From positions 91,059 through 155,058 of the forward strand of contig JASLZX010000001.1 in assembly GCA_030754655.1 (NCBI GenBank): a stretch of DNA of 64,000 nucleotides, read 5' to 3'. This stretch comes from Candidatus Poseidoniia archaeon. Lineage in GTDB: Archaea > Thermoplasmatota > Poseidoniia > MGIII > CG-Epi1. The position numbers and the translations under genes were made by a program. Each line of letters begins with the position of its first letter. The stretch's first letter is position 1. Positions 1 through 64,000 of the stretch are shown here, in pieces. The notes beneath the pieces were generated by a model. It saw only the letters and a program-made list of their open reading frames with translations, had not been told where the DNA came from and did no database searches.

Positions 1-125
1 GCGACCGCAAGCGCGAAGCCATCGAAGCCCGCGCCGCTGAACTGGATATCCGTGTGCTCAACAGCCGCGGCTACAATGACGAAGAATCCGGGGATGATGA
101 CACAGAAGAGGAGGAAGAGGAATGA
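1..125 (+). CDS. Ribosomal protein L32e, C-terminal fragment (gene starts upstream of the window)
   Basis: Frame ending at TGA 123-125 translates ...RKRREAIEARAAELDIRVLNSRGYNDEESGDDDTEEEEEE. Position immediately upstream of L19e matches the conserved archaeal L32e-L19e-L18-S5 order. Its stop overlaps the L19e ATG (ATGA). Confidence 0.4.
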   Translation, partial: DRKREAIEARAAELDIRVLNSRGYNDEESGDDDTEEEEEE

Positions 126-580
126 ATCTAGCCTACCAGCGCCGCGTCGCCGCCCGACTACTCAAGTGCGGGCTCGACCGGGTCTGGATTGACGACCGCA
201 CCGAAATCCAGGAACGCATCGGTGAAGCAGTCACCCGCGACGATGTGCGCCACCTGATTGTCCAGAAGTTCATCCGCAAGCACCAGAAGAAGGGCATCTC
301 CCGCGGTCGCGCACGCCACCGCGACGCGCAGCGTGCCAAGGGGCGGCAGCGTGGCCACGGCTCGCGCCGTGGCCACGGCAAGGCGCGCACGCCAAAGAAG
401 GAGGCGTGGATGACGCGCATCCGTGCGCTGCGCGACGAACTGCGTGGCTTGCGGGTAGCGGGCACGCTCACCGCATCGCAATATCGCCACTACTACCGCC
501 GCGCCAAGGGCGGGATGTACAACTCGCGGGCGCACCTGCGCTCGCACATGCAGACCGACGGCATCGAGGTGAAACAGTGA
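122..580 (+). CDS. rpl19e: 50S ribosomal protein L19e
   Basis: ORF-track protein MNLAYQRRVAARLL...KFIRKHQKKG... is a typical basic L19e. It sits at the expected position in the r-protein cluster. Confidence 0.85.
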   Translation: MNLAYQRRVAARLLKCGLDRVWIDDRTEIQERIGEAVTRDDVRHLIVQKFIRKHQKKGISRGRARHRDAQRAKGRQRGHGSRRGHGKARTPKKEAWMTRIRALRDELRGLRVAGTLTASQYRHYYRRAKGGMYNSRAHLRSHMQTDGIEVKQ

Positions 581-1062
581 GGCAATTCCGCCGGCGCCGC
601 GAAGGCGCGACCGATTACCGCAAGCGGCTGGCGCTGCTCAAGTCGGGAGAGGCACGCGCAGTCGTGCGCGTCACCAACCGGCAGGTGCTCATCCAACTAA
701 TCCGCTTCGCGAAACAGGGCGATGAGGTTGTCACCGCGGTCAGCTCGCAGCAACTGGGTGTGCTGGGCTGGAAAGGCTCCGGCACCAGCATCCCTGCTGC
801 CTACCTGTCGGGGCTGCTCGCAGCGCGCAACGCGCAAGCTGCGGGCGAGACGCGAGCGGTGCTCGACATCGGTCGCGTCACCCCCACCCAGGGTGGTCGC
901 GTCTTCGCGGTGCTCAAGGGGCTAGTCGATGGCGGACTCGAAGTCCCACACTCAGATACCCTTTACCCGGGTGAAGAACGCATCCGCGGCGAACACATTT
1001 CCAAGGCGACAGTCAAACAGGTCGAGAAGGTCTCTGCCGCTATCAAGGAGGCGAAGGCGTGA
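577..1062 (+). CDS. rpl18: 50S ribosomal protein L18 (L18p/L5e)
   Basis: Protein VRQFRRRREGATDYRKRLALLKSGEARAVVRVTNRQVLIQLI... matches L18. Likely GTG start at 577 overlapping the L19e stop. The track ORF 406..1062 is an in-frame upstream extension inside L19e. Confidence 0.8.
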   Translation: MRQFRRRREGATDYRKRLALLKSGEARAVVRVTNRQVLIQLIRFAKQGDEVVTAVSSQQLGVLGWKGSGTSIPAAYLSGLLAARNAQAAGETRAVLDIGRVTPTQGGRVFAVLKGLVDGGLEVPHSDTLYPGEERIRGEHISKATVKQVEKVSAAIKEAKA

Positions 1063-1886
1063 GCCCGCCACCGGTGCGCAGGACCAGCACCAGCCCGCCA
1101 CCGCGTGGCGGCCCCCAGGCTGGCAGCCCACCTCGCGGTGGACCCCAGCGCGGCGGCCCCCCCCGTCGGGGCGGACCGCCGCGTGACCGCGGACCGCGGT
1201 TGACGCCGGCACAGCAGCGCCGCAAGGCGGCTTCCGAGCGCGCCGACACGTGGAAGCCGAAGACTGAGCTGGGGCGCAAGGTCATAGCCGGTGAGATTAC
1301 TACGATTCACGAGGCGCTGACGACGGGCCTGCCACTGCGCGAGCCCGAAATCGTCGATATCCTGCTGCCCGACCTGAAAGAGGAAGTTATCGACATTCAC
1401 ATGGTCCAGCGCATGTCCGATTCGGGGCGCAGGGTGCGCTTCGCCGTTACGACCATGGTCGGCAACGGTGACGGCTGCGTCGGGCTGGGTCGTGTCTCGG
1501 GTAAGCTGGTGCGGCCGACCATCCAGAAATCCATGGACCGCGCCAAGCAGAACCTGATTGAAATCCGGCGCGGCAGCGGTTCCTGGGAGTGCTCGACCGT
1601 GGTGCCGAACTCGCTGCCCTTTACCGTCGCAGGACGCACTGGCTCGACGCGCGTGACGCTCAAGCCGGCGCCGCCCGGCGTAGGGTTGGTGACCAACGAC
1701 GTCGGGCGCATCATGCTCCGCATGGCAGGCGTTCAGGACATCTGGTCGTTCAGCAAGGGGCAAACGCAGACCATCTACAATTACGCCAGTGCGATGTTCA
1801 AGGCGCTCGAGAAGACCGCCAGCACGAAGCTGCTGCCGGGCCAGGAAGAGGCGCACAACATGCTACTGGGGGCGGCGCCCGCATGA
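1059..1886 (+). CDS. rps5: 30S ribosomal protein S5 (uS5) with an unusual N-terminal RGG/Pro-rich extension
   Basis: C-terminal 200 aa is canonical S5 (…GRRVRFAVTTMVGNGDGCVGLG…GRIMLRMAGVQDIW…). The N-terminal 60 aa (PPPRGGPQAGSPPRGGPQRGGPPRRGGPPRDRGPR) is a low-complexity repeat. ATG 1059 overlaps the L18 stop. Confidence 0.9.
   Translation: MSPPPVRRTSTSPPPRGGPQAGSPPRGGPQRGGPPRRGGPPRDRGPRLTPAQQRRKAASERADTWKPKTELGRKVIAGEITTIHEALTTGLPLREPEIVDILLPDLKEEVIDIHMVQRMSDSGRRVRFAVTTMVGNGDGCVGLGRVSGKLVRPTIQKSMDRAKQNLIEIRRGSGSWECSTVVPNSLPFTVAGRTGSTRVTLKPAPPGVGLVTNDVGRIMLRMAGVQDIWSFSKGQTQTIYNYASAMFKALEKTASTKLLPGQEEAHNMLLGAAPA
1090..1200 (+). repeat. Degenerate tandem repeat encoding the P-R-G-G-P-Q/P repeats of the uS5 N-terminal extension
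   Basis: ccaccgcgtggcggcccccaggctggcagcccacctcgcggtggaccccagcgcggcggccccccccgtcggggcggaccgccgcgtgaccgcggaccg. Confidence 0.6.
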
Positions 1887-2356
1887 CCTGGGCCGTCGTC
1901 CGCGTGCGCGGGCCGATTAACGTCAAGCCCAAGGCGCGCGAAACAATGCGGCTGCTGCGACTGAACCGGGTCAACCACTGCGTGATGGTCCCTGAAGACG
2001 CCACCCATCTTGGGATGCTGCGGCAAGTGAAGGATTACGTCACCTGGGGCGAAGCCGACGCCGAGACCGCCGAGCTGCTGCTGGGCGACGCCGGAATGCT
2101 GGGCGGGCGCAAGCCGCTCGGCAAGGCGGCGCTCAAGGAGGGCGGCTTCACAACGGTGAAAGCGTTCGCGAAGAAAGTGGCTGCCGGCAAGGCGCGGCTG
2201 CGCGACGTTCCGGGCCTGAAACCGGTGCTGCGGCTCCATCCGCCCCGCAAGGGGTGGGAGGGCATCAAGCGCTCTTTCACCGAAGGCGGCGCGCTGGGCT
2301 ACCGCGGCGACGCCATCAACGCCCTGTTGAGGAGGATGACTCGTGGCGATGCGTAA
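1883..2356 (+). CDS. rpl30: 50S ribosomal protein L30 (uL30)
   Basis: MTWAVVRVRGPINVKPKARETMRLLRLNRVNHCVMV… is typical L30. ATG 1883 overlaps the S5 stop (ATGA). The track ORF 1589..2356 is an upstream extension. Confidence 0.85.
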   Translation: MTWAVVRVRGPINVKPKARETMRLLRLNRVNHCVMVPEDATHLGMLRQVKDYVTWGEADAETAELLLGDAGMLGGRKPLGKAALKEGGFTTVKAFAKKVAAGKARLRDVPGLKPVLRLHPPRKGWEGIKRSFTEGGALGYRGDAINALLRRMTRGDA

Positions 2357-2762
2357 GTCCATGCGACGCGGCCGCACCCGCGGACGCGGCCACAAGAAAG
2401 GGCGTGGCGCCGGCCTGCGTGGTGGGCGCGGCAACGCTGGCTCGCACAAGACCAAGCGGGTGATGTACGAGCGCGTCGGACGCGTCTGGGGCCGTTCCGG
2501 CTTCACACGGCCGCCGGCGGTCGTCGCCGCCAGCGCAGTGCTGAACCTGAAACTGCTCGAAGAATCGCTCGACCGCTGGGTCACCGACGGCAGCGCGACA
2601 CAGAAAGGGAAACAGATCTCCGTCAACTTGGGGCCACTGGGCTTCGACAAACTGCTCTCGACCGGCGACCTGAGCCACCCCTGCACGATTACCGTAAGCG
2701 CTGCCTCCGCCCGCGCCATCCAGAAGGTGGAAGCTGCTGGTGGAGAGGTGCAGCTTGGCTGA
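2343..2762 (+). CDS. rpl15: 50S ribosomal protein L15 (uL15)
   Basis: MAMRKSMRRGRTRGRGHKKGRGAGLRGGRGNAGSHKTKR… is a Gly/Arg-rich L15 N-terminus. The start overlaps the L30 end. Confidence 0.85.
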   Translation: MAMRKSMRRGRTRGRGHKKGRGAGLRGGRGNAGSHKTKRVMYERVGRVWGRSGFTRPPAVVAASAVLNLKLLEESLDRWVTDGSATQKGKQISVNLGPLGFDKLLSTGDLSHPCTITVSAASARAIQKVEAAGGEVQLG

Positions 2763-2910
2763 TTCGATACCGCGCGAGCCGTCGAGGGCCTTCGGCCCCT
2801 GTATCGCGGTAATCCTGTTCTACTTGCTCTGGTTCCGCTGGAAGGACCCCAGCACTGAGGCGACACTGCTGATGGGGGGGGGCGTGGCCATCCTGACCTG
2901 GCTCACCTAC

Positions 2911-4473
2911 ATGGCCTCCTCGTATTCTGGCGAAGGGTCGAAGCTGCACGGGCTGGCGCCGATTATCGAGCGCATGCCGAGCATCACCAAGCCGGACGGC
3001 CACGTCCATTTCCGGACCAAGATGACCTGGACGCTTGGCATCCTGATTCTCTACTTCGCGCTGACCAACGTCACGATGTACGGCCTCGGCAGCGACACCG
3101 TCGACCTGTTCGTTCAGTACCGCGCCATCCTTGCCGGGGCATCGGGGAGCCTGATGCATCTCGGTATCGGGCCAATCGTAACCGGCTCGATTATCATGCA
3201 GCTTTTCACCGGCGCCAAGATTATCAACCTCAACCTGCAGGACGCCAAGGACAAGGCGATCTACCAGGGCACCCAGAAGGTGCTGGTAGTGGTGATGATT
3301 TTCGTCGAATCCATCCCGCAGGTCTTCGGCTTCCTCGAACCCAGCGCAACCGTCGTCGGCGAGCTCGGGCTGACGTGGGCCCGCATGGCAATTATCACTC
3401 AGCTGATTATCGGCTCGTATCTTGTGTTCCTGATGGACGAGGTTGTCTCCAAATGGGGCATCGGCAGCGGCATTTCCCTCTTCATCGCCGCTGGTGTCAG
3501 CCAGGCGCTCTTCACCGGCACCCTCAACTGGGAGCCGGCGCCCGGGACGACCGACCCCAACTCGCCGCCGACCGGGACCATCCCGATGGTTATTTGGTAC
3601 ATCATGAACTCCTCATCGCGCGAGCTGATGCAGGGGGGCTACGAGGCGATGCTGTTGGCACCGCCCAATCCGGTCGTCGCGCTGGTCGGGACACTCGTCG
3701 TGTTCTTCGTCGTGGTGTATGTCGAGTCGTCGCGCATCGAACTGCCGCTGGCACACGGACGCGTCCGCGGCGCGCGCGGACGCTACCCCATCCGGCTGAT
3801 TTACGCCAGCAACATCCCAGTCATCCTGATGGCGGCGCTGCTCGCCAACGTCAACATGTTCGCGATGCTATTCTGGTCGCACCCGACGATGTCCAAATGG
3901 CCGATTATCGGGCATAACTGGATGATCGGCGCTTTCGACGTCAGCCAAGGCAACCCGGTCCCGACCATGGGTGCTGCCTACTACCTCAACCGTATCAACG
4001 GCATGCAGGACTGGTTCCTGCCGCTGGCGAGCCCCAAATACGAGAGCTACATGATTATTGGTGGCGTGAGCCACGAGCCATACCAGCTGGTGTTGCATAT
4101 TATCGTCTACATGGGCGTTATGATTCTGGGCTCAATGATGTTCGCTAAGTTCTGGATTGAAACTACTAACATGGGGCCACAAGCGGTCGCCAAACAAATT
4201 CAGGGCTCGGGGATGCAGATTCCTGGCTTCCGGCGCGACCCGCGCATCGTCGAGAAGGTGCTTGAGCGGTACATCCCGACGGTGACTGTCTTCAGTGGCG
4301 CAATAGTGGGACTGCTCGCTGCGGGGGCAGACATGGTCGGCACCACCGGGCAATCGTCCGGAACAGGGGTATTGCTGACTGTTGGCATCATGATACGCAT
4401 GTACGAACAAATCGGCAAGGAGCAGATGATGGAAATGCATCCGGTCCTGCGACAGTTTTTCGGCGAGGAGTGA
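2911..4473 (+). CDS. secY: Preprotein translocase subunit SecY
   Basis: Ten-TM protein with the archaeal SecY N-terminus (MASSYSGEGSKLHGLAPIIERMPSITKPDGHVHFRTKMTWT…). The track ORF begins at 2740. I prefer the ATG at 2911 by alignment to archaeal SecY N-termini; 2872 is an alternative. Confidence 0.85.
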   Translation: MASSYSGEGSKLHGLAPIIERMPSITKPDGHVHFRTKMTWTLGILILYFALTNVTMYGLGSDTVDLFVQYRAILAGASGSLMHLGIGPIVTGSIIMQLFTGAKIINLNLQDAKDKAIYQGTQKVLVVVMIFVESIPQVFGFLEPSATVVGELGLTWARMAIITQLIIGSYLVFLMDEVVSKWGIGSGISLFIAAGVSQALFTGTLNWEPAPGTTDPNSPPTGTIPMVIWYIMNSSSRELMQGGYEAMLLAPPNPVVALVGTLVVFFVVVYVESSRIELPLAHGRVRGARGRYPIRLIYASNIPVILMAALLANVNMFAMLFWSHPTMSKWPIIGHNWMIGAFDVSQGNPVPTMGAAYYLNRINGMQDWFLPLASPKYESYMIIGGVSHEPYQLVLHIIVYMGVMILGSMMFAKFWIETTNMGPQAVAKQIQGSGMQIPGFRRDPRIVEKVLERYIPTVTVFSGAIVGLLAAGADMVGTTGQSSGTGVLLTVGIMIRMYEQIGKEQMMEMHPVLRQFFGEE

Positions 4474-5102
4474 TGGCGCGCGTCATCGGCGGCTCGACCA
4501 TCGGTGAGGGCTGCTTTCTGGACCGCGACGTCGTCATCGGCTACCCGCCAGGCGACGAACTGCCTCTGCTCGGCAGCGACCGTGAAGCGGAAATCACGGG
4601 CGCGGCCGTCGGCGACAACTGCACGCTACGAGCCGGGACGCTCTACTCCCGCGCGCGGCTCGGCAGCAGCGTGCGTAGCGGCCACGGCTGGCTGGTGCGC
4701 GAAGACTCAACCGTCGGCAACGGTTGCCTGATTGGGACCGGCGTCACCATCGACAACGACTGCCGTGTCGGCGACCACTGCAGCTTGCAGACCGGCGTCT
4801 ACATCCCCACCGGCTCGCGCATCGGTGACCGCTGCTTCCTTGGCCCCAACGCGACGCTTACCAACGACCGCACCCCGCTGCGGACCGACTATCGGCTCGA
4901 GGGCGTTACGCTGGGCGACGACGTCACCGTCGGCGCCAATGCGACGCTGATGCCAGGTATCAGCGTCGGCGAAGGTGCGTTCATCGCCGGCGGCGCGGTC
5001 GTTACGCGCGACGTGCCCGTCTGGAAGATGGCGGTCGGCGTCCCGGCGCGGATTGTGGATTTGCCGGAAAACCTGAAGAAGCCCAACCGGCTCGGTGAGT
5101 GA
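4470..5102 (+). CDS. Hexapeptide-repeat (left-handed beta-helix) acyl/acetyltransferase
   Basis: Repeated [LIV]-G-x-x-x-x hexapeptide motifs (VGDNCTLRAG, VGNGCLIGTGVTIDNDCRVGDHCSLQTGVYI, VGANATLMPGISVGEGAFIAGGAVV). Its start overlaps the secY stop (4470/4473) and its stop overlaps the adk start (5099/5102). Confidence 0.7.
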   Translation: MMARVIGGSTIGEGCFLDRDVVIGYPPGDELPLLGSDREAEITGAAVGDNCTLRAGTLYSRARLGSSVRSGHGWLVREDSTVGNGCLIGTGVTIDNDCRVGDHCSLQTGVYIPTGSRIGDRCFLGPNATLTNDRTPLRTDYRLEGVTLGDDVTVGANATLMPGISVGEGAFIAGGAVVTRDVPVWKMAVGVPARIVDLPENLKKPNRLGE

Positions 5103-5635
5103 TGGGCGTCATCGTCGTTACCGGTGTGCCAGGGGTGGGCAAGTCTACTGTCATGGCCGGCGCCGACGAAGCGGGCTACGGTAGTGTCAACTTTGGTGAC
5201 ATGATGTTCGAGGTCGCGCAGGCCGAGGGTGCTGCTGACCGCGACCAGATGCGCAAGCTACCGATAGGTGAGCAGCAACGACTGCAACGCCTGGCGGGCG
5301 AGCGAATTGCCGCGATGGGTGACGTTGTTGTCGACACGCACGCTTCCATCCGCACCGCGCAGGGATTCATGCCGGGCCTGCCCGAGTGGACGCTGCGCGC
5401 GATGGTGCCCACCATTATCGTGCTGGTCGAAGCGACACCGACCGAGATTGCCGGCCGCCGCGCCAAGGATGCAACCCGGCTGCGCGACGCCGACAACGTC
5501 GCGCTGCATCAGGAAGTTAACCGCGCCTTCGCCGCAGCCAGTGCGGTGATGGTCGGCGCGACCGTCGCCATCATCGAGAACCACGATGGAGGGGTTGACG
5601 CGGCGGTTGCGCAGTTCCGGGAGCTACTCGCGTGA
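5099..5635 (+). CDS. adkA: Adenylate kinase, archaeal type
   Basis: MMGVIVVTGVPGVGKSTV… gives a P-loop. Size (178 aa) and position after secY are typical of archaeal AdkA. Confidence 0.8.
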   Translation: MMGVIVVTGVPGVGKSTVMAGADEAGYGSVNFGDMMFEVAQAEGAADRDQMRKLPIGEQQRLQRLAGERIAAMGDVVVDTHASIRTAQGFMPGLPEWTLRAMVPTIIVLVEATPTEIAGRRAKDATRLRDADNVALHQEVNRAFAAASAVMVGATVAIIENHDGGVDAAVAQFRELLA

Positions 5636-6282
5636 GCGAGACGGAGCAGCAGCCCCCGGCAATGGGCGGCATGTTCCTGACCATGTTCCTGATGCTCTAC
5701 ATCATCATCAACCCCGGGCTGCGGGTGACGATGGGCGAGGTGGCCGAGACACTGCTCGAGCCGCGCATCGGCTTCGACGGCGCGTACCCGGCGGTCACGA
5801 TCCTGCTGGCGGGGATGGTGATGATTGGCGGCACCACCGTCATTCGCCACTTGCTGGTCGACTGGCAACAGATGGCTGAGGTGCAACTCAAGATGCAGGC
5901 GTACAACAAGGCACTGAGCGCTGCGCGGAAGGAGGGGCAGCAGGCGCGGGTGCAGAAACTGATGAAAATGCAACCGGAAGTGCTGATGCTCCAGTCGGGG
6001 ATGATGTCCAACCAAATGCGCCCAATGGTTTTCACGATGCTGATTGCAATTCCCATCATCATGTGGCTCTACGAGTTCACGGCGGGACTGCCGGTGCAGG
6101 CGCTCTCGCTACCGTGGGAACCCCATTGGGAATTGCAGGAACGGCTCTGGATCCTGCCGCACTGGATCGTGATCTACTCCGTAATGGCGCTGCCGTTCGG
6201 GCAAATCCTGCTGCGTGGGCTGAAGCTGGCGAGCGCGCTGCCGCAGCTGCGCTTCGGGCAGCTGGAGGCCGAACACGAGTAG
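5632..6282 (+). CDS. DUF106 / EMC3-like Oxa1-superfamily membrane protein
   Basis: Three TM segments plus a coiled middle region (…QMAEVQLKMQAYNKALSAARKEGQQARVQKLMKMQPEVLMLQSGMMSNQMRPM…). The conserved position after adk in archaeal r-protein clusters is established for DUF106. Confidence 0.7.
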   Translation: MSETEQQPPAMGGMFLTMFLMLYIIINPGLRVTMGEVAETLLEPRIGFDGAYPAVTILLAGMVMIGGTTVIRHLLVDWQQMAEVQLKMQAYNKALSAARKEGQQARVQKLMKMQPEVLMLQSGMMSNQMRPMVFTMLIAIPIIMWLYEFTAGLPVQALSLPWEPHWELQERLWILPHWIVIYSVMALPFGQILLRGLKLASALPQLRFGQLEAEHE

Positions 6283-6342
6283 CGAAGACGCACCTCCTTC
6301 AATTTAAATATTGGTCGTCGAGAACTAGCGCAATAGGGAAGT

Positions 6343-6615
6343 CTACTTTCTGCGGAGGATTGCAATCAATCCAATCGAAATTAAAGCAGAAATCATAGAT
6401 ACTGAAGGTAGCGGTGATTCGTCTTCGCTGTCCCCACACAAACATCCATCGTCGACGCCATCAATATCCGCACAGGTGTAGGATGCCGGGTCCGTCCCAT
6501 TCCTCGCATCTACGGTGAAGGTGACGTTGACGTCTTCAGCACTCGCAGGGGACGGCAGGAAAAAGGCCAAAAACAGAATTGCGGCCAGCGTGCCCAGTAT
6601 TGTCGTGGAGTTCAT
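6343..6615 (-). CDS. Small secreted protein with N-terminal signal peptide and C-terminal TM anchor plus basic tail
   Basis: MNSTTILGTLAAILFLAFFLPSPASA… followed by an acidic Cys-rich core and ending …SPLPSVSMISALISIGLIAILRRK. Sits in a low-GC patch. I take the start at the internal Met with the signal peptide (track ORF 6343..6672). Confidence 0.4.
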   Translation of the reverse strand: MNSTTILGTLAAILFLAFFLPSPASAEDVNVTFTVDARNGTDPASYTCADIDGVDDGCLCGDSEDESPLPSVSMISALISIGLIAILRRK

Positions 6616-6707
6616 GATTAGTAACTCCTCTGGTAACCCGGGGTGGAGGGTGGGGTTAAAACAATTCTGCACGCGGTTTTAGTCTGTAACTAGGGGGCGC
6701 GATTATA

Positions 6708-7283
6708 TCAACTGGAGATGGAGAGCGAAAGCCGCTCCACCCGCAGGATTTCGCCATCGAAATTCTGCTCGTCGAACCGCTCGCGTTCCCAGCCCTCCGG
6801 CAGCTCGCCCATCAAGCTCGAGAGCAGCAGCCACACCCCACCACCCGGCCGCAGGTGGCGCGGCGCCCCAGTGAGCAGTTGCTGAGTGAACTCGGTGCCA
6901 GTCGGGCCGCCTTCGACCGCCAGCGCCAACCAGCGGTCGTCGTATTCGCCGCCCGGCGGCAGGTAGGGCGGGTTGCAAACAATGGCATCGAAGCGGCGGT
7001 CGCCGACCGGCTCGAACAGGTCGCCTTGCAAGAACTCGATGTGGTGCCCTGCCACCCGGGCGTTCCGCCGCGCCAGCGCGATGGCGTGCGGGTTCAGGTC
7101 GGTCGCGGTGACCACTCCCCCGAGCGCGGCGAGCGTGAGCGCGACGATGCCGCTGCCGGTGCCCAGCTCTAGGACGGCGCCGCGCAGCTCGGGGAAGCGC
7201 GTCGCCGCGCGCTCGAGTGTGGCACAGAGCAGCCAGCTGTCTTCGGCCGGCTCGTAGACGCGGCCGTCCTTGCGAAGGTTCAC
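6708..7283 (-). CDS. HemK/Mtq2-like N5-glutamine (release-factor) methyltransferase
   Basis: SAM-binding motif LELGTGSGIVAL and catalytic NPPY (IVCNPPYLP). 191 aa, typical of archaeal Mtq2-like enzymes. Confidence 0.7.
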   Translation of the reverse strand: MNLRKDGRVYEPAEDSWLLCATLERAATRFPELRGAVLELGTGSGIVALTLAALGGVVTATDLNPHAIALARRNARVAGHHIEFLQGDLFEPVGDRRFDAIVCNPPYLPPGGEYDDRWLALAVEGGPTGTEFTQQLLTGAPRHLRPGGGVWLLLSSLMGELPEGWERERFDEQNFDGEILRVERLSLSISS

Positions 7284-7331
7284 GACGCGGCAGCGGTATA
7301 GTTATATAACCAATTGTGCAAGGCTATAGTA

Positions 7332-8102
7332 ATGGCCTGGAAGAAGGAGAACAAGCCGGCGCAGTTCCTGCTCTCGATTACCGCAGCGCACGGCGACGAC
7401 TGGGCAGCGCTCAAAACTTCGGCCGCCGAACAGGGGCGGCCGGTCAGCGAGCTGGTGCGTGAAGCGATTTCCGACAAGGTCGGCACGGGCGAGCCGCGCC
7501 GCGCGCTGGTGCTGAGCCCGCACACCGACGACGCCGAACTGGGGTGCGGCGGGACCATCGCCAAGCTGGTCGAGCGCGGCTGGTCGGTGCACGTCATCTA
7601 CTTCAGCGCGGTCGCCGAGCGGTATCCCGACCTGGCCGACGAAGCTGCGGCGTCGGGAAAAATCCTAGGCGTCACGCATGAGATCCTTGATTTCTACACC
7701 CGCCAGTTCCCGCGCGACCGGCAGGAAATACTGCAGGCACTCTGCGACCATTCGTGCCTGCGCAGCTACGAACTCGTGTTTACGCCGGCGACGACTGACA
7801 TCCACCAGGACCATGGCGTCGTGACCGCCGAGGCGCTACGCGCCTTCCGGAATTGCACGCTGCTCGGCTACGAGCTGCCGTGGAATAATCTCGAAATCGA
7901 GCTCAACTGCTTCATCTCGCTCGAGGAGCGGCACGTGCGCAAGAAGCTCAAGGCGCTCGACTGCTACGACAGCCAAAAACACAACCCCTACTTCGACCCC
8001 AAGTTCTTCCGTTCCGTAGTCCGCATGCGCGGAGTCCAGCTCGCGGTGCCGTATGCCGAAGGCTTCGAGACGCTGAAGGTGCGGCTGGACGGCATGCTGT
8101 GA
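7332..8102 (+). CDS. LmbE/PIG-L family N-acetylglucosaminyl deacetylase with N-terminal ribbon-helix-helix-like domain
   Basis: LmbE signature ALVLSPHTDDAELGCGGTI plus downstream HQDH. The N-terminal 45 aa (KKENKPAQFLLSITAAHGDDWAALKTSAAEQGRPVSELVREAISDKV) has a strand-helix-helix RHH pattern. A TATA-like tatagttatataa at 7297-7309 sits about 25 nt upstream of ATG 7332, suggesting a leaderless start. Confidence 0.7.
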   Translation: MAWKKENKPAQFLLSITAAHGDDWAALKTSAAEQGRPVSELVREAISDKVGTGEPRRALVLSPHTDDAELGCGGTIAKLVERGWSVHVIYFSAVAERYPDLADEAAASGKILGVTHEILDFYTRQFPRDRQEILQALCDHSCLRSYELVFTPATTDIHQDHGVVTAEALRAFRNCTLLGYELPWNNLEIELNCFISLEERHVRKKLKALDCYDSQKHNPYFDPKFFRSVVRMRGVQLAVPYAEGFETLKVRLDGML

Positions 8103-9247
8103 GCCGGGTCGCGATGCTGCTGGGGCACGACCTGCTCGAGCCGACCGTCGACACCCGCGTCTGGCGCGAGGCGCTCTCGCTCATTGGCGCCGGCTACGAA
8201 GTGACTGTTTTCTGCTGGGCGCGGCGCGACGATTCGCTGCCGGCCGAGGAAATCCGTGACGGCGTCCGCGTGCGCCGCATCTTCGCGTCGCTCGACAGCT
8301 GGCTGCCGGGGCGCATGTTGGCGTTCCGCAGTGCGATGCGGCAACTGGCCGAGGCGGCCGCCGATGAGCTGCCGGCGGTGGTGCACGCGCATGATCTGGA
8401 GACGCTGCCGGCCGCCTGCCGGGCGGCCGACGCGTGCGACGCGAGAGTCGTCTTCGACGCGCACGAGGACTGGCCGCTGCTCGAGTGGGTGCAGGGGGCG
8501 GCGCTCGGCGCCTGGTTCGGCTGGCAGCAGCGCCGCTGGCTGCCGCGCGCCGATACGGTCGTGACCGTCTCGCCCGAGCTGGCGAAGCGGCTCGGCGGGG
8601 CGGAGGTGCTCTACAACTCCGAGCCGCTGGCGGTCGTCGAGGCGGCCGCGAGAGAGGACTTGCGCGCGAAACTGGGGCTTGGCGGAGTCGTCGCAGGCTA
8701 CATCGGCGCGCTGCGGCGGCGGATTATCGAGCAGTTGCTCGACGACGCCGCGCAAGTCCCGGAGGTTACGCTACTGGTCGTCGGCGGCCCGCCGAAGGGG
8801 CGCGCCGGCTACGCCGGGCTGCAGGAGCAGCTCGAGACGTATGCCACCAAAGTTGGTGCGCGGGCGGTCTTCACCGGCCCGCTGGCGTACGACCGCATGG
8901 GCGACTGCTACCGCGCTTGCGACCTGCTGCTGGTCGGCCACTATGTTGCCGAGCCGTTGCGGCACGCCGCCGTCCCGAAGAAGCTACTCGACGCGATGGC
9001 CTACTCAATCCCGGCCGTGGTCGGCCCCTACGAAGCGCGCCGCTCCATCGTCGAGCGCCACCGCTGCGGGCTGGTCGCCGACGACTGGCTGGCGCCGCTG
9101 CGCAAACTGGCGGGCGACGGCGAGCAGCGGCGCGAAATGGGCCTGCGCGGGACCGCCGCATGGCGCGAAAAATACTGCTGGGACCACATGGAAGAGCGAC
9201 TGCTGGCGCTCTACGCGGGGCTGCTGGCAACAGCGGAGGTGCCGTGA
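8099..9247 (+). CDS. GT4-family glycosyltransferase (GT-B fold)
   Basis: 382 aa with typical GT4 C-terminal features (…EPLRHAAVPKKLLDAMAYSIPAVVGP…GLVADD…). The GTG start overlaps the LmbE stop. Confidence 0.7.
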   Translation: MSRVAMLLGHDLLEPTVDTRVWREALSLIGAGYEVTVFCWARRDDSLPAEEIRDGVRVRRIFASLDSWLPGRMLAFRSAMRQLAEAAADELPAVVHAHDLETLPAACRAADACDARVVFDAHEDWPLLEWVQGAALGAWFGWQQRRWLPRADTVVTVSPELAKRLGGAEVLYNSEPLAVVEAAAREDLRAKLGLGGVVAGYIGALRRRIIEQLLDDAAQVPEVTLLVVGGPPKGRAGYAGLQEQLETYATKVGARAVFTGPLAYDRMGDCYRACDLLLVGHYVAEPLRHAAVPKKLLDAMAYSIPAVVGPYEARRSIVERHRCGLVADDWLAPLRKLAGDGEQRREMGLRGTAAWREKYCWDHMEERLLALYAGLLATAEVP

Positions 9248-9273
9248 ATAACCCCGGGGTGGCTAGCGGCGCG

Positions 9274-10284
9274 ATGCGGATCCTGCTGACTGGCGTCGGC
9301 TGCCCCGGCGCGCACGCACTCATCACCAGCCTGAAACGGCAGTCGCCCGAATTGTGGATTGCTGGCACCGACGCTTCCCCTCAAGCGATTGGCCGCTGGC
9401 TCTGCGACGACTTCGCGCAGGTACCATGGGCACACGACGAGGGATACGTTGACGCTGTCGTTGAGCTGGCGCAGCGCTGGGAGGTTGAGGTGGTGTTCCC
9501 GCAGACGTCATGGGAGATGTTCGAGCTTTCCAAGGCAGCAGACCACTTCGAGGGTGTGGCGACGCTGCTGGCGTCGCCACACGAACAGGTCGCCGCGTGC
9601 GAGGACAAATTCGCGATGTATGACGCCCTGAAGGGCAAAATGGAACTGCCGCGCTACGGGCTGGTCCATTCACTAGCGGAGCTCGAGGCGACCGCCGCGG
9701 CGCTGGGCTACCCGGAACGCGACGTTGTCTTCAAGCCGCCGCGCGGCAAGGGTTCGCGCGGCGTGCGAGTGCTGACCGAGCATGCCGACCGCTACGAGCT
9801 GCTCTTCGAGGAGCGGCCGTTCGCACGCTACATCTCGCTGCAGGAATTGCGCACGACCGTTGGCGACCGCGAAATCCCGCCGCTGCTGGTAATGGAATAC
9901 CTCGAGGGTGAGGAGCATAAGATTGACCCTCTAGCGCGTGGCGGGGAGGTGCTGCTCGGGACCGTGAAACGGCGGCTCAACTACGCTTCGGGCCTGGCAA
10001 TGGGGTTCGAGATTATCGAGGCGCCGGAGCTGCTCGCGTATGGCGCCGAGGTGCTGCGCCATATCCCACTCGACTGGTGCGTCGACATCTCCACTCGCGG
10101 CGGGGTGCTAATGGAAATTAACCCGCGCGTCTCGACTTTTATCTACTCCGAAAACTGGTGCCCGCCCTGGCTGGCGCTACAGCTCGCGACCGGCCGTATC
10201 AGTGCTGACGAGGTGTGTGCGCGGCAGTCTGATGCGCCGGTCGGGACGCGCATGTTCCGCTACTACTGCCAGCAAGAATTCTGA
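9274..10284 (+). CDS. ATP-grasp domain ligase
   Basis: MRILLTGVGCPGAHALI… pre-ATP-grasp region followed by an ATP-grasp core (…DVVFKPPRGKGSRGVRVL…LLVMEYLEGEEHKIDPLARGGEV…MEINPRVS). The track ORF 8434..10284 is an out-of-frame upstream extension across the GT4 gene. GTG 9244 is an alternative start. Confidence 0.65.
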   Translation: MRILLTGVGCPGAHALITSLKRQSPELWIAGTDASPQAIGRWLCDDFAQVPWAHDEGYVDAVVELAQRWEVEVVFPQTSWEMFELSKAADHFEGVATLLASPHEQVAACEDKFAMYDALKGKMELPRYGLVHSLAELEATAAALGYPERDVVFKPPRGKGSRGVRVLTEHADRYELLFEERPFARYISLQELRTTVGDREIPPLLVMEYLEGEEHKIDPLARGGEVLLGTVKRRLNYASGLAMGFEIIEAPELLAYGAEVLRHIPLDWCVDISTRGGVLMEINPRVSTFIYSENWCPPWLALQLATGRISADEVCARQSDAPVGTRMFRYYCQQEF

Positions 10285-10322
10285 CCCCGTAACGGTAATA
10301 GCCACCCCTGAATCGCGGCGCG

Positions 10323-11165
10323 ATGTTCATCATCAGCGGCTCCACCCACCAACGGCTCGGAGTCGCGCTGGCGCAGGAAACTGGCGCCGAATTCTGCGGC
10401 GTCGTAAACAAGGCATACCCCGACGGGGAACGCTACGTCCGCATCCTGCGGCAGGTAAGCGGGCGTGATGTGGTGGTTATCCAGAACACTTTCCCCGACG
10501 AGAAAATCGTTGAGCTTCTGCTGCTGCTCGAGGCCATCCACGAAGCTGGGGCCGCGTCGGTGACGACCGTCATCCCCTACATGGGTTACGCACGGCAGGA
10601 GCGCATCTTTCAGGAGGGTGAGACCATCTCCGCCCGCGCCGTGGCGCGCCCCATTGGGATGCGCAGCGACCGCGTCCTGACGGTCTCGGTCCACACACCA
10701 GATGTACTCGACTTCTTCGGCTGCCCTGCCGAGGATGTCGACGGGTTGCGCGAGGTGGTCCACTACCTGAAGGGCTTCACGCCGGGACTTGTAGTCGCAC
10801 CCGATGAGGGGGCGCGCGAGCGATGCTCCATCGCCGCCAAAGAACTGAAGGCGCCACTGCACGTCATGTCCAAGACCCGGCTGGACGACCGCACGGTCGA
10901 GACCGACTCGGGTAGGGTTTCAGTGAAGGGGCAGACTGTCGTAATCCTCGATGATATCATCTCCACCGGTGGGACTATTGCGTCGTCGGCGCTGCTACTC
11001 AAGGACTGGGGTGCCAGCCAGGTGCTGGCAGCGTGCACCCACGGGCTGTTCATCGAGGACGCCGCCAACCGGCTGCGGGTCTGCGACGACATCCTCAGCT
11101 CCGACACGCTCGAGGGTGTCTACACCCGCTACTCGGTCGCGCCCGCCATCGCCGCTGCGCTCTGA
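10323..11165 (+). CDS. prs: Ribose-phosphate pyrophosphokinase (PRPP synthetase)
   Basis: PRPP-binding loop VVILDDIISTGGTIAS with typical N-terminal and flexible-loop regions. Confidence 0.85.
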   Translation: MFIISGSTHQRLGVALAQETGAEFCGVVNKAYPDGERYVRILRQVSGRDVVVIQNTFPDEKIVELLLLLEAIHEAGAASVTTVIPYMGYARQERIFQEGETISARAVARPIGMRSDRVLTVSVHTPDVLDFFGCPAEDVDGLREVVHYLKGFTPGLVVAPDEGARERCSIAAKELKAPLHVMSKTRLDDRTVETDSGRVSVKGQTVVILDDIISTGGTIASSALLLKDWGASQVLAACTHGLFIEDAANRLRVCDDILSSDTLEGVYTRYSVAPAIAAAL

Positions 11166-12181
11166 TGCACTGGGCCGGTCCGCTCTTTACACAAAGCGGC
11201 TTCATCGACGGGTGGTTCGACCCGGACCGCGGCGAAGAGGGCGAAGGGGCTCCACCCGGCGATGCGCTGGAAGGGCTCATCCTGCCACCGTTCCGCAACT
11301 GCCACACACACCTCGGCGACACGCTAGCGCGCGACGGAGCGCCCGACGCGTCGCTGGCGGAGCTGGTCGGTCCGGACGGTTTTAAGCACCGCTGGCTCGA
11401 AGAGGCGGACATCGCAGCCTCAATTGCGGCCGGACTGTGTGAGGCGGCCGCCAGCGGTACCGCACTGTTGCTCGACTTCCGAGAGGGTGGTGAAGCTGGT
11501 CTCGCGCAACTGGCGCAGGGCGCCGCGAACGCTGGGTGGGGCGTTGAGGAGGGGGCGCCGCAGGTGGTCCCGTTCGGCCGGGCCGCCGGGGGACGGCCGC
11601 TGCCGGGCCGCCACGTGGGGCTGCCCGGACTCACAGATATGCCAGTCGGCGCGGGACACCGCATGGCCCTCGAGGCGCGTGCCGCCGAGGGGCTGGTAGC
11701 GCTCCACTTCTCCGAAGGCGAGCGCGAGTCGGTCGAGCGCATGCTCGAACTGGAGCCAGACCTCCTGGTCCATCTCTGCCACGCCACGGAGGAAGACTTG
11801 CGCAGCATCGCGGATGCCGGCATCGGCGTTGTCATCTGCCCGCGCAGCAACGCGCGTTTCGGACTGAGGCCGCCGCTGGAGGAGCTGCTAGCACTGGGGG
11901 TCGATGTCGGGCTAGGGACAGATAATGGAATGCTGTGCACTCTCGATATGCTGGCGGAGCTGCGCTTCTGCCGTGAGACGTTCCCGAATGTGGCGCCGGG
12001 AACGCTGCTGCGAATCGCCTGTGGGGGATTGGATGAAACCCTTAAGAAGGCAGTAAAGTGCGACCGGAGTAGTCCCCTTCCGGCAGGGAGGATACTGGTT
12101 TCACAGCACGGGCCCGACCCACTGGAGGCCGTATTCGACCCGCAGGCAAAGGTGCTGGAAATGAGGTCTGGATGCGAATAA
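11165..12181 (+). CDS. Metal-dependent amidohydrolase superfamily protein (deaminase/chlorohydrolase-like)
   Basis: NCHTHLGD metal-binding HxH motif and C-terminal GLGTDNG. ATG 11165 overlaps the prs stop. The track ORF 11033.. is an upstream extension. Confidence 0.6.
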   Translation: MHWAGPLFTQSGFIDGWFDPDRGEEGEGAPPGDALEGLILPPFRNCHTHLGDTLARDGAPDASLAELVGPDGFKHRWLEEADIAASIAAGLCEAAASGTALLLDFREGGEAGLAQLAQGAANAGWGVEEGAPQVVPFGRAAGGRPLPGRHVGLPGLTDMPVGAGHRMALEARAAEGLVALHFSEGERESVERMLELEPDLLVHLCHATEEDLRSIADAGIGVVICPRSNARFGLRPPLEELLALGVDVGLGTDNGMLCTLDMLAELRFCRETFPNVAPGTLLRIACGGLDETLKKAVKCDRSSPLPAGRILVSQHGPDPLEAVFDPQAKVLEMRSGCE

Positions 12182-13014
12182 AACAGGTGATGACGAGCCC
12201 GGTCATCTGCGCTGGAGTGCCAGGTAACCGCACAGATGTGCTGCACCTGATGATCAAGCATCACGTCTCGGGCGTCCCGGTCGTCAGAGAAGGAACCATG
12301 GTACTGGCCGGGATTGTCTCCCGGAATGATATTTTCAACCATACTGGCGAGGAACAGATTGCGATGATTATGACCTCGGATGTTGTGAGTGTTACACCAA
12401 ATTCTACCATAACTTCTGCGGTGCGCAAATTTCTGGAGCTGGGTTTCAATCACCTCCCGGTTGTCGATCATGGTGAGGTAGTAGGCGTCGTCACCCCCAC
12501 CAACCTGCTCCCGCTGGTCGCAGCAAATGGGGAGACGACCGTCCACGATTGCCTCTCTGGTAGCTGTGTCCCACTCCACAGGTCGACTCCCCTCGGCGCT
12601 GCGCTGCGTATCATGCGGCTCTCGGGCGCGCGCGCCATGCCGGTGCTGGGTAAACGCGGGCTGCTGTGCGGGATAGTCACCGACCGTGACCTGTTTGACG
12701 CGACCGACGTCCGTGAAGGGGTCTCGGTTTCCGAAATGGGGGTCGCGGACGACGAAGACCCCTGGTCCTGGGATGGATTGCGCGACATCATGCGCATCTA
12801 CCATTCCGAGAGGCGATTGTTCCTGCCCGACGTCCCTGTGGAGAAAATTATGATTGAGGAGGTGGTGACTGCTTTCTACGGCAGTCCGGCCAGCAGCATT
12901 GCCCAAATTATGCTTGATGGAGACTATGGGCAGGTCCCGCTGGTTGACGCCGAAGGGAAACTGACTGGGATGGTTTACTGCCAGGACCTCCTGAAGGTGC
13001 TCCTGACGGCATGA
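12172..13014 (+). CDS. CBS-domain protein (two CBS pairs)
   Basis: Four repeats of the CBS pattern (…HHVSGVPVVREG…GIVSRNDI…, …HLPVVDHGEVVGVVTPTNLL…, …RAMPVLGKRGLLCGIVTDRDLF…, …GQVPLVDAEGKLTGMVYCQDLL). Confidence 0.7.
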   Translation: MRIKQVMTSPVICAGVPGNRTDVLHLMIKHHVSGVPVVREGTMVLAGIVSRNDIFNHTGEEQIAMIMTSDVVSVTPNSTITSAVRKFLELGFNHLPVVDHGEVVGVVTPTNLLPLVAANGETTVHDCLSGSCVPLHRSTPLGAALRIMRLSGARAMPVLGKRGLLCGIVTDRDLFDATDVREGVSVSEMGVADDEDPWSWDGLRDIMRIYHSERRLFLPDVPVEKIMIEEVVTAFYGSPASSIAQIMLDGDYGQVPLVDAEGKLTGMVYCQDLLKVLLTA

Positions 13015-14594
13015 ATTTTAAGGAAGTAATGGCGCTCGCCAAAAGGCGAGGAATCTTCCAGCCTGCCTACGAACCATATGGTGGCGTTGCCGGACTGCTC
13101 GACTACGGTCCAGTCGGTGTACGGATGCGCCGGAAAATCCTCGCGCTCTGGCGCCGGCAGTTTGTAATCGAAACCGACGCGCTCGAACTGGAAGGAGCCA
13201 CTATCGGACCGGAAGCGCTTTTCAGGGCGTCGGGGCACCTTTCGGAATTTGATGACTTGTTGGTAGAATGTAATGAGTGCAAGAAACTGCACCGCGCCGA
13301 CCACCTCGTCGAAGGAGGCGACGCGCTCGAGAAGGAAGCGCTCATCGCCGAAGTTGTAAGGGTAACCTGTGGTGGATGTGGTGGTGCACTGGGTACGCCG
13401 CGCCCCTTCAACCTGATGTTCGCCACCTCAATTGGTGCCGGCCGGGGCTCGACCGGGTACCTGCGGCCGGAAACCGCACAGGGCATCTTCCAAGCCTTTC
13501 CGTGGCTCTTGCGCCAGAACCGGGGCAAGCTGCCGCTCGTCGCGGCGCAAATCGGCCGCGCCTTCCGCAACGAAATCGCCCCGCGGCAGGGGCCGTTGCG
13601 ACTGCGCGAATTCACCCAGATGGAGGTAGAGCACTTCTTCCTGCCGGACGCGGAATCCAGTCTGCCGGACGGAGTCGGCAATGTGGTGGTTTCGCTGCTG
13701 CCGGCTAATGGAAAGGGGGTCGAGATTTCCATCAGTGAAGCGCATGCGAAAGGTGTAATCATTTCACCACTCGTTGCCACGTGGCTAGCGCGCTGCTGCA
13801 AGTTCATCCTGGATTGTGGTGTGCCGCCCGAGAAACTGCGTTTCCGACAGCACAACCAGAATGAGATGGCACATTACTCATCTGATTGCTGGGATGGAGA
13901 GGTGAAGACTTCGGTCGGATGGATTGAGGTTGTCGGAATCGCGCATCGTGGTGACTATGACCTCAAGGCACATGCAGTAGCCAGCGGCCGCGAGATGCGC
14001 GTTCCCGCTGGCGGGGGATCGCGGCTGGTCGAACGATGGATTCCAAACAAAGGCGCGATCGGCAAGCAATTCAAGTCCGCTGCTGGCGATGTCCTAGGGC
14101 AATTAGATAGTAGTGCTGTACCTGGAATTGTTGTTGGAGTGGGTGGGAAGAAAATCGAGCTGGATGAAGAATGTTTCACACTGGAAACAACCACAGTGCA
14201 AGAGATGGTTTTCCCGCAGATTGTCGAGCCTTCATTCGGGCTGGACCGTTTGCTCTATGTTGTACTGGAAACGGCGTGGCGAAACAAAGACGAGAGGGGG
14301 TGGCTGGCGCTGCCGAAGGTGGTGGGTCCCTATGATGCGCTCGTGGCGCCACTAATGGTCAAAGACGGGATGGGGGAGCGCGCAAAAGAGATTCATAGGG
14401 AGCTGCGCCAGAAAGGAATGGACGTTTACCTTGATTTGGCCGGCTCTATCGGCAGGCGCTACGCGCGCGCAGATGAAATCGGCGTGCCGCGTGCCATAAC
14501 CATCGATCATCGAACACTGGAAGACGGCACGGTAACGGTCCGAGAACGAGATTTAACCGAACAGAAAAGGGCAAGCATCGAAGACCTCCAATAG
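13011..14594 (+). CDS. glyS: Glycyl-tRNA synthetase, archaeal/eukaryotic alpha2 type
   Basis: Class II aaRS motifs, a Zn-ribbon insertion (CNECKKLH…CGGCGG) and a C-terminal anticodon-binding domain. 527 aa. Confidence 0.9.
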   Translation: MNFKEVMALAKRRGIFQPAYEPYGGVAGLLDYGPVGVRMRRKILALWRRQFVIETDALELEGATIGPEALFRASGHLSEFDDLLVECNECKKLHRADHLVEGGDALEKEALIAEVVRVTCGGCGGALGTPRPFNLMFATSIGAGRGSTGYLRPETAQGIFQAFPWLLRQNRGKLPLVAAQIGRAFRNEIAPRQGPLRLREFTQMEVEHFFLPDAESSLPDGVGNVVVSLLPANGKGVEISISEAHAKGVIISPLVATWLARCCKFILDCGVPPEKLRFRQHNQNEMAHYSSDCWDGEVKTSVGWIEVVGIAHRGDYDLKAHAVASGREMRVPAGGGSRLVERWIPNKGAIGKQFKSAAGDVLGQLDSSAVPGIVVGVGGKKIELDEECFTLETTTVQEMVFPQIVEPSFGLDRLLYVVLETAWRNKDERGWLALPKVVGPYDALVAPLMVKDGMGERAKEIHRELRQKGMDVYLDLAGSIGRRYARADEIGVPRAITIDHRTLEDGTVTVRERDLTEQKRASIEDLQ

Positions 14595-14646
14595 AAACGG
14601 GACCGGGGAGACCAGACAGACACCCCTTCGTTTCGCATGGAAATAA

Positions 14647-14653
14647 TTTTTTC
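14647..14653 (+). terminator. T-tract candidate terminator downstream of glyS, preceded by a GGGG…CCCC hairpin
   Basis: ggggagaccagacagacacccc hairpin followed by aaataattttttct. Archaeal termination typically occurs at oligo-T. Confidence 0.35.
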
Positions 14654-14659
14654 TATGCA

Positions 14660-14715
14660 CCGGTTTGTTTGTTTTAATTTCACTCTATAAATATATAAAA
14701 TAAAAAGAAAAGTTC
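14660..14715 (+). promoter_or_regulatory. AT-rich intergenic block with TATA-like elements in the 325-nt spacer upstream of top6A
   Basis: gtttgtttgttttaatttcactctataaatatataaaataaaaagaaaag is very AT-rich in a 65% GC genome. The spacer 14595-14924 also contains a 9-10 bp hairpin (ccgtcatcaccgcttgtgatggcgg) at about 14783-14810. Confidence 0.4.
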
Positions 14716-14924
14716 CAGACGAAATCAAGGGGTTTCTCTGTCTCAGCGCGTCCGCCATCCACCGCCCCCGTCATCACCGCTTGTGATGGCGGCTCCTGGG
14801 CTCACCTATCGCCATCTCAGATCTATAAGCGACTAACACACTACACAATCGCTAGATTCAGGCTAGCACAGCCCCCACAATACACCACCCCAACATCTCA
14901 AAAGCACCAGCACAATGGAGCCGC

Positions 14925-16007
14925 ATGCCTAAGTCCGCGATTGGCCAGCTGGAGCAGATTGCTGGCCAAATTCACAAACAGCTCACTCTGGGGGTGGTCC
15001 CCGAGATGAACCTCCCTACACGCAGCAAGGCCAACATAATCTTTGACCAGCAGCAACAAGTCTGGAAGTACGGAAAATCGAGGACTACCCGCACGGCCAA
15101 GAAATTGGATGGGGCGTATATGCTGCTACGCACAACCCACCTCCTCGACTTCATCCGCGACATGGTTGGCCAGCAGAAATCGTCGACCCTTAGGGAGCTC
15201 TATTACATCTCTGAAGGGTGGGATCTGGGCAAGTTCCACTCGCAGGATGAGTCCAACAAACTGATTGAGGACCTTGAAATCGTAACTAGCTTCCAGCGCG
15301 AGGATTTCAAAATCCGCCCGGAAGAGGACGGTGCTAAGGTACTAGGTGACCTTACTTTAACGGAGATAAATCGCAAGGGTAAGCCGATGCGTATCAATTG
15401 CCGCGATGACGTTGGTGACACCGGCTACGCGATTCCCTATAATGTCGAGCCAGAGAAGATTACTTTCAACAACTCAGGCAACGCACGCTGCATCATCGCC
15501 ATCGAGACAGGAGGAATGTTCGACCGGCTGGTCGAGAATGGATTTGATGAGAGCCACGGTGCAATTCTGGTCCACATCAAGGGGCAGCCTGCCCGCTCGA
15601 CACGTAGGTTCCTGCAGCGGCTCAGCGATGAGACTAGCCTTCCGTTACTAGTCTTTACCGACGCCGACCCATGGTCGTACCGGATTTACGGCTCGATTGC
15701 CTATGGTGCCATCAAGACCGCCCACATCTCGCACCTCCTCGCCACCCCCACCGCGCGCTACCTGGGGGTGACTCCATCCGACATCACGAACTACGAGCTT
15801 CCGCACGACGAGCTCACCGAGCGCGACCGGCAGGCACTGAAGTCAATGCGCAGCGACCCTCGCTTCCTCAATGATTATTGGAGCTCGGAGATAGAGCTGC
15901 AACTAGAGATGGGGCTCAAGGCTGAGCAGCAGGCTCTCGCCAAGTATGGCCTCGACTTCGTGACCGACACTTACTTGCCGGAGAAGCTGGCCGAAGCGGG
16001 TCTCTGA
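14925..16007 (+). CDS. top6A: DNA topoisomerase VI subunit A (Spo11-like)
   Basis: Conserved Topo VI-A/Spo11 core with a Toprim region (…LLVFTDADPWSYRIYGSIAYGAIK…). 360 aa. Confidence 0.9.
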   Translation: MPKSAIGQLEQIAGQIHKQLTLGVVPEMNLPTRSKANIIFDQQQQVWKYGKSRTTRTAKKLDGAYMLLRTTHLLDFIRDMVGQQKSSTLRELYYISEGWDLGKFHSQDESNKLIEDLEIVTSFQREDFKIRPEEDGAKVLGDLTLTEINRKGKPMRINCRDDVGDTGYAIPYNVEPEKITFNNSGNARCIIAIETGGMFDRLVENGFDESHGAILVHIKGQPARSTRRFLQRLSDETSLPLLVFTDADPWSYRIYGSIAYGAIKTAHISHLLATPTARYLGVTPSDITNYELPHDELTERDRQALKSMRSDPRFLNDYWSSEIELQLEMGLKAEQQALAKYGLDFVTDTYLPEKLAEAGL

Positions 16008-16012
16008 AAGCC

Positions 16013-16156
16013 CTAGTTACCGAGAATCCGGTACATACCAGTGCTGCATGTTGGGCAGGTGCCCTTCATCGCCTTGCGGCCGTTCTTCATGGTGACCTTA
16101 GCAGCGTTGGACATGGTTCGCTTGGACTTGCATTTGACACAGTAGGCTTCTGTCAT
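16013..16156 (-). CDS. Small (47 aa) zinc-ribbon protein, DUF5679-like; absent from the ORF track because it is under 60 aa
   Basis: My reverse-complement translation gives MTEAYCVKCKSKRTMSNAAKVTMKNGRKAMKGTCPTCSTGMYRILGN, with C-x2-C…C-x2-C. A TATA-like ggtataaatattaat sits about 25-35 nt upstream on the coding strand (16180-16195). Confidence 0.5.
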   Translation of the reverse strand: MTEAYCVKCKSKRTMSNAAKVTMKNGRKAMKGTCPTCSTGMYRILGN

Positions 16157-16318
16157 GTGGGGGCACGCTTCGCAATGGTATAAATATTAATCCCCCCGAC
16201 GATAAAATTGGTTTCAGCCGTTATAAGAGAGTTAATCCGGTCGGCTTGACGCGCACCCCTGTTCCAGCCGTGGGCTTTAGCGGCTGCGCCGTAGCGCCCA
16301 AATAAACCCCCTTGGTAG

Positions 16319-17539
<1,221 letters not shown>

Positions 17540-17638
17540 ATTCGGCCGCTGCCGGTGCGGGTTTCCAACCCCAAGGCAGCGTAGAAAGCGCTCGGCTGAA
17601 GGGAACCTTTAAAGGAGAGGCTCAGGTCGCGAAGCCAT

Positions 17639-19129
17639 ATGCGTGCACTAGTGGCGCTGACGACCTTCCTGCTACTCTTCTCCCTGCTGTCGGTCGATAC
17701 GGTGCGAGCCGCCGAGCCGGACTACGGTAGCGGCCAGTTCCACGAACTGGACCTCTATTTCTACGGTGACCTTGACGGAGGCAGCGGCAGCTTCAACACC
17801 ACTGCGCCGGCCAGCGACAGCGACACCGAGAGCGATTGCCCGCAGGACGGCAACCGCCTCGGCGTTACTGGTGGTCGTAACTGGGAGGACGTCGGCAGCT
17901 GGTTCAGCCCTGCCTTCAACACTAATGCCACCGCGCGCGGAACGGTCCCCTTCGAAATCTGGGCCATGGCGACTTCCGGCTCGGTCAAGGACGTCCAGTT
18001 CCGTGCGACGCTGGTAGTGCCTGGCGCTGGATTCCTGCAGAGCGAGACCGAGACCCGCACAGTCAACAACAATGCCTCACACTTCTCGACCAGCTTCTCG
18101 CTCGACGGCGAATACCAGATTGACCGCGGTCAGACCATTCGAGTCGACCTCGAGTATTCGGGTGGCGACGACTGGCAGCCGTTCGGGGGCTCGAGCGACC
18201 AGATAGTGGCGCTCACATCCAGCCTGAACCACTCGGCTGGTATCTCGCTCGAGCTGGACCACTTCCGCACCGAATTCCCGCGCATCGAAGTGGATCACGC
18301 GCGCGAAGTGGTTGAGGTAGAGGCGCGGCTGCTCTCGGCTTTCGGGAGCGAGGATTTGCAATCGGAGACCTGGGGCCTTGAGGTGCGCGGCACCAGCTCG
18401 GGCACGCACGTCACGGTCGCCGGGGGAGTGCTCGAAGACTCGAATGGCGAGTCGCTGCGGGTGAAATGGGAGTGGGCCTACAATGAAGATGAGGCGCCCA
18501 GCGACACCTACTACCTGACGGTGAGTTGTGGCGATATTCAGGGCAACGAGTGGGAGAGTAGCGGCGACGAGCGTCTCTATCTGGTCGTCCACCAGAGCGA
18601 CATCGACAACTACGTCGGGTGGGAGGACGTCTCAATCAATGGCGCGACGAATTCAACCACCGTAACCACCGGTAAGCCATTCGCGATTGCTATCACCATT
18701 CGCACCGCTGGCGACCCTGCGATAGGTTACAACCCGGTGCCGGTTGTGGTTTACTACAGCCACAACAACGGCCCGCTCGTGCTGGCGCACGACACTTTCA
18801 CCTTCGTTACTCCTGGGGAGAGCAGCGTCGTTAGCTTTGCGATGGCATTCGACAGCCCGGGCAGTTACACCCTGCGCATCGTCCTCGATAAAGATGATTA
18901 CGCCCTCGAAACCGACGAGACCAACAACATGGTCGAATATTCGCTGACCGTCGCAGACGGGGATAGCGGCCTCGTCTCGGGCGACTGGTTCGAGAGTCTA
19001 CAGGACCTCGACACGATGACCCTCGGCATCGGCGGCGTTGCTGTACTGGTAATCCTCGGTGTGGTGATGGCGCTGCGCCGCGCCTCCCGGAGCGAGGATA
19101 TGGAGTGGGATGATGACGACGAGTTCTGA
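17639..19129 (+). CDS. Secreted cell-surface protein with CARDB-like domain and C-terminal TM anchor
   Basis: Signal peptide MRALVALTTFLLLFSLLSVDTVRA. CARDB-like region (…YTLRIVLDKDDYALETDETNNMVEYSLTV…). C-terminal TM plus charged tail (…LGIGGVAVLVILGVVMALRRASRSEDMEWDDDDEF). Confidence 0.55.
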   Translation: MRALVALTTFLLLFSLLSVDTVRAAEPDYGSGQFHELDLYFYGDLDGGSGSFNTTAPASDSDTESDCPQDGNRLGVTGGRNWEDVGSWFSPAFNTNATARGTVPFEIWAMATSGSVKDVQFRATLVVPGAGFLQSETETRTVNNNASHFSTSFSLDGEYQIDRGQTIRVDLEYSGGDDWQPFGGSSDQIVALTSSLNHSAGISLELDHFRTEFPRIEVDHAREVVEVEARLLSAFGSEDLQSETWGLEVRGTSSGTHVTVAGGVLEDSNGESLRVKWEWAYNEDEAPSDTYYLTVSCGDIQGNEWESSGDERLYLVVHQSDIDNYVGWEDVSINGATNSTTVTTGKPFAIAITIRTAGDPAIGYNPVPVVVYYSHNNGPLVLAHDTFTFVTPGESSVVSFAMAFDSPGSYTLRIVLDKDDYALETDETNNMVEYSLTVADGDSGLVSGDWFESLQDLDTMTLGIGGVAVLVILGVVMALRRASRSEDMEWDDDDEF

Positions 19130-19487
19130 CCTGCGCTTCCCGCCCGCGGACGAGACGCATTACGTCTACGACAAGGAGGCGGTCGGCGAAGGCTCGCGCT
19201 ACGGCGAATCGACGGTCGGCAATGTGGAGGAACGCACTTGCCGCAGCTGTGGCAAGTCGTTCAACTGGGCCTTCAAAGTTGGCAACGCGATGACCGATTC
19301 GACGCCGGCCGGTGTCGCGCACGCGGTCGACAACGGCGCCAGTCGGGGCTACTGCACGATTGAATGCTTCATGGCGGGCGATTCCGACCTCGAACAGGCG
19401 ACGCTCGACCGCGACTCCGCCGGGCTCTGGACGCTGGCGAAGCGCAACTGGTTCGGGCTGAAAGTGCTGCGCGGACTGGGCCGCTAG
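19110..19487 (+). CDS. Hypothetical small Cys-containing protein
   Basis: 125 aa with CRSCGKS…CTIEC, a possible Zn-binding site. Overlaps the preceding gene by about 20 nt and converges on radA with a 4-nt overlap. Confidence 0.3.
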   Translation: MMTTSSDLRFPPADETHYVYDKEAVGEGSRYGESTVGNVEERTCRSCGKSFNWAFKVGNAMTDSTPAGVAHAVDNGASRGYCTIECFMAGDSDLEQATLDRDSAGLWTLAKRNWFGLKVLRGLGR

Positions 19488-20434
19488 TCGCGAATTCCGT
19501 CTTCCAGAATCTGCACCACCGCTTCCCCGTCGGGGAGATGTGGTGAGTCAACGAGTCGGAAGATGCGTTTGCCTGCCTTGCCGCGCCGGATATAGATCCT
19601 GAATTTTGAGGTGTGGCCGACGATGTGGCCGCCAATTGGCCTGGTCGGGTCGCCGAAAGCGAAACCGTCCGGCTTGGAGAGCACTTGATTAGTGACTGCC
19701 ACTGCAGCGTTATGCTCGTCTGCGAATTTAGTCAGGGCCTCCATATGACTGCCGATTTTGCCCTGCCGTTCGGCTAGCATGCCGCGGCCGATATACTCCG
19801 ACCGGAACGCGCCGGTCAGTGAGTCGACCGCCAGTAACCGGATTGGCCGCTCCTCGGCCAGTTGCTTGACTTTATCGACCATCAGCATCTGCTGGTGCGA
19901 GTTGTAGGCGCGGCCGACGTGGATGCGAGCCAGCACCTCATCGGGGTCCAGATCCAGGGCTTTGGCCATCGAGACGATGCGCTCGGGGCGGAAGGTATTC
20001 TCGGTATCGATAATCGCAGCTTCCCCATTCAGGCCCCCCTGCTCCTCCGGCAGCTGCACGGTCACTGCCAGCTGGTGGATAATCTGCGTTTTACCCGAAC
20101 CGTATTGTCCATAGAATTCGGTGATTAACTGCGTCTCGACGCCGCCGCCGAGCAGTGCGTCCAGCTCGCTGGAGCAGCTGGTCAGCTTGCCTACAGTCTG
20201 CCGTTTCTCGAGCAGTTCAGCCCCCGTCAGGATTCCACCAATATCGACCATACCGATTGCGGCATGGATGATCTCAGCGCACTTAGAATTACCAACACCA
20301 GCAGCCTCGCCCAGGCGCGAGGGCGATTGAGTCGCAATCGATTCGAGGGTACGGTATCCTGCACCTCGTAGTTTATCGCCGATGGTGGGACCGACCCCGG
20401 GGAGGTCCTCGATTGATTCTTCTTTCTTGCCCAT
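19484..20434 (-). CDS. radA: DNA repair and recombination protein RadA
   Basis: N-terminal HhH (LPGVGPTIGDKLRGAGY), Walker A GQYGSGKTQ and a RecA-fold core. 316 aa. Confidence 0.9.
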   Translation of the reverse strand: MGKKEESIEDLPGVGPTIGDKLRGAGYRTLESIATQSPSRLGEAAGVGNSKCAEIIHAAIGMVDIGGILTGAELLEKRQTVGKLTSCSSELDALLGGGVETQLITEFYGQYGSGKTQIIHQLAVTVQLPEEQGGLNGEAAIIDTENTFRPERIVSMAKALDLDPDEVLARIHVGRAYNSHQQMLMVDKVKQLAEERPIRLLAVDSLTGAFRSEYIGRGMLAERQGKIGSHMEALTKFADEHNAAVAVTNQVLSKPDGFAFGDPTRPIGGHIVGHTSKFRIYIRRGKAGKRIFRLVDSPHLPDGEAVVQILEDGIRD

Positions 20435-20555
20435 CAGCGCCTCCGGGGGATGGTTACCTGTGGTAGTTCGACTTCCCGCAGCCAGTCAAACTCGTGCGGG
20501 TCTTCCCAGCGCGGGGCGATAGCCTCGAGGAACTCGCGTACAGACTTGCTCGGCA

Positions 20556-21503
20556 TCATGCCACCCGGAATTTGTTGAACGCTGGCTGGTAGGTCAACCC
20601 CTGGTCGTTGAGCGAGTCGATGACCTCGTCGAGGCGCGAGCCGTCGATGCCGGCCGCCGCTGCGGAATCGCGCAGCGTCTCGTAGATTACGCCTTCTCCA
20701 TCGCCTTCCTTGTCGAGCGAGCCTATGAGTTCGAGCACGGCCGCCTCGGCGTCCGCGTCGCCTTCCGGCTCCCCGTCAGGCGCTGCGGCAGGCGTTTCAT
20801 TGCCTACAGGGGTGTCCTGCTCCGCTATGGGCGCAGGCGCTTCCGGTGCCACCGGAGCCGCTTCCACGTTGCTAGCGGTCTCGAACTCGCCGGTGAACTG
20901 CGCCGTGCTCGGCGCAGTCGTGTCGCCGCTGAGATTCCGCAGGCAGTCGTAGAGCAGTCCGGCGTAGGATTCGGTCGATACCGTCTCGTATTTTTCCTGC
21001 GCCAGGCCGAGCCCTTCCTTTTCGCGGTTGCTCAGCTCGGCATCGTCGCCCTTCAGGCGGCGCATCAGTGATTCGCACGCCTTGATGGCCCAGACCGAGA
21101 CTTCCTGCTCGCTGACCGCGCGCACGTTCTCGGGCTGGACGCTGACGTAGACCGAGTCGCTGTCGTCAGGCGAATAGGCACGCACCCTCCCGACGGAGAT
21201 TACGTGCGTGGGCGTCTCGATTTTGGAGAGCGCCGCAGCGCCTTCGGGATTGTACTGCCCGGCGCGCAGGTAGTAGGTGTCGCCGTGTGGGTCAACCATG
21301 CGCGCCATGTAGAACGGATCCGTCTCGCTGCCGCGGTTCTCGACATCGGTCAGAATGCCGCCGATGAGCACGCGCGAGAGCTTGGAGCCCATCTCCGAAA
21401 TCAGGTAGGTGGGCGAATACTCGCGGTCCTCGACATGCGTCTCGTGAGCGCGCGAAAGCTCCTGCGCCAGTACCGGAAGGGCCGGTTCCCTGCGACGCGC
21501 CAT
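20556..21503 (-). CDS. RPA-associated OB-fold protein (RPA32/RPAP-like) with C-terminal winged-helix-like tail
   Basis: N-terminal OB-fold region (…RVLIGGILTDVENRGSETDPFYMARMVDPHGDTYYLRAG…), an acidic linker and a C-terminal …IYETLRDSAAAAGIDGSRLDEVIDSLNDQGLTYQP. Directly downstream of rpa1 on the same strand. Confidence 0.5.
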   Translation of the reverse strand: MARRREPALPVLAQELSRAHETHVEDREYSPTYLISEMGSKLSRVLIGGILTDVENRGSETDPFYMARMVDPHGDTYYLRAGQYNPEGAAALSKIETPTHVISVGRVRAYSPDDSDSVYVSVQPENVRAVSEQEVSVWAIKACESLMRRLKGDDAELSNREKEGLGLAQEKYETVSTESYAGLLYDCLRNLSGDTTAPSTAQFTGEFETASNVEAAPVAPEAPAPIAEQDTPVGNETPAAAPDGEPEGDADAEAAVLELIGSLDKEGDGEGVIYETLRDSAAAAGIDGSRLDEVIDSLNDQGLTYQPAFNKFRVA

Positions 21504-22838
21504 TCAGGCCTCCAGCGCCGCCAGGAATTGCTTGGCGACAGAGGGCACGTCAAGGTTGTGTGCTGGCCGGCACTTGTGCGCGAAGAACATCAGGCCGTAG
21601 TCGTCGGAGCGTGTGTACCCCTCCACCGTCAGTGGCTTGAGCAGAAGTGCCTGCTCCAGTTCTTCGGTCAGCGCCTCAGCGGAGTAGTTCTCGCGCACCA
21701 GCTCGAGGCACGAATCGAGGTCGCGCCCCAGCACCTTCTCGGTCAGCTCGCGGTTCAGGAATAACTGTAGTGAACCGGTGCCGTCGTCGAAGAGCAGCTT
21801 GGTCCGCAGGTCGGGCGGTCCCTCCTGCTCGCCGTGCACCATGCACTGCCGGCTGCGGAGCACGCGGTTGCACTCGGGGCAGCGGAAAATCAGCCCGCTG
21901 CCCTCGCGCACTGCCAACACGTGCCCCTCCAGGAGCGCGTCGCTAGCGCCGCCGCGCTCGTCGAGCAGGTCGATAGTGTAGCTGGTCCCCACCGCCAGTT
22001 CTTCCAGCGACGGGAGTTCGGCGTCGACCGCGCCCACTACGGTGTTTTCGTTGATTTGCAGCTCGGGGATGCCCTGCCACTCGCGCACGTAGGCGTTGCC
22101 GATTTCGTAGATGGTATCGGCCTGTAGTTTGTGGTCGTGCCAGGCGGTGAAGCGGCAGCTACCGCTGGCGTCTGCCAGCGTTCCGCTCCAGAGCGCTTTC
22201 GGCTCGCCGCGCACGGTCACCTCGCGCTCCTGCACATCCAGGATGCGCACGGTCAGTGTGACCGAGCCCATACCGTTCCGTAGTCCCGCAACGTCGCTCG
22301 CGGAGCCGGCGGTCGGACTGCCGGCCGCCGGCACATCCAGCGCCGCCAGAGCCTCGTCCTCGACCTCCCGCACCCGGCAGCGATCGCCCAGATTCAGGTC
22401 GACGCGGTCTTTCCACCCCTTGGAATAGGCGTTGGTGACCTCGAGGATCGTCCCCGGCTCGGCCGTGAACTCGTCACGCCAGACGGTGAAGCGCAGGGTA
22501 GCGCTGCCGTCGGCGATTTCCCCCTCGAAAATGGTCTTCTGCGAGCCATCCTTCAGATTGATTTCCTTCGAGAACACAGACACGATCTTCGCGCGGAAGC
22601 TGACCGATGCCTCGTCCGCTTTGATGTTAGCCAGCGGCATGAATGCGCTGGCCTGCAACGTGCGGGGGTCGCCATAGTGCTTCCGGACAATCGCCTCCTT
22701 GGCGGTTGCCAGATCGATGCCGTAGTTCTCCACGTATTGCCTCAGTTCTTCGACAATCGTGGCTTCGTCCAGTTTGTTTTCCAGGGCCTCTGCAATGTCC
22801 TTGACATGCGGGCCAAAGTCGGTTTCGTTTGCTTGCAT
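21504..22838 (-). CDS. rpa1: Replication protein A large subunit (multi-OB-fold ssDNA-binding protein with Zn ribbon)
   Basis: Several OB folds (…ATLRFTVWRDEF…, …CRFTAWHDH…) and a Zn ribbon (CPECNRVLRSRQCMVHG). I take the start at Met16 (MQANETDFGP). The track ORF extends to 22883 from a TTG. Confidence 0.75.
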   Translation of the reverse strand: MQANETDFGPHVKDIAEALENKLDEATIVEELRQYVENYGIDLATAKEAIVRKHYGDPRTLQASAFMPLANIKADEASVSFRAKIVSVFSKEINLKDGSQKTIFEGEIADGSATLRFTVWRDEFTAEPGTILEVTNAYSKGWKDRVDLNLGDRCRVREVEDEALAALDVPAAGSPTAGSASDVAGLRNGMGSVTLTVRILDVQEREVTVRGEPKALWSGTLADASGSCRFTAWHDHKLQADTIYEIGNAYVREWQGIPELQINENTVVGAVDAELPSLEELAVGTSYTIDLLDERGGASDALLEGHVLAVREGSGLIFRCPECNRVLRSRQCMVHGEQEGPPDLRTKLLFDDGTGSLQLFLNRELTEKVLGRDLDSCLELVRENYSAEALTEELEQALLLKPLTVEGYTRSDDYGLMFFAHKCRPAHNLDVPSVAKQFLAALEA

Positions 22839-23011
22839 GGAGTATCTCCTTTGTTTATGCCCCAGGACTCCACCCCGGGACAACCCACATACCCCACTAG
22901 GGGTTATAAACTTAATGGTGATTATGTGATTTACCCTTTTTGGACATTATACTATTATGGGTGAATGGGCGCATCTCAACTGTTATATGGAGGCCAGTCT
23001 CGGCGCAGCCG

Positions 23012-23536
23012 ATGAGGGTAGACGAATTGACCCCGCGCAGCAGCCGCGTCAGCATGGCGGTCAAGGTGCTGTCGATGGACGAGCCCCGCGATATTGAGAG
23101 CGGCGGGCGCGTTTGCGAGGGACTGGTAGGCGACGAAACCGGCACGGTTGTGATGAGTTTCTGGGACGAGGAACGTGATCAGGTGGCGGTCGATGCGACC
23201 ATCTGGCTCAAGGATGCGCGCGCCACGTTGGTACGCGGTTCGTTGCGGCTCAGCCTCGGCAAGTTCGGGTCGCTGGACGAGCTCGGCCGTGAAGTGGGAA
23301 GCGTCCGCGACGACCTCAACCTCTCCGATCTTGCGTATGCAATGCCGCGGCCGGACCGCGGACGTGGTGGTGGCCGGGGCGGCGGCGGCGGTGGCAAGTG
23401 TTTCAACTGCGGCAAGCCGGGCCACATCTCGCGTGAATGCCCGGAAGGTGGCGGCGGTAAGCCAGGCGGCGGTAAGTGTTTCAACTGCGGCAAGCCGGGC
23501 CACATCTCGCGAGAATGCCCCGACCGGGGGAACTGA
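23012..23536 (+). CDS. OB-fold protein with RGG box and two CCHC zinc knuckles
   Basis: OB-like N-terminus ([54 protein letters not shown]…). Then [13 protein letters not shown]. Then two copies of [15 protein letters not shown], which is C-x2-C-x4-H-x4-C. The track ORF starts at 22940; the real start is uncertain. Confidence 0.6.
23396..23520 (+). repeat. Tandem 47-nt direct repeat (46/47 identical) encoding the two CCHC zinc knuckles
   Basis: aagtgtttcaactgcggcaagccgggccacatctcgcg[t/a]gaatgccc occurs at about 23396-23442 and 23474-23520. Confidence 0.8.
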
Positions 23537-23636
23537 GCTGGCGCGACGCGGGCGGCACCGCAGGCGCGGCCCCAAGAAGGCGCAGCCTCCGCGACGCAAG
23601 GAGAAGAAACCGCAGAAGCGGCAGATCCGGCAGCGC

Positions 23637-23876
23637 ATGCTCAATCCCGCGCGCCGGACTGAGACGATTTACTTTTTGGACGAGGCGCTGCAGGAATCGG
23701 ACTTGGGCGAGAAAGAGACCGAGCCGTTCATTGCCACGCTGGTAGCGCTGGCGACGCGCGAAACGCTGGGCGCCGCGGCCGACCTACTGGAAGAGAAAAG
23801 CGGGGAAGGCATCATCACCCCCGACATGAGCGAGCGGCTGCTCAGGATTATGAGCCGCTTTTCCGTAATGCGGTGA
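23637..23876 (+). CDS. Hypothetical small acidic protein; start uncertain
   Basis: MLNPARRTETIYFLDEALQESDLGEKETEPFIATLVALATRETLGAAADLLEEKSGEGIITPDMSERLLRIMSRFSVMR. The same frame is open upstream and encodes a K/R-rich stretch (…RRGRHRRRGPKKAQPPRRKEKKPQKRQIRQR) back past the stop of the zinc-knuckle gene. Confidence 0.3.
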   Translation: MLNPARRTETIYFLDEALQESDLGEKETEPFIATLVALATRETLGAAADLLEEKSGEGIITPDMSERLLRIMSRFSVMR

Positions 23877-23894
23877 GCTTTTTTAGCGTCCGCC

Positions 23895-25727
23895 GTGCGG
23901 CCGGTCCTGATGGCCAGCGACGACGAGGCTGCAGCCGCCGACATTCTTGATGAGGAGCAGCCGCCGACAGGACCGCTGCGCCAACCCATCGTGGCTGTGC
24001 TGGGGCACGTCGACCATGGTAAGACGTCGCTGCTCGACTGGGTGCGCGGCACCGCGGTCGTAAGCCGCGAGGCGGGCGCGATTACGCAGCACATCGGCGC
24101 GACCGAGGTGCCGTTCGAGACCATCAGCGACATCTGCGGCGCACTGTTGCCGGAGGAGAACATCCGGCTTCCCGGGCTACTCTTCATCGACACCCCCGGC
24201 CACCATTCCTTCAGTACCCTGCGTGCGCGGGGGGGGCAGCTGGCAGACCTGGCGGTGCTGGTCGTGGATATCATGGAGGGCTTCAAGCCGCAGACCATAG
24301 AGTCGTTGCAGGTGTTGCGGCGGGCGCAGACGCCCTTTATCTTGGTGCTGAACAAGATTGATAGGCTCCCCGGCTGGCGCACTCGCAAAGGCACTTTCGC
24401 CGCCAATCGGCAGGGGCAGTCGCAGCTGGCGCAGGATGCGCTGCAGGAGCGCATCTGGGAAATCGTGCGCACCTTAGGTGGACACAACTTCGATTCGGCG
24501 CTCTACTCCGAGGTCGAGGATTTCCAGAAGACGATTGCGTTAGTGCCTACATCAGTCCGTGACAGCGGCGAAGGCGTCCCCGAGCTGTTCATGCTGCTGA
24601 TGGGGCTGGCGCAACGCTATCTCGAAGGGCGGCTGGTGCTGAAGGAGGGCGTAGCTGAGGGGACTGTGCTCGAGGTAAAGGAGGAGCGCGGGCTCGGCAA
24701 GACGCTGGGGATTATAATCTATAACGGCGTCCTGCGCGCGAGCGACACGCTGATCATCGGCGCGACCCCCGAGCCGTTGGTAACGCGCGTGCGCAGCCTG
24801 CTGCAGCCGCGGCCGCTGGACGAAATTCGCGACCCGCGCCAGCAGTTTAACGTGGTCACAGAGGTTGCTGCCGCCGCCGGCCTGAAGGTGGTCGCGCCCG
24901 ACCTTGAGGGCGTCATTGCCGGCGCGCCTTTCTACGGAGTCCCACAAGGCGACGATATCGCGCCGGTGTTGGAACGGCTTTCGGGGGAGATGGAGAGCAA
25001 CGTCGCGCTCGAGGACCGCGGGCTAGTGGTGCGCGCCGACGCCATCGGCTCGCTTGAGGCGCTTGCCTACGAATTGCAGGAAGCGGGCGCGCCAATCATG
25101 CGCGCCGCTGTCGGCGACGTCTCGCGCCGCGACGTGCGGCTGGCTGAGACCGCGCCGGCCGAGCAGCGCGCGGTGCTGGCGTTCGGCGTCAACGTGCTGC
25201 CCGACGCGCGCGAAGCACTGGTCGAGAGCGAAGCGAAGCTCTTCGAGGCGGACGTGGTTTACCAGCTGGTCGAGGAGTACGGTGAGTGGCTGGCGGAGTT
25301 AAAGCGCGAACAGGCCAGAACGTTGCGCGAGGAATTCCCGCACCCCGGCAAAATCGAGTTCCTGGAAGGGCACACCTTCCGCACGCGTGACCCCGCCGTC
25401 TTCGGCGTGCGCGTGCTGGCGGGGCGTATCATGGTCGGCCAGAAAGTGCTGCGCGCCGACAACCACGTCATCGGCCGTATCCGCTCGATGCGCTCCGGGG
25501 AGCAAGGCCTGAAGGAGGCGACGCAGGGCGACGAAGTCGCGATTGCCGTGACCGAGGCGACGGTCGGTCGGCAGGTAAACGAGGGCGATATTCTTTATAT
25601 AGAGATGGACGAGCGTGACGTGGTGCGTTTGCGCGACGAAAACGTCAAGCTGACGCCTGACGAGGAAGACGTCATCACTGAGTTGCAACGCATCAAGAAG
25701 GCGGATTCCCCGTTCTGGGGCCGTTGA
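23895..25727 (+). CDS. infB: Translation initiation factor aIF5B (IF2-type GTPase)
   Basis: G-domain motifs GHVDHGKTSLLD, DTPGH and NKID, followed by domains II-IV. 610 aa. Confidence 0.9.
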   Translation: MRPVLMASDDEAAAADILDEEQPPTGPLRQPIVAVLGHVDHGKTSLLDWVRGTAVVSREAGAITQHIGATEVPFETISDICGALLPEENIRLPGLLFIDTPGHHSFSTLRARGGQLADLAVLVVDIMEGFKPQTIESLQVLRRAQTPFILVLNKIDRLPGWRTRKGTFAANRQGQSQLAQDALQERIWEIVRTLGGHNFDSALYSEVEDFQKTIALVPTSVRDSGEGVPELFMLLMGLAQRYLEGRLVLKEGVAEGTVLEVKEERGLGKTLGIIIYNGVLRASDTLIIGATPEPLVTRVRSLLQPRPLDEIRDPRQQFNVVTEVAAAAGLKVVAPDLEGVIAGAPFYGVPQGDDIAPVLERLSGEMESNVALEDRGLVVRADAIGSLEALAYELQEAGAPIMRAAVGDVSRRDVRLAETAPAEQRAVLAFGVNVLPDAREALVESEAKLFEADVVYQLVEEYGEWLAELKREQARTLREEFPHPGKIEFLEGHTFRTRDPAVFGVRVLAGRIMVGQKVLRADNHVIGRIRSMRSGEQGLKEATQGDEVAIAVTEATVGRQVNEGDILYIEMDERDVVRLRDENVKLTPDEEDVITELQRIKKADSPFWGR

Positions 25728-27528
25728 AGCCGCGCACCAGCGCCGGTACCGCGCTGCTGGTGCAGTGCCGCACTTCTTTCGGAAGGAAGCGGCGGTAGGG
25801 GCGGTGCCCCAGCCGGTTGTCGTAGAGCAGCACCACGCCGCGGTCGGTTTCGCTGCGGATGCAGCGGCCGGCCGCCTGCAGCACGCGGTTGACTGCCGGG
25901 TAGGTCTGCGCGTAGAGACGCCCCTTTCCGTCGCCGAATTTTCGCTCGAAATACTCTTCGAGCTTCTTCTGCTCGAGCGATGGCGGTGGCACTGGTATCC
26001 CGACGACGGCGACTGCGGCGAGCAGGTTGCCGGGATAGTCGACCCCCTCGCCGAAGATGCCCCCCATCACCGCTAGCAGCAGCGCGTCGCGCTGCTGTAG
26101 CCGGCCGAGCAGCGCCGTCCGCTTTGCCGGGGATGCACCGCGCTCCTCGAGCAGCAGCGCCTTGCCATGCTCGCCGAGCCGGCTGGCGACCTCATCGCGC
26201 AGCGCGTAGCTCGGGAAGAACGCCGCGACGTTGCCCGGCGTCGCCTGCGCTACGGCGGTCAGCGACGCCGCCAGCTTGCGGTAGAGCGGGTCGCCGCGGT
26301 TGCGGTAGAGCGTCGAGACGTCGTCGACGCAGAGCAGTAGCCGGTTTTCGGGCGGGAAGGGCGAGCTATAGGTCGCCTTGCGGGAGCGCTCCGTGTCGAG
26401 TCCGAGCAGGTCGCGGTAGAAGCTGCGCGGTTTCAGCGTGCCCGACATCAGCACCGAGCCGCGCACGGCGCGGAAGACCGGCGCGCTGATTGATGCGGGG
26501 TCGAGCAGCCGCAGCGAGAGTTTGCGCTGCCATGGCTTGTCGCCGCCGTGCGCCAGCCGCAGGTCGCTACCTTTCCTCAGGAAGCGCCAGTGGTGCAGGA
26601 AATCTGCCACGTCGCCCATGCGCGCCACCTTGCCACGCTGCAGCCTCCGCTGGGCGGACCGCTCGAGCAGCTGCACGAAGCCCTCCAGATCGGTCAGTTT
26701 CTGCTTCAGCGCCGCGTCGAGCATGCGGCTGACGCTGCCGCCGTCAATCTCCTTCTCGCCTTTGTGGTCGGTCAGGCTCTCGACCAGCCGCTCTAGGATT
26801 GAGAGCTGCGCGCGCAGCGCCTGCCCCGCCTCACGCTGCGCTTCGCGGATACGCTGGAGCGAAAGCGTTGGCGATGCGGAGAGCCGGATGCGGTCGGGCA
26901 GGTTGTGTGCTTCGTCGACAATCAGCAGCACCTCCTCCAACGGCCGCTGGATGCGGTCCCAGACTACGTCGGACCACGGGGTGAAGAGGTAGTTGTAGTC
27001 GCAGACCAGCACGTCGCATTCCTGTGCCGCTTCCAGCGCGACGCGGTGCGGGCACTGCACCTCCTCGCGGCAGAGTGCCTTCAGGTCGGCCGCCGAGAGC
27101 GGCTCGTCGAAGACCTGCGGCAGGAACTGGGGGTTGTAGCCGGCGTGGTAGCTGCAGTCGTTGTTGCGCACCAGTGCGGTGCAGACTGCCTGGAAAACGC
27201 CGTAGCGACTCTCGTCCAAATCGTCGCGCGGGCACATGTCCTGCTTGGAAATCACATCCACGATTTTCAGCGGTTGCTGCGCGTGAATCCGTTTCAGTGT
27301 CTCGACGAAAATAGCGTGCTGTGTCTGCCGTGACGTCAGCGCCACCACCAGTAACCCTCGCTCTTGCGCCACCTCGACCGCGGCGGTCAGCGCCGCGGCG
27401 GTCTTTCCCAGTCCAGTGGGCGCGTGCGCTAGCAGGCGCTCGCCGGCAGCGAACGCCGTGCGGCAGTCATCCAGCATAGCATCCTGCCCCTTGCGGAGCT
27501 CCGGGAACGGGAACAAGGAGCGCCCCAC
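25693..27528 (-). CDS. XPD/Rad3-family (DinG-like) FeS-cluster SF2 helicase
   Basis: Motif I HAPTGLGKT, a 4-Cys FeS region (CPRDD…C…C…C) and DEAH (IVDEAHNL). 611 aa. The 3' end overlaps the infB 3' end by about 35 nt (convergent). Confidence 0.75.
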   Translation of the reverse strand: MGRSLFPFPELRKGQDAMLDDCRTAFAAGERLLAHAPTGLGKTAAALTAAVEVAQERGLLVVALTSRQTQHAIFVETLKRIHAQQPLKIVDVISKQDMCPRDDLDESRYGVFQAVCTALVRNNDCSYHAGYNPQFLPQVFDEPLSAADLKALCREEVQCPHRVALEAAQECDVLVCDYNYLFTPWSDVVWDRIQRPLEEVLLIVDEAHNLPDRIRLSASPTLSLQRIREAQREAGQALRAQLSILERLVESLTDHKGEKEIDGGSVSRMLDAALKQKLTDLEGFVQLLERSAQRRLQRGKVARMGDVADFLHHWRFLRKGSDLRLAHGGDKPWQRKLSLRLLDPASISAPVFRAVRGSVLMSGTLKPRSFYRDLLGLDTERSRKATYSSPFPPENRLLLCVDDVSTLYRNRGDPLYRKLAASLTAVAQATPGNVAAFFPSYALRDEVASRLGEHGKALLLEERGASPAKRTALLGRLQQRDALLLAVMGGIFGEGVDYPGNLLAAVAVVGIPVPPPSLEQKKLEEYFERKFGDGKGRLYAQTYPAVNRVLQAAGRCIRSETDRGVVLLYDNRLGHRPYRRFLPKEVRHCTSSAVPALVRGFNGPRTGNPPS

Positions 27529-27571
27529 GCAGGTGGGGCAAAAAGACTATTCAGGCCGCCTGTCGGGGGGC

Positions 27572-27952
27572 ATGAAGGAAATAGTCGAATCGCCCAACGC
27601 GCCGCCCCCCATTGGACCCTACTCACAGGCGGTCGCCGACGTCGGGCTGCTGTTCATGAGCGGACAGGTCGGCCGCCAGCACAACGTCGCCACGCTCGAA
27701 GCGGGCGTCGCGAAGCAGACCCGCCAGGCCATCCGCAACCTGCAGGCGGTGCTGGCGGAGCGCGGCCTCGCGCTGGCGGACGTGGTAAAGACCACAGTCT
27801 TTCTGCTCGATATGGATGACTTCGACGCGATGAACGCAGTTTATATAGAGATGTTCGGAGAGGATGCGGCGCCGGCGCGCTCCACCATCGAAGTGGTGCG
27901 GCTACCGCTGGATGCGCTGGTCGAGATTGACGCCATCGCCGTGCTGCGGTAG
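27572..27952 (+). CDS. ridA: RidA/YjgF-family reactive-intermediate deaminase
   Basis: MKEIVESPNAPPPIGPYSQAV…RSTIEVVRLPLDALVEIDAIAV is a typical RidA. The track ORF 27416.. is an upstream extension. Confidence 0.8.
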   Translation: MKEIVESPNAPPPIGPYSQAVADVGLLFMSGQVGRQHNVATLEAGVAKQTRQAIRNLQAVLAERGLALADVVKTTVFLLDMDDFDAMNAVYIEMFGEDAAPARSTIEVVRLPLDALVEIDAIAVLR

Positions 27953-28903
27953 ATGGACGTCACCCACCGTGCGGTCGCTTGGATGCTGCTCGCTAGCCTG
28001 GCGTTCGCCTCCGGCAGCGCGCTGGTGAAGTGGACCGCTGACCATGCGGGGGTCGCGACGGTGATTTTCGGCCGCAGTCTGGTCATCACGCTGGCACTAC
28101 TGGCGTGGTCCCGGCTGCGCGGCGCGTCGCTGCGGGTCGACGACCGCCGGCTGCTGCTCTGGCGCTGCACCGTCGGCCTCTCGGCGATGGCGTGCTATTT
28201 CTACGCGGTGCAGCAGATTCCGCTCTCGAACGCGGTGACGCTGCAATACACCGCGCCGCTCTTCGTCGCGCTATTCTCCGGGGCGATGCTGCGCGAGCGC
28301 GTCTCACCGCTGGTCTACGGTTGCATCGCGCTCTCGTTCGCCGGCACCGTGCTGATAGTATCCCCGTCGCTGCGAGGAGTCGAGCCGGGCGCGCTGGTCG
28401 CGCTCATCTCGGGCGTGCTCTCAGCGTTCGCCTATCTTGCCGTGCGCGGGCTGCGCACCAGCGCGTCGCCGGACGGGGTCGTTTTCTGGTTTGCGCTCTT
28501 CTGCACGCTCGTGACCCTGCCGCTGGCCGCCGCCAAATTACCGCAGCTGGCGCTGCCGGAAGCGCTCGCGATAATCGGCGTCGGCATCTGCGCTGGTGTC
28601 GGCCAGACGGGAATGACGCGCGCCTACCAAGCGGCCCGCGCAGCCTACATCGGCGCCTTCTCCTATGCGACGGTGCTCATCGGCGGGATTTACGGCTGCC
28701 AGCTCTTCCAGCAGTCGCTCGTCTGGGGCGACGCCATCGGCGCGGCGCTGATTGTCGGCAGTGGCGCGCTGCTCGTCAGCAGCGTGGGACAGGAGAAGCC
28801 GCAGGTCGCAGTTGCCGTAGGCGGGCGAGCCAGCTACGCGTCCCCGACCGTGACGAGCTGGTTGCCCATGCGCTCAGTGTCAAGCATATATTGTATGAAA
28901 TAG
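27953..28903 (+). CDS. EamA/DMT-superfamily transporter
   Basis: Ten predicted TM helices in a two-fold EamA repeat arrangement. 316 aa. Confidence 0.6.
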   Translation: MDVTHRAVAWMLLASLAFASGSALVKWTADHAGVATVIFGRSLVITLALLAWSRLRGASLRVDDRRLLLWRCTVGLSAMACYFYAVQQIPLSNAVTLQYTAPLFVALFSGAMLRERVSPLVYGCIALSFAGTVLIVSPSLRGVEPGALVALISGVLSAFAYLAVRGLRTSASPDGVVFWFALFCTLVTLPLAAAKLPQLALPEALAIIGVGICAGVGQTGMTRAYQAARAAYIGAFSYATVLIGGIYGCQLFQQSLVWGDAIGAALIVGSGALLVSSVGQEKPQVAVAVGGRASYASPTVTSWLPMRSVSSIYCMK

Positions 28904-29847
28904 CGCGCCCGCGCGCCTTGGTCGTCGGTCAGGACGCTGCGGTCGCCGTAGCGGCTCATCAGGTTCTCGAGTGACGGCGAGTGCTGCTCCGGGGTGCAGT
29001 CGGGGTACTCGCTCTCCTCCTGGCTTGGCTTCTCGCCCTGGTAGAGGTCGCTGGCGTCGCAGCCGATATCCTCTTCGCACCACTGGTAGCAGTCGTATGG
29101 CGTGCCGCAGACGAAGTCGCCAGTGCGGTAGCACTGCTCATTCGGGACCACCCAGTCGGCGGTCCAGGAACTCGCCCTCTCAAGGTCGGAGTCGGAGTCT
29201 GTGTATTCGTGGTACTGGTGGGTGTGGTAGAGCCCGGTGAAGTGGCCCAGCTCGTGCGACGGGATGTAGCTGGTCTCGAAGGTGGACGCCCGCACGAAGG
29301 TGGCGTAATAGGTCTGGTCATGCCAGGGATACATACTGTAGGCGCCCCAGCCGTCGGTTATCAGGACGATGTTCACGTTGCTGAAGTTGTAGTGTTGTTC
29401 GAACTCCGCGCCCAGCGCCGAGACCGGGACACCGTCGCCGAAGTCACCTCTCGCCCCGCCGCTGCTGTTCCCGACAGTCCCGGTCTCGCCTTCCTGCTCA
29501 TCCTCGACGTCAGGGAAAGCGCGGTCGACATTGATCATCTCCCCCAGCGCGAAGTTGATGCCGTGCGGGTTGAAGACGCTGTTAATCAGCTCGAGCCCCG
29601 CCAGGAGCGAGGTCTCGTTGGAAATGTAGCTGACGTTGTCGTTGTCCCGGTAAACGAAGAATGTAACCGCGAGTGTCTTCACCGGCCCGCCATCGCAGTC
29701 CAGTCCGGGATAGGGCGCAGTCTCCGAAACTTGGAGCCAGTACTGTTGTTCGTTGCACGGCTCATCCTCGTCGGGCTCGCCGTTCAGGCAGCCGGAGAGC
29801 GCCGTGGCGAGCAGGATTAGCGTGAGCAGTAGCGGGGCGCTGCGCAT
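28834..29847 (-). CDS. Secreted lipoprotein, metzincin zinc metalloprotease (M43/pappalysin-cytophagalysin-like)
   Basis: Signal peptide plus lipobox-like LSGC. HELGHFTGLYH matches the metzincin HExxHxxGxxH signature and resembles the M43 HEIGHWLGLYH. Cys-rich C-terminus. Confidence 0.6.
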   Translation of the reverse strand: MRSAPLLLTLILLATALSGCLNGEPDEDEPCNEQQYWLQVSETAPYPGLDCDGGPVKTLAVTFFVYRDNDNVSYISNETSLLAGLELINSVFNPHGINFALGEMINVDRAFPDVEDEQEGETGTVGNSSGGARGDFGDGVPVSALGAEFEQHYNFSNVNIVLITDGWGAYSMYPWHDQTYYATFVRASTFETSYIPSHELGHFTGLYHTHQYHEYTDSDSDLERASSWTADWVVPNEQCYRTGDFVCGTPYDCYQWCEEDIGCDASDLYQGEKPSQEESEYPDCTPEQHSPSLENLMSRYGDRSVLTDDQGARARYFIQYMLDTERMGNQLVTVGDA

Positions 29848-29892
29848 AGTGAGGAACCCGGGCGCGCGATGATAAACCCTTTCCGCCCGCCT

Positions 29893-30654
29893 TCAGGCAA
29901 CGCGGGTAATCATCTCCGGAGTTATGCCGTGCTCAGTGACGGCGTAGATTAGCACAGCTGCCTTCTCCGGGTGGTTACGAATCTTCTTGATAATCATGCG
30001 ATTCTCGAACTCGGCAGCCATGCGCCCTACTTCGAGCTCGACAATGACGTCGGCGACAGCCTCAATCTGGCTCTGCGTCTTCGAATCGTGCGCGTCCTGC
30101 GAGACGGTGTAGAGCACGAGGCCGCCGTTAGCTTGCGCGTATTCCTTGATGGTCCGCATCGACGAGAGTACCTCAGCCAGCGAGTAATACTGCAGGAAGA
30201 AATCGAGCGAATCGACGACAACCCGGAAGGGCGAGCGCAGCTTCGAGATTTCGTACGCCATGTCTGAGACGAAGTTAATCTGGTCAGCAGTCGCACCGTA
30301 GGCGCCGACGTTGCGCAGCTCGCTTACCGAAAGCCCCTCCTGCTTGAAGCGGGAGGCCTGCAGGTCGCGCGCCAGAACCTTCTCGAAATACTGGGTGCCG
30401 ATGTTGACAATCCGCATGTCGGTAGGCCAGTTGTAGTGCTCGAAAGTCTCAACCAGCTCCTCGGAGGTTTCGTCGGTCGAGAAATAGACGACATTCTCGG
30501 CGCCGACACCCGCCGCAGCGTACTGCTTGGCGAGCAGCTCCTTGCCCGCCCCGGAGGTGCCCGCAATCAAGATTGAGCTCCCCATCTTGAATCCCTTGCC
30601 CTCTATCAACGCCGCGTCGAGGCGGGGGATGCCGCAGGTTACGATTTCAGCCAT
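29893..30654 (-). CDS. KaiC/RecA-like single-domain ATPase paralog with degenerate Walker A (GTSGAGKE)
   Basis: RecA-fold protein. The P-loop reads GTSGAGKE (Glu instead of Ser/Thr). Walker-B-like FRVVVDSLDF. The ATG overlaps the upstream gene end by 8 nt. Confidence 0.6.
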   Translation of the reverse strand: MAEIVTCGIPRLDAALIEGKGFKMGSSILIAGTSGAGKELLAKQYAAAGVGAENVVYFSTDETSEELVETFEHYNWPTDMRIVNIGTQYFEKVLARDLQASRFKQEGLSVSELRNVGAYGATADQINFVSDMAYEISKLRSPFRVVVDSLDFFLQYYSLAEVLSSMRTIKEYAQANGGLVLYTVSQDAHDSKTQSQIEAVADVIVELEVGRMAAEFENRMIIKKIRNHPEKAAVLIYAVTEHGITPEMITRVA

Positions 30655-31204
30655 CTGTGTTTTCGATGTAGCGGTCGGTCAGGGTCTTCAGCATTGAGGC
30701 CAGGTCGTCACTGGTCTGTTCCTCCACCGTAAGCATCATGGTATACGTCTTGCGGAGCCGCATGGTGTTGGCGAGGACGTTAATGAATTCTTTCAGGACC
30801 CGGCTCTCGGAATAGATGGTGAGGCCGTTAACCGAGTCAAACATTACGAAGTGCCGCTTGGCCTTGATGCGCCGCTCGAGCAACCCGATATTGAGCAGCA
30901 CCGACTCGAGCATTGTGGGCGACTCGATGAACATGGTACGTGGGTCCTCAGTCTCGCCACCAACAGTGAGCGAAATCATATCCACGAAATAGAGGTCGCC
31001 TAGGTCAGCCTTGATTTTCTCGAGGTCGGCGATGATGCTAGCTGAGGGCCGGGTCGTGGTAATGTATATGCCACCCAGCTTTTTGCTCAGCAGGTGCTTT
31101 ACGATTTCAGTCGACGTGGGGCGATAATTGTCAGAGTTGAGTGAAACCGTCGTCAGGGCGTCGCCCTCCTTGATGCTTGCGACCACTTGCTTGAGGACGT
31201 TCAT
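30647..31204 (-). CDS. KaiC/RecA-like domain protein lacking a P-loop (pseudo-ATPase)
   Basis: RecA-like topology with a Walker-B-like HFVMFDSVNGL but no GxxxxGK[ST]. Start at MNVLKQ. Its ATG overlaps the upstream stop (ATGA). Confidence 0.45.
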   Translation of the reverse strand: MNVLKQVVASIKEGDALTTVSLNSDNYRPTSTEIVKHLLSKKLGGIYITTTRPSASIIADLEKIKADLGDLYFVDMISLTVGGETEDPRTMFIESPTMLESVLLNIGLLERRIKAKRHFVMFDSVNGLTIYSESRVLKEFINVLANTMRLRKTYTMMLTVEEQTSDDLASMLKTLTDRYIENTDG

Positions 31205-32022
31205 GTGAATACCTGCCCCGTGTCCTGTCCCCACTTGAGCAACGGCACGATACTGAGCCCGATCGGCGTCAGCTCCACCAGCTGCCGTGAGCGCGAGTGC
31301 TTGGCACCCCGCATCTTGACCACTTGCAGCGTGCGTAGCAGGTCCCCCTGCCGCTGGACGTTCCCCATCAGGATAACTCCGTCAGCGACCGCTTCTTCAA
31401 CGCCGAAGATGGAGTAGGTCTGCGTACGCGCGTCGACGACAGTCTCAGAGATGAGCAGGGTGGTACAACCGAAGGTCGCCAAGAACTGTCCCAGCCGGAA
31501 AATGAAGTTACGGATGGCTCCCTTGTCGGGGAGCTGGTAGCAGATAGCGGTAATCGAGTCAATCACCAGTCGCGTAATCTGGAGTTCGTCGACGATATCC
31601 TCGAACGCCCCTAGCAGTGCCTCCATGTCCTTGGAGGTGTACGAGCCATCGAGCCGCTCGACTCCCAGTCGGTCGTTGATAATCCCGAGGTCGAAGACAT
31701 TCAGCTTCCCCTCGGTGACCAGCGAATCTTCGAAAAACCCGTAAGTTCGCAGGTTCTCCAGCATCTTGGAGGAGGGCTCGGTAACCGAGATGTAACAGGT
31801 GGTCTCGCCATTCTTGGCACCGTTAATCAGGTACTCCATTGCCAGCGTGGTCTTTCCCGAGCCGACGGTGCCTGCCAACAGAGTAGTGTTACCGATGGGG
31901 ATGCCGCCGTTGAGGATGCGGTCCAACCCATCAATGTGGGTCTTGGACTTCTCGCGCGGCCGGCCGCCGCGGGGGTCCAGCATCACCCTCTTCGGTTTTA
32001 CGTTTTCTTCCGCCACGTTCAT
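31201..32022 (-). CDS. KaiC-like ATPase (canonical Walker A/B)
   Basis: GIPIGNTTLLAGTVGSGKTTLA (Walker A) and TRLVIDSITA (Walker B). Start at MNVAEENVKPKRVMLDPRGG. The track ORF extends to 32157 from a GTG. Its ATG overlaps the upstream stop (ATGA). Confidence 0.65.
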   Translation of the reverse strand: MNVAEENVKPKRVMLDPRGGRPREKSKTHIDGLDRILNGGIPIGNTTLLAGTVGSGKTTLAMEYLINGAKNGETTCYISVTEPSSKMLENLRTYGFFEDSLVTEGKLNVFDLGIINDRLGVERLDGSYTSKDMEALLGAFEDIVDELQITRLVIDSITAICYQLPDKGAIRNFIFRLGQFLATFGCTTLLISETVVDARTQTYSIFGVEEAVADGVILMGNVQRQGDLLRTLQVVKMRGAKHSRSRQLVELTPIGLSIVPLLKWGQDTGQVFT

Positions 32023-32444
32023 TCCTCGATAATGTACTGGTCGATAAGGTACTGGCGGACCCGCTTTTTCAACGTTCTCTCGGTAATTCCTTCTTCCTGA
32101 GCAGTGTCGTGGACATTCTGTAGTTCTCGCTGCACTTCCACCGGGAGCTCGGCCCACTCAACCGGGGGCTTCTTCGGCAGCAGCCCGCGCAGGTCAACCG
32201 GGTTGGCATCAGCGAAGACGGAGGCGAAGCGCTCGCGCACGCGTTCCTCGAAGTATTTTTCCGCCTCCCGCTCGCACTCGTTATATGTCTTGACCAGCTG
32301 CTCTTCGATGACTGGCCCGAGGTCTTCCATGAAGACTCCCGTGGGCAGGAAAGGATGGTACCAGCTACCATCCTCGTGCAATACATCCAGATGCGTGCGG
32401 TTGTACGCGTCAATCAGCGGCGTCTCGTATTCTTCCTTTGCCAT
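32019..32444 (-). CDS. Hypothetical 141-aa protein, first gene of the KaiC-like operon
   Basis: MAKEEYETPLIDAYNRTHLDVLHEDGSWYHPFLPTGVFMEDLG… No family I recognise. A TATA-like catatatgg sits about 25 nt upstream (around 32465-32475 on the coding strand). Confidence 0.4.
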   Translation of the reverse strand: MAKEEYETPLIDAYNRTHLDVLHEDGSWYHPFLPTGVFMEDLGPVIEEQLVKTYNECEREAEKYFEERVRERFASVFADANPVDLRGLLPKKPPVEWAELPVEVQRELQNVHDTAQEEGITERTLKKRVRQYLIDQYIIEE

Positions 32445-32487
32445 GCCTCGTCCCGGAGCCCGTCGAGGACCGCGCCATATATGAGGA

Positions 32488-34620
32488 TTAGCCTCCGCCC
32501 AGCAGCGGCAATACGTAGTAGATGGCGAGTACAGTCCCCATTAGTGCCTCGCCCACAATCAGTCCGGTCGCAATCATGTAGGTATTGAGTAGCTTCAGCG
32601 TGCGCCCCTTCTCGCCGAGGCCGTCGCGCTCGACCGCTGGCTCTAGCACTTTCAGCTCCCACAGGTCACGCATTGCCCCGCCGACGACCATCGGCAGCGT
32701 CACCACCATCGGCAGGTACATTCCCAGCCCGAAGGCGGTCCCCATCCCGGTCAGCAGCTCCATGAATATGCCGATGCCGAAACCGAGCCCCAGCAGCTGC
32801 CACGGCGTCTCGCCACCGAGCATAATCTGCGCGAAAGCGGCGAATGCGTTCGCCTGCGGTGCGTAGAGCACCAGTTCGCCCTTCGCGAGCGCCAGCGAGA
32901 GGATGCCGGCAAACAGCGCCGAGACGATGGTGCCAGGGATGATGCCGACCAGTTCGGTCTTCATGATGTGCATCGGCCGGTTGCCGACGTAGAGCGCCGC
33001 CTTGTAGTCGCCAATCACGGTTCCCGACATCGAGATGGCGCCGCCGAAGACGGTCGTACCGACCAGCGAAAGCAGTGCCGCATCGCTCGCCGCGAGTCCC
33101 AGCAGGTTCTTGAAAATCAGCACCAGCATCAGCAGCACGATGAACGAAGTGCCCGATACGGGCTCGATGCTGGTCTCGCCCATCACCTTCACGGCAATCG
33201 CGCCAAGCGCGAAAGTCGTCAGGCAGAGCACCAGCGCAAAGACGAAGGAGGGGATGAAGCCAAACTCGGTCGCGAACACTAGCGTGATGCCGACCAGCGT
33301 CACCACCAGCATCACGGGAATATGCGTCACTGGCCACTCATACCAGCCTTTGCCCTCGACGTAGTCGCGCCGCGCGACATCGTCGCCTCCGGCAAAAATG
33401 GCGATAACGTCCGCCGCGGTGGTGCGGAAGACCGGGGCCATCTTCAGTAGCGCGGTGATGCCGCCGCCCAGGATGGCACCAATCGCCATCGGGCGCGCGA
33501 CGTAGGCATACGATTTCAGCGACGCCGCGGGGTAGGCAGAGACGGCGTGGTAGAGCCCGTCGACAGGGTAATAAAAAGGATAATCAAGGGCGAACGCCAT
33601 CGGCGTCACGACGAACCATGTGAAAAACGTCCCGAGGCTCACCAGCATTGCGACACGGAATTTCATGAACCAGCCGATGGCGCCCATCAGTGGAGTGAAC
33701 TCGAAGCCGAGCCAGGTGTAGTTGGTGATTCCTGAGTCGAACGGCACCATCAGGTCGCCGCCCTCATAGTAGCGTGAGACCCCCAGTTCGTGCGCTCCCT
33801 TGTCGAGCACCGAGGTGCGAATAGGGTCGCCTGCGACGTCAACCGCGCTGGTGGAGAAAACCGGGAAGTCGCGCAGGAAAGTGAAAATCCCGACCAGCAG
33901 GGTCGAGATTCCGACCAGCCAGATTGAGTGGCGTGCGCTCTCGACCGACCCGGTCGAGGTCTCGCGTGCGATGTCCATCAGCTTGACGTTGGCTTCGAAG
34001 CCCGGCAACGGCAACGGATCTTCGACTAGCCATACTCTCCGAAAGATGATGAAGTAGAGCACGCCCAGCATCCCGCCCAGGATTGAAGCCACCAGCGCCA
34101 CCCCCGCCAGCACCCACGATTCGGGCAGCAGTAGCGAGGCGTCGACGAGATGGCTGCCGTCCGCCATGCGGTATTTCGAGGAGTAGGCGAGCAGATAGAT
34201 GGCGGGATACGTAAACACGAAACCAGTGCAGACCATTGAGGCACCGGTCGAGGCGGAGGCGGAGAGGTTCACTTCGCCCGGGGTCCAGCGTAGCGCCATC
34301 GCCGCAAGGTAGGCGACGTACCACGAGCCGGAGACGATCATCCCGACCTTGAGCCCGACGTACTGGTTGATGACCGCGAACAGGATGCCGATGACCAGCC
34401 CCAGCATAATCTGGTCCCACTTCCAAGTCGTCGAACCGAAGCCGTCGGTGCGCGACTTCTCCTCGAGATATTCCTCCAGCACCTCGGTGTTGAAGTTGGA
34501 GTACATCTCGGGGTCGAAGTAATCGAGCGTCCCCTCTTCGATAGCGCGCAGCCCTTCGGGGGTCGGCGGCTGCCGATACGGTGACGTCCTTACTTTTGCC
34601 ATGCGGGAACGACTCTGCAC
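32488..34620 (-). CDS. OPT-family oligopeptide transporter
   Basis: 710 aa with 16 or more TM helices and OPT-like conserved blocks (…GLKVGMIVSGSW…, …NLLGLAASDAALLSL…). Confidence 0.75.
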   Translation of the reverse strand: MQSRSRMAKVRTSPYRQPPTPEGLRAIEEGTLDYFDPEMYSNFNTEVLEEYLEEKSRTDGFGSTTWKWDQIMLGLVIGILFAVINQYVGLKVGMIVSGSWYVAYLAAMALRWTPGEVNLSASASTGASMVCTGFVFTYPAIYLLAYSSKYRMADGSHLVDASLLLPESWVLAGVALVASILGGMLGVLYFIIFRRVWLVEDPLPLPGFEANVKLMDIARETSTGSVESARHSIWLVGISTLLVGIFTFLRDFPVFSTSAVDVAGDPIRTSVLDKGAHELGVSRYYEGGDLMVPFDSGITNYTWLGFEFTPLMGAIGWFMKFRVAMLVSLGTFFTWFVVTPMAFALDYPFYYPVDGLYHAVSAYPAASLKSYAYVARPMAIGAILGGGITALLKMAPVFRTTAADVIAIFAGGDDVARRDYVEGKGWYEWPVTHIPVMLVVTLVGITLVFATEFGFIPSFVFALVLCLTTFALGAIAVKVMGETSIEPVSGTSFIVLLMLVLIFKNLLGLAASDAALLSLVGTTVFGGAISMSGTVIGDYKAALYVGNRPMHIMKTELVGIIPGTIVSALFAGILSLALAKGELVLYAPQANAFAAFAQIMLGGETPWQLLGLGFGIGIFMELLTGMGTAFGLGMYLPMVVTLPMVVGGAMRDLWELKVLEPAVERDGLGEKGRTLKLLNTYMIATGLIVGEALMGTVLAIYYVLPLLGGG

Positions 34621-34632
34621 ACGGTGCCGCGG

Positions 34633-35049
34633 TTAAACCGGTTTGGGGGCGGGCTCGACCAGTTCCAGCAGCACCCCCCCAGTGTCGCGCGGGTGGAAGA
34701 ACGCGACGCGCATCCCCTCGGTGCCGTCGCGAACCTCGCCGCCCAGAGGCTCCAACCCGGCGGCGCTGCAACGCTGTAGCGCTGTCGTCAAGTCAGGAAC
34801 CTCAAGTGCGATATGGTGCAATCCGGGCCCCTGCCGTTCCAGGAAGCGGCCGACGGGCGTATCGCCAGCGAGCGGCTCGAGCAGCTCCACCTCACCCCCA
34901 CCAGCTGTTAGGTGCGCGGTGCGCACTCCCTCGGATGGGATGTCCTCGGTATGCCGCAGTTCGAGGCCCAGAGCTTTCCACAGCGGCAGCGCCGCGTCAA
35001 TGGATTCGACCGCTACCGCCACGTGACGCAGCCGTGTCTTTTCACCCAC
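34633..35049 (-). CDS. VOC/glyoxalase-fold protein, methylmalonyl-CoA epimerase-like
   Basis: 138 aa. RHVAVAVESIDAALPLW…HHIALEVPDL…GVLLELVE is the tandem beta-alpha-beta-beta-beta VOC pattern typical of MCE. Confidence 0.6.
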   Translation of the reverse strand: MGEKTRLRHVAVAVESIDAALPLWKALGLELRHTEDIPSEGVRTAHLTAGGGEVELLEPLAGDTPVGRFLERQGPGLHHIALEVPDLTTALQRCSAAGLEPLGGEVRDGTEGMRVAFFHPRDTGGVLLELVEPAPKPV

Positions 35050-35310
35050 GTAGCGTGAAGGTCGCGGCTAAATAGGTGTTTGCCGCGTCTACTCGCGTGC
35101 ACAGAACTAGATATTGCAGAATTCTGTGGTCACAGAATCACTCTCCCACACTCAGCCTTCTCCTGATTTTATCGATGATATTTTCCGGGCTTTACTACCT
35201 GCCTCATAATGCTGAAGCACAAGGTACCCCGGAGTACAATGATGTTAGCAATGGTCTACCCACACAAGGTCTCTGGGTTTCCAAGGTCCGGCTTCATGAT
35301 ATTGACGAGG
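35050..35310. promoter_or_regulatory. Low-GC divergent intergenic region with clustered palindromes
   Basis: gcacagaactagatattgcagaattctgtggtcacagaatcac contains the perfect palindrome cagaattctg and the near-palindrome tctgtggtcacaga. The track ORF 35076..35330 lies inside and is probably not a gene. Confidence 0.35.
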
Positions 35311-36048
35311 ATGAGTTTGAGTGGGACTAGTCACGTGACCCTGCCCCCGGAAGACCACCCGAGATACAAATCCCTCATGGCCCGTGAGAAGTTGGTAGAA
35401 GCTGCTGATGCCGTCGCCAGGCAGGGATTGATTGCCCATGGGAGAGGCGAGGCGTTCGATTACCTGTTAGGTGAACAAACCTGTCCGCCCGCGATGGATG
35501 CAATCAGGGCCGCCGCATCCATGATGCTTGGTGCCACCAACCCAGTTATTTCGGTCAACGGGAATGTTGTCGCGCTGGCAGCCAGAGAAGTTGCACATCT
35601 TTCCGAGGTAAGTGGCGCCAAAGTCGAAATAAACCTGTTCCACCGAACTCCGGAACGGGTTGCAGCCTTGACCAGGATGATGGGTGATGCCGGGGTAAAG
35701 GCACTTGGGGAGAATGATGATGCTAATATCCCTGGATTAACGTCTGAAAGGGCAAAATGCTGCTCAGATGGAATAGGTTCAGCTGATGTCATTCTTGTTC
35801 CACTTGAGGATGGGGACCGTTGTCGAGCTCTGGTGGATATGGGAAAGCAGGTGATTACTATTGATCTAAACCCCCTTTCAAGAACGGCTCAAACTGCCCA
35901 TGTCACAATAGTTGACGAACTGACGCGGTGTCTGCCACTATTGACTGAGTCCGTCCGTGACGGGGCCGAGGTCGAGGATTTTGATAACAAAAAAAATCTG
36001 CAAAAGGTAATTGGCTTTATTTCTGATAGACTTTCAAGAACGGAATAG
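35311..36048 (+). CDS. Archaeal 4-phosphopantoate-beta-alanine ligase (phosphopantothenate synthetase, COG1701) candidate
   Basis: Motifs HPRY…REKL and [14 protein letters not shown], which I associate with archaeal PPS. Start chosen at MSLSGTSH…; the track ORF starts at 35209. Confidence 0.45.
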
Positions 36049-36062
36049 CCCGAGCAAAATGG

Positions 36063-36137
36063 TGCTCCCGCCGGGATTCGAACCCGGGTGTTCGGCTCGA
36101 GAGGCCGAGATGATGGGCCGGACTACACCACGGGAGC
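36063..36137 (-). tRNA. tRNA-Glu (anticodon CTC); 3' CCA genomically encoded (36060-36062)
   Basis: The reverse complement folds as a cloverleaf: acceptor GCTCCCG/CGGGAGC, anticodon stem TCGGC/GCCGA with loop CTCTCGA, T-arm CCGGG-TTCGAAT-CCCGG. A BRE/TATA-like gacgaaagctattaagg lies about 25 nt upstream. Confidence 0.8.
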
Positions 36138-36210
36138 GCCGGCCCGGCTGCGGGCTTTCACCTTAATAGCTTTCGTCAGAGCGTGCGCCGGCGTGCACGC
36201 CGGCACGCGC

Positions 36211-36831
36211 TCACTCGGCGATGAGCACCGCGCGCACCGGCGAGGCGTCGGCGCCCTCCAGCCGCAGCGGGAAGGCGGCCAGTGTGTAGCGGCCGGGGGC
36301 GACGTGCTCCAGCACCAGCCCTTCGAGGATGGCAATGTCGTGGTCAGCGGCCGCGCGGTGCGCCGGGAGGTCCTCCGACTCCTGCGGGTCAATCGAGGGC
36401 GTGTCGATGCCGACCAGCCGCACCCCCTGCGCGTGGAGCGACTCGATGAGTTCGGCGGAGAGGCTGGCGAAGTCCGGGGTCCACCGCTCAGGGTCGGGGA
36501 ACGACCCGGTGCGGAAGAGCACGCGCGGCGTTTCCACCAGCACATCGAGGTCGCCGGGGCGGATGCGGCCGCTGCGCTTCGCGAGCGCGATGACTTGGCA
36601 GGCGCCATAGCAGGTTTCCAGTTCCATCGCGTCAATTCCCGGTGCGTCGGCGGCGCAATGGCCTGGCGCGTCAATGTGTGCGCCGAGGTGCAGGGTGGTG
36701 CGCAGCGCGCTCAGGCTGACGCTGTCGCCCGCCTCGCGGCTGGTACTGTCGGTGCGGGAGTAGGGAATGTCGCCGGGCCAGACGCGGATGCGCTCGGAGA
36801 TCAGCGGCGAGATGTCGATGAGGCGAACCAT
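36211..36831 (-). CDS. Cyclase-family protein (kynurenine formamidase-like metal hydrolase)
   Basis: HLGAHIDAPGH is the HxGxHxDxPxH cyclase/arylformamidase motif. Start at MVRLIDISPL. The promoter-like element cgacgaaaactattaacg sits about 20-35 nt upstream. Confidence 0.65.
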   Translation of the reverse strand: MVRLIDISPLISERIRVWPGDIPYSRTDSTSREAGDSVSLSALRTTLHLGAHIDAPGHCAADAPGIDAMELETCYGACQVIALAKRSGRIRPGDLDVLVETPRVLFRTGSFPDPERWTPDFASLSAELIESLHAQGVRLVGIDTPSIDPQESEDLPAHRAAADHDIAILEGLVLEHVAPGRYTLAAFPLRLEGADASPVRAVLIAE

Positions 36832-36856
36832 GCCGCCCGCCCGGCGTTTGCGGTCG

Positions 36857-37807
36857 TTAATAGTTTTCGTCGAGCCAGCGCGCCGTGTCAACGATGGCGG
36901 CGCGGCTGCCGAACTGTGGTTTCCAGCCGAATTCACGCAGCCGCTCGACCGCCAGCAGCATCCGCTTCACGTCGCCCTCCCAGCCGCGTCCGCCGTCGAC
37001 GCCGCCGGTGAAGTGGTATGGTACGTCGGGGAGGCCGAGCGCATCGCAGACCGCGTCCGCCACCGTCACGACGTCGATGCCGTCCAGCGAGCCGACGTTA
37101 AGCGCGGTGAAGCCGCCGTCGGGGCACGCTTCGGCGGGCGCGACCGCGAGCATCCCGGCGATGCAGTCGGCGACGTGGAAGTAGGACTTGAACTGCTTGC
37201 CGTCGCCGAGGATTTCCAATGCAGTCGGGTCGGCCTGCAGTTTGTGGATGAAGTCGAAGGTGACGCCGTGGTTGCTGCGCGGGCCGACGCAGTTGGCGAA
37301 GCGGAACGAGATGGCGCGCCCGCCCTCCTCCTCGCAGAAGCGCTCGATGAGCTGCTCCGCCTCGAGCTTGCTCTGGCCGTAGGCCGAGATAGGCGCCAGT
37401 GGTTCGTATTCCTCAGGAGTCGGCACGACGCTCGCCTCGCCGTAGACGGTCGAAGTCGAGGTGAAGACGATGTCGCGCACATTACAGCGTGCCATCGCCG
37501 CCAGCACGCAGCGTGTCGCGTCGACGTTCTGCCGGAACATGACTTCCGGCGCGTCGATACCGGTGCGCACCTCGGGGTTGGCCGAGAGGTGCCAGACTAT
37601 ATCGACCACCGCCAGCAGCGCGTCGAAATTCTCGTCGAGCAGGTCCAGCTCGTGGAACTCGATGGAGTCGCGCACGCCCGCGAGGAAGTCGAGGCTTCCC
37701 GACGAGAGGTTGTCGAGCACGCTGATGCGGTCGCCCCGCGCGACCAGCGCGTCGACCAAGTGCGAGCCGATGAAGCCGGCACCGCCGGTGACCAGTGAAT
37801 GCGTCAT
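36857..37807 (-). CDS. NAD-dependent sugar-nucleotide epimerase/dehydratase (SDR-extended family)
   Basis: TGGAGFIGSHLV Rossmann motif, YGQSK catalytic YxxxK. 316 aa. Overlaps the upstream gene end by 4 nt. Confidence 0.8.
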   Translation of the reverse strand: MTHSLVTGGAGFIGSHLVDALVARGDRISVLDNLSSGSLDFLAGVRDSIEFHELDLLDENFDALLAVVDIVWHLSANPEVRTGIDAPEVMFRQNVDATRCVLAAMARCNVRDIVFTSTSTVYGEASVVPTPEEYEPLAPISAYGQSKLEAEQLIERFCEEEGGRAISFRFANCVGPRSNHGVTFDFIHKLQADPTALEILGDGKQFKSYFHVADCIAGMLAVAPAEACPDGGFTALNVGSLDGIDVVTVADAVCDALGLPDVPYHFTGGVDGGRGWEGDVKRMLLAVERLREFGWKPQFGSRAAIVDTARWLDENY

Positions 37808-40044
37808 TCCTCGTCCTCTGTATCGCCTTCGGGTTTGTTGGCGGGCGGTTGATCCTGCGCGCCTTCGGGCATGAATGCATCGAGTACGGTCGCGGTGGTC
37901 TTCGAAATCACCTGCCCTGTTCCCTCAACGGCGCGGAAAACGCCGAGGGTCGCCGCGCCTGCCAGGTCGGCTGCGGCGCCGACCGGAGCGCCGATGATAC
38001 CCTCACGGTGGAGCCCCAGCACCTCCTGGAATTCGTCCAGGCTCAGCTCGTCCCAGTGGCGGAAGGTGTACCAGAGGGTGACGATAATCAGCGCCACCAC
38101 CAGCGCAATCAACAGTCCGTAGGTCCCCATCTGCCCGGCGAGGCCGAGGCCGAATACAATTGAGGCGGAGATGATGAATGACCCGAGGACGCCACCAATC
38201 GCCACGGCCGAGAGGATGCGGTGGGGGGACATCGACATCGAGCGGCCGAGCAGCGTGCCGCCGACCGAGCCGGAGCCCTGAAACGGAAACATCACGAAGA
38301 GCATGATGCCGGCGAACGCCAGCCGCTCAATCCACGGCTGCACGGTCATGATTTCGTGGCCCTTGGCCTGCACTCGTCGGATGGCGCCACCGACGAACGG
38401 AATTTTGCGCGCAAGGTCGAAGTTCCACGCCAGAAAGACGCCGACCATGATGTCGACGAAGGCGGTTGCCAGCGCTAGCACCCAGGGGTTGATTCCGGCC
38501 GCAATCCCGAGCGGGATGACGGTCCCCTTGCCGAGTGGTGGGACGAAATAGAGCAGCATCAGCTGCGAAACCAGCAGGAAGTCGCGTGTGGGGATGGCGA
38601 GGAACAGCAGCAGGAATCCACCCACGGTGGCGAGTATTGGCATGCTGAAGCGCGTCACCGTCAGGATTACCGCGGGGCCGCCGACAGCGTAAACCAGCAG
38701 CATCGCGCCCGCCAGCACGAAAGTGTTGAAGCCGACCGACCACCAGAAAGTGGGCTGCACCACCTTGGGCTCGACCACTAACAGCTCGCGGCTAAGGTTG
38801 ACCGGCTGCTCGCCGAAGGGAGTCGTGAAGCCAGCCCCCGTTACATTGCCGGCAATCCAGGTCGAGTTGGCGACCGACCCGGCACCGCCACCTTCAGCGA
38901 TGACCGTGACGTCCATGTAGATTGAGGCGCCGACCGGCAGCCGCTGCTCCAGGTTTCCCGCCGCGCGAACCGTGGCGCCGCGGAGGACCATGTAGGTGTA
39001 GCCGAGGTCTTCCCCGTCGGCGACGTTGGTAACCGGGGTGTTGTGCAGCGTAAAGTTGATGACGCGCGTCTGCTGGAACAGCACCACATCCAGCTGCGAC
39101 CGCTGGAAGCTGCCGTTGGTCAGCTGCGCGTGGTCGAACTTGATTCCGCGCAGGTTGCTCTGTAGCGCGCTGGTGCCTTCCCAGACCGTGCTGCGCACCA
39201 CCATCCGGTCGACGGTGGCGTGTTCCAGCCGCGTCTCCTCGAGGACCGAGTTCTGCAACAGGACCTCGGAGAGCATGACGTGCGTGAGCACCGAGCCGCG
39301 AATCGTAACATTGTGGAAGGCAACACGCTCGAAGTCGCAGTTGATGAAGAAGCCATATTCGAAGACGACGTTCTCGAAGACGACATCCTCGAAGCCCACC
39401 TCGTTGAACAGGAAACCGTTGATGGAGAGGTTGCTGAAGTATTGCTGCCGCACCAGTCGCGCACTCGAGTAATTAGCCGCCGCATTCGACGACTGCCCGA
39501 AGAGCGACTCTAGCGACCCGTTCGCCAGCAACGTGCCGTCGGCCGCTTGCGGCGCCGGGACCAGCTGTGGCCAGCCCGATTCCTCGAGCGGGGCGTAATA
39601 TTCGATAGACTCGATGTTGCCCTGCAGCAGGAAAGTGTCGCCGGGTGCGAAGTCGGGATAGTCGCCGTCGGTGGTGTAGCGCGCCAGATTGCCATGGTCG
39701 ACCGCAGCCACATACCAGTAGCCGCTGCGATCCTGCCCGAGCGCCGCCTGTGGCCAGCCTGCGAGGCTGACGCCGAGCAGGATTAGCAGCACCCCCAGCG
39801 CCAGCAGCGGCCGCGAGGCGGCGCGGACGCGCGTGACGAAGATTCGCATGGCGTCGATGACGAAGTCGATTTCGTCCTTCTCGCGCCGGCTGACTTTGAC
39901 CAGCACCTCTTCCTGCCGGGCGCGCCACGCAATCGGCCTCTCGCCCAGCTCGTGACCCGGCAGCGGCGCCTGCGCCTCGGGGTCGACCGGGGCGGGCGAT
40001 TCGGTTTCCGGCGGCTGCTCCTCGCTGGACATCCGCCCCCGCAC
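37804..40044 (-). CDS. Pentapeptide-repeat domain fused to a C-terminal multi-pass membrane domain
   Basis: One N-terminal TM, then about 200 aa of pentapeptide-like repeats (…FLFNEVGFEDVVFENVVFEYGFFINCDFERVAFHNVTIRGSVLTHVMLSEVLLQNSVLEETRLEHATV…) with many N-x-S/T sequons. Then about 300 aa with 8 or more TM helices and an acidic C-terminal tail. Confidence 0.55.
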   Translation of the reverse strand: MRGRMSSEEQPPETESPAPVDPEAQAPLPGHELGERPIAWRARQEEVLVKVSRREKDEIDFVIDAMRIFVTRVRAASRPLLALGVLLILLGVSLAGWPQAALGQDRSGYWYVAAVDHGNLARYTTDGDYPDFAPGDTFLLQGNIESIEYYAPLEESGWPQLVPAPQAADGTLLANGSLESLFGQSSNAAANYSSARLVRQQYFSNLSINGFLFNEVGFEDVVFENVVFEYGFFINCDFERVAFHNVTIRGSVLTHVMLSEVLLQNSVLEETRLEHATVDRMVVRSTVWEGTSALQSNLRGIKFDHAQLTNGSFQRSQLDVVLFQQTRVINFTLHNTPVTNVADGEDLGYTYMVLRGATVRAAGNLEQRLPVGASIYMDVTVIAEGGGAGSVANSTWIAGNVTGAGFTTPFGEQPVNLSRELLVVEPKVVQPTFWWSVGFNTFVLAGAMLLVYAVGGPAVILTVTRFSMPILATVGGFLLLFLAIPTRDFLLVSQLMLLYFVPPLGKGTVIPLGIAAGINPWVLALATAFVDIMVGVFLAWNFDLARKIPFVGGAIRRVQAKGHEIMTVQPWIERLAFAGIMLFVMFPFQGSGSVGGTLLGRSMSMSPHRILSAVAIGGVLGSFIISASIVFGLGLAGQMGTYGLLIALVVALIIVTLWYTFRHWDELSLDEFQEVLGLHREGIIGAPVGAAADLAGAATLGVFRAVEGTGQVISKTTATVLDAFMPEGAQDQPPANKPEGDTEDEE

Positions 40045-40070
40045 CCCTTCTGAGCGTTTAATCCTTGCCT

Positions 40071-40277
40071 TCAGCCACCCGACGCCACCAGCACCACGCG
40101 TACGCCCCCTTTCGGGAGCGGTGAATTGAGCGCGACCGGCCGCAGCGGCTCCCCCTCGGCGAGCACCAGCACGCCGTCCGGGTGCAGCTCCAGCGCCGCG
40201 ACCAGCTCGCCCGCGGTCGCCCCCTCCGGGAGCTCGACCTTGCGCTCTTCGCCGCCGACGGTCACGCGCCGCTTCAT
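40071..40277 (-). CDS. MoaD/ThiS-like small ubiquitin-fold protein with C-terminal Gly-Gly (SAMP-like)
   Basis: 68 aa ending …VVLVASGG. Beta-grasp pattern with a Gly-rich C-terminus. 27 nt upstream of the pentapeptide-repeat membrane gene on the same strand. Confidence 0.55.
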   Translation of the reverse strand: MKRRVTVGGEERKVELPEGATAGELVAALELHPDGVLVLAEGEPLRPVALNSPLPKGGVRVVLVASGG

Positions 40278-40379
40278 GCGCAGCCAGCGGTGGACGGGAT
40301 TAACGGTTGGCGGCGGCAGCCAATTGCTGCCGCCGCCCCGACTTAATGCTTATCATCCCGCCACAATGGCGCCTGCGCG

Positions 40380-40462
40380 CCAGGATCGCCTAGTCCGGTA
40401 GGGCGGTGGTCTCGAAAACCACTGGGGTCTCCCCACGGGGGTTCGAATCCCTCTCCTGGCGC
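40380..40462 (+). tRNA. tRNA-Ser (anticodon CGA), class II long variable arm; CCA encoded (40463-40465)
   Basis: Acceptor GCCAGGA/TCCTGGC. Anticodon stem GTGGT/ACCAC with loop CTCGAAA. Variable arm TGGGGTCTCCCCAC. T-arm GGGGG-TTCGAAT-CCCTC. A TATA-like cttaatgcttatcat lies upstream. Confidence 0.8.
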
Positions 40463-40599
40463 CATTTCTCTCTCTGACGAGAGCGCTGCGGAGAAACGTT
40501 GCGATTTCGAGACATAATACCCCAAAGACCGGGGTGTCATAAGGTGGTAGTCGGGCCTGCCGGCGTTCATTCAATCCTATTCTGATGGCTTATATCCGC

Positions 40600-41529
40600 C
40601 TATTTCCCCAGAATCTCCTTCTTCATCTGCCTGAACTCGGCGTCGTCAATGATTCCATCATCAAGAAGGGCCTTTACATCACGCAATTCTTCAGATTTGG
40701 ACTTGCCGCCTGAGCCGATGCTGGATTTGCTCACTACGCTGTCCTTGATTTCGGTCTTGGTAACTTCGTCGCCGTGTACTACCTTCTGGGAGACCTTGAT
40801 AGTGCCCATCTCGGCCTTCTTGCGCCGAGCAGCGGCAGCCTCTTCCAGCATACTGTGGGACGTGTACCACTCATTTGCGTCGTCGTACAGCTCCAGCCGC
40901 TCGTACTCTGCACCAACTGCTGCAGGTGGCACTTTCTCGAGGAGAGGTGCTATGTAACTTCTACCTCTCTTGAGTTCCTTGATTAGCAAGGAAATTGCGG
41001 GTTCGCCAATCTCCGCCAGCGCCTCCGCGGCGTAGTAGCCAGTATCATCGTGACTAAGCACCTTACCGAGCGGTTCCACAGCCCGCACATCGCCAATCAT
41101 TCCCAGCACCTTCGCAGCACCTTGGCGGGCCGCTCGGTTTTTATCCTCGAGTAATTTAATGTGTGGTTGGACCACCCGCGCGTCACCTGTATTACTCAGG
41201 GTGTTCATAGCTTTGAGCGCTTCCACGGCTGCCTCGCGGTCAAGGCCATTACCGTCCTCGAGCACTTCGATAAGTGACTCTATCGCCGGTTCACCAATTC
41301 TTCCCAGTGCAAACGCAGCATTCAAACGAACATCGAAAGCAACATCCCTAAGCGCCTTAATGAGCGGTTTCACAGCTCGCACGTCGCCAATCTTCCCCAG
41401 CGCCTCCGCAGCGGCTTCCCGGACGCGCAAGTTGCCGTCCTCGAAGACACTATTCCTTTTCCCGCCTGAATTTTCTCTCCCAGAAACTAACATTGCAAGT
41501 GAGGCTACTGCACGCACGTCGCCTAGCAT
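40600..41529 (-). CDS. HEAT/PBS-lyase-type repeat protein with C-terminal SHOCT-like domain
   Basis: Repeated …AAEALGKIGDVRAVKPLIKAL… units (HEAT_PBS type). The C-terminus SEELRDVKALLDDGIIDDAEFRQMKKEILGK resembles SHOCT. Confidence 0.55.
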   Translation of the reverse strand: MLGDVRAVASLAMLVSGRENSGGKRNSVFEDGNLRVREAAAEALGKIGDVRAVKPLIKALRDVAFDVRLNAAFALGRIGEPAIESLIEVLEDGNGLDREAAVEALKAMNTLSNTGDARVVQPHIKLLEDKNRAARQGAAKVLGMIGDVRAVEPLGKVLSHDDTGYYAAEALAEIGEPAISLLIKELKRGRSYIAPLLEKVPPAAVGAEYERLELYDDANEWYTSHSMLEEAAAARRKKAEMGTIKVSQKVVHGDEVTKTEIKDSVVSKSSIGSGGKSKSEELRDVKALLDDGIIDDAEFRQMKKEILGK

Positions 41530-41810
41530 AGCAAGTGCTCTCGCTGCATCAATGCGGATGTAGGCTTGCTCACTTTCAAGAGCATCAAATCAAATTCCTC
41601 TGCCATCTCGAACTGGGAATCCAAATCCACAGACCAAGTGTCATTATTCAGATTATACGTTTTATCTCCGGCATGCTCATAATATGAGAAAAGGTCCCGG
41701 AAATGACTGTTACTGTAAACGGTCATTGAAAGAACAAGAACTACAGTGAATACAACGAATATCCGGTGCTTGTCAATCTCCTGCATGCCAGCTCTTGATT
41801 TGACGACCAA
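41523..41810 (-). CDS. Hypothetical small membrane protein in a low-GC islet
   Basis: 95 aa with one TM (IFVVFTVVLVLSMTVY). The local GC is well below the genomic level. Confidence 0.3.
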   Translation of the reverse strand: MVVKSRAGMQEIDKHRIFVVFTVVLVLSMTVYSNSHFRDLFSYYEHAGDKTYNLNNDTWSVDLDSQFEMAEEFDLMLLKVSKPTSALMQREHLLC

Positions 41811-41813
41811 TAT

Positions 41814-43670
41814 TTAAACTGCTTCGCGCACCTTGACCGCCAGTCCCTGCTGGCCCAGGGCAATCTCGACAGGCGCCACTTTCAGTTTACCCACCGCGAC
41901 CAGCTCATCGCTTTCAGTAACGATCAGGCACTCATCCTGGCAGCGCAGGTCCGGGTCGCATTCCAGCACGAACTTGCAGAAGGTATTACGTCCCTGCCGG
42001 TTGAACTCGGCCGAGTCCGCGTGGACCACTACGCGTTGTTGCGGTGCTGCACAGGCAGCGTGGATTACGCATGCACCAGCCGTCCGGAGCGTGAAAAGCC
42101 CGTATCGTGCACTAAGCGACAGGCGATGTTCACCATCAACCAGTACATTGCGCAAGCGTCCGGTATTGCGACTGGTAACCAGCTCAACCTCGCCTCCCAG
42201 TAGTGCGTCAGCCGCGGAGCCGCCGAACTGAAAGGTGGCGATGGCGTGCACCCGCTCGGGGGTCCAGCTGCGCTGCCGCACGTTGCCGGGCGGCCGTAGT
42301 GGCGCGGTATCCGCCAGTGGTTCGGGGACGGTGCCGAAGAGGGGATGCTCGAAGCTCGCACCGCCGGTCGCCGTGCGGGTTAGCCTGCCGCGCGCAAATC
42401 GCAGGAGCGGCTCGCGATTCGCGATCGGCTGCCGCGGCCGGAAGGCGGGCTCCCACTGCTCGAGCCAGTCTCCGTGCGACTCCAGCGCCGCGAGTGCGTC
42501 GCCCACCTCAGGCCGCCCGGCGGCGCGTGCGACGACCAGCTCCCACAGCAGTCCGTCGCGAATCGCCTCGCGCACGCGTCGCAGCTCGGCGAAGCTCACG
42601 AGCAGGTTGTGGCGCGCGAGCTGGCGCTCCCGTTCTTCCGCCGGGAGCGCCTTGAGCTCGTCAGCGCTCGTCGTGGAGCAGGTTGCGCAGCCGCACGGCA
42701 GCTCCTCCATCTCCGCCAGCCGCCGCGTGCCCCAGCTGAACATCATGCGGCCGTCGACGGCGAACTTGGCGTAGCTGGCGCTGTCGAACAGGTCGCAGCC
42801 GAGCAGCGCCGCGAGCGCGAAGAGCGACGGATGGCCGCAGCCGAACAGGTGCACCGGCCGCGCCGTCACCAGCGCGCGCTTCGCGGCGAGCACCAGCGTC
42901 GCCAGCTCGGCGTAGCGGTATTGCTCCATCAGCGGCACGACGCCGCCGATGGGGTGCATGTCGGCGTCGACGGTGGAAACCTGCGCCGCCGCGCGCTCGC
43001 GGAGCGCCGGATGGCTGCCGCCCTGCACCGTCGCGGCGAGCAGCATCTCACCCTTGAGTGGGACGGCCGCCGTGATGCGTGCTTGCGTTTCCGCCAGCTC
43101 CGCCTCGGCGCGGTCAGCGTCAAACTCCGGTTCGGTGAAGACGTCGAGCACGGTGCCGATGTCGCTGCCGATGTCGCGCTGGAACTCGACGATGGCCTGC
43201 GGCTCGACCTCGATGTCGCCGTAGACGTGCGACTGGAAGGTGCCGCTGTCGGTCATCAGCGGGCCGTCCCACCCGACCAGCGCGTGGACGCCGTCCGCCA
43301 GCGCGCGTTCGCGCAGCTCGTCGTGGCGCGAAATAATGTAGGAGTTGGTAATCAACCCGGTCGCTCCGCAGTCGCGGATTTCGGCCGGCGCCAGCGTCAG
43401 CTTGCGCGGATTGACCACCGGCAGCAGCGTCGGCGTTTCGAGCGCGCCGTGGGGGGTCGCAAGGCGGCCGATGCGCGCCAGCCCGTCGCGTTGCCGGATT
43501 TCGAACACGGCGCGGCAGCGCTGCCGGGGGATTATACCTTGCTCATTCTTCGCCCGGCGTGAGGACGTCGGCGGCGGCGCCGAGGATTGAGGCGACGATA
43601 CGGGAGGTTTGCTGGGGCTGGAATTGCGGGTGGTCATGCTGGCGGGCGTGGCACTGGTGGGCTGGACCAT
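41814..43670 (-). CDS. tgtA: Archaeosine tRNA-guanine transglycosylase (ArcTGT) with C-terminal PUA-containing region
   Basis: TGT catalytic core and a Zn site (…CGCATCSTTS…). 619 aa from Met52 (MVQPTSATPAS…). The track ORF (to 43823) would overlap tRNA-Ala, so a downstream start is required. The 50-aa S/P-rich N-terminal tail is unusual. Confidence 0.8.
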   Translation of the reverse strand: MVQPTSATPASMTTRNSSPSKPPVSSPQSSAPPPTSSRRAKNEQGIIPRQRCRAVFEIRQRDGLARIGRLATPHGALETPTLLPVVNPRKLTLAPAEIRDCGATGLITNSYIISRHDELRERALADGVHALVGWDGPLMTDSGTFQSHVYGDIEVEPQAIVEFQRDIGSDIGTVLDVFTEPEFDADRAEAELAETQARITAAVPLKGEMLLAATVQGGSHPALRERAAAQVSTVDADMHPIGGVVPLMEQYRYAELATLVLAAKRALVTARPVHLFGCGHPSLFALAALLGCDLFDSASYAKFAVDGRMMFSWGTRRLAEMEELPCGCATCSTTSADELKALPAEERERQLARHNLLVSFAELRRVREAIRDGLLWELVVARAAGRPEVGDALAALESHGDWLEQWEPAFRPRQPIANREPLLRFARGRLTRTATGGASFEHPLFGTVPEPLADTAPLRPPGNVRQRSWTPERVHAIATFQFGGSAADALLGGEVELVTSRNTGRLRNVLVDGEHRLSLSARYGLFTLRTAGACVIHAACAAPQQRVVVHADSAEFNRQGRNTFCKFVLECDPDLRCQDECLIVTESDELVAVGKLKVAPVEIALGQQGLAVKVREAV

Positions 43671-43745
43671 CCGGCCGCTCTCCCTCGAAAAGTGAGGCCC
43701 GCGAGCGGCAATCCTTAAAGCGCTCCCTTCGTGGACCGCCCGCGT

Positions 43746-43819
43746 GGGCCGGTAGATCAGTCTGGAAGATCGCCTCCTTGGCATGGAGGAGGGCGCGAGT
43801 TCAAATCTCGCCCGGTCCA
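43746..43819 (+). tRNA. tRNA-Ala (anticodon GGC), G3:U70 present; CCA encoded (43820-43822)
   Basis: Acceptor GGGCCGG/CCGGTCC. D-stem GATC. Anticodon stem CCTCC/GGAGG with loop TTGGCAT. T-arm GCGAG-TTCAAAT-CTCGC. Confidence 0.85.
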
Positions 43820-43835
43820 CCATGCGCGGTATCGC

Positions 43836-44582
43836 ATGGAATTCTCGTCATCCCAGGTTGAATCGACGCTGCTGAAGGCGGGTGCGTTGCTCGCCATAAT
43901 GCTCACCACGGGCTGGATGGCGCGCCGCGGCGTGCGGGTCAACTACACGCGCAAGCTGAACCACGTCGCGATTTTCTTCCTGCCGGTGGCGATTGACCGG
44001 CAGCTGAACGTCGCGACCTTCGCCGACATAGAATACCTGCTAACCAGCTCCGCCATCGTGACGCTCTCGCTGCTGTTTTTCTGGGAGCCGATCCGCAGCC
44101 GCTTCCCGCCTTACCAGCTGATGTTCGAAGCCTTCGACCGGCCCGAGGACCGGCCATACACGCTGGTCTGGATTTTCAGCCAGTTCGTCGCCGGCTTCAT
44201 GGTCATGCTGCCTGCCATCTGGTATTTCGGCGAAATTGGCCTCGCGGGGCTGATCCTCATCCCGCTGCTCATTAACGCCGTCGGCGACGGCCTCGCGGAG
44301 CCGATTGGCGTGCGCTGGGGTCGGCACGAATACCGCACGCGTGCGCTCGGCACCGACCGCACCTACGTGCGGACGCTCGAAGGCAGCGGCTTCATCCTGC
44401 TGACGGGGCTCGTGATTATCGCGCTGCACGCGTCGCAATTCAGCGGGCTACAGCTCGCGCTCGCGCTCGCCATCGTCCCGCTGGCGATGACCCTCGCCGA
44501 GGCGTTCTCACCGCACACCTGGGACACGCCGTTCCTGATGGCAGCTGGGTATGGCGGGTTGCTGCTGGTGATGCAGTTCTAG
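43836..44582 (+). CDS. Polytopic membrane protein, CTP-transferase-1/polyprenol (dolichol/phytol) kinase-like family candidate
   Basis: Seven or eight TM helices. Motif NAVGDGLAEPIGVRWGRHEY resembles the GDxxAExxG signature of the CdsA/dolichol-kinase superfamily. Start at MEFSSSQ (43836). The track ORF overlaps tRNA-Ala. Confidence 0.4.
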   Translation: MEFSSSQVESTLLKAGALLAIMLTTGWMARRGVRVNYTRKLNHVAIFFLPVAIDRQLNVATFADIEYLLTSSAIVTLSLLFFWEPIRSRFPPYQLMFEAFDRPEDRPYTLVWIFSQFVAGFMVMLPAIWYFGEIGLAGLILIPLLINAVGDGLAEPIGVRWGRHEYRTRALGTDRTYVRTLEGSGFILLTGLVIIALHASQFSGLQLALALAIVPLAMTLAEAFSPHTWDTPFLMAAGYGGLLLVMQF

Positions 44583-44665
44583 CAGGATTCAGATGTATCT
44601 AAAACTAGAGACGAGATTTTTTGTGAACAGTATTTCTCGAGGATGACCCCCTCCGAGGACTTGTC

Positions 44666-45541
44666 TTATTCTTCTGTTTCTTCGTCGGAGTCTTCTCGCT
44701 CCTCATTATCTTCTTCGTCACGGTCTTTATCGTCCCTGTCGTCTCTTTCGCGGTCGCATCCCTGAATCAACGCTTCTAATTCTTCACAGGCTTCTCCGAG
44801 TTCAGCCATCCTGGCTCTGATCTCTTCCCATACCTCATTGTCATGAGCCTTTCCGTTTTCTTTGTCACGACCTTCTTTATCTCTTCCAAATCTTTCTTTC
44901 CACTCTTCCATGGTCAGACAGGCTTCATCATCACCGCGTTCTTCACGCTCTTCGTCAGACCAGTTTTCTCGGTCCCAGTGTTTATCATCCCTTGACCAGT
45001 TCTTTTTATCTTCGTCAGACCAGTTTTCTCGGTTCCAGTCCGTATCATCTCTTCCCCAGTCTTTTCTATCATCGAATAACTTTCTTTCGAACTCTCTAAG
45101 TGTGAAACATGGTTCTTCTCTATCTTCATCATAACTGTATATTGCTTTCCACTGTTCTGCAGTCAAACAATCTTCATCTTCTTGTGAAACATCTCTGTCG
45201 GGCGTCTCACCCTCGACTCTTTTTTCATTTCCTTCACGATCTTCACTCGATTCTTTTCGGTCGACGTCTTCCCTATCCCAGTCTTTCTCGGACTTTTCTC
45301 TCCATTCCTCAATAGTCAGACAATCCTCATCAGACAACCCGTCACGTTCTTTTTTGTCAACTGAAGTGGAGGCCTCCTTGTTCAAGGCATCGTCGCTTCT
45401 ATCGAAAGTTGTCACTAAACCCTCTCTCAAATCACCAATGGTCGTACCGTCACCAAGAATCTGTGTGTCCTCGTTAGCTATAACCAGTGGCGATGCCGTG
45501 AGCAGCATGATAGCCATTACGAGAGCCTTACCTTCTAACAC
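44666..45541 (-). CDS. Secreted, extremely acidic W/D/E/R-repeat protein
   Basis: Signal peptide MLEGKALVMAIMLLTASPLVIA. Three copies of [DA]CLT[IAM]E[EQ]W, repeats DWDRENWSDED/HWDRENWSDEE and a poly-D/E C-terminus. Low-GC gene. Confidence 0.5.
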   Translation of the reverse strand: MLEGKALVMAIMLLTASPLVIANEDTQILGDGTTIGDLREGLVTTFDRSDDALNKEASTSVDKKERDGLSDEDCLTIEEWREKSEKDWDREDVDRKESSEDREGNEKRVEGETPDRDVSQEDEDCLTAEQWKAIYSYDEDREEPCFTLREFERKLFDDRKDWGRDDTDWNRENWSDEDKKNWSRDDKHWDRENWSDEEREERGDDEACLTMEEWKERFGRDKEGRDKENGKAHDNEVWEEIRARMAELGEACEELEALIQGCDRERDDRDDKDRDEEDNEEREDSDEETEE

Positions 45542-45605
45542 GGGCTTCGAGTTGTTATAGAGATATATAAAACGTCGCCAAAAAATTTTTTTGTTTTGTG
45601 CTTGG

Positions 45606-45689
45606 CGCGAGGAGGGGGATTTGAACCCCCGTGGGACAAGCCCATCGGATTAGCAATCCGACGCAATGGCCAGGCTATGCGATCCTCGC
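45606..45689 (-). tRNA. tRNA-Ser (anticodon GCT), class II; CCA encoded (45603-45605)
   Basis: Reverse complement: acceptor GCGAGGA/TCCTCGC, anticodon stem TCGGA/TCCGA with loop TTGCTAA, long variable arm TGGGCTTGTCCCAC, T-arm GGGGG-TTCAAAT-CCCCC. Confidence 0.8.
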
Positions 45690-45803
45690 GCAACGTTCGC
45701 GACACTGCCCCGGTTAAAGAGCCTGCGGCGGCGTTTCCCCCTCGCTGTCCGAGCCGCTCGCCGACCACGGGCAGCGGCTAAAACCGGCCGCTGCTGCGGG
45801 GGC

Positions 45804-46364
45804 ATGGAGCTGGGGCTAGTGACCTCCAACGTGGGCAAGCTGCGCGAGCTGGCGGCGGCGCTGGAGCCGGCGGGTCACACGGTCGCGCAGCGCGCGCTGG
45901 AGTATCCTGAGGTTCAGGCGGCGAGCCTCAAGGCGGTGGTCGAGTTCGGGCTCGAGTGGCTGGCGCAGCGCCATGCGGGCGAGGCGCTGCTCATCGACGA
46001 CGCGGGGCTTTTCGTCGACGCGCTGGGCGGCTTCCCCGGCGTCTACAGCCGCTACGCGTACGACACCATTGGCCCGGCCGGCGTGCTGGCGCTGCTCGGC
46101 GATGAGGGGGCGCGCAGCGCCGAGTTCCGCTGCGTGCTCGGTTTGCTGTTGCCCGACGGCGGTCGCCAGCAGTTCCGCGGCAGCTGCCGCGGCCGCATCA
46201 CCCGCGCACCGCGCGGCGACGGCGGGTTCGGCTACGACCCAGTCTTCGTCCCCGCAGGCGACGAACGGACTTTCGCCGAGCTGCCGCTGGCGGAGAAGAA
46301 TGCGGTCAGCCATCGCGGACGGGCGTTGGCGACGTTGGCCGTGTATCTCGGCGACAGCGGCTAG
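45804..46364 (+). CDS. Non-canonical purine NTP pyrophosphatase (RdgB/Ham1, ITPase)
   Basis: MELGLVTSNVGKLRE… with …GFGYDPVF… and SHRGRA Ham1 motifs. The track ORF 45666.. is an extension over the tRNA. Confidence 0.8.
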   Translation: MELGLVTSNVGKLRELAAALEPAGHTVAQRALEYPEVQAASLKAVVEFGLEWLAQRHAGEALLIDDAGLFVDALGGFPGVYSRYAYDTIGPAGVLALLGDEGARSAEFRCVLGLLLPDGGRQQFRGSCRGRITRAPRGDGGFGYDPVFVPAGDERTFAELPLAEKNAVSHRGRALATLAVYLGDSG

Positions 46365-46723
46365 CCGGGCCGGTAGGCGCAGCGCGTATCGCCCTCTTCG
46401 GCAACGATGACTTCGACCAGCCCCGGCAGCGCCGGTTCCAGCCGCTCGAAGACCCAGCGCGCCAGCACTTCGGTCGTCGGGTTTTCCAGCCCCGCGACGT
46501 CGTTGAGGTAATTATGGTCAATCAGGCTGCCGACCCCCACTTCGTAGGCGGCATCGACGTCGTAGTAGTCGGCGACCCACTGCTGCTCGTTATCGTTGTC
46601 GCCCTCGATGGCGAGCGTGACCGTGAAGCGGTGGCCGTGCAGCCGGTGGCAGGGGTGCTCGGCGGGCAGCCGCGGCAGCCGTCGCGCCGCCTCGACGGTA
46701 TAGTCACGCTCGATGCGAAACAC
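46361..46723 (-). CDS. queD: 6-carboxytetrahydropterin synthase QueD (PTPS family)
   Basis: CHRLHGHRFTV is the Cx(3)HGH PTPS motif. A GTG start giving (M)FRIERDYTVEAARRLP… yields a canonical 121-aa QueD. The track ORF to 46873 would overlap the divergent metG start. Confidence 0.65.
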   Translation of the reverse strand: MFRIERDYTVEAARRLPRLPAEHPCHRLHGHRFTVTLAIEGDNDNEQQWVADYYDVDAAYEVGVGSLIDHNYLNDVAGLENPTTEVLARWVFERLEPALPGLVEVIVAEEGDTRCAYRPG

Positions 46724-46808
46724 GGTCGGGCAGCCGCGCGGGGATAAGAGCGCTGTCACCCCATCGCCGGCGCCCGTGGCTGATTTATATCGGGAGGGAT
46801 GCGCCACC

Positions 46809-48803
46809 GTGAAGCACATCCTCGTCGCGGTCGCGTGGCCATACGCCAACGGGCCGTTACACTTGGGCCACATGGCGGGCTGCTACCTGCCGGCCGACAT
46901 CTTCGCGCGCTACCACCGGCTGAAGGGCAACCGAGTGCTGATGGTCAGCGGCAGTGACATGCACGGCACCCCCATCATGGTCACCGCGCAGCAGGAAGGC
47001 GCCAAACCGGAGGAGGTCGCGCTGCGCTACCACAAGATCATCACCAGTTCGCTCGAGGAAATGGGGATTTCCTTCGACCTGTTCACCCACACGCACACGC
47101 CCGAGCATGAGGCGGCGGTACACGAGATTCTCGGGCGGCTCGATGAAGCAGGTTTCATCGAGCCTCGCACCACCACCGCGCCGTATGACCCGAAGGCGGG
47201 GCAGTTCCTGCCCGACCGCTACGTCGAGGGCACTTGCCCCCACTGCAAGTCGACCGGCGCGCGGGGCGACCAGTGCGACGAATGCGGCAAGCCGCTCGAC
47301 GCGGATGAACTCATCGACCCGCACCCGAAGCTGAACCCCGAAGTTGCTCTGGAGTTCCGCGAGACCGAGCATCTCTTCTTCCGGCTCTCGGCGTTCCGCG
47401 AGCAGCTGCTCGAGTGGCTCTCCGAGGGCAAAGGCCACTGGAAGTCGAACGTGCTCAACTTCACCCGCAACTGGCTCGAGGAAGGCCTTGTGGATCGCGC
47501 CGTGACGCGCGACCTGGAGTGGGGCGTCCCGGTTCCGCGCGATGGCTACGAAAGCAAGCGCATCTACGTCTGGTTCGAGGCGGTGATGGGCTACTACTCG
47601 GCGTCGCGCCACTGGGCGCAGTTGCAGGGTGAACCGGAGGAGTGGCGCAAGTGGTGGGACGACCCTGAGGCGGAGCACCGCTACTTCATGGCCAAGGACA
47701 ACATCCCGTTCCACACCATCATCTGGCCGGCGACGCTGCTCGGCTGCGGAATGCAATTACCGCACGACGTCCCGGCCAACGAATACCTGCTTCTGGACTC
47801 GGCGCAGTTCTCCAAATCGCGCCGCCACGCGGTCTGGATTCCCGACTATCTCGAGCGCTACGACTCGGAGGCGCTACGCTACTACCTAGCGGCAGTCATG
47901 CCCGAGCAGAAGGACGCCAATTTTTACTGGGAGGATTACGTCACGCGCGTCAATACCGAACTCATCGGCAACCTGGGCAACTTGCTGCACCGCGTCGTTT
48001 CCTTCGCGCAGAAGAACTTCCCCGACGGGCTCCACACCGATGAATGCGCGCTGCCGGAGCTGCGCGACCGCGTCGCGACCGCGCACGCGAAAATGGACGC
48101 GGCGCTCGCGGCGTGCAAGTTCAAGCGCGGGCTGGCGGCGCTGCTCGAGTTGTCGCAAGCGACCAACGCCGCGCTCAACTCGGCGGCGCCGTGGAAGCTG
48201 CTGAAGCAGGACCGCGCCGCGTGCGAGGCACAGCTGGTCGGCTTCCTGAACGTCTGCCGCGCGCTCTCAATCATGATGACGCCGTTCCTGCCCCGGACGG
48301 GAGAAACCGCCTGGCGCTACCTTGGCCAGCCGGGAACGCCACAGGTGGTGGGTTGGGAGGCGGCGCTGGACGGCGCGACTGATTTTACCCTGCAGCGGCC
48401 CGAACCGCTGTTTGCAAAACTGGACCTGAAACAGGTTCTGGAGAAAGAAATGCCCCAAAACGAGCTACCAGAGCTAAAGCCAGAAATCAGCTTCGACGAC
48501 TTCAAGAAGCTGGACATCCGCGTCGGCACCGTTGTCGGAGTGGAGAAGCACCCGGACGCTGACAAGCTGTGGCTGCTGGACGTCGATTTCGGCGGACCCA
48601 CGCGCCGGCTCGTCACCGGCCTGCGCGGCATCTACGAGACCGACGAGCTACAGGGGCGACAGATTGCGGTGCTCGTCAACCTGCAGCGCGCCAAGTTCCG
48701 CGGCGTCGAGTCGGAAGGGATGTTGCTGGCCGCCGAGAGCGGCAAAATGGTGAGCCTGCTCCAGCCTGACCAGCAAGTGGAGAACGGCAGCAGAATTCAC
48801 TGA
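46809..48803 (+). CDS. metG: Methionyl-tRNA synthetase with C-terminal EMAP/Trbp111-like tRNA-binding domain
   Basis: HIGH-type (PYANGPLHLGHMAG), Zn knuckles (CPHCKS…CDECGK), KMSKS-type (FSKSRRH) and a C-terminal OB-fold domain. GTG start at 46809 with gggaggg about 8 nt upstream. Confidence 0.9.
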   Translation: MKHILVAVAWPYANGPLHLGHMAGCYLPADIFARYHRLKGNRVLMVSGSDMHGTPIMVTAQQEGAKPEEVALRYHKIITSSLEEMGISFDLFTHTHTPEHEAAVHEILGRLDEAGFIEPRTTTAPYDPKAGQFLPDRYVEGTCPHCKSTGARGDQCDECGKPLDADELIDPHPKLNPEVALEFRETEHLFFRLSAFREQLLEWLSEGKGHWKSNVLNFTRNWLEEGLVDRAVTRDLEWGVPVPRDGYESKRIYVWFEAVMGYYSASRHWAQLQGEPEEWRKWWDDPEAEHRYFMAKDNIPFHTIIWPATLLGCGMQLPHDVPANEYLLLDSAQFSKSRRHAVWIPDYLERYDSEALRYYLAAVMPEQKDANFYWEDYVTRVNTELIGNLGNLLHRVVSFAQKNFPDGLHTDECALPELRDRVATAHAKMDAALAACKFKRGLAALLELSQATNAALNSAAPWKLLKQDRAACEAQLVGFLNVCRALSIMMTPFLPRTGETAWRYLGQPGTPQVVGWEAALDGATDFTLQRPEPLFAKLDLKQVLEKEMPQNELPELKPEISFDDFKKLDIRVGTVVGVEKHPDADKLWLLDVDFGGPTRRLVTGLRGIYETDELQGRQIAVLVNLQRAKFRGVESEGMLLAAESGKMVSLLQPDQQVENGSRIH

Positions 48804-48890
48804 CGACTGATATTTAAAAAAAACAGTGCCGGTGGAGGCATCTGGCGGCTACAGCGAAATCCCTTAAGCCGCCCCACTTCCCGGCGTGTG

Positions 48891-48963
48891 GGGCCCGTAG
48901 CCTAGCTGGAAAGGCGCCGGCCTTCTAAGCCGGAGACCCGGGGTTCGAATCCCCGCGGGCCCG
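48891..48963 (+). tRNA. tRNA-Arg (anticodon TCT); CCA encoded (48964-48966)
   Basis: Acceptor GGGCCCG/CGGGCCC. D-stem GCCT/AGGC. Anticodon stem CCGGC/GCCGG with loop CTTCTAA. T-arm CGGGG-TTCGAAT-CCCCG. Confidence 0.85.
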
Positions 48964-49009
48964 CCATGCCCCACCTCACGGCCGCTGGCCGTGCGGGTGA
49001 GCCCGACAC

Positions 49010-49948
49010 TCACTCGCCGAAGAACTCCGCGGCATCAACATTACCGCCAGTGAGAATGACGCCGATGCGCTGTGCGTCGCTCGCGAAGTCGGGCGAGAGC
49101 GTCGCCGCGAAGCCGATCACGCCGCTCGGTTCGACCAGCAGCCCCAGCTCGTCGCGCAGCAGCCGCATCGCCCGCCGCACACCGTCGTCATCGACGGTGA
49201 TGATGGCGGCAAGGTGGTCACGTAGGATGGGCCAGGTCAGCTCGCCGAGACTGGAGAGCAGGCCGTCGCAGATGGTGTCGGGTCCGGTTTGCGGGATGAA
49301 CTTCCCGGCGGCCAGCGACCGCGCCGCGTCATCGGCGCCAGCCGGTTCAGCGCCGTAGAGCGCGACCGCGGGCGCGGTGCCCCGCATGGCGATGCAGGTG
49401 CCCGAGAGCAACCCGCCGCCGCCGATCGGCGTGATGATGGCGTCGAGCTCGGCCTGTGCCAGCAGCTCCAGCGCGGCGGTCCCCTGCCCGGCAATCACGC
49501 GCGCGTCATCGTAGGGATGCACCAGCACCGCGCCGGTCTCGCGCTGCACTTCCGCCAGCGCGCTTTTGCGCGCTGCCAGCGTCGGTTCGCAGAGCGTGAT
49601 TTGGGCGTCGTAGCCCTCGACCGCGCGCAGCTTTAGCGGCATTACGTTCCGAGGCATTACGATATGCGCCGCGATGCCGCGCATCTGCGCCGCGAGCGCC
49701 AGTGCCTGCGCGTGGTTGCCGCTGCTGTGGGTGCAGACGCCGCGCGTCGCTTCGGAGTTGGAGAGCGACGCGACCGCGTTCCACGCGCCACGGAATTTGA
49801 ATGCCCCTACTTTCTGCAGGTTTTCGCACTTAAAGACCAGTTGGCGACCAGCCAGCTCGTCCAGCGCGCCGGACGTCCTGACCGGCGTCCGCAGCGCCAC
49901 GCCATCGAGCCGCGCAGCGGCAGCGTGGATATCGGCGAGCGTGACCAT
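49010..49948 (-). CDS. PLP-dependent threonine/serine dehydratase (serine-racemase-like, fold type II)
   Basis: PLP-lysine motif …VGAFKFRGAWNAV… plus SGNHAQA and GGGGL loops. 312 aa. Confidence 0.75.
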   Translation of the reverse strand: MVTLADIHAAAARLDGVALRTPVRTSGALDELAGRQLVFKCENLQKVGAFKFRGAWNAVASLSNSEATRGVCTHSSGNHAQALALAAQMRGIAAHIVMPRNVMPLKLRAVEGYDAQITLCEPTLAARKSALAEVQRETGAVLVHPYDDARVIAGQGTAALELLAQAELDAIITPIGGGGLLSGTCIAMRGTAPAVALYGAEPAGADDAARSLAAGKFIPQTGPDTICDGLLSSLGELTWPILRDHLAAIITVDDDGVRRAMRLLRDELGLLVEPSGVIGFAATLSPDFASDAQRIGVILTGGNVDAAEFFGE

Positions 49949-50126
49949 CGTGCTCCCAGCCCGCGAAGGGATTATATCAGACCACCAACGCCGAATGCCG
50001 GCTCGAGTTGGGACTGTTCAGCTACTACCTGCACGGCCGCCCCTACTCCGGCCCGGTGCGTGGCACGCTGCGGGTCGAGCGCGCGCTGTCGCGGGACGCT
50101 CATTAACTCCCCCCGGCTGGCTCCGC

Positions 50127-50939
50127 GTGGGCGAATCCCCCTTCCGTGACGACCTGTTCGCGGGCACGCGCGTGCTCGTGACGGGCGGCGGCACCGGGAT
50201 GGGGCTGGCGTTCGCCACCGCCTTTGCGGCGCACGGCGCGCAGGTCGCGATTGCGTCGCGCAACGACGCGCATCTCGCGGCGGGCGCGACCGCCATCGCC
50301 AAAGCTACCGGCGCGGAAGCGCTGACGCACGTCGTTGATGTGCGCGATAGCGAGAGCGTGGCGACGCTCGCCGCCACGCTCGAATCGGAATGGGGTGCGC
50401 TCGACATACTGGTTAACAATGCCGCCGGGAACTTCTTCGCGCCGGTAGCCGAAATGAGCGAAAACGCCTGGCGCGCGGTCGTCGACATCGTGCTCGACGG
50501 CACCTTCCGCGTCTCGCGTGCGTGCCACCCGCTGCTCTGCAAGGGGCGCGACGCCAGCGTCGTGAACGTCGTCGCCAACTACGCCTGGGGTGCCGCATCC
50601 TTCGTCGCGCACTCCGGCGCCGCGAAGGCGGGGGTGCTGAACCTGACGCGGTCGCTGGCGCTCGAGTGGGCCAGCCATGGAATCCGCGTCAACGCGCTCT
50701 GCCCTGGTGTCGTGCCTACGGAAGGCGCGAAAGCCAACCTGTTCCCGGCGCCTGAAATGGAGCAGATGATTACTGACACCATCCCGCGCGGGCGGCTCGC
50801 GACCGCCGACGAGATGGCATTGCAGGTGCTCTGGCTCGCCGCGAGCGACTACGTGACCGGTGAATGCCTGGTTGCCGACGGAGGGCAGTGGCTGGCGGGC
50901 AACCCGTACTACACGCTCGGGAAGCTGGTCGCCGACTAG
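50127..50939 (+). CDS. Short-chain dehydrogenase/reductase (SDR) family oxidoreductase
   Basis: TRVLVTGGGTGMGLA Rossmann motif, NNAAG and the catalytic S…Y…K. Likely GTG start at 50127. The track ORF 49674.. overlaps the convergent dehydratase. Confidence 0.7.
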   Translation: MGESPFRDDLFAGTRVLVTGGGTGMGLAFATAFAAHGAQVAIASRNDAHLAAGATAIAKATGAEALTHVVDVRDSESVATLAATLESEWGALDILVNNAAGNFFAPVAEMSENAWRAVVDIVLDGTFRVSRACHPLLCKGRDASVVNVVANYAWGAASFVAHSGAAKAGVLNLTRSLALEWASHGIRVNALCPGVVPTEGAKANLFPAPEMEQMITDTIPRGRLATADEMALQVLWLAASDYVTGECLVADGGQWLAGNPYYTLGKLVAD

Positions 50940-52738
50940 TTGCCCGAGAAACGGTGGTCGCCCGCAAAGCCGGCGTCCGGCATCGCCATCATGGTTTTCG
51001 CGCCGGAAGCGATGGCGACCGCGCGCGCGATGGTTTCGGGGAAGACACGCTCGAAGAAGTAGCGGCCCGTAATGAGTTTGTATTCGTAGAACTCGTCGCT
51101 TCCGCGCTTCGCAAAGGCGACCTTCAGCATCTGTAACCACATGTAGCCCAGCGCCACCAGCCCGAACTGCCGCAGGTAGTCGGTCGCTCCAGCGCCGATT
51201 TCGCGCGGGTTTCCCATTCCTTTTTGGGCCAGGAACATGCTGGTCTTCTGGAGCCCGCGCAACCCTTTCGCAAATGGCTCGACAAACTCCTTCAGGTCGG
51301 GGTCGTCGCGATGCTGCTCGACAAACTCCAGCGCGGGGTGGAAGAAGCGACGCAGCAGCCGCCCCATGTCGCGCGGCAGCTTGCGTCCCGCCAAGTCAAG
51401 TGCTTGGATGCCGTTGGTACCTTCCCAGATGGGGGCAATCCGCAGGTCGCGCACGAATTGCTCCATGCCGTGCTCGCGGATGTAGCCGTGGCCGCCGTAA
51501 ATTTGCAGCATGTCGTTGGTGATTTCGCACCCCAGGTCAGTGCAGAGCGCCTTGACAATCGGCGTCAGGATTTCGACCAGTTCGCCGTTCTCCTCGCGTA
51601 TTGCCTCGTCGGGGTCCGCCAGCGAGTGGTCAATCGAAATCCCGGTCCAGACCGCCAGACAGCGCATCCCCTCGATGAGCGACTTGGCGCGCAGTAGCAT
51701 CCGCCGGATGTCGGGATGCACTATCAGCGGGTCCGCCTCCTGCTCCGGATACCGGCCCCCTCCTAGGTCGCGCCCCTGCAGCCGGTCCAGTGCGTAGGCC
51801 AGCCCGTTTTGGTAGGCGATTTCAGCGACGCCGACGCCCTCCATGCCAACCGCCAGCCGCTCGTGGTTCATCATCGCGAACATCGCGCGCAGCCCGCGAT
51901 TTTCCTCGCCAATCAGCCAGCCCCGCGCATCCTCGAGCGCGATAACACAGGTCGGGGAGCCCTTGCACCCCATCTTCTCCTCAATTGAGAGTGCGCGGAT
52001 ACCGTTGCGCTCGCCCAGTGCCCCGTCGGCGTTGGGGATGAACTTGGGCACCAGGAAGAGCGAAATGCCCTTGACGCCCTGCGGCGCACCGGGCAGCCGC
52101 GCCAGTGTCAGGTGCAGGATGTTCTCGGTCAGGTCATGCTCGCCGCCGGTGATGAAAATCTTCTCGCCGTCGAGCCGGTAGCTGCCTTCATCATCGGGCT
52201 TCGCCTTCGTGCGCAGCAGCCCCAAATCGGTCCCACAGTGCGCCTCGGTCAGGCACATGGTGCTGAACCACTCGCCACTGACCATTTTCGGCAGGTAGAG
52301 CGACTTGAGTTCGTCGCTGCCATACTGGTGGATGCAGCGGTAGGCGCCCTTGGTAAGCCCGGTCATGGTCGCCAGCGCCATGTTGGTCGCGCACATCACC
52401 TCGTCGCCCAGCACCTCGAAGGCGGTCGGGAACCCCATCCCGCCATACTCGGGATGGGCGAAGAGCGTCACCAGCCCCGTGTCGCGGATGGCGTTGATGG
52501 CGTCGTGGAACTCAGGCGGGAGCGTCACCTCGCCATCCTTGAATTTGGCGCCAACCTGGTCGCCGAGCTGGTTGCCCGGGAACCAGATGTCCTCGGCGAT
52601 TTCGGCCACCTGGTCGATAATCATCTGCACCATTTCCCAGGTCGCCTCCTCGAAGATCGGGAACTGCGTCAGCTGCTCGACTTCCAGCACTTCGCGCAGG
52701 ACGAACTCGAACTCCCGTTTTGGCACGCGGTATTTCAT
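50936..52738 (-). CDS. Long-form acyl-CoA dehydrogenase (about 600 aa, with C-terminal extension)
   Basis: ACAD N/M/C domains (…EHCGTDLG…, …YGGHGYIRE…) and a 150-aa extra C-terminal domain. Convergent 4-nt overlap with the SDR gene. Confidence 0.85.
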   Translation of the reverse strand: MKYRVPKREFEFVLREVLEVEQLTQFPIFEEATWEMVQMIIDQVAEIAEDIWFPGNQLGDQVGAKFKDGEVTLPPEFHDAINAIRDTGLVTLFAHPEYGGMGFPTAFEVLGDEVMCATNMALATMTGLTKGAYRCIHQYGSDELKSLYLPKMVSGEWFSTMCLTEAHCGTDLGLLRTKAKPDDEGSYRLDGEKIFITGGEHDLTENILHLTLARLPGAPQGVKGISLFLVPKFIPNADGALGERNGIRALSIEEKMGCKGSPTCVIALEDARGWLIGEENRGLRAMFAMMNHERLAVGMEGVGVAEIAYQNGLAYALDRLQGRDLGGGRYPEQEADPLIVHPDIRRMLLRAKSLIEGMRCLAVWTGISIDHSLADPDEAIREENGELVEILTPIVKALCTDLGCEITNDMLQIYGGHGYIREHGMEQFVRDLRIAPIWEGTNGIQALDLAGRKLPRDMGRLLRRFFHPALEFVEQHRDDPDLKEFVEPFAKGLRGLQKTSMFLAQKGMGNPREIGAGATDYLRQFGLVALGYMWLQMLKVAFAKRGSDEFYEYKLITGRYFFERVFPETIARAVAIASGAKTMMAMPDAGFAGDHRFSGN

Positions 52739-52739
52739 T

Positions 52740-55055
52740 TCAGTTCCTCAGCGGTTTCCCCGTCGTGAGCATATGCTCAATCCGCGCCAGCGTCGGCGGC
52801 AGGCGCACCAGTGTCATGAACGCCTCGCGCTCCAAATCAAGGATATCTGAATCATCCAGCTCCTCGGTCGGGTCGGTATTGCCGCCGCTCAGCACGATAG
52901 CCAGCTGCCCCGCGACGACCTCGTCGTGCGGCGTCGCCTTGCCCGCGCGCCGCAAATCGGCGACCGCCATCTCGAGCCCCGTGCGGCCTGACGCCCCCGG
53001 CAGGCAATGTGTCGCCATTTCCGGCGGCTCGTAGCCGTCGACCATTTCCAGACAGCGCGTCTTGGCGTCGGCCAGCACGCGGTCGCGGTTCATCGTGATT
53101 CCATCGCCGTCGCGCAGGATTTGCATGTCGCGCGCCTCGAACGCGCTCGTCGCTACCTTGGCGGTGCCGACGTTCTCGAATATCTTTGTTACCGGCGCCA
53201 TCGGCCCATGCGGTCCGGCCGCGGCCCAGCGGCGCAGCATCTCCTTGCAACCGCCCCACGCGGGTACCAGCCCGACGCCGACCTCGACCAGCCCGGTGTA
53301 AGTCTCGGAGTGCGCCTGAATCACGTCGCACGCCAGCAGTACCTCACAGCCGCCGCCGATAGCGAGCCCGCTCGGCGCGCCGACGACCGGGAAGCTGGAG
53401 TGCTTGAGCGTCATGAATGCGAGTTGCCCGCCGCTAATCATCTTACCGATTTCGTCCCACGCGCCGACGTTGGCGACGAAGAGCGCCAGCCCGATATTGG
53501 CGCCAGCCGAGAAGTGCTCGCCGTCGTTGCCGACCACCAGACCCACGAAGTCGCCCCCCTCCACGACTTCGACTGCCTCGGCAACCATTTCCAGCCCGAG
53601 CGGGTCAATTGCGTTCATCTTGCTGTGGAATTCGAGCAGCGCGATCCCGTCGCCCGCGTCCCATAGCGAAGCCGACGCGTTGCTCGCCAGCGGTTTGTCC
53701 GCCCGGCGTAGGTCAGCGACGCACAGAACACCCGCGTCGCGCGGGACCGCGATGTAGCTGCCGTCGGCCAGTAGCTGCGTCTCGCCGTCGTAGAGCGGCT
53801 TGCCGTGCGCCAGCAGTGGCGGCACTGCAGAGCCATCAGCAGCCAGTCGCTCGCAGAACCACTCCACACCGAGCTCGTCAAGCATCTCGAACGGCCCGCG
53901 CTTCCAGCCATAGCCGAGTCGCATCGCCGCATCAACGTTGGCTGGCGCGACGGCGATTTCGGGGAGCAGCGACGCGGTGTAGGCGAGCGTCTGCGACAGC
54001 ACTTTCCACGCAAACTCGCCGCCGCGGTCGGGATATTCCACAAGCGTGCGCAGCCCCTGTTTCGCCGCCTTGGGCGACTCGAGCGCAACACGGCGGTTGG
54101 CGGGCGCGTATTCGCCCGTCTTCAGGCTGCGCGCCTCCTTCACCTTGCGACCGTCGTTGCGGTTGAGCCGGTAGAAGCCGCCCTTCCCCTTGCGGCCAGT
54201 GTAGCCGGCCGCAATCATCCCGGAGATGGTGGCGGCGATGCCGTTAGCTTCGGCTTCGGTGACGACGCGCCGGTAATCGTCCTCGGCGGGCAGCGTCGCC
54301 AGCATGCTTTCGGCGATGTGCGGCACTAAATCCAGCCCCACAAGGTCGAGCAGTCCGAACACCGCGGTCTTCGGCACGCCTATCGGGCGACCCATGACGG
54401 CGTCCGCCTCCTCGACGGTCAGCCCCATTTCAATCGCGGCGTTGATGGCGCACTGCATCCAGTAGCCGCCGATGCGGTTGCCGATGAATCCCGGCGTGTC
54501 ATTGCAAACCACGACCCCCTTGCCGAGCCGCCGGTCGGCGAAGTCCCGGAAGGCGGCAAGCCGCTCCGGCTCCATCGTCGGTGAAGGCACAATCTCCAGC
54601 AGCCGCAGGTAGCGCGGCGGATTGAAGAAGTGGGTGATCATGAAGTCGCGCGCGAAGCGCTTGCCCATCCCCTTCGTGAGCTGCGCGCACGGAATGGTCG
54701 AGGTATTGGAGCTGATGATACTGCCGTCCTTGCGGACTTTTTCGAGCTGTTTGAACACATTCTGCTTTATATTCAGGTCTTCGAGAACTACCTCGACAAT
54801 CCAGTCCGCCTCGGCGACGCGACCGAGATGGTCCTCCAGGTTGCCGGGCCGGATGCGCTCGGCAAAATCCGCATGCATCAGCGGTGCCGGCTTCGCCTTG
54901 CGCAGCCGTGCTATTGCGCTGCGCGCCAAGGCGTCGCGGTCCGCGGCGCCTTGCGGGACAATGTCGAGCAATTCCACACTCACACCAGCGTTGGCCAGGT
55001 GCGCCGCGATGCCGGCGCCCATAACGCCCGAGCCGATGACTGCTACGCGCTCCAT
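52740..55055 (-). CDS. Bifunctional 3-hydroxyacyl-CoA dehydrogenase (N-terminal) / enoyl-CoA hydratase (C-terminal)
   Basis: N-terminus VAVIGSGVMGAGIA (NAD-binding HCDH). C-terminus is crotonase fold (…GDGIALLEFHSKMNAIDPLGL…GGGCEVLLACD…). This is reversed relative to bacterial FadB. Start at MERVAVIG. Its ATG overlaps the thiolase stop. Confidence 0.8.
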   Translation of the reverse strand: MERVAVIGSGVMGAGIAAHLANAGVSVELLDIVPQGAADRDALARSAIARLRKAKPAPLMHADFAERIRPGNLEDHLGRVAEADWIVEVVLEDLNIKQNVFKQLEKVRKDGSIISSNTSTIPCAQLTKGMGKRFARDFMITHFFNPPRYLRLLEIVPSPTMEPERLAAFRDFADRRLGKGVVVCNDTPGFIGNRIGGYWMQCAINAAIEMGLTVEEADAVMGRPIGVPKTAVFGLLDLVGLDLVPHIAESMLATLPAEDDYRRVVTEAEANGIAATISGMIAAGYTGRKGKGGFYRLNRNDGRKVKEARSLKTGEYAPANRRVALESPKAAKQGLRTLVEYPDRGGEFAWKVLSQTLAYTASLLPEIAVAPANVDAAMRLGYGWKRGPFEMLDELGVEWFCERLAADGSAVPPLLAHGKPLYDGETQLLADGSYIAVPRDAGVLCVADLRRADKPLASNASASLWDAGDGIALLEFHSKMNAIDPLGLEMVAEAVEVVEGGDFVGLVVGNDGEHFSAGANIGLALFVANVGAWDEIGKMISGGQLAFMTLKHSSFPVVGAPSGLAIGGGCEVLLACDVIQAHSETYTGLVEVGVGLVPAWGGCKEMLRRWAAAGPHGPMAPVTKIFENVGTAKVATSAFEARDMQILRDGDGITMNRDRVLADAKTRCLEMVDGYEPPEMATHCLPGASGRTGLEMAVADLRRAGKATPHDEVVAGQLAIVLSGGNTDPTEELDDSDILDLEREAFMTLVRLPPTLARIEHMLTTGKPLRN

Positions 55056-56191
55056 CACGCCGCCTCGAGCACCGTCGCGATGCCCTGCCCGCCGCCGATG
55101 CACATCGTCGCCAGCGCGTAGCGTCCGCCCTCGCGCTGGAGCAGCGCTGCCGCCTTGCCGGTGATGCGCGCGCCGCTCGCCCCCAGAGGGTGGCCCAGCG
55201 CAATCGCGCCGCCGTCCAGGTTCACCCTGGCGTGCGATAGCCCCAGTTTGTCCAGCACCGCGAGCGACTGCGCCGCGAACGCTTCGTTGAGTTCGACAAG
55301 GTCCATCTGCCCCAGCTCCAGCCCGGCGCGGTCGAGCGCCTTGCGGGTCGCCTCAACGGGGCCGATGCCCATGATTTCGGGCGCGCAGCCCGAGACGGCA
55401 GTGGCGCGGATGCGCGCCATGACGGTCAGTTTGTGGCGTCTGGCGTAGTCGGCCGAAGTCACCAGCACCGCCGCCGCACCGTCGGTCAGTGGCGACGAGG
55501 TGCCGGCCGTTACGCTGCCTTTGGCGTCGAAGGCGGGCTTCAGCGCCGCCAGTGCCTCGGCGGTAGTATCGGGACGCGGGCAGCCGTCGGCGGCGACCGG
55601 GCCGTCGCCGTTCTCGATGGGCACAATTTCAGCCTCGAAACTACCGTCGTTCGCAGCGCGCACCGCGCGCTGCTGAGACTCGAGCGCGAATGCCTCCTGC
55701 GCTTCGCGCGAAATATCGTATTTGCGCGCCAGGTTCTCGGCGGTCAGCCCCATGTTGATGTAGACTTCGGGCGCGCGCTCGTAAAGCCCCGGATGCGGCA
55801 GCGGGTTGAACCCCATCATCGGCACCCGCGACATCGACTCGACTCCGCCGCAGACGAACGCCTCGCCCGCACCGGTCGCGATTGCGCCGGCCGCCATGTG
55901 GACAGCCTGCATCGACGACCCGCAGAAGCGGTTCACCGTCGTCCCCGCTACCGATGGTGGCAAGTCCGCAAGGAAACCGACGATGCGCGCCACGTTGAGC
56001 CCCTGCTCGCCTTCTGGGAATGCGCAGCCGATAATCAGGTCCTCCAGCCCGGCCGGGTCGACGCCGCTCCGCTCGAGCAGCCCGCGTACGACCTGCGCCA
56101 TCAGTTCATCAGGCCGCACCTTCGCCAGCGCACCCTTGTGCGCCGGGGCGAAGGGCGAACGGGCGTAGCCTGCAATCACCGCTTTGCTCAT
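55055..56191 (-). CDS. Acetyl-CoA C-acyltransferase (thiolase)
   Basis: Thiolase N- and C-terminal domains with active-site Cys/His/Cys context (…NRFCGSSMQAV…, …NLDGGAIALGHPLGASG…, …CIGGGQG…). Confidence 0.85.
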   Translation of the reverse strand: MSKAVIAGYARSPFAPAHKGALAKVRPDELMAQVVRGLLERSGVDPAGLEDLIIGCAFPEGEQGLNVARIVGFLADLPPSVAGTTVNRFCGSSMQAVHMAAGAIATGAGEAFVCGGVESMSRVPMMGFNPLPHPGLYERAPEVYINMGLTAENLARKYDISREAQEAFALESQQRAVRAANDGSFEAEIVPIENGDGPVAADGCPRPDTTAEALAALKPAFDAKGSVTAGTSSPLTDGAAAVLVTSADYARRHKLTVMARIRATAVSGCAPEIMGIGPVEATRKALDRAGLELGQMDLVELNEAFAAQSLAVLDKLGLSHARVNLDGGAIALGHPLGASGARITGKAAALLQREGGRYALATMCIGGGQGIATVLEAA

Positions 56192-56266
56192 TAGGCCCCA
56201 ATCCCCCCCATATATAATAGTTTAATAAAATAAAACATTTATATAGAAGAACCCTTTTACGGGGGC
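56192..56266. promoter_or_regulatory. AT-rich divergent promoter region between the beta-oxidation operon and the TrmB-family regulator
   Basis: ccccatatataatagtttaataaaataaaacatttatatagaag carries two TATA-like boxes. It is the only AT-rich stretch between two divergent high-GC genes. Confidence 0.55.
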
Positions 56267-57013
56267 GTGGACACCACACCACACCGTCCGGATGCCGTGC
56301 TTCACACGCTGGGGCTTTCCGAGGGCGAGGCGGAGGTGTACCGGCTGTTGCTCCGGGCTGGCGAAGCCAGCGTCGGGGACATCAGCCGCGGTTGTGCCTT
56401 CTCGCGCGCTCGGATTTACGGCATCCTGGACAACCTTGTTGCGCGAGGCGCGGCGCACCAGGTCTCGGTGCACCCCCGCACCTACGCGCCCGAGAACCCG
56501 CGTCGGCTGGCCGAGATGCGGCTGCACGAAGTCGAGGCGGCCTGCGCCGCCGCCGAGGAGACGCTGATTCCACTCTACGAGACGCAGGAGCGCTCCTACA
56601 CCGAGTCGGTGACAGTACGCGATATGGGTGTCTTCCAGCAGGTCGAGGAGATGTGCCTGCGCGCGACCGAGAGCCTCGACGGAATCGCCGCCTTCTTGCC
56701 CTCCGCCATCCCCGACTCGCTCTGCCGTGCGTTCGCGAGCGCCTCGCACGCCGGCGTCCGCGTGCGACTGCTCTTCCCGTTGGGCGAGGCGCCGCTGGAC
56801 CTAGCGCGGCTCCCCGGCAAGTACGAAATCCGCCGCGCCGCGACCCCCGCCGCGGGGATGTTCATCATCGACCAGGCCGAGCTGCTGATTGGCGGGCTCG
56901 AGAAGCCGGAATCAACGGCGCACCTGCTCGGGCTCTGGCTACACCACGAAGAGCTGGCGCGGCTCTCGGGACAGATTTTCGAGACGCTGTTCGAGGCGGG
57001 CGAACCGCTCTGA
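56267..57013 (+). CDS. TrmB-family transcriptional regulator (wHTH plus C-terminal effector domain)
   Basis: N-terminal wHTH (LGLSEGEAEVYRLLLRAGEASVGDISRGCAFSRARIYGILDNLVARG) and a C-terminal TrmB-like domain. Divergent from the thiolase operon. Confidence 0.6.
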   Translation: MDTTPHRPDAVLHTLGLSEGEAEVYRLLLRAGEASVGDISRGCAFSRARIYGILDNLVARGAAHQVSVHPRTYAPENPRRLAEMRLHEVEAACAAAEETLIPLYETQERSYTESVTVRDMGVFQQVEEMCLRATESLDGIAAFLPSAIPDSLCRAFASASHAGVRVRLLFPLGEAPLDLARLPGKYEIRRAATPAAGMFIIDQAELLIGGLEKPESTAHLLGLWLHHEELARLSGQIFETLFEAGEPL

Positions 57014-57035
57014 GCGGCTCGCCACAGCGAAATGG

Positions 57036-57110
57036 TGGGCCCGCCCAGATTTGAACTGGAGTACCGGCGTCCCGAACGCCGAAGGATGGACCAAGCTACC
57101 CTACGGGCCC
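57036..57110 (-). tRNA. tRNA-Pro (anticodon CGG); CCA encoded (57033-57035)
   Basis: Reverse complement: GGGCCCG-TA-GGGTAGCTTGGTCCATCC-TT-CGGCG-TTCGGGA-CGCCG-…-TCCAG-TTCAAAT-CTGGG-CGGGCCC-A. The D-arm matches the conserved archaeal tRNA-Pro pattern GGGTAGC.TGGTC.ATCCTT. Confidence 0.75.
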
Positions 57111-57186
57111 CGCCGGCGGCGCCACGCAGGGTGCGCTAAAAAGGTCGCGGAACGGTTTTCGGACGCGTGCTGAAACGTATTTAAGC

Positions 57187-57209
57187 TTTATATAGCAGAC
57201 TTATATAGG
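57187..57209 (+). promoter_or_regulatory. TATA boxes upstream of the TBP gene (likely leaderless transcript)
   Basis: ctttatatagcagacttatatagg ends about 20 nt before ATG 57229. Confidence 0.55.
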
Positions 57210-57228
57210 CGCCCCTTAGGAGTTTACC

Positions 57229-57783
57229 ATGGCAGAAATAACAGTAGTCAACGTCGTGGCCAGCGCCTCGATTGGTAAGGAATTGATGTTGCAGGACATC
57301 GCCTTCCAGCTCGAAGGTGCCGAATATGATCAGGACCGGTTTCCGGGGCTGATTTACAAGCTTAAAGAGCCCAAGACGGCGGTGCTCATCTTCCGCAGCG
57401 GGAAGGTAGTCTGCACCGGTGCACGCTCGATTCCGGATGTGCATGTCGCCATCAACAAGGTGGTGGCCAAGCTGCGCAAGCTCAAGATGCCAGTCCATGA
57501 CGAGCCCGACATCGTTATCCAGAACATCGTCGCCACTACCAATCTTGAGTCGACGCTCAACCTGATTCAGATTGCGATGTCGCTCGGCTTCGAAAATGTC
57601 GAATACGAGCCCGAGGCGTTCCCGGGGCTGGTCTACCGCATGGCTGACCCGAAGGTCGTGCTGCTGCTCTTCGGCAGTGGCAAGATGGTCTGTGTCGGCG
57701 CGCGCGAGGTCAACGACATCAAGAACGCCGTCCGCAACATCAAGCACGAGCTCCGCACCGCCGGATTGCTGCGCGAGGACTAG
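57229..57783 (+). CDS. tbp: TATA-box binding protein
   Basis: Two direct repeats of the TBP fold (…ENVVASASIGKELMLQDIAF… and …QNIVATTNLESTLNLIQIAM…). 184 aa. Confidence 0.9.
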   Translation: MAEITVVNVVASASIGKELMLQDIAFQLEGAEYDQDRFPGLIYKLKEPKTAVLIFRSGKVVCTGARSIPDVHVAINKVVAKLRKLKMPVHDEPDIVIQNIVATTNLESTLNLIQIAMSLGFENVEYEPEAFPGLVYRMADPKVVLLLFGSGKMVCVGAREVNDIKNAVRNIKHELRTAGLLRED

Positions 57784-57806
57784 CTCCCCGTCCGCGGAGT
57801 GCAACC

Positions 57807-58202
57807 ATGACCACCAGCATCCAGGAAATTCGGTCGCTCAAGGTAGGACGCTATATCCTCGTCGATGACGCCCCGTGCCGGATTGTCGAGTACATCACCT
57901 CCAAGCCCGGCAAGCACGGTGAAGCCAAGGCGCGCATCGTCGCAGTCGGAATCTTCGACGGCACCAAGCGGTCGTTGGTCCACCCTGTCAAGCACAAGCT
58001 GCACGTGCCGCAGGTGGACAACCGCAAGGGGCAGGTGCTGGCGCACATGGGTGCTGAGGTGCAATTCATGGATCTGGAGACCTGGGAGACATTTACCATC
58101 CCGATGGCCGACATCCCCGAGGAGTTCCAGGGCAGCCTCGAGCCCGGCAGTGAAATCCGCTTCCTGCAGGCGATGGGGCGGCGGCTGGTCACGCGTGCCT
58201 GA
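57807..58202 (+). CDS. eif5a: Translation initiation factor 5A (aIF5A)
   Basis: Hypusination loop STSKPGKHGEAKARIV plus a C-terminal OB fold. 131 aa. Confidence 0.9.
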   Translation: MTTSIQEIRSLKVGRYILVDDAPCRIVEYITSKPGKHGEAKARIVAVGIFDGTKRSLVHPVKHKLHVPQVDNRKGQVLAHMGAEVQFMDLETWETFTIPMADIPEEFQGSLEPGSEIRFLQAMGRRLVTRA

Positions 58203-59061
58203 GTTTTTTGCCGACGCTGAAGCGGCTTTCGACGACGCGCGTTTCGTAATCTGGGGCTACCCTTTCGATGGCACCGCCTGTTTCCGTAAGGGCACCGCCG
58301 ATGGCCCCGAGGCGATTCGTTTCCACAGTCACAACTTCGAGTCATGGCTCAACGAGCTCGGCCTTGACCTGCGCGACATCCCGGCCCACGACTGGGGCGA
58401 CGTCGAAGCAGTCGCCGATCAGGCGGCCAACAACAGTGCCATCGAGGAAATCGTTGGCCGCATCGGCGCTGCCGGCAAGTTCCCGGTCGGCCTCGGCGGC
58501 GAGCATTCGCTCACCCCCCCGGCAGTCGCCGCGCTGAAGCGCCAGTTCCCGGAGCTGGGCGTTGTCATCCTCGACGCGCACCTCGACTATCGCGACGGCT
58601 ATCAGGGCGCGAAGTGGTCGCACGCCGCGACGACGCGCCGCGTCTCCGAAATCGTCGGCCCCGAGCGCGTCCGTTCCCTTGGCATCCGCTCGCTCTCGCG
58701 CGAAGAGCTGCACACGGCGCGCGAGGATGGGCTGCACTACGTCGAGACGGGCTGGACCGAGCTGCGCGAACACCTCTCCGACCTGGTCGAGGCGATCGAC
58801 GGCCCGCTCTACCTGAGCCTTGATATGGACGCGATTGACCCTGCCTTCGCCCCCGGCGTCGGCACTCCCGAGCCGTTCGGCATGACTCCCTACGAAGTGT
58901 TGCAGGTGCTCAACTTCCTGAGCGACAGGCTAGTTGGTTTCGACTGCGTCGAGACCTGCCCGCCCGCCGACAACGGCAACACCGCTGCGCTTGCGGCACG
59001 ACTGGTGCGTCACACCATCGGCGCCGTCGCGAAGGCGCAGCCACGCGACGGCGCCGACTAG
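58195..59061 (+). CDS. speB: Agmatinase (ureohydrolase family)
   Basis: Arginase-fold Mn-binding motifs (GGEHSLT, DAHLD, SLDMDAIDPAFAPG). GTG start at 58195 (VPEFFADAE…) overlapping the aIF5A stop by 8 nt. The track ORF 57865.. is an extension. Confidence 0.8.
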   Translation: MPEFFADAEAAFDDARFVIWGYPFDGTACFRKGTADGPEAIRFHSHNFESWLNELGLDLRDIPAHDWGDVEAVADQAANNSAIEEIVGRIGAAGKFPVGLGGEHSLTPPAVAALKRQFPELGVVILDAHLDYRDGYQGAKWSHAATTRRVSEIVGPERVRSLGIRSLSREELHTAREDGLHYVETGWTELREHLSDLVEAIDGPLYLSLDMDAIDPAFAPGVGTPEPFGMTPYEVLQVLNFLSDRLVGFDCVETCPPADNGNTAALAARLVRHTIGAVAKAQPRDGAD

Positions 59062-59666
59062 TACTCGACCGGCTCCGGGTCGAGCGAGCGCCAGAGGTAC
59101 CACGCCGCGACCGACCGCCACGGCCGCCACACCGCACCAATTTCGCGCAGCTCCGCACTCTCGAGCGCTTCGCCGTAGGCGAGCCGCATTCCCGCCACTA
59201 TTCCGAGGTCGTCCAGCGGTAGTACGTCGGGCCGTAGCAGGTGAAACATCAGAAACATCTCCGCCGTCCAGCGCCCCACCCCGCGCAGTCGGCAGAGTTG
59301 TGCAATCGCCGCCTCGTCGTCGAGCGGGATCCAGTCAATGTCCCACACCTCCCGGTCCCGCGCTAGCCCATGGATGTATTCCGCCTTGCGCTGCGAAAGC
59401 CCCGCCGGCCGTAGCTGCTCCACGCTGCGTGCGAGCACCGTCTCAATGGTGACCGCCCCGTCGCAAATCGCCTCGAGCCGGCCCCAGACGGTCTGCGCCG
59501 CCTGGACCGAAATCTGCTGCCCTGCTACCGCGCGCGCGAGCGTGAAGAACGGCTCCGCGCGCGGCTCGAGCTGCTCGCCCGGGAAGCAGTCGATAATCGC
59601 CCCTAGCACCGGGTCGCCCGCGCGCAGTTCGTCGCAGGCGCGGCCCCACCACTTTGGCTTGCCCAT
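59058..59666 (-). CDS. HhH-GPD superfamily DNA glycosylase (AlkA/3-methyladenine glycosylase II-like)
   Basis: HhH-GPD motif …LCRLRGVGRWTAEMFLMF… and the catalytic Asp region (LPLDDLGI). 202 aa. Confidence 0.65.
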   Translation of the reverse strand: MGKPKWWGRACDELRAGDPVLGAIIDCFPGEQLEPRAEPFFTLARAVAGQQISVQAAQTVWGRLEAICDGAVTIETVLARSVEQLRPAGLSQRKAEYIHGLARDREVWDIDWIPLDDEAAIAQLCRLRGVGRWTAEMFLMFHLLRPDVLPLDDLGIVAGMRLAYGEALESAELREIGAVWRPWRSVAAWYLWRSLDPEPVEY

Positions 59667-59716
59667 GCCCCGGGCAGCGACACGCGGCTAAAATACCCCC
59701 GACCTTCGGCCGCAGG

Positions 59717-59801
59717 GCGCGGGTCGCATAGTCTGGCCAATCGCGGAAGGCTCAAGACCTTCTCCCTCAGGGGTTCGCAGGTTCGAATCCTGCCCCGCGC
59801 A
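59717..59801 (+). tRNA. tRNA-Leu (anticodon CAA), class II; CCA encoded (59802-59804)
   Basis: Acceptor GCGCGGG/CCCGCGC. Anticodon stem GAAGG/CCTTC with loop CTCAAGA. Long variable arm. T-arm GCAGG-TTCGAAT-CCTGC. A TATA-like ggctaaaatacc lies about 25 nt upstream. Confidence 0.8.
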
Positions 59802-59824
59802 CCACCATCCTTTCACGAAGCCCA

Positions 59825-59831
59825 TTTTTTT
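59825..59831 (+). terminator. Oligo-T tract downstream of tRNA-Leu
   Basis: cccatttttttaaataataat begins 20 nt after the tRNA 3' end. Confidence 0.4.
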
Positions 59832-59851
59832 AAATAATAATCGTCGAGAAC

Positions 59852-60190
59852 TCAGAACTTCATCAGGCACCGCTCGACGACCTCTCCGTGGCGCAGGTGC
59901 CGCTCGACGATTTCCGGCACGTCGCGCTCCGGGTCGGCGATGCGATACCACACGCCTTCCGGGTAGACCACGCAGGAGATGCCGTTCTCGCAGAAATCGA
60001 GGCAGCCCGACTTCTGCACCCGCACTCCCGTCAGGCCCGCCTCGCGCGCGGCCGCCTTCATCTGCTTCAGTACCGTCAGGCTGCCGCGCCCGGCACAGCA
60101 GGGGCGCGCGGCATCGGGCGGCCGCTCGTGCCCGCAGATGAAGATGTGCCGCTCGTAGCCCGGCTGCGGGCGGCCTTTCGGGTCAGTTAC
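59852..60190 (-). CDS. Thioredoxin-like [2Fe-2S] ferredoxin (start codon unresolved)
   Basis: Four-Cys pattern HIFICGH…ARPCCAGRG…SGCLDFCENG, typical of Trx-like 2Fe-2S ferredoxins. The domain is about 100 aa. There is no ATG/GTG/TTG between the pdxT stop and the domain. The track ORF extends 120 nt into pdxT from a GTG at 60305. Confidence 0.4.
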   Translation of the reverse strand, partial: VTDPKGRPQPGYERHIFICGHERPPDAARPCCAGRGSLTVLKQMKAAAREAGLTGVRVQKSGCLDFCENGISCVVYPEGVWYRIADPERDVPEIVERHLRHGEVVERCLMKF

Positions 60191-60726
60191 CGTGGTACCA
60201 TCTCCAGCCAGCGCTGGTGCAGCCGCCGGTCGCCGGTCAGCTCGGGGTGGAACGTGAGCGCCATGTGTGGCGGCTGCACAGCGCCCACGATATTTCCGTT
60301 GTGCCACGCTATCGGGGTGCAGTTATCGTCGGTGAAGATGATGACGGGCGCCCGGATGAAAATCCCGGGAAACGGCTCGCCCGCCTCCAGCGCGACGTCG
60401 GCTTCGAACGACTCCTGCTGCCGCCCGTAGGCGTTGCGGTCCAGTTCCATCGCCATCCGACCGAGCGTTTCGCTTCCGCGGCCGAGCAGGATGGCGCCGG
60501 CGCAGGTTCCCAGGATGGGTTTTTCCCATGCCAGCAGCGGCTCCCACAATCCCCCGTTTTGCAGCAGGTGGCGCAGCGTTGTGGACTCGCCGCCCGGCAT
60601 CACCAGGCCGTCCACTTTTGCCAGTTCTGCGGGCGTTCTCACCTCCACCACGCGAGCGCCGCACGCCGCCAGCGCCCGACAGTGCTCGCTGACCGCTCCC
60701 TGCAGTGCCAGTACCCCGACTTTCAC
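60187..60726 (-). CDS. pdxT: Pyridoxal 5'-phosphate synthase glutaminase subunit PdxT
   Basis: Class I GATase triad context (…GTCAGAILL…, …FHPE…). 179 aa. MKVGVLALQG is a typical PdxT N-terminus. Confidence 0.85.
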   Translation of the reverse strand: MKVGVLALQGAVSEHCRALAACGARVVEVRTPAELAKVDGLVMPGGESTTLRHLLQNGGLWEPLLAWEKPILGTCAGAILLGRGSETLGRMAMELDRNAYGRQQESFEADVALEAGEPFPGIFIRAPVIIFTDDNCTPIAWHNGNIVGAVQPPHMALTFHPELTGDRRLHQRWLEMVPR

Positions 60727-60867
60727 GACGGTGCAGCCCTCCCCCTGCTTTATCGCTTAGCCTGTTTTCGGGGCGGGCGAACGTTTTATATGAACCGGGC
60801 CGCGTGATGAGAACCCTTCAGTGGGTATCCTGCCCGCTGAGACAAGGACTCAACCAAGGTGTGTCAT

Positions 60868-63800
60868 ATGCAAGAAACTCGTACAGAGAACTATATCGCC
60901 TGGACTGCAAGGCTCGTTGCCTTCGTAGTCGCCGTAACCATGGTCACCAGCACGTTCGTGCTGCTGGCGCCCAATGCTGCGGCCAAGACCGGAGGACCAG
61001 ATACCTCCGGATACAGCTTTACCGACAGTACAGAATCGGATGGTAAAGTGTCGTATGACTGGATTGATATCCTGAGTACTGGGACATCCATAGGGAATCC
61101 CGGTGACTATGTCACCAGTGCATTCGACATGGGCTTCACCATAACCTATTACGGTGTAGACTACGACGAATTCTACGTCGGTGGTGACAATGGGTGGTTC
61201 ACGTTTGACGCACCCTCTGTCAGTTACGCTTGGGTTCCATACCTAATGCCATGGACCGGGATTGCTGGCACCATGCTCTCACCCTACTGGCAGGACTACC
61301 GTTACTGCGCAAGTGGCGCAGACATCAAGTACGAGACATTAGGCACAGCTCCCGACCGGAAGCTGGTAATCACCTGGAACAAGATGAACATGTACTACTA
61401 CTGCACCTCGTCTGACACGACTACCTTCCAGGCCATCGTGCACGAGAATGGTAACATCGTTTACCAATACCAGGATGGTACATTCTACGGAGCAGGTACC
61501 TACGAGACAGTCTCGATTGGTATCCAGGCAAAGGGCGATGGCCTGAGCTATGCCTACTCCCAGATGAGCTCCTCGTACAACAACAAGGCCATTATGTTCT
61601 ACCCACCTCCGCCCCCAGTGGACCAACTGAAACTGGAAAATCCATCTGTCCCGGATCCGCTCTCGCTGGCGACCGAGAACACGATGTCGACCAGCGTGGT
61701 TAACAAGGGTACTGACACCCAGACCGACGTTGGCGTCAACGCCAAGGTGTTCTCAACTTCAGTCAACACAGTTATTGACGAGGACTTCGACTCTGGCCCC
61801 GGTGCCTTCACCTCCAGTGCAACTCACGGTGCTGACCTCTGGACAGGAGACATTAATGACAGCCAGGGCGCACACGTTAGCAACTACAACTACGGCGACG
61901 ACTACTACAATGACGGTGACACATCCGATCGCTCCATGTCGTCCGGCCGTAAGGAGGCTGCAGTTGGCGGCATGTTCGACGACAGTACGCGCCTTCACCA
62001 TGACGGCACCCACCTCTATGTTGCCGACAGGCTGCATGGGCAGATATGGAAGTTTGACAGTTCCAACTCCGGAACAGTTGTCATTCAGGGCCTTACCAAC
62101 CCGCTGGACGTGACCACCGATTCAAGTGGCAATATCTACGTGATAGGCCGCTGTTCGGGCATAGGTTACCTGTATTGTACCAACACGTGGGTAAAGAAGT
62201 TCAGTTCGACTGGTACCCTTCTATGGACTACGGGTGGGTCGACAATCAAGTACGGGACCGGAATTACCTACTATGACGGGCAGGTCTTCGCGCTGCAGGT
62301 CCACTTCCAGACCGCGAATACCAAGATAGTCAAGCTGGACGCAGATGATGGCTCGCTTGATGGCTCCTTCCGCTACGGTAACGGCAAATCACGTTCCTAC
62401 TACTGGGAAGATTTGGACGTAGATGACGACACTGGTGACATCTGGATGATCTGGCGCCATTACACCCAGTCAACACTGCGGAAGTACACTCGCAGCTCCG
62501 GCGGCAGCTACAGCGCCAACTCATATACTGACTGCACGTACGGTGGCCCCGGGTATCTGTACTACTCGAGCAGTGTCGATGTCTATGAGGGCTCTGTCTA
62601 CACGTCAGGTTATTACTACACCAGCTTCTATGGTGGCCTGAAGAAGATTTCGACCACGAGTTGCTCCTGGTCCACCGTAGTAGCAGATTATGGCGGTGGC
62701 TGGAACACCTACGTGGGTTCGATTGCCATGACCGACACCCACGTTTACGTCAGCAGCATGTACCACTTCCGTGAGTACTACTTCTTCAACGCTTACGACA
62801 AGATCGGCTACTATGACCTTTCGGACGGTAGTCTTGACAAGGTGCTAGGACCGCAGGATGCGATGCTGAGCCACCTTTCGACCCCCTCAATTGACGCCTC
62901 GACCGCAGTTGGCATGACCCTCAAGTTCAAGCACTCGTACTTCTTCTACTTCCGGTACGAGGGCGCTATCCTGGAGGCTTCGACCGATGGCGGTACTACG
63001 TGGGAGTACATTGAGAAGGACAAGTTCACCACTGGTGGCTATGTTAGTGGTATCAACGGCCAGATTATGTCGTGGTACAACACCCCCGAAGAGGTAGTCA
63101 TGAAGCAGGCATACACCTACTACGCCTACAACGGCGGCCTCGGCGGCTTCGATGTGGCCTGCCGGCAGGAGTGCAAGTGGGACTACACGGAGGTAGACCT
63201 GACCGATTACACAGGCTTCCCCGACGTTAAGGTACGCTGGACAGTGGCCTACAACCAGTACTGGTACGCCTCCGCATGGTTGTACTACAACAGCTACTTC
63301 CGCCTCGATGACGTGTCGGTTGATTTGGTTGATATCGACCAGACCTTCGTCGATGAGACCAAGACGATTGCCTCGATTGACTTCAAGGAGACCAAAACGC
63401 TAACCTTCGCCCCGTTCACGCCTGCGGCGAACGGCCTGAAGTCGGGCGCTATGGTCGGCGTCTCGATGAACATCATCGACGACTATAACGACGAGGACCT
63501 CTCGGACAACCGCTTCAGCGTATTCCGCGACGTCAAGTTCGTTATCATCTCGGAAAACTTTGATGACTGCGACGCTAGCGACTGGCTTTTCGGTCGTGAC
63601 TATTCGGGTGCTTCAATCTGGAGCGCAGACAATAAGGACGCTCATTCTGCACCCTGCTCGCTCGACAGTGGTAGCAAGTACGACCAGACCAGTCCAGGCG
63701 ATCCGTGGGCCTCCACAGGCAACCTCGACTTGAAAATGCCGGTTTCGGCTGAATTGACCTTCTGGCACTCGTACTACTTCTATTACACGTACGACGGAGT

Positions 63801-64000
63801 GGTCGTCGAAATTTCGGAAGACGGTGGCGAGACATGGGGCATATTTGCGCCTATTGGTGGCTATACCCAGTCAATCTACAACTACGCGTTCTACGCGAAC
63901 CCGCTCGGGGGCTACCCCGCGTTTACCAATTATGGTAGTGCGGGCGGTGCCTTCACCTACACACCCTCGCCACAGGCGTGGGAGAAGAAGAGCTTCGATC
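60868..64000 (+). CDS. Very large secreted/cell-surface protein, 5' partial (runs off the window end; at least 1044 aa). Not in the ORF track because no stop is reached.
   Basis: Manual translation from ATG 60868 is open to 64000. N-terminal TM/signal (LVAFVVAVTMVTSTFVLLAPNAAA). Y/S/T/D/G-rich. Repeated modules …KFKHSYFFYFRYEGAILEASTDGGTTWEYIE… and …LTFWHSYYFYYTYDGVVVEISEDGGETWGIFAP… with Asp-box-like SxDGGxTW motifs. Confidence 0.65.
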   Translation, partial: MQETRTENYIAWTARLVAFVVAVTMVTSTFVLLAPNAAAKTGGPDTSGYSFTDSTESDGKVSYDWIDILSTGTSIGNPGDYVTSAFDMGFTITYYGVDYDEFYVGGDNGWFTFDAPSVSYAWVPYLMPWTGIAGTMLSPYWQDYRYCASGADIKYETLGTAPDRKLVITWNKMNMYYYCTSSDTTTFQAIVHENGNIVYQYQDGTFYGAGTYETVSIGIQAKGDGLSYAYSQMSSSYNNKAIMFYPPPPPVDQLKLENPSVPDPLSLATENTMSTSVVNKGTDTQTDVGVNAKVFSTSVNTVIDEDFDSGPGAFTSSATHGADLWTGDINDSQGAHVSNYNYGDDYYNDGDTSDRSMSSGRKEAAVGGMFDDSTRLHHDGTHLYVADRLHGQIWKFDSSNSGTVVIQGLTNPLDVTTDSSGNIYVIGRCSGIGYLYCTNTWVKKFSSTGTLLWTTGGSTIKYGTGITYYDGQVFALQVHFQTANTKIVKLDADDGSLDGSFRYGNGKSRSYYWEDLDVDDDTGDIWMIWRHYTQSTLRKYTRSSGGSYSANSYTDCTYGGPGYLYYSSSVDVYEGSVYTSGYYYTSFYGGLKKISTTSCSWSTVVADYGGGWNTYVGSIAMTDTHVYVSSMYHFREYYFFNAYDKIGYYDLSDGSLDKVLGPQDAMLSHLSTPSIDASTAVGMTLKFKHSYFFYFRYEGAILEASTDGGTTWEYIEKDKFTTGGYVSGINGQIMSWYNTPEEVVMKQAYTYYAYNGGLGGFDVACRQECKWDYTEVDLTDYTGFPDVKVRWTVAYNQYWYASAWLYYNSYFRLDDVSVDLVDIDQTFVDETKTIASIDFKETKTLTFAPFTPAANGLKSGAMVGVSMNIIDDYNDEDLSDNRFSVFRDVKFVIISENFDDCDASDWLFGRDYSGASIWSADNKDAHSAPCSLDSGSKYDQTSPGDPWASTGNLDLKMPVSAELTFWHSYYFYYTYDGVVVEISEDGGETWGIFAPIGGYTQSIYNYAFYANPLGGYPAFTNYGSAGGAFTYTPSPQAWEKKSFD

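Follow-up and report, generated by a model that had tools for sequence, protein, structure and literature searches.

A candidate KaiC-like regulatory ATPase cassette conserved in Marine Group III archaea

What is the function of an operon that encodes a KaiC-type ATPase, two differently altered relatives of it and a small protein outside the curated families? The operon was found in a Marine Group III (MGIII) euryarchaeon (Poseidoniia), in a 64,000-nucleotide stretch of genomic DNA that was analysed as a whole and is referred to here as the window. Two-component and Ser/Thr-kinase systems are scarce in archaea. Makarova, Galperin and Koonin reportedly proposed in 2017 that archaeal KaiC-like ATPases act as a "signal transduction hub"; to our knowledge, only ArlH, CirA and GvpD among these ATPases have experimental backing. 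The comparisons described below suggest that the cassette probably encodes a regulatory ATPase complex whose general kind is known but whose composition is new.

Operon structure and conservation

The features of the locus are as follows.

g0: 32019-32444, minus strand, protein of 141 aa
g1: 31201-32022, minus strand, 273 aa, single-domain KaiC-type ATPase
g2: 30647-31204, minus strand, 185 aa, putative truncated KaiC/RecA-fold paralog
g3: 29893-30654, minus strand, 253 aa, KaiC/DUF7504 paralog
Promoter region: 32468..32492, minus strand, BRE/TATA-like motif GCTAATCCTCATATATGG

The initial annotation described a compact four-gene operon behind its own promoter, and the ORF coordinates, the junctions and a conserved TATA box all agree with this description. 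The g0/g1 and g1/g2 junctions are both ATGA, an overlap of 4 nt each, and the g2/g3 junction is ATGGCTGA, an overlap of 8 nt. An alternative g1 start, a GTG 6 nt further downstream, would abolish the g0/g1 overlap. The overlaps had been taken to imply stoichiometric co-translation, which was an over-reading: across orthologs the g1/g2 overlap alone is preserved, its ATGA being near-universal among the related loci, while the other junctions vary from -8 to +6 nt. Stop and start codons that overlap point to coupled translation but do not bear on stoichiometry.

The TATA core, CATATAT, lies at 32477-32483, roughly 36 nt ahead of the g0 ATG and some 10 nt further upstream than the position of about 32470 given previously. 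The promoter region takes in the stop codon of the gene upstream, which encodes an OPT oligopeptide transporter, and its motif occurs only once within the window. The motif GCTAA-n-TC-T/A-TATA precedes g0 in all of the 40-odd related loci, whatever the upstream gene, taking the form GGCTAAnnnTCTTATAAGGCC in AT-rich relatives, and its distance to the g0 ATG is unchanged across these loci. Scanning the window for Rfam families and tRNA genes gave no match inside or close to the operon. We also considered the OPT gene as a possible fifth member and rejected it, on the grounds that g0 has its own conserved promoter and that OPT is missing from two divergent loci, L039 and L040, which retain the cassette.

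The related loci number 43, comprising 39 species-level MAG loci and four metagenome loci. Gene-neighbourhood conservation had been put forward as a check on the locus, and the order g0-g1-g2-g3 is indeed retained in every related locus long enough to show it. The taxon guessed at that stage was near the mark, MGIII being placed within the class Poseidoniia. In L040, where g0 is 49% identical, the four genes are still together and both flanks are different, with sulfate assimilation genes and Fic upstream and a pilin downstream. The cassette is found in bathypelagic (CG-Bathy1 and CG-Bathy2) as well as epipelagic lineages. Values of dN/dS are 0.02-0.25 across all four genes, indicating purifying selection. 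On the sequences compared, the operon is confined to MGIII archaea, and the conservation of gene order within so narrow a lineage could be partly inherited synteny.

The four proteins

The description of g1, g2 and g3 as three paralogs of the KaiC/RecA fold was borne out, in that g1, g3 and, marginally, g2 score above the Pfam KaiC threshold. Judged by its sequence, g1 is a complete single-domain KaiC, closest to the KaiC CI domain. It matches Pfam KaiC (PF06745) at 181.8 bits (1.8e-53; gathering threshold 26.6 bits), and its best likeness in the PDB is the KaiC CI domain (2.3e-57, with the motifs aligned), while PH0186 and PH0284 of Pyrococcus match at 1e-31 to 1e-33. Canonical Walker A and B motifs had been noted in g1, and alignment to KaiC located all of the catalytic motifs: Walker A (GTVGSGKTT, residues 51-59, of which GTVGSGKT is encoded by nt 31849-31872), the catalytic Glu (in T81-E82), the Walker B Asp (in LVIDS, residues 152-156) and the Lys/Arg finger (KMRG), which together make up the nucleotide site. 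GTVGSGKT is unchanged in 39 g1 orthologs, and the C-terminal tail PLLKWGQD is also conserved. The public annotation of g1 is "circadian clock protein KaiC". We note that one public record names a g1 ortholog "GvpD".

The g3 protein matches Pfam KaiC at 83.6 bits (1.7e-23) and Pfam DUF7504 (PF24336) at 46.7 bits (6.4e-12; threshold 27 bits), in the latter case over profile positions 1-179 of 179, and it is publicly annotated as "RAD55 family ATPase". Comparison of g3 with g1 using hhalign (95% probability, E = 2e-8) identifies the two as paralogs. Its Walker A motif is GTSGAGKE (residues 32-39, nt 30538-30561), in which the Thr is replaced by an invariant Glu: GxxGxGKE is present in 34 of 35 g3 orthologs, the exception being L040, which has GSPGSGIE. 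Alignment to KaiC shows that g3 keeps the Walker A Lys, the acidic residues D61-E62, the Walker B Asp (in VVVDS) and a Lys/Arg finger (KIRN). Two of the paralogs, g2 and g3, had been called catalytically degenerate. The P-loop, catalytic Glu and Arg finger are lacking in g2; for g3 the description is unproven, because the change from Thr to Glu in Walker A is the single deviation, and g3 may be a fully active ATPase.

At the sequence level, the homology of g2 to KaiC is marginal. The Pfam KaiC match is 27.8 bits (2e-6) against the 26.6-bit cut-off, DUF7504 gives 15.2 bits against a gathering threshold of 27 bits, and neither hhalign of g2 against g1 and against g3 nor a search of PDB sequences with the g2 profile gave a significant result. 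Assignment of g2 to the KaiC/RecA fold is based on marginal Pfam and NCBIfam matches together with a structure model, whose confidence is moderate and whose best structural match is PH0284. There is no GxxxxGK[ST] in g2, the place of the P-loop being occupied by NSDNYRP; the catalytic Glu is missing (TTRP is found instead), as is the Arg-finger hairpin, leaving the Walker-B-like strand FVMFDS as the sole remaining element of the nucleotide site. Although g2 is the fastest-evolving of the four genes, it is still under purifying selection. The possibility that it is a decaying pseudogene was rejected, since the ORF is intact in all loci, 67 columns are invariant in 36 sequences, and dN/dS is no higher than 0.25.

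The g0 protein is acidic (pI 4.7) and predicted to be all-helical, with a nearly invariant N-terminus (MAKEEYETPLIDxYNRTH) and C-terminal helix (TLKKRVRQYL). The statement that it matches no family is correct for curated libraries, since there is no family for it in Pfam or NCBIfam; it does not hold more widely, because relatives of g0 form a broader, uncharacterised Thermoplasmatota family. A search of the PDB gave no match, and the fold has no informative match. Its distant relatives (25-35% identity) occur in other Thermoplasmatota genomes, beside PolD, TBP, TFB or KEOPS genes, and some of them bear Lys-rich tails or are Lys-rich repeat forms; in these genomes they were never seen beside KaiC genes. 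A word-indexed search with a divergent g0-family alignment recovered only a 209-aa Thermoplasmata form. Matches of the family to Pfam were sub-threshold noise; the only hint of potential relevance, Ish1 (HeH-type; 18.7 bits, cut-off 26.6), is one that we do not count. The g0 domain is itself acidic, which gives no grounds for assuming that the MGIII form binds nucleic acids.

A proposed mechanism and its alternatives

We put at about even the chance that the cassette is an MGIII-specific, KaiC-like regulatory ATPase module that is hetero-oligomeric, in which g1 is the motor, g2 and g3 modulate it and g0 serves as adaptor or output. The four genes would be expressed as one transcript, with a predicted start near 32453, from their own conserved promoter. 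The competent subunit would be g1, a single domain of the KaiC CI type that would hydrolyse ATP at subunit interfaces. We infer that g2 and g3 join g1 in a mixed RecA-type ring or oligomer, in which only some of the interfaces would be active, most plausibly those where the g1 site is completed by the g3 finger, and in which g2 and g3 would be structural or allosteric modulators. The g0 protein, whose invariant N-terminal peptide is probably disordered, would then link the nucleotide state of the ring to a target, as adaptor or output. The target would most likely lie in transcription or in DNA or RNA handling, because the relatives of g0, some of which have Lys-rich tails, adjoin genes for TBP, TFB, PolD and KEOPS.

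A more specific version of this module makes the ring of g1, g2 and g3 an obligate hetero-hexamer of pseudo-symmetric build, with one competent ATP site per trimer; g0 would dock on it via the N-terminal peptide and relay its state to the transcription or replication machinery. We regard this version as unlikely. If true, it would provide a prokaryotic counterpart, built from KaiC-type subunits, of the Elp456 and Rad51-paralog rings, and archaea of MGIII would possess a kind of regulatory switch of their own that has so far gone unrecognised.

The alternative that survives best is that the four proteins are co-regulated and otherwise independent, each KaiC-like protein forming its own homo-oligomer with a separate role and g0 being an unrelated housekeeping protein that heads the transcript. 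PH0284 and ArlH form homo-oligomers, and the literature describes many stand-alone KaiC paralogs in archaeal genomes. Moreover, since g0 relatives elsewhere occur without KaiC neighbours, g0 could be a housekeeping gene with no link to the ATPases beyond a common promoter. However, g2 is maintained by purifying selection despite having no working nucleotide site, none of the loci examined has it without g1 and g3, the ATGA overlap between g1 and g2 hardly varies, and the cassette has moved as a unit in L040. We therefore consider independent action unlikely; if it were the case, the cassette would be an ordinary lineage-specific paralog cluster.

A second alternative is a mediator of recombination or DNA repair, in which the trio would resemble the RadA/Rad51 paralog complexes (Rad55-Rad57, BCDX2 and the Sulfolobus RadA paralogs) and g0 would be a DNA-side accessory. 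Between signalling and recombination mediation, the sequences lean towards KaiC and away from RadA/Rad55. Matches to NCBIfam RadB (27.5 bits against a cut-off of 172.4) and RadA (23.4 against 259) align the P-loop region alone. The affinity of the cassette is with KaiC and not with RadA/RadB; unlike the paralog complexes, among them Sulfolobus SSO2452, its proteins have no DNA-binding N-terminal domain, and there are no repair genes nearby. A role of this kind is distinctly unlikely.

Quite improbable, too, is that the module regulates peptide or solute uptake by sensing the energy or nutrient state and controlling the adjacent OPT transporter or, in some genomes, an SSF symporter. In its favour, OPT is directly upstream of g0 on the same strand, with a gap of 43 nt in the window, and most related loci have the same arrangement; where OPT and g0 are separated, the insert is another transporter, the SSF symporter. 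Against it are the promoter of g0 and the two loci without OPT, already described, and the adjacency of OPT, seen across a single order-level lineage, may be a matter of inherited synteny. We note that this alternative concerns the target, and hence is compatible with the regulatory ATPase module.

Finally, a KaiC-based timer, either circadian clock or hourglass, is very improbable: g1 is strikingly like the KaiC CI domain and carries the automatic annotation of a clock protein, but it is a single domain of 273 aa as opposed to a CI-CII tandem of about 500 aa, it falls far below the cut-offs of the NCBIfam equivalogs PRK09302 and TIGR02655 (159 bits against 408, and 122 against 546), the positions of KaiC S431/T432 are E-E in g1 and E-A in g3, the flanks contain no KaiB or KaiA gene, and the cassette occurs in bathypelagic as well as epipelagic lineages.

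Relationship to known systems

The literature searched contains nothing specific on MGIII KaiC, on operons of inactivated KaiC paralogs or on archaeal hetero-hexameric KaiC, and neither the trio nor its link to the g0 family is described there, which upholds the first impression that no characterised system has this composition. The cassette does not belong with circadian clocks, ArlH, RadA/RadB or GvpD. With respect to cyanobacterial KaiC of the KaiABC oscillator, the whole CI domain aligns with g1, and Walker A, the catalytic Glu, Walker B and the Lys/Arg finger are conserved. The matches of g2 and g3 to FlaH/ArlH in NCBIfam are weak, and the ArlH scores are 37.4 bits for g1 and 51.7 bits for g3, where the cut-off is 215; genes for arlI, arlJ and archaellins are absent from the flanks in the window and from the related loci. 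Pfam GvpD_P-loop gives 16 and 15 bits (cut-off 24), and no gvp genes were seen near the cassette. PADLOC identified no defence system, giving only weak partial mad8 matches in the P-loop region of g1 (24 bits) and g3 (17 bits) and no match to g0 or g2. Elp456 of eukaryotic Elongator is a 2:2:2 hetero-hexameric ring of three RecA-fold paralogs, and its likeness to the proposed ring is one of analogy only, as the matches are below threshold; no linkage of Elp3 to the cassette was seen.

The cassette is a compact natural case of an intact KaiC-type ATPase always accompanied by two paralogs, each altered in its own way, and by a small partner, and its conservation extends across an ocean lineage that is abundant but uncultured. 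Should the proteins form one complex, it would demonstrate the use of pseudo-ATPase subunits in a prokaryotic KaiC-type ring, and would offer a first way into the function of the g0 family, which is spread through the Thermoplasmatota beside core transcription and replication genes.

The nearest parallels are among the archaeal single-domain KaiC-like ATPases. ArlH (FlaH) and Haloferax CirA are single-domain KaiC-like regulators that act through protein-protein contacts (PMC10983859). The cassette differs from these ATPases in being a trio of one complete subunit, one truncated subunit with no P-loop and one with a GKE Walker A, and none of g1, g2 and g3 carries a fused input or output domain. 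KaiC-like ATPases together with inactivated homologs have been proposed as archaeal signalling hubs (Makarova et al. 2017, as cited in PMC5847659 and PMC10983859), and the combination of an active ATPase, inactivated paralogs and a small non-ATPase partner is a scheme that the cassette fits.

Organization and conservation of the cassette

Reading of the ORFs in the window identified four consecutive genes on the minus strand at 29893–32444, referred to here as g0 to g3 or, collectively, the cassette. An oligopeptide transporter gene (OPT) is located directly upstream on the same strand.

Genes of the cassette and the adjacent transporter (window coordinates)
32488–34620, minus strand: OPT, ending 43 nt before g0
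32019–32444, minus strand: g0, 141 aa
31201–32022, minus strand: g1, 273 aa from the ATG overlapping the stop codon of g0
30647–31204, minus strand: g2, 185 aa
29893–30654, minus strand: g3, 253 aa

As proposed in the initial annotation, the g0/g1, g1/g2 and g2/g3 junctions overlap by 4, 4 and 8 nt (gaggaATGAacg, cacATGAacg and cagATGGCTGAaat, respectively); an alternative GTG start for g1 is found 6 nt downstream. The promoter element suggested there is also present, not at about 32470 but as a TATA-like box, CATATAT, at 32477–32483; it follows immediately on the stop codon of the upstream 710-aa gene and lies some 36 nt upstream of the g0 ATG. The box reads GCTAATCCTCATATATGG in the window and GGCTAAnnnTCTTATAAGGCC in AT-rich genomes, and its distance to the g0 ATG is constant in all loci. 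Between box and ATG (32445–32476, minus strand) the window carries an inverted repeat, CCTCG-n13-CGAGG, where AT-rich relatives have a conserved CAGTTTGAAAG element; these may represent an operator or leader structure.

Scanning species-representative genomes yielded 39 cassette loci, almost all labelled as MGIII, Poseidoniia or Thermoplasmatota MAGs. In these and in four metagenome loci, the order g0-g1-g2-g3 is retained wherever the contig is long enough. Nearly all related loci share the ATGA overlap of g1 and g2; spacing at the other junctions varies between −8 and +6 nt. Compared with the window, identity is 73–88% for g1, 63–87% for g3, 49–81% for g0 and 35–70% for g2, whose closest homolog (97%) comes from Marine Group III euryarchaeote CG-Bathy2. 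Against close relatives, dN/dS is 0.02–0.25 and highest in g2. Since identity and low dN/dS persist although third-position GC varies across the loci from about 0.77 down to about 0.25, all four are real, constrained genes. One locus titled “Candidatus Neomarinimicrobiota bacterium” (L030, PCCQ01000039.1) carries the archaeal OPT-g0-g1-g2-g3 block at 75–83% amino-acid identity, and its title probably reflects faulty binning or labelling of the public MAG.

OPT lies upstream of the cassette in most loci. OPT and g0 are separated by approximately 2 kb in about a dozen MGIII loci, with the g0 promoter box preserved; the one such gap with gene calls (L001, 3850–5947) contains an SSF sodium:solute symporter gene. 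The divergent loci L039 and L040 lack OPT, and in L040 the neighbours of the cassette are sulfate-assimilation and Fic genes to one side and a pilin gene to the other. The conserved unit is therefore the four genes.

On the other side of the cassette, 45 nt downstream of g3 and with its own TTTATC box, the window encodes a 337-aa protein (28834–29847, minus strand), found only in the closest relatives (L005, L007 and L010). It has a signal peptide with a terminal lipobox-like LSGC, a HELGH zinc-peptidase motif and a weak match to Reprolysin_5, and probably is a metallopeptidase that is secreted or lipid-anchored; beside OPT this would fit a peptide-scavenging lifestyle. Elsewhere in the window, GC drops to 0.54–0.57, from about 0.64 in the background, in four islands (14001–16000, 40001–42000, 44001–46000 and 62001–64000), and two of these are near tRNA genes (40379 and 45603).

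The three KaiC-type paralogs

The motifs listed in the initial annotation, namely GTVGSGKTT and LVIDS in g1, GTSGAGKE in g3 and the lack of a P-loop in g2, all hold. g1 belongs to the Pfam KaiC family (1.8e-53), and a profile built from its orthologs hits the CI domain in solved structures of KaiC (2e-57). Its Walker A, Walker B, GVEE segment and K-x-R finger (KMRG) align with KaiC CI and are conserved, T81-E82 is aligned with KaiC E77-E78, and the C-terminal tail PLLKWGQD is invariant. Public annotations of the cassette proteins are generic (“circadian clock protein KaiC”, “RAD55 family ATPase”).

g3 scores 1.7e-23 against KaiC and 6.4e-12 against DUF7504, and on the hhalign comparison (95%, E 2e-8) is identified as a paralog of g1. 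In the alignment to KaiC, its Walker A Lys, an acidic pair (D61-E62, opposite E77-E78 of KaiC), its Walker B Asp and a K-x-R finger (KIRN) are all retained; the single deviation is a Glu where Walker A has Ser/Thr, present in 35/35 orthologs examined. Only the most divergent ortholog (L040, 7562–8323; GSPGSGIE) has lost the Lys, while retaining the Glu, a hint that g3 can do without ATP hydrolysis in that lineage at least. The protein had been called catalytically degenerate: its Walker A is indeed non-canonical, but with one deviation and the Lys lost only in L040, “catalytically dead” is not justified.

Among these proteins, g2 has the weakest sequence-level assignment to the KaiC/RecA fold. 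Its KaiC score is 27.8 bits against a cut-off of 26.6, NCBIfam FlaH gives 3.6e-6, and about half of its orthologs have a precomputed PF06745 match; hhalign against g1 and g3 and sequence searches of the PDB gave nothing significant. The AlphaFold2 model (pLDDT 64.6, moderate confidence) has an alternating β/α core. NSDNYRP replaces the P-loop, TTRP occupies the catalytic Glu position, and the C-terminal hairpin carrying the Arg finger is missing; the Walker-B-like strand FVMFDS is invariant.

g0 and its wider family

g0 is acidic (pI 4.7) and has no match in Pfam or NCBIfam. Its model has four helices (pLDDT 75) and a disordered yet invariant N-terminal peptide, and a structural search gave no neighbour. 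An exhaustive profile search returned 33 cluster representatives; those other than the MGIII orthologs were sorted into three groups. One member of the family is labelled “Thermoplasmata archaeon”.

Forms and genomic contexts of g0-family proteins outside MGIII
Long forms, 310–505 aa: g0-like N-terminal domain, about 30–35% identity over 135 residues
Forms of about 200 aa: additional C-terminal domain
Stand-alone forms: 142–143 aa
L044, L047–L049: always between HypD and PolD large subunit
L045, L046: 1 nt after TBP
L050: near TFB and an HhH protein
L051: after PAC2, near eIF2-alpha and Cgi121
L054–L056: upstream of Pcc1, Translin and a Bud32-like kinase

In the long forms, the N-terminal domain is followed by one to four extra g0 C-terminal modules (YLPQKPxP...KKTIRKQIRKYL), spaced by Lys/Ala/Pro-rich linkers, with an overall pI of about 9.7. 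The fetched flanks of these loci contain no KaiC-like gene. From these contexts we conclude that g0 represents in MGIII a broader, uncharacterised family which accompanies information-processing genes, and which is joined to KaiC paralogs nowhere else.

The proteins at L044 (8001–9503), L047 (6001–7266), L048 and L049 are 420–505 aa long and come from other Thermoplasmatota, probably MGII-like; they have histone-H1-like linkers, several C-terminal modules and the same basic pI, and may be uncharacterised chromatin- or replication-associated proteins. The 1-nt spacing of the 207-aa form (L045, 8001–8624; L046, 4283–4906) points to its being co-translated with TBP in the lineage concerned; in the window, the TBP gene (57229–57780, plus strand) has no g0-family neighbour. 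The 209-aa form (L054 and L056, both 5001–5630) has an extra C-terminal domain, EDFEEFxxxFGYAKRTFSKK...KKW, in a KEOPS-type neighbourhood.

A proposed mixed-oligomer model and known systems

RecA/KaiC-type ATPases bind ATP between subunits, one providing the P-loop and Walker B and its neighbour the Lys/Arg finger. The defects of the three paralogs complement one another: g1 is complete, g3 combines a finger with an altered P-loop, and g2 has neither. Given these defects, and given that g2 is constrained and never alone in the loci examined, the most economical reading is a mixed oligomer of g1, g2 and g3, in which g1 would be the motor, g3 a finger donor that perhaps also binds nucleotide, and g2 a structural spacer. 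The invariant N-terminal peptide of g0 and the invariant tail of g1 make g0 a plausible docking partner, and the genomic context of the g0 family points to an output that would be linked to transcription or to DNA/RNA. We infer this model throughout, and hold it as a whole with moderate confidence. That the proteins are independent and merely co-transcribed is unlikely, and a recombination mediator of the RadA-paralog type is quite improbable. We also give little weight to a regulator of the neighbouring transporter, a role compatible with the mixed oligomer: the proximity of OPT looks like synteny within the lineage, or at most marks a candidate target. A KaiC timer is very unlikely, as g1 has a single domain, the S431/T432 positions carry E-E in g1 and E-A in g3, no KaiB gene lies in the flanks, and the cassette also occurs in bathypelagic lineages.

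By Pfam criteria the module falls within the KaiC family. When compared with circadian KaiC, ArlH, RadA/RadB and GvpD it qualified as none of these; PADLOC matched the four genes to no defence system, and our literature searches turned up no account of a module so composed. Archaea are known to have KaiC-like ATPases with inactivated homologs, a class that is mostly uncharacterised (Makarova et al., 2017, as cited in PMC5847659 and PMC10983859). The existence of such a cassette would not surprise a specialist, and its function is inferential; well conserved and cleanly organised, it offers a workable system for testing pseudo-ATPase subunits of KaiC-type assemblies, and an entry point to the g0 family.
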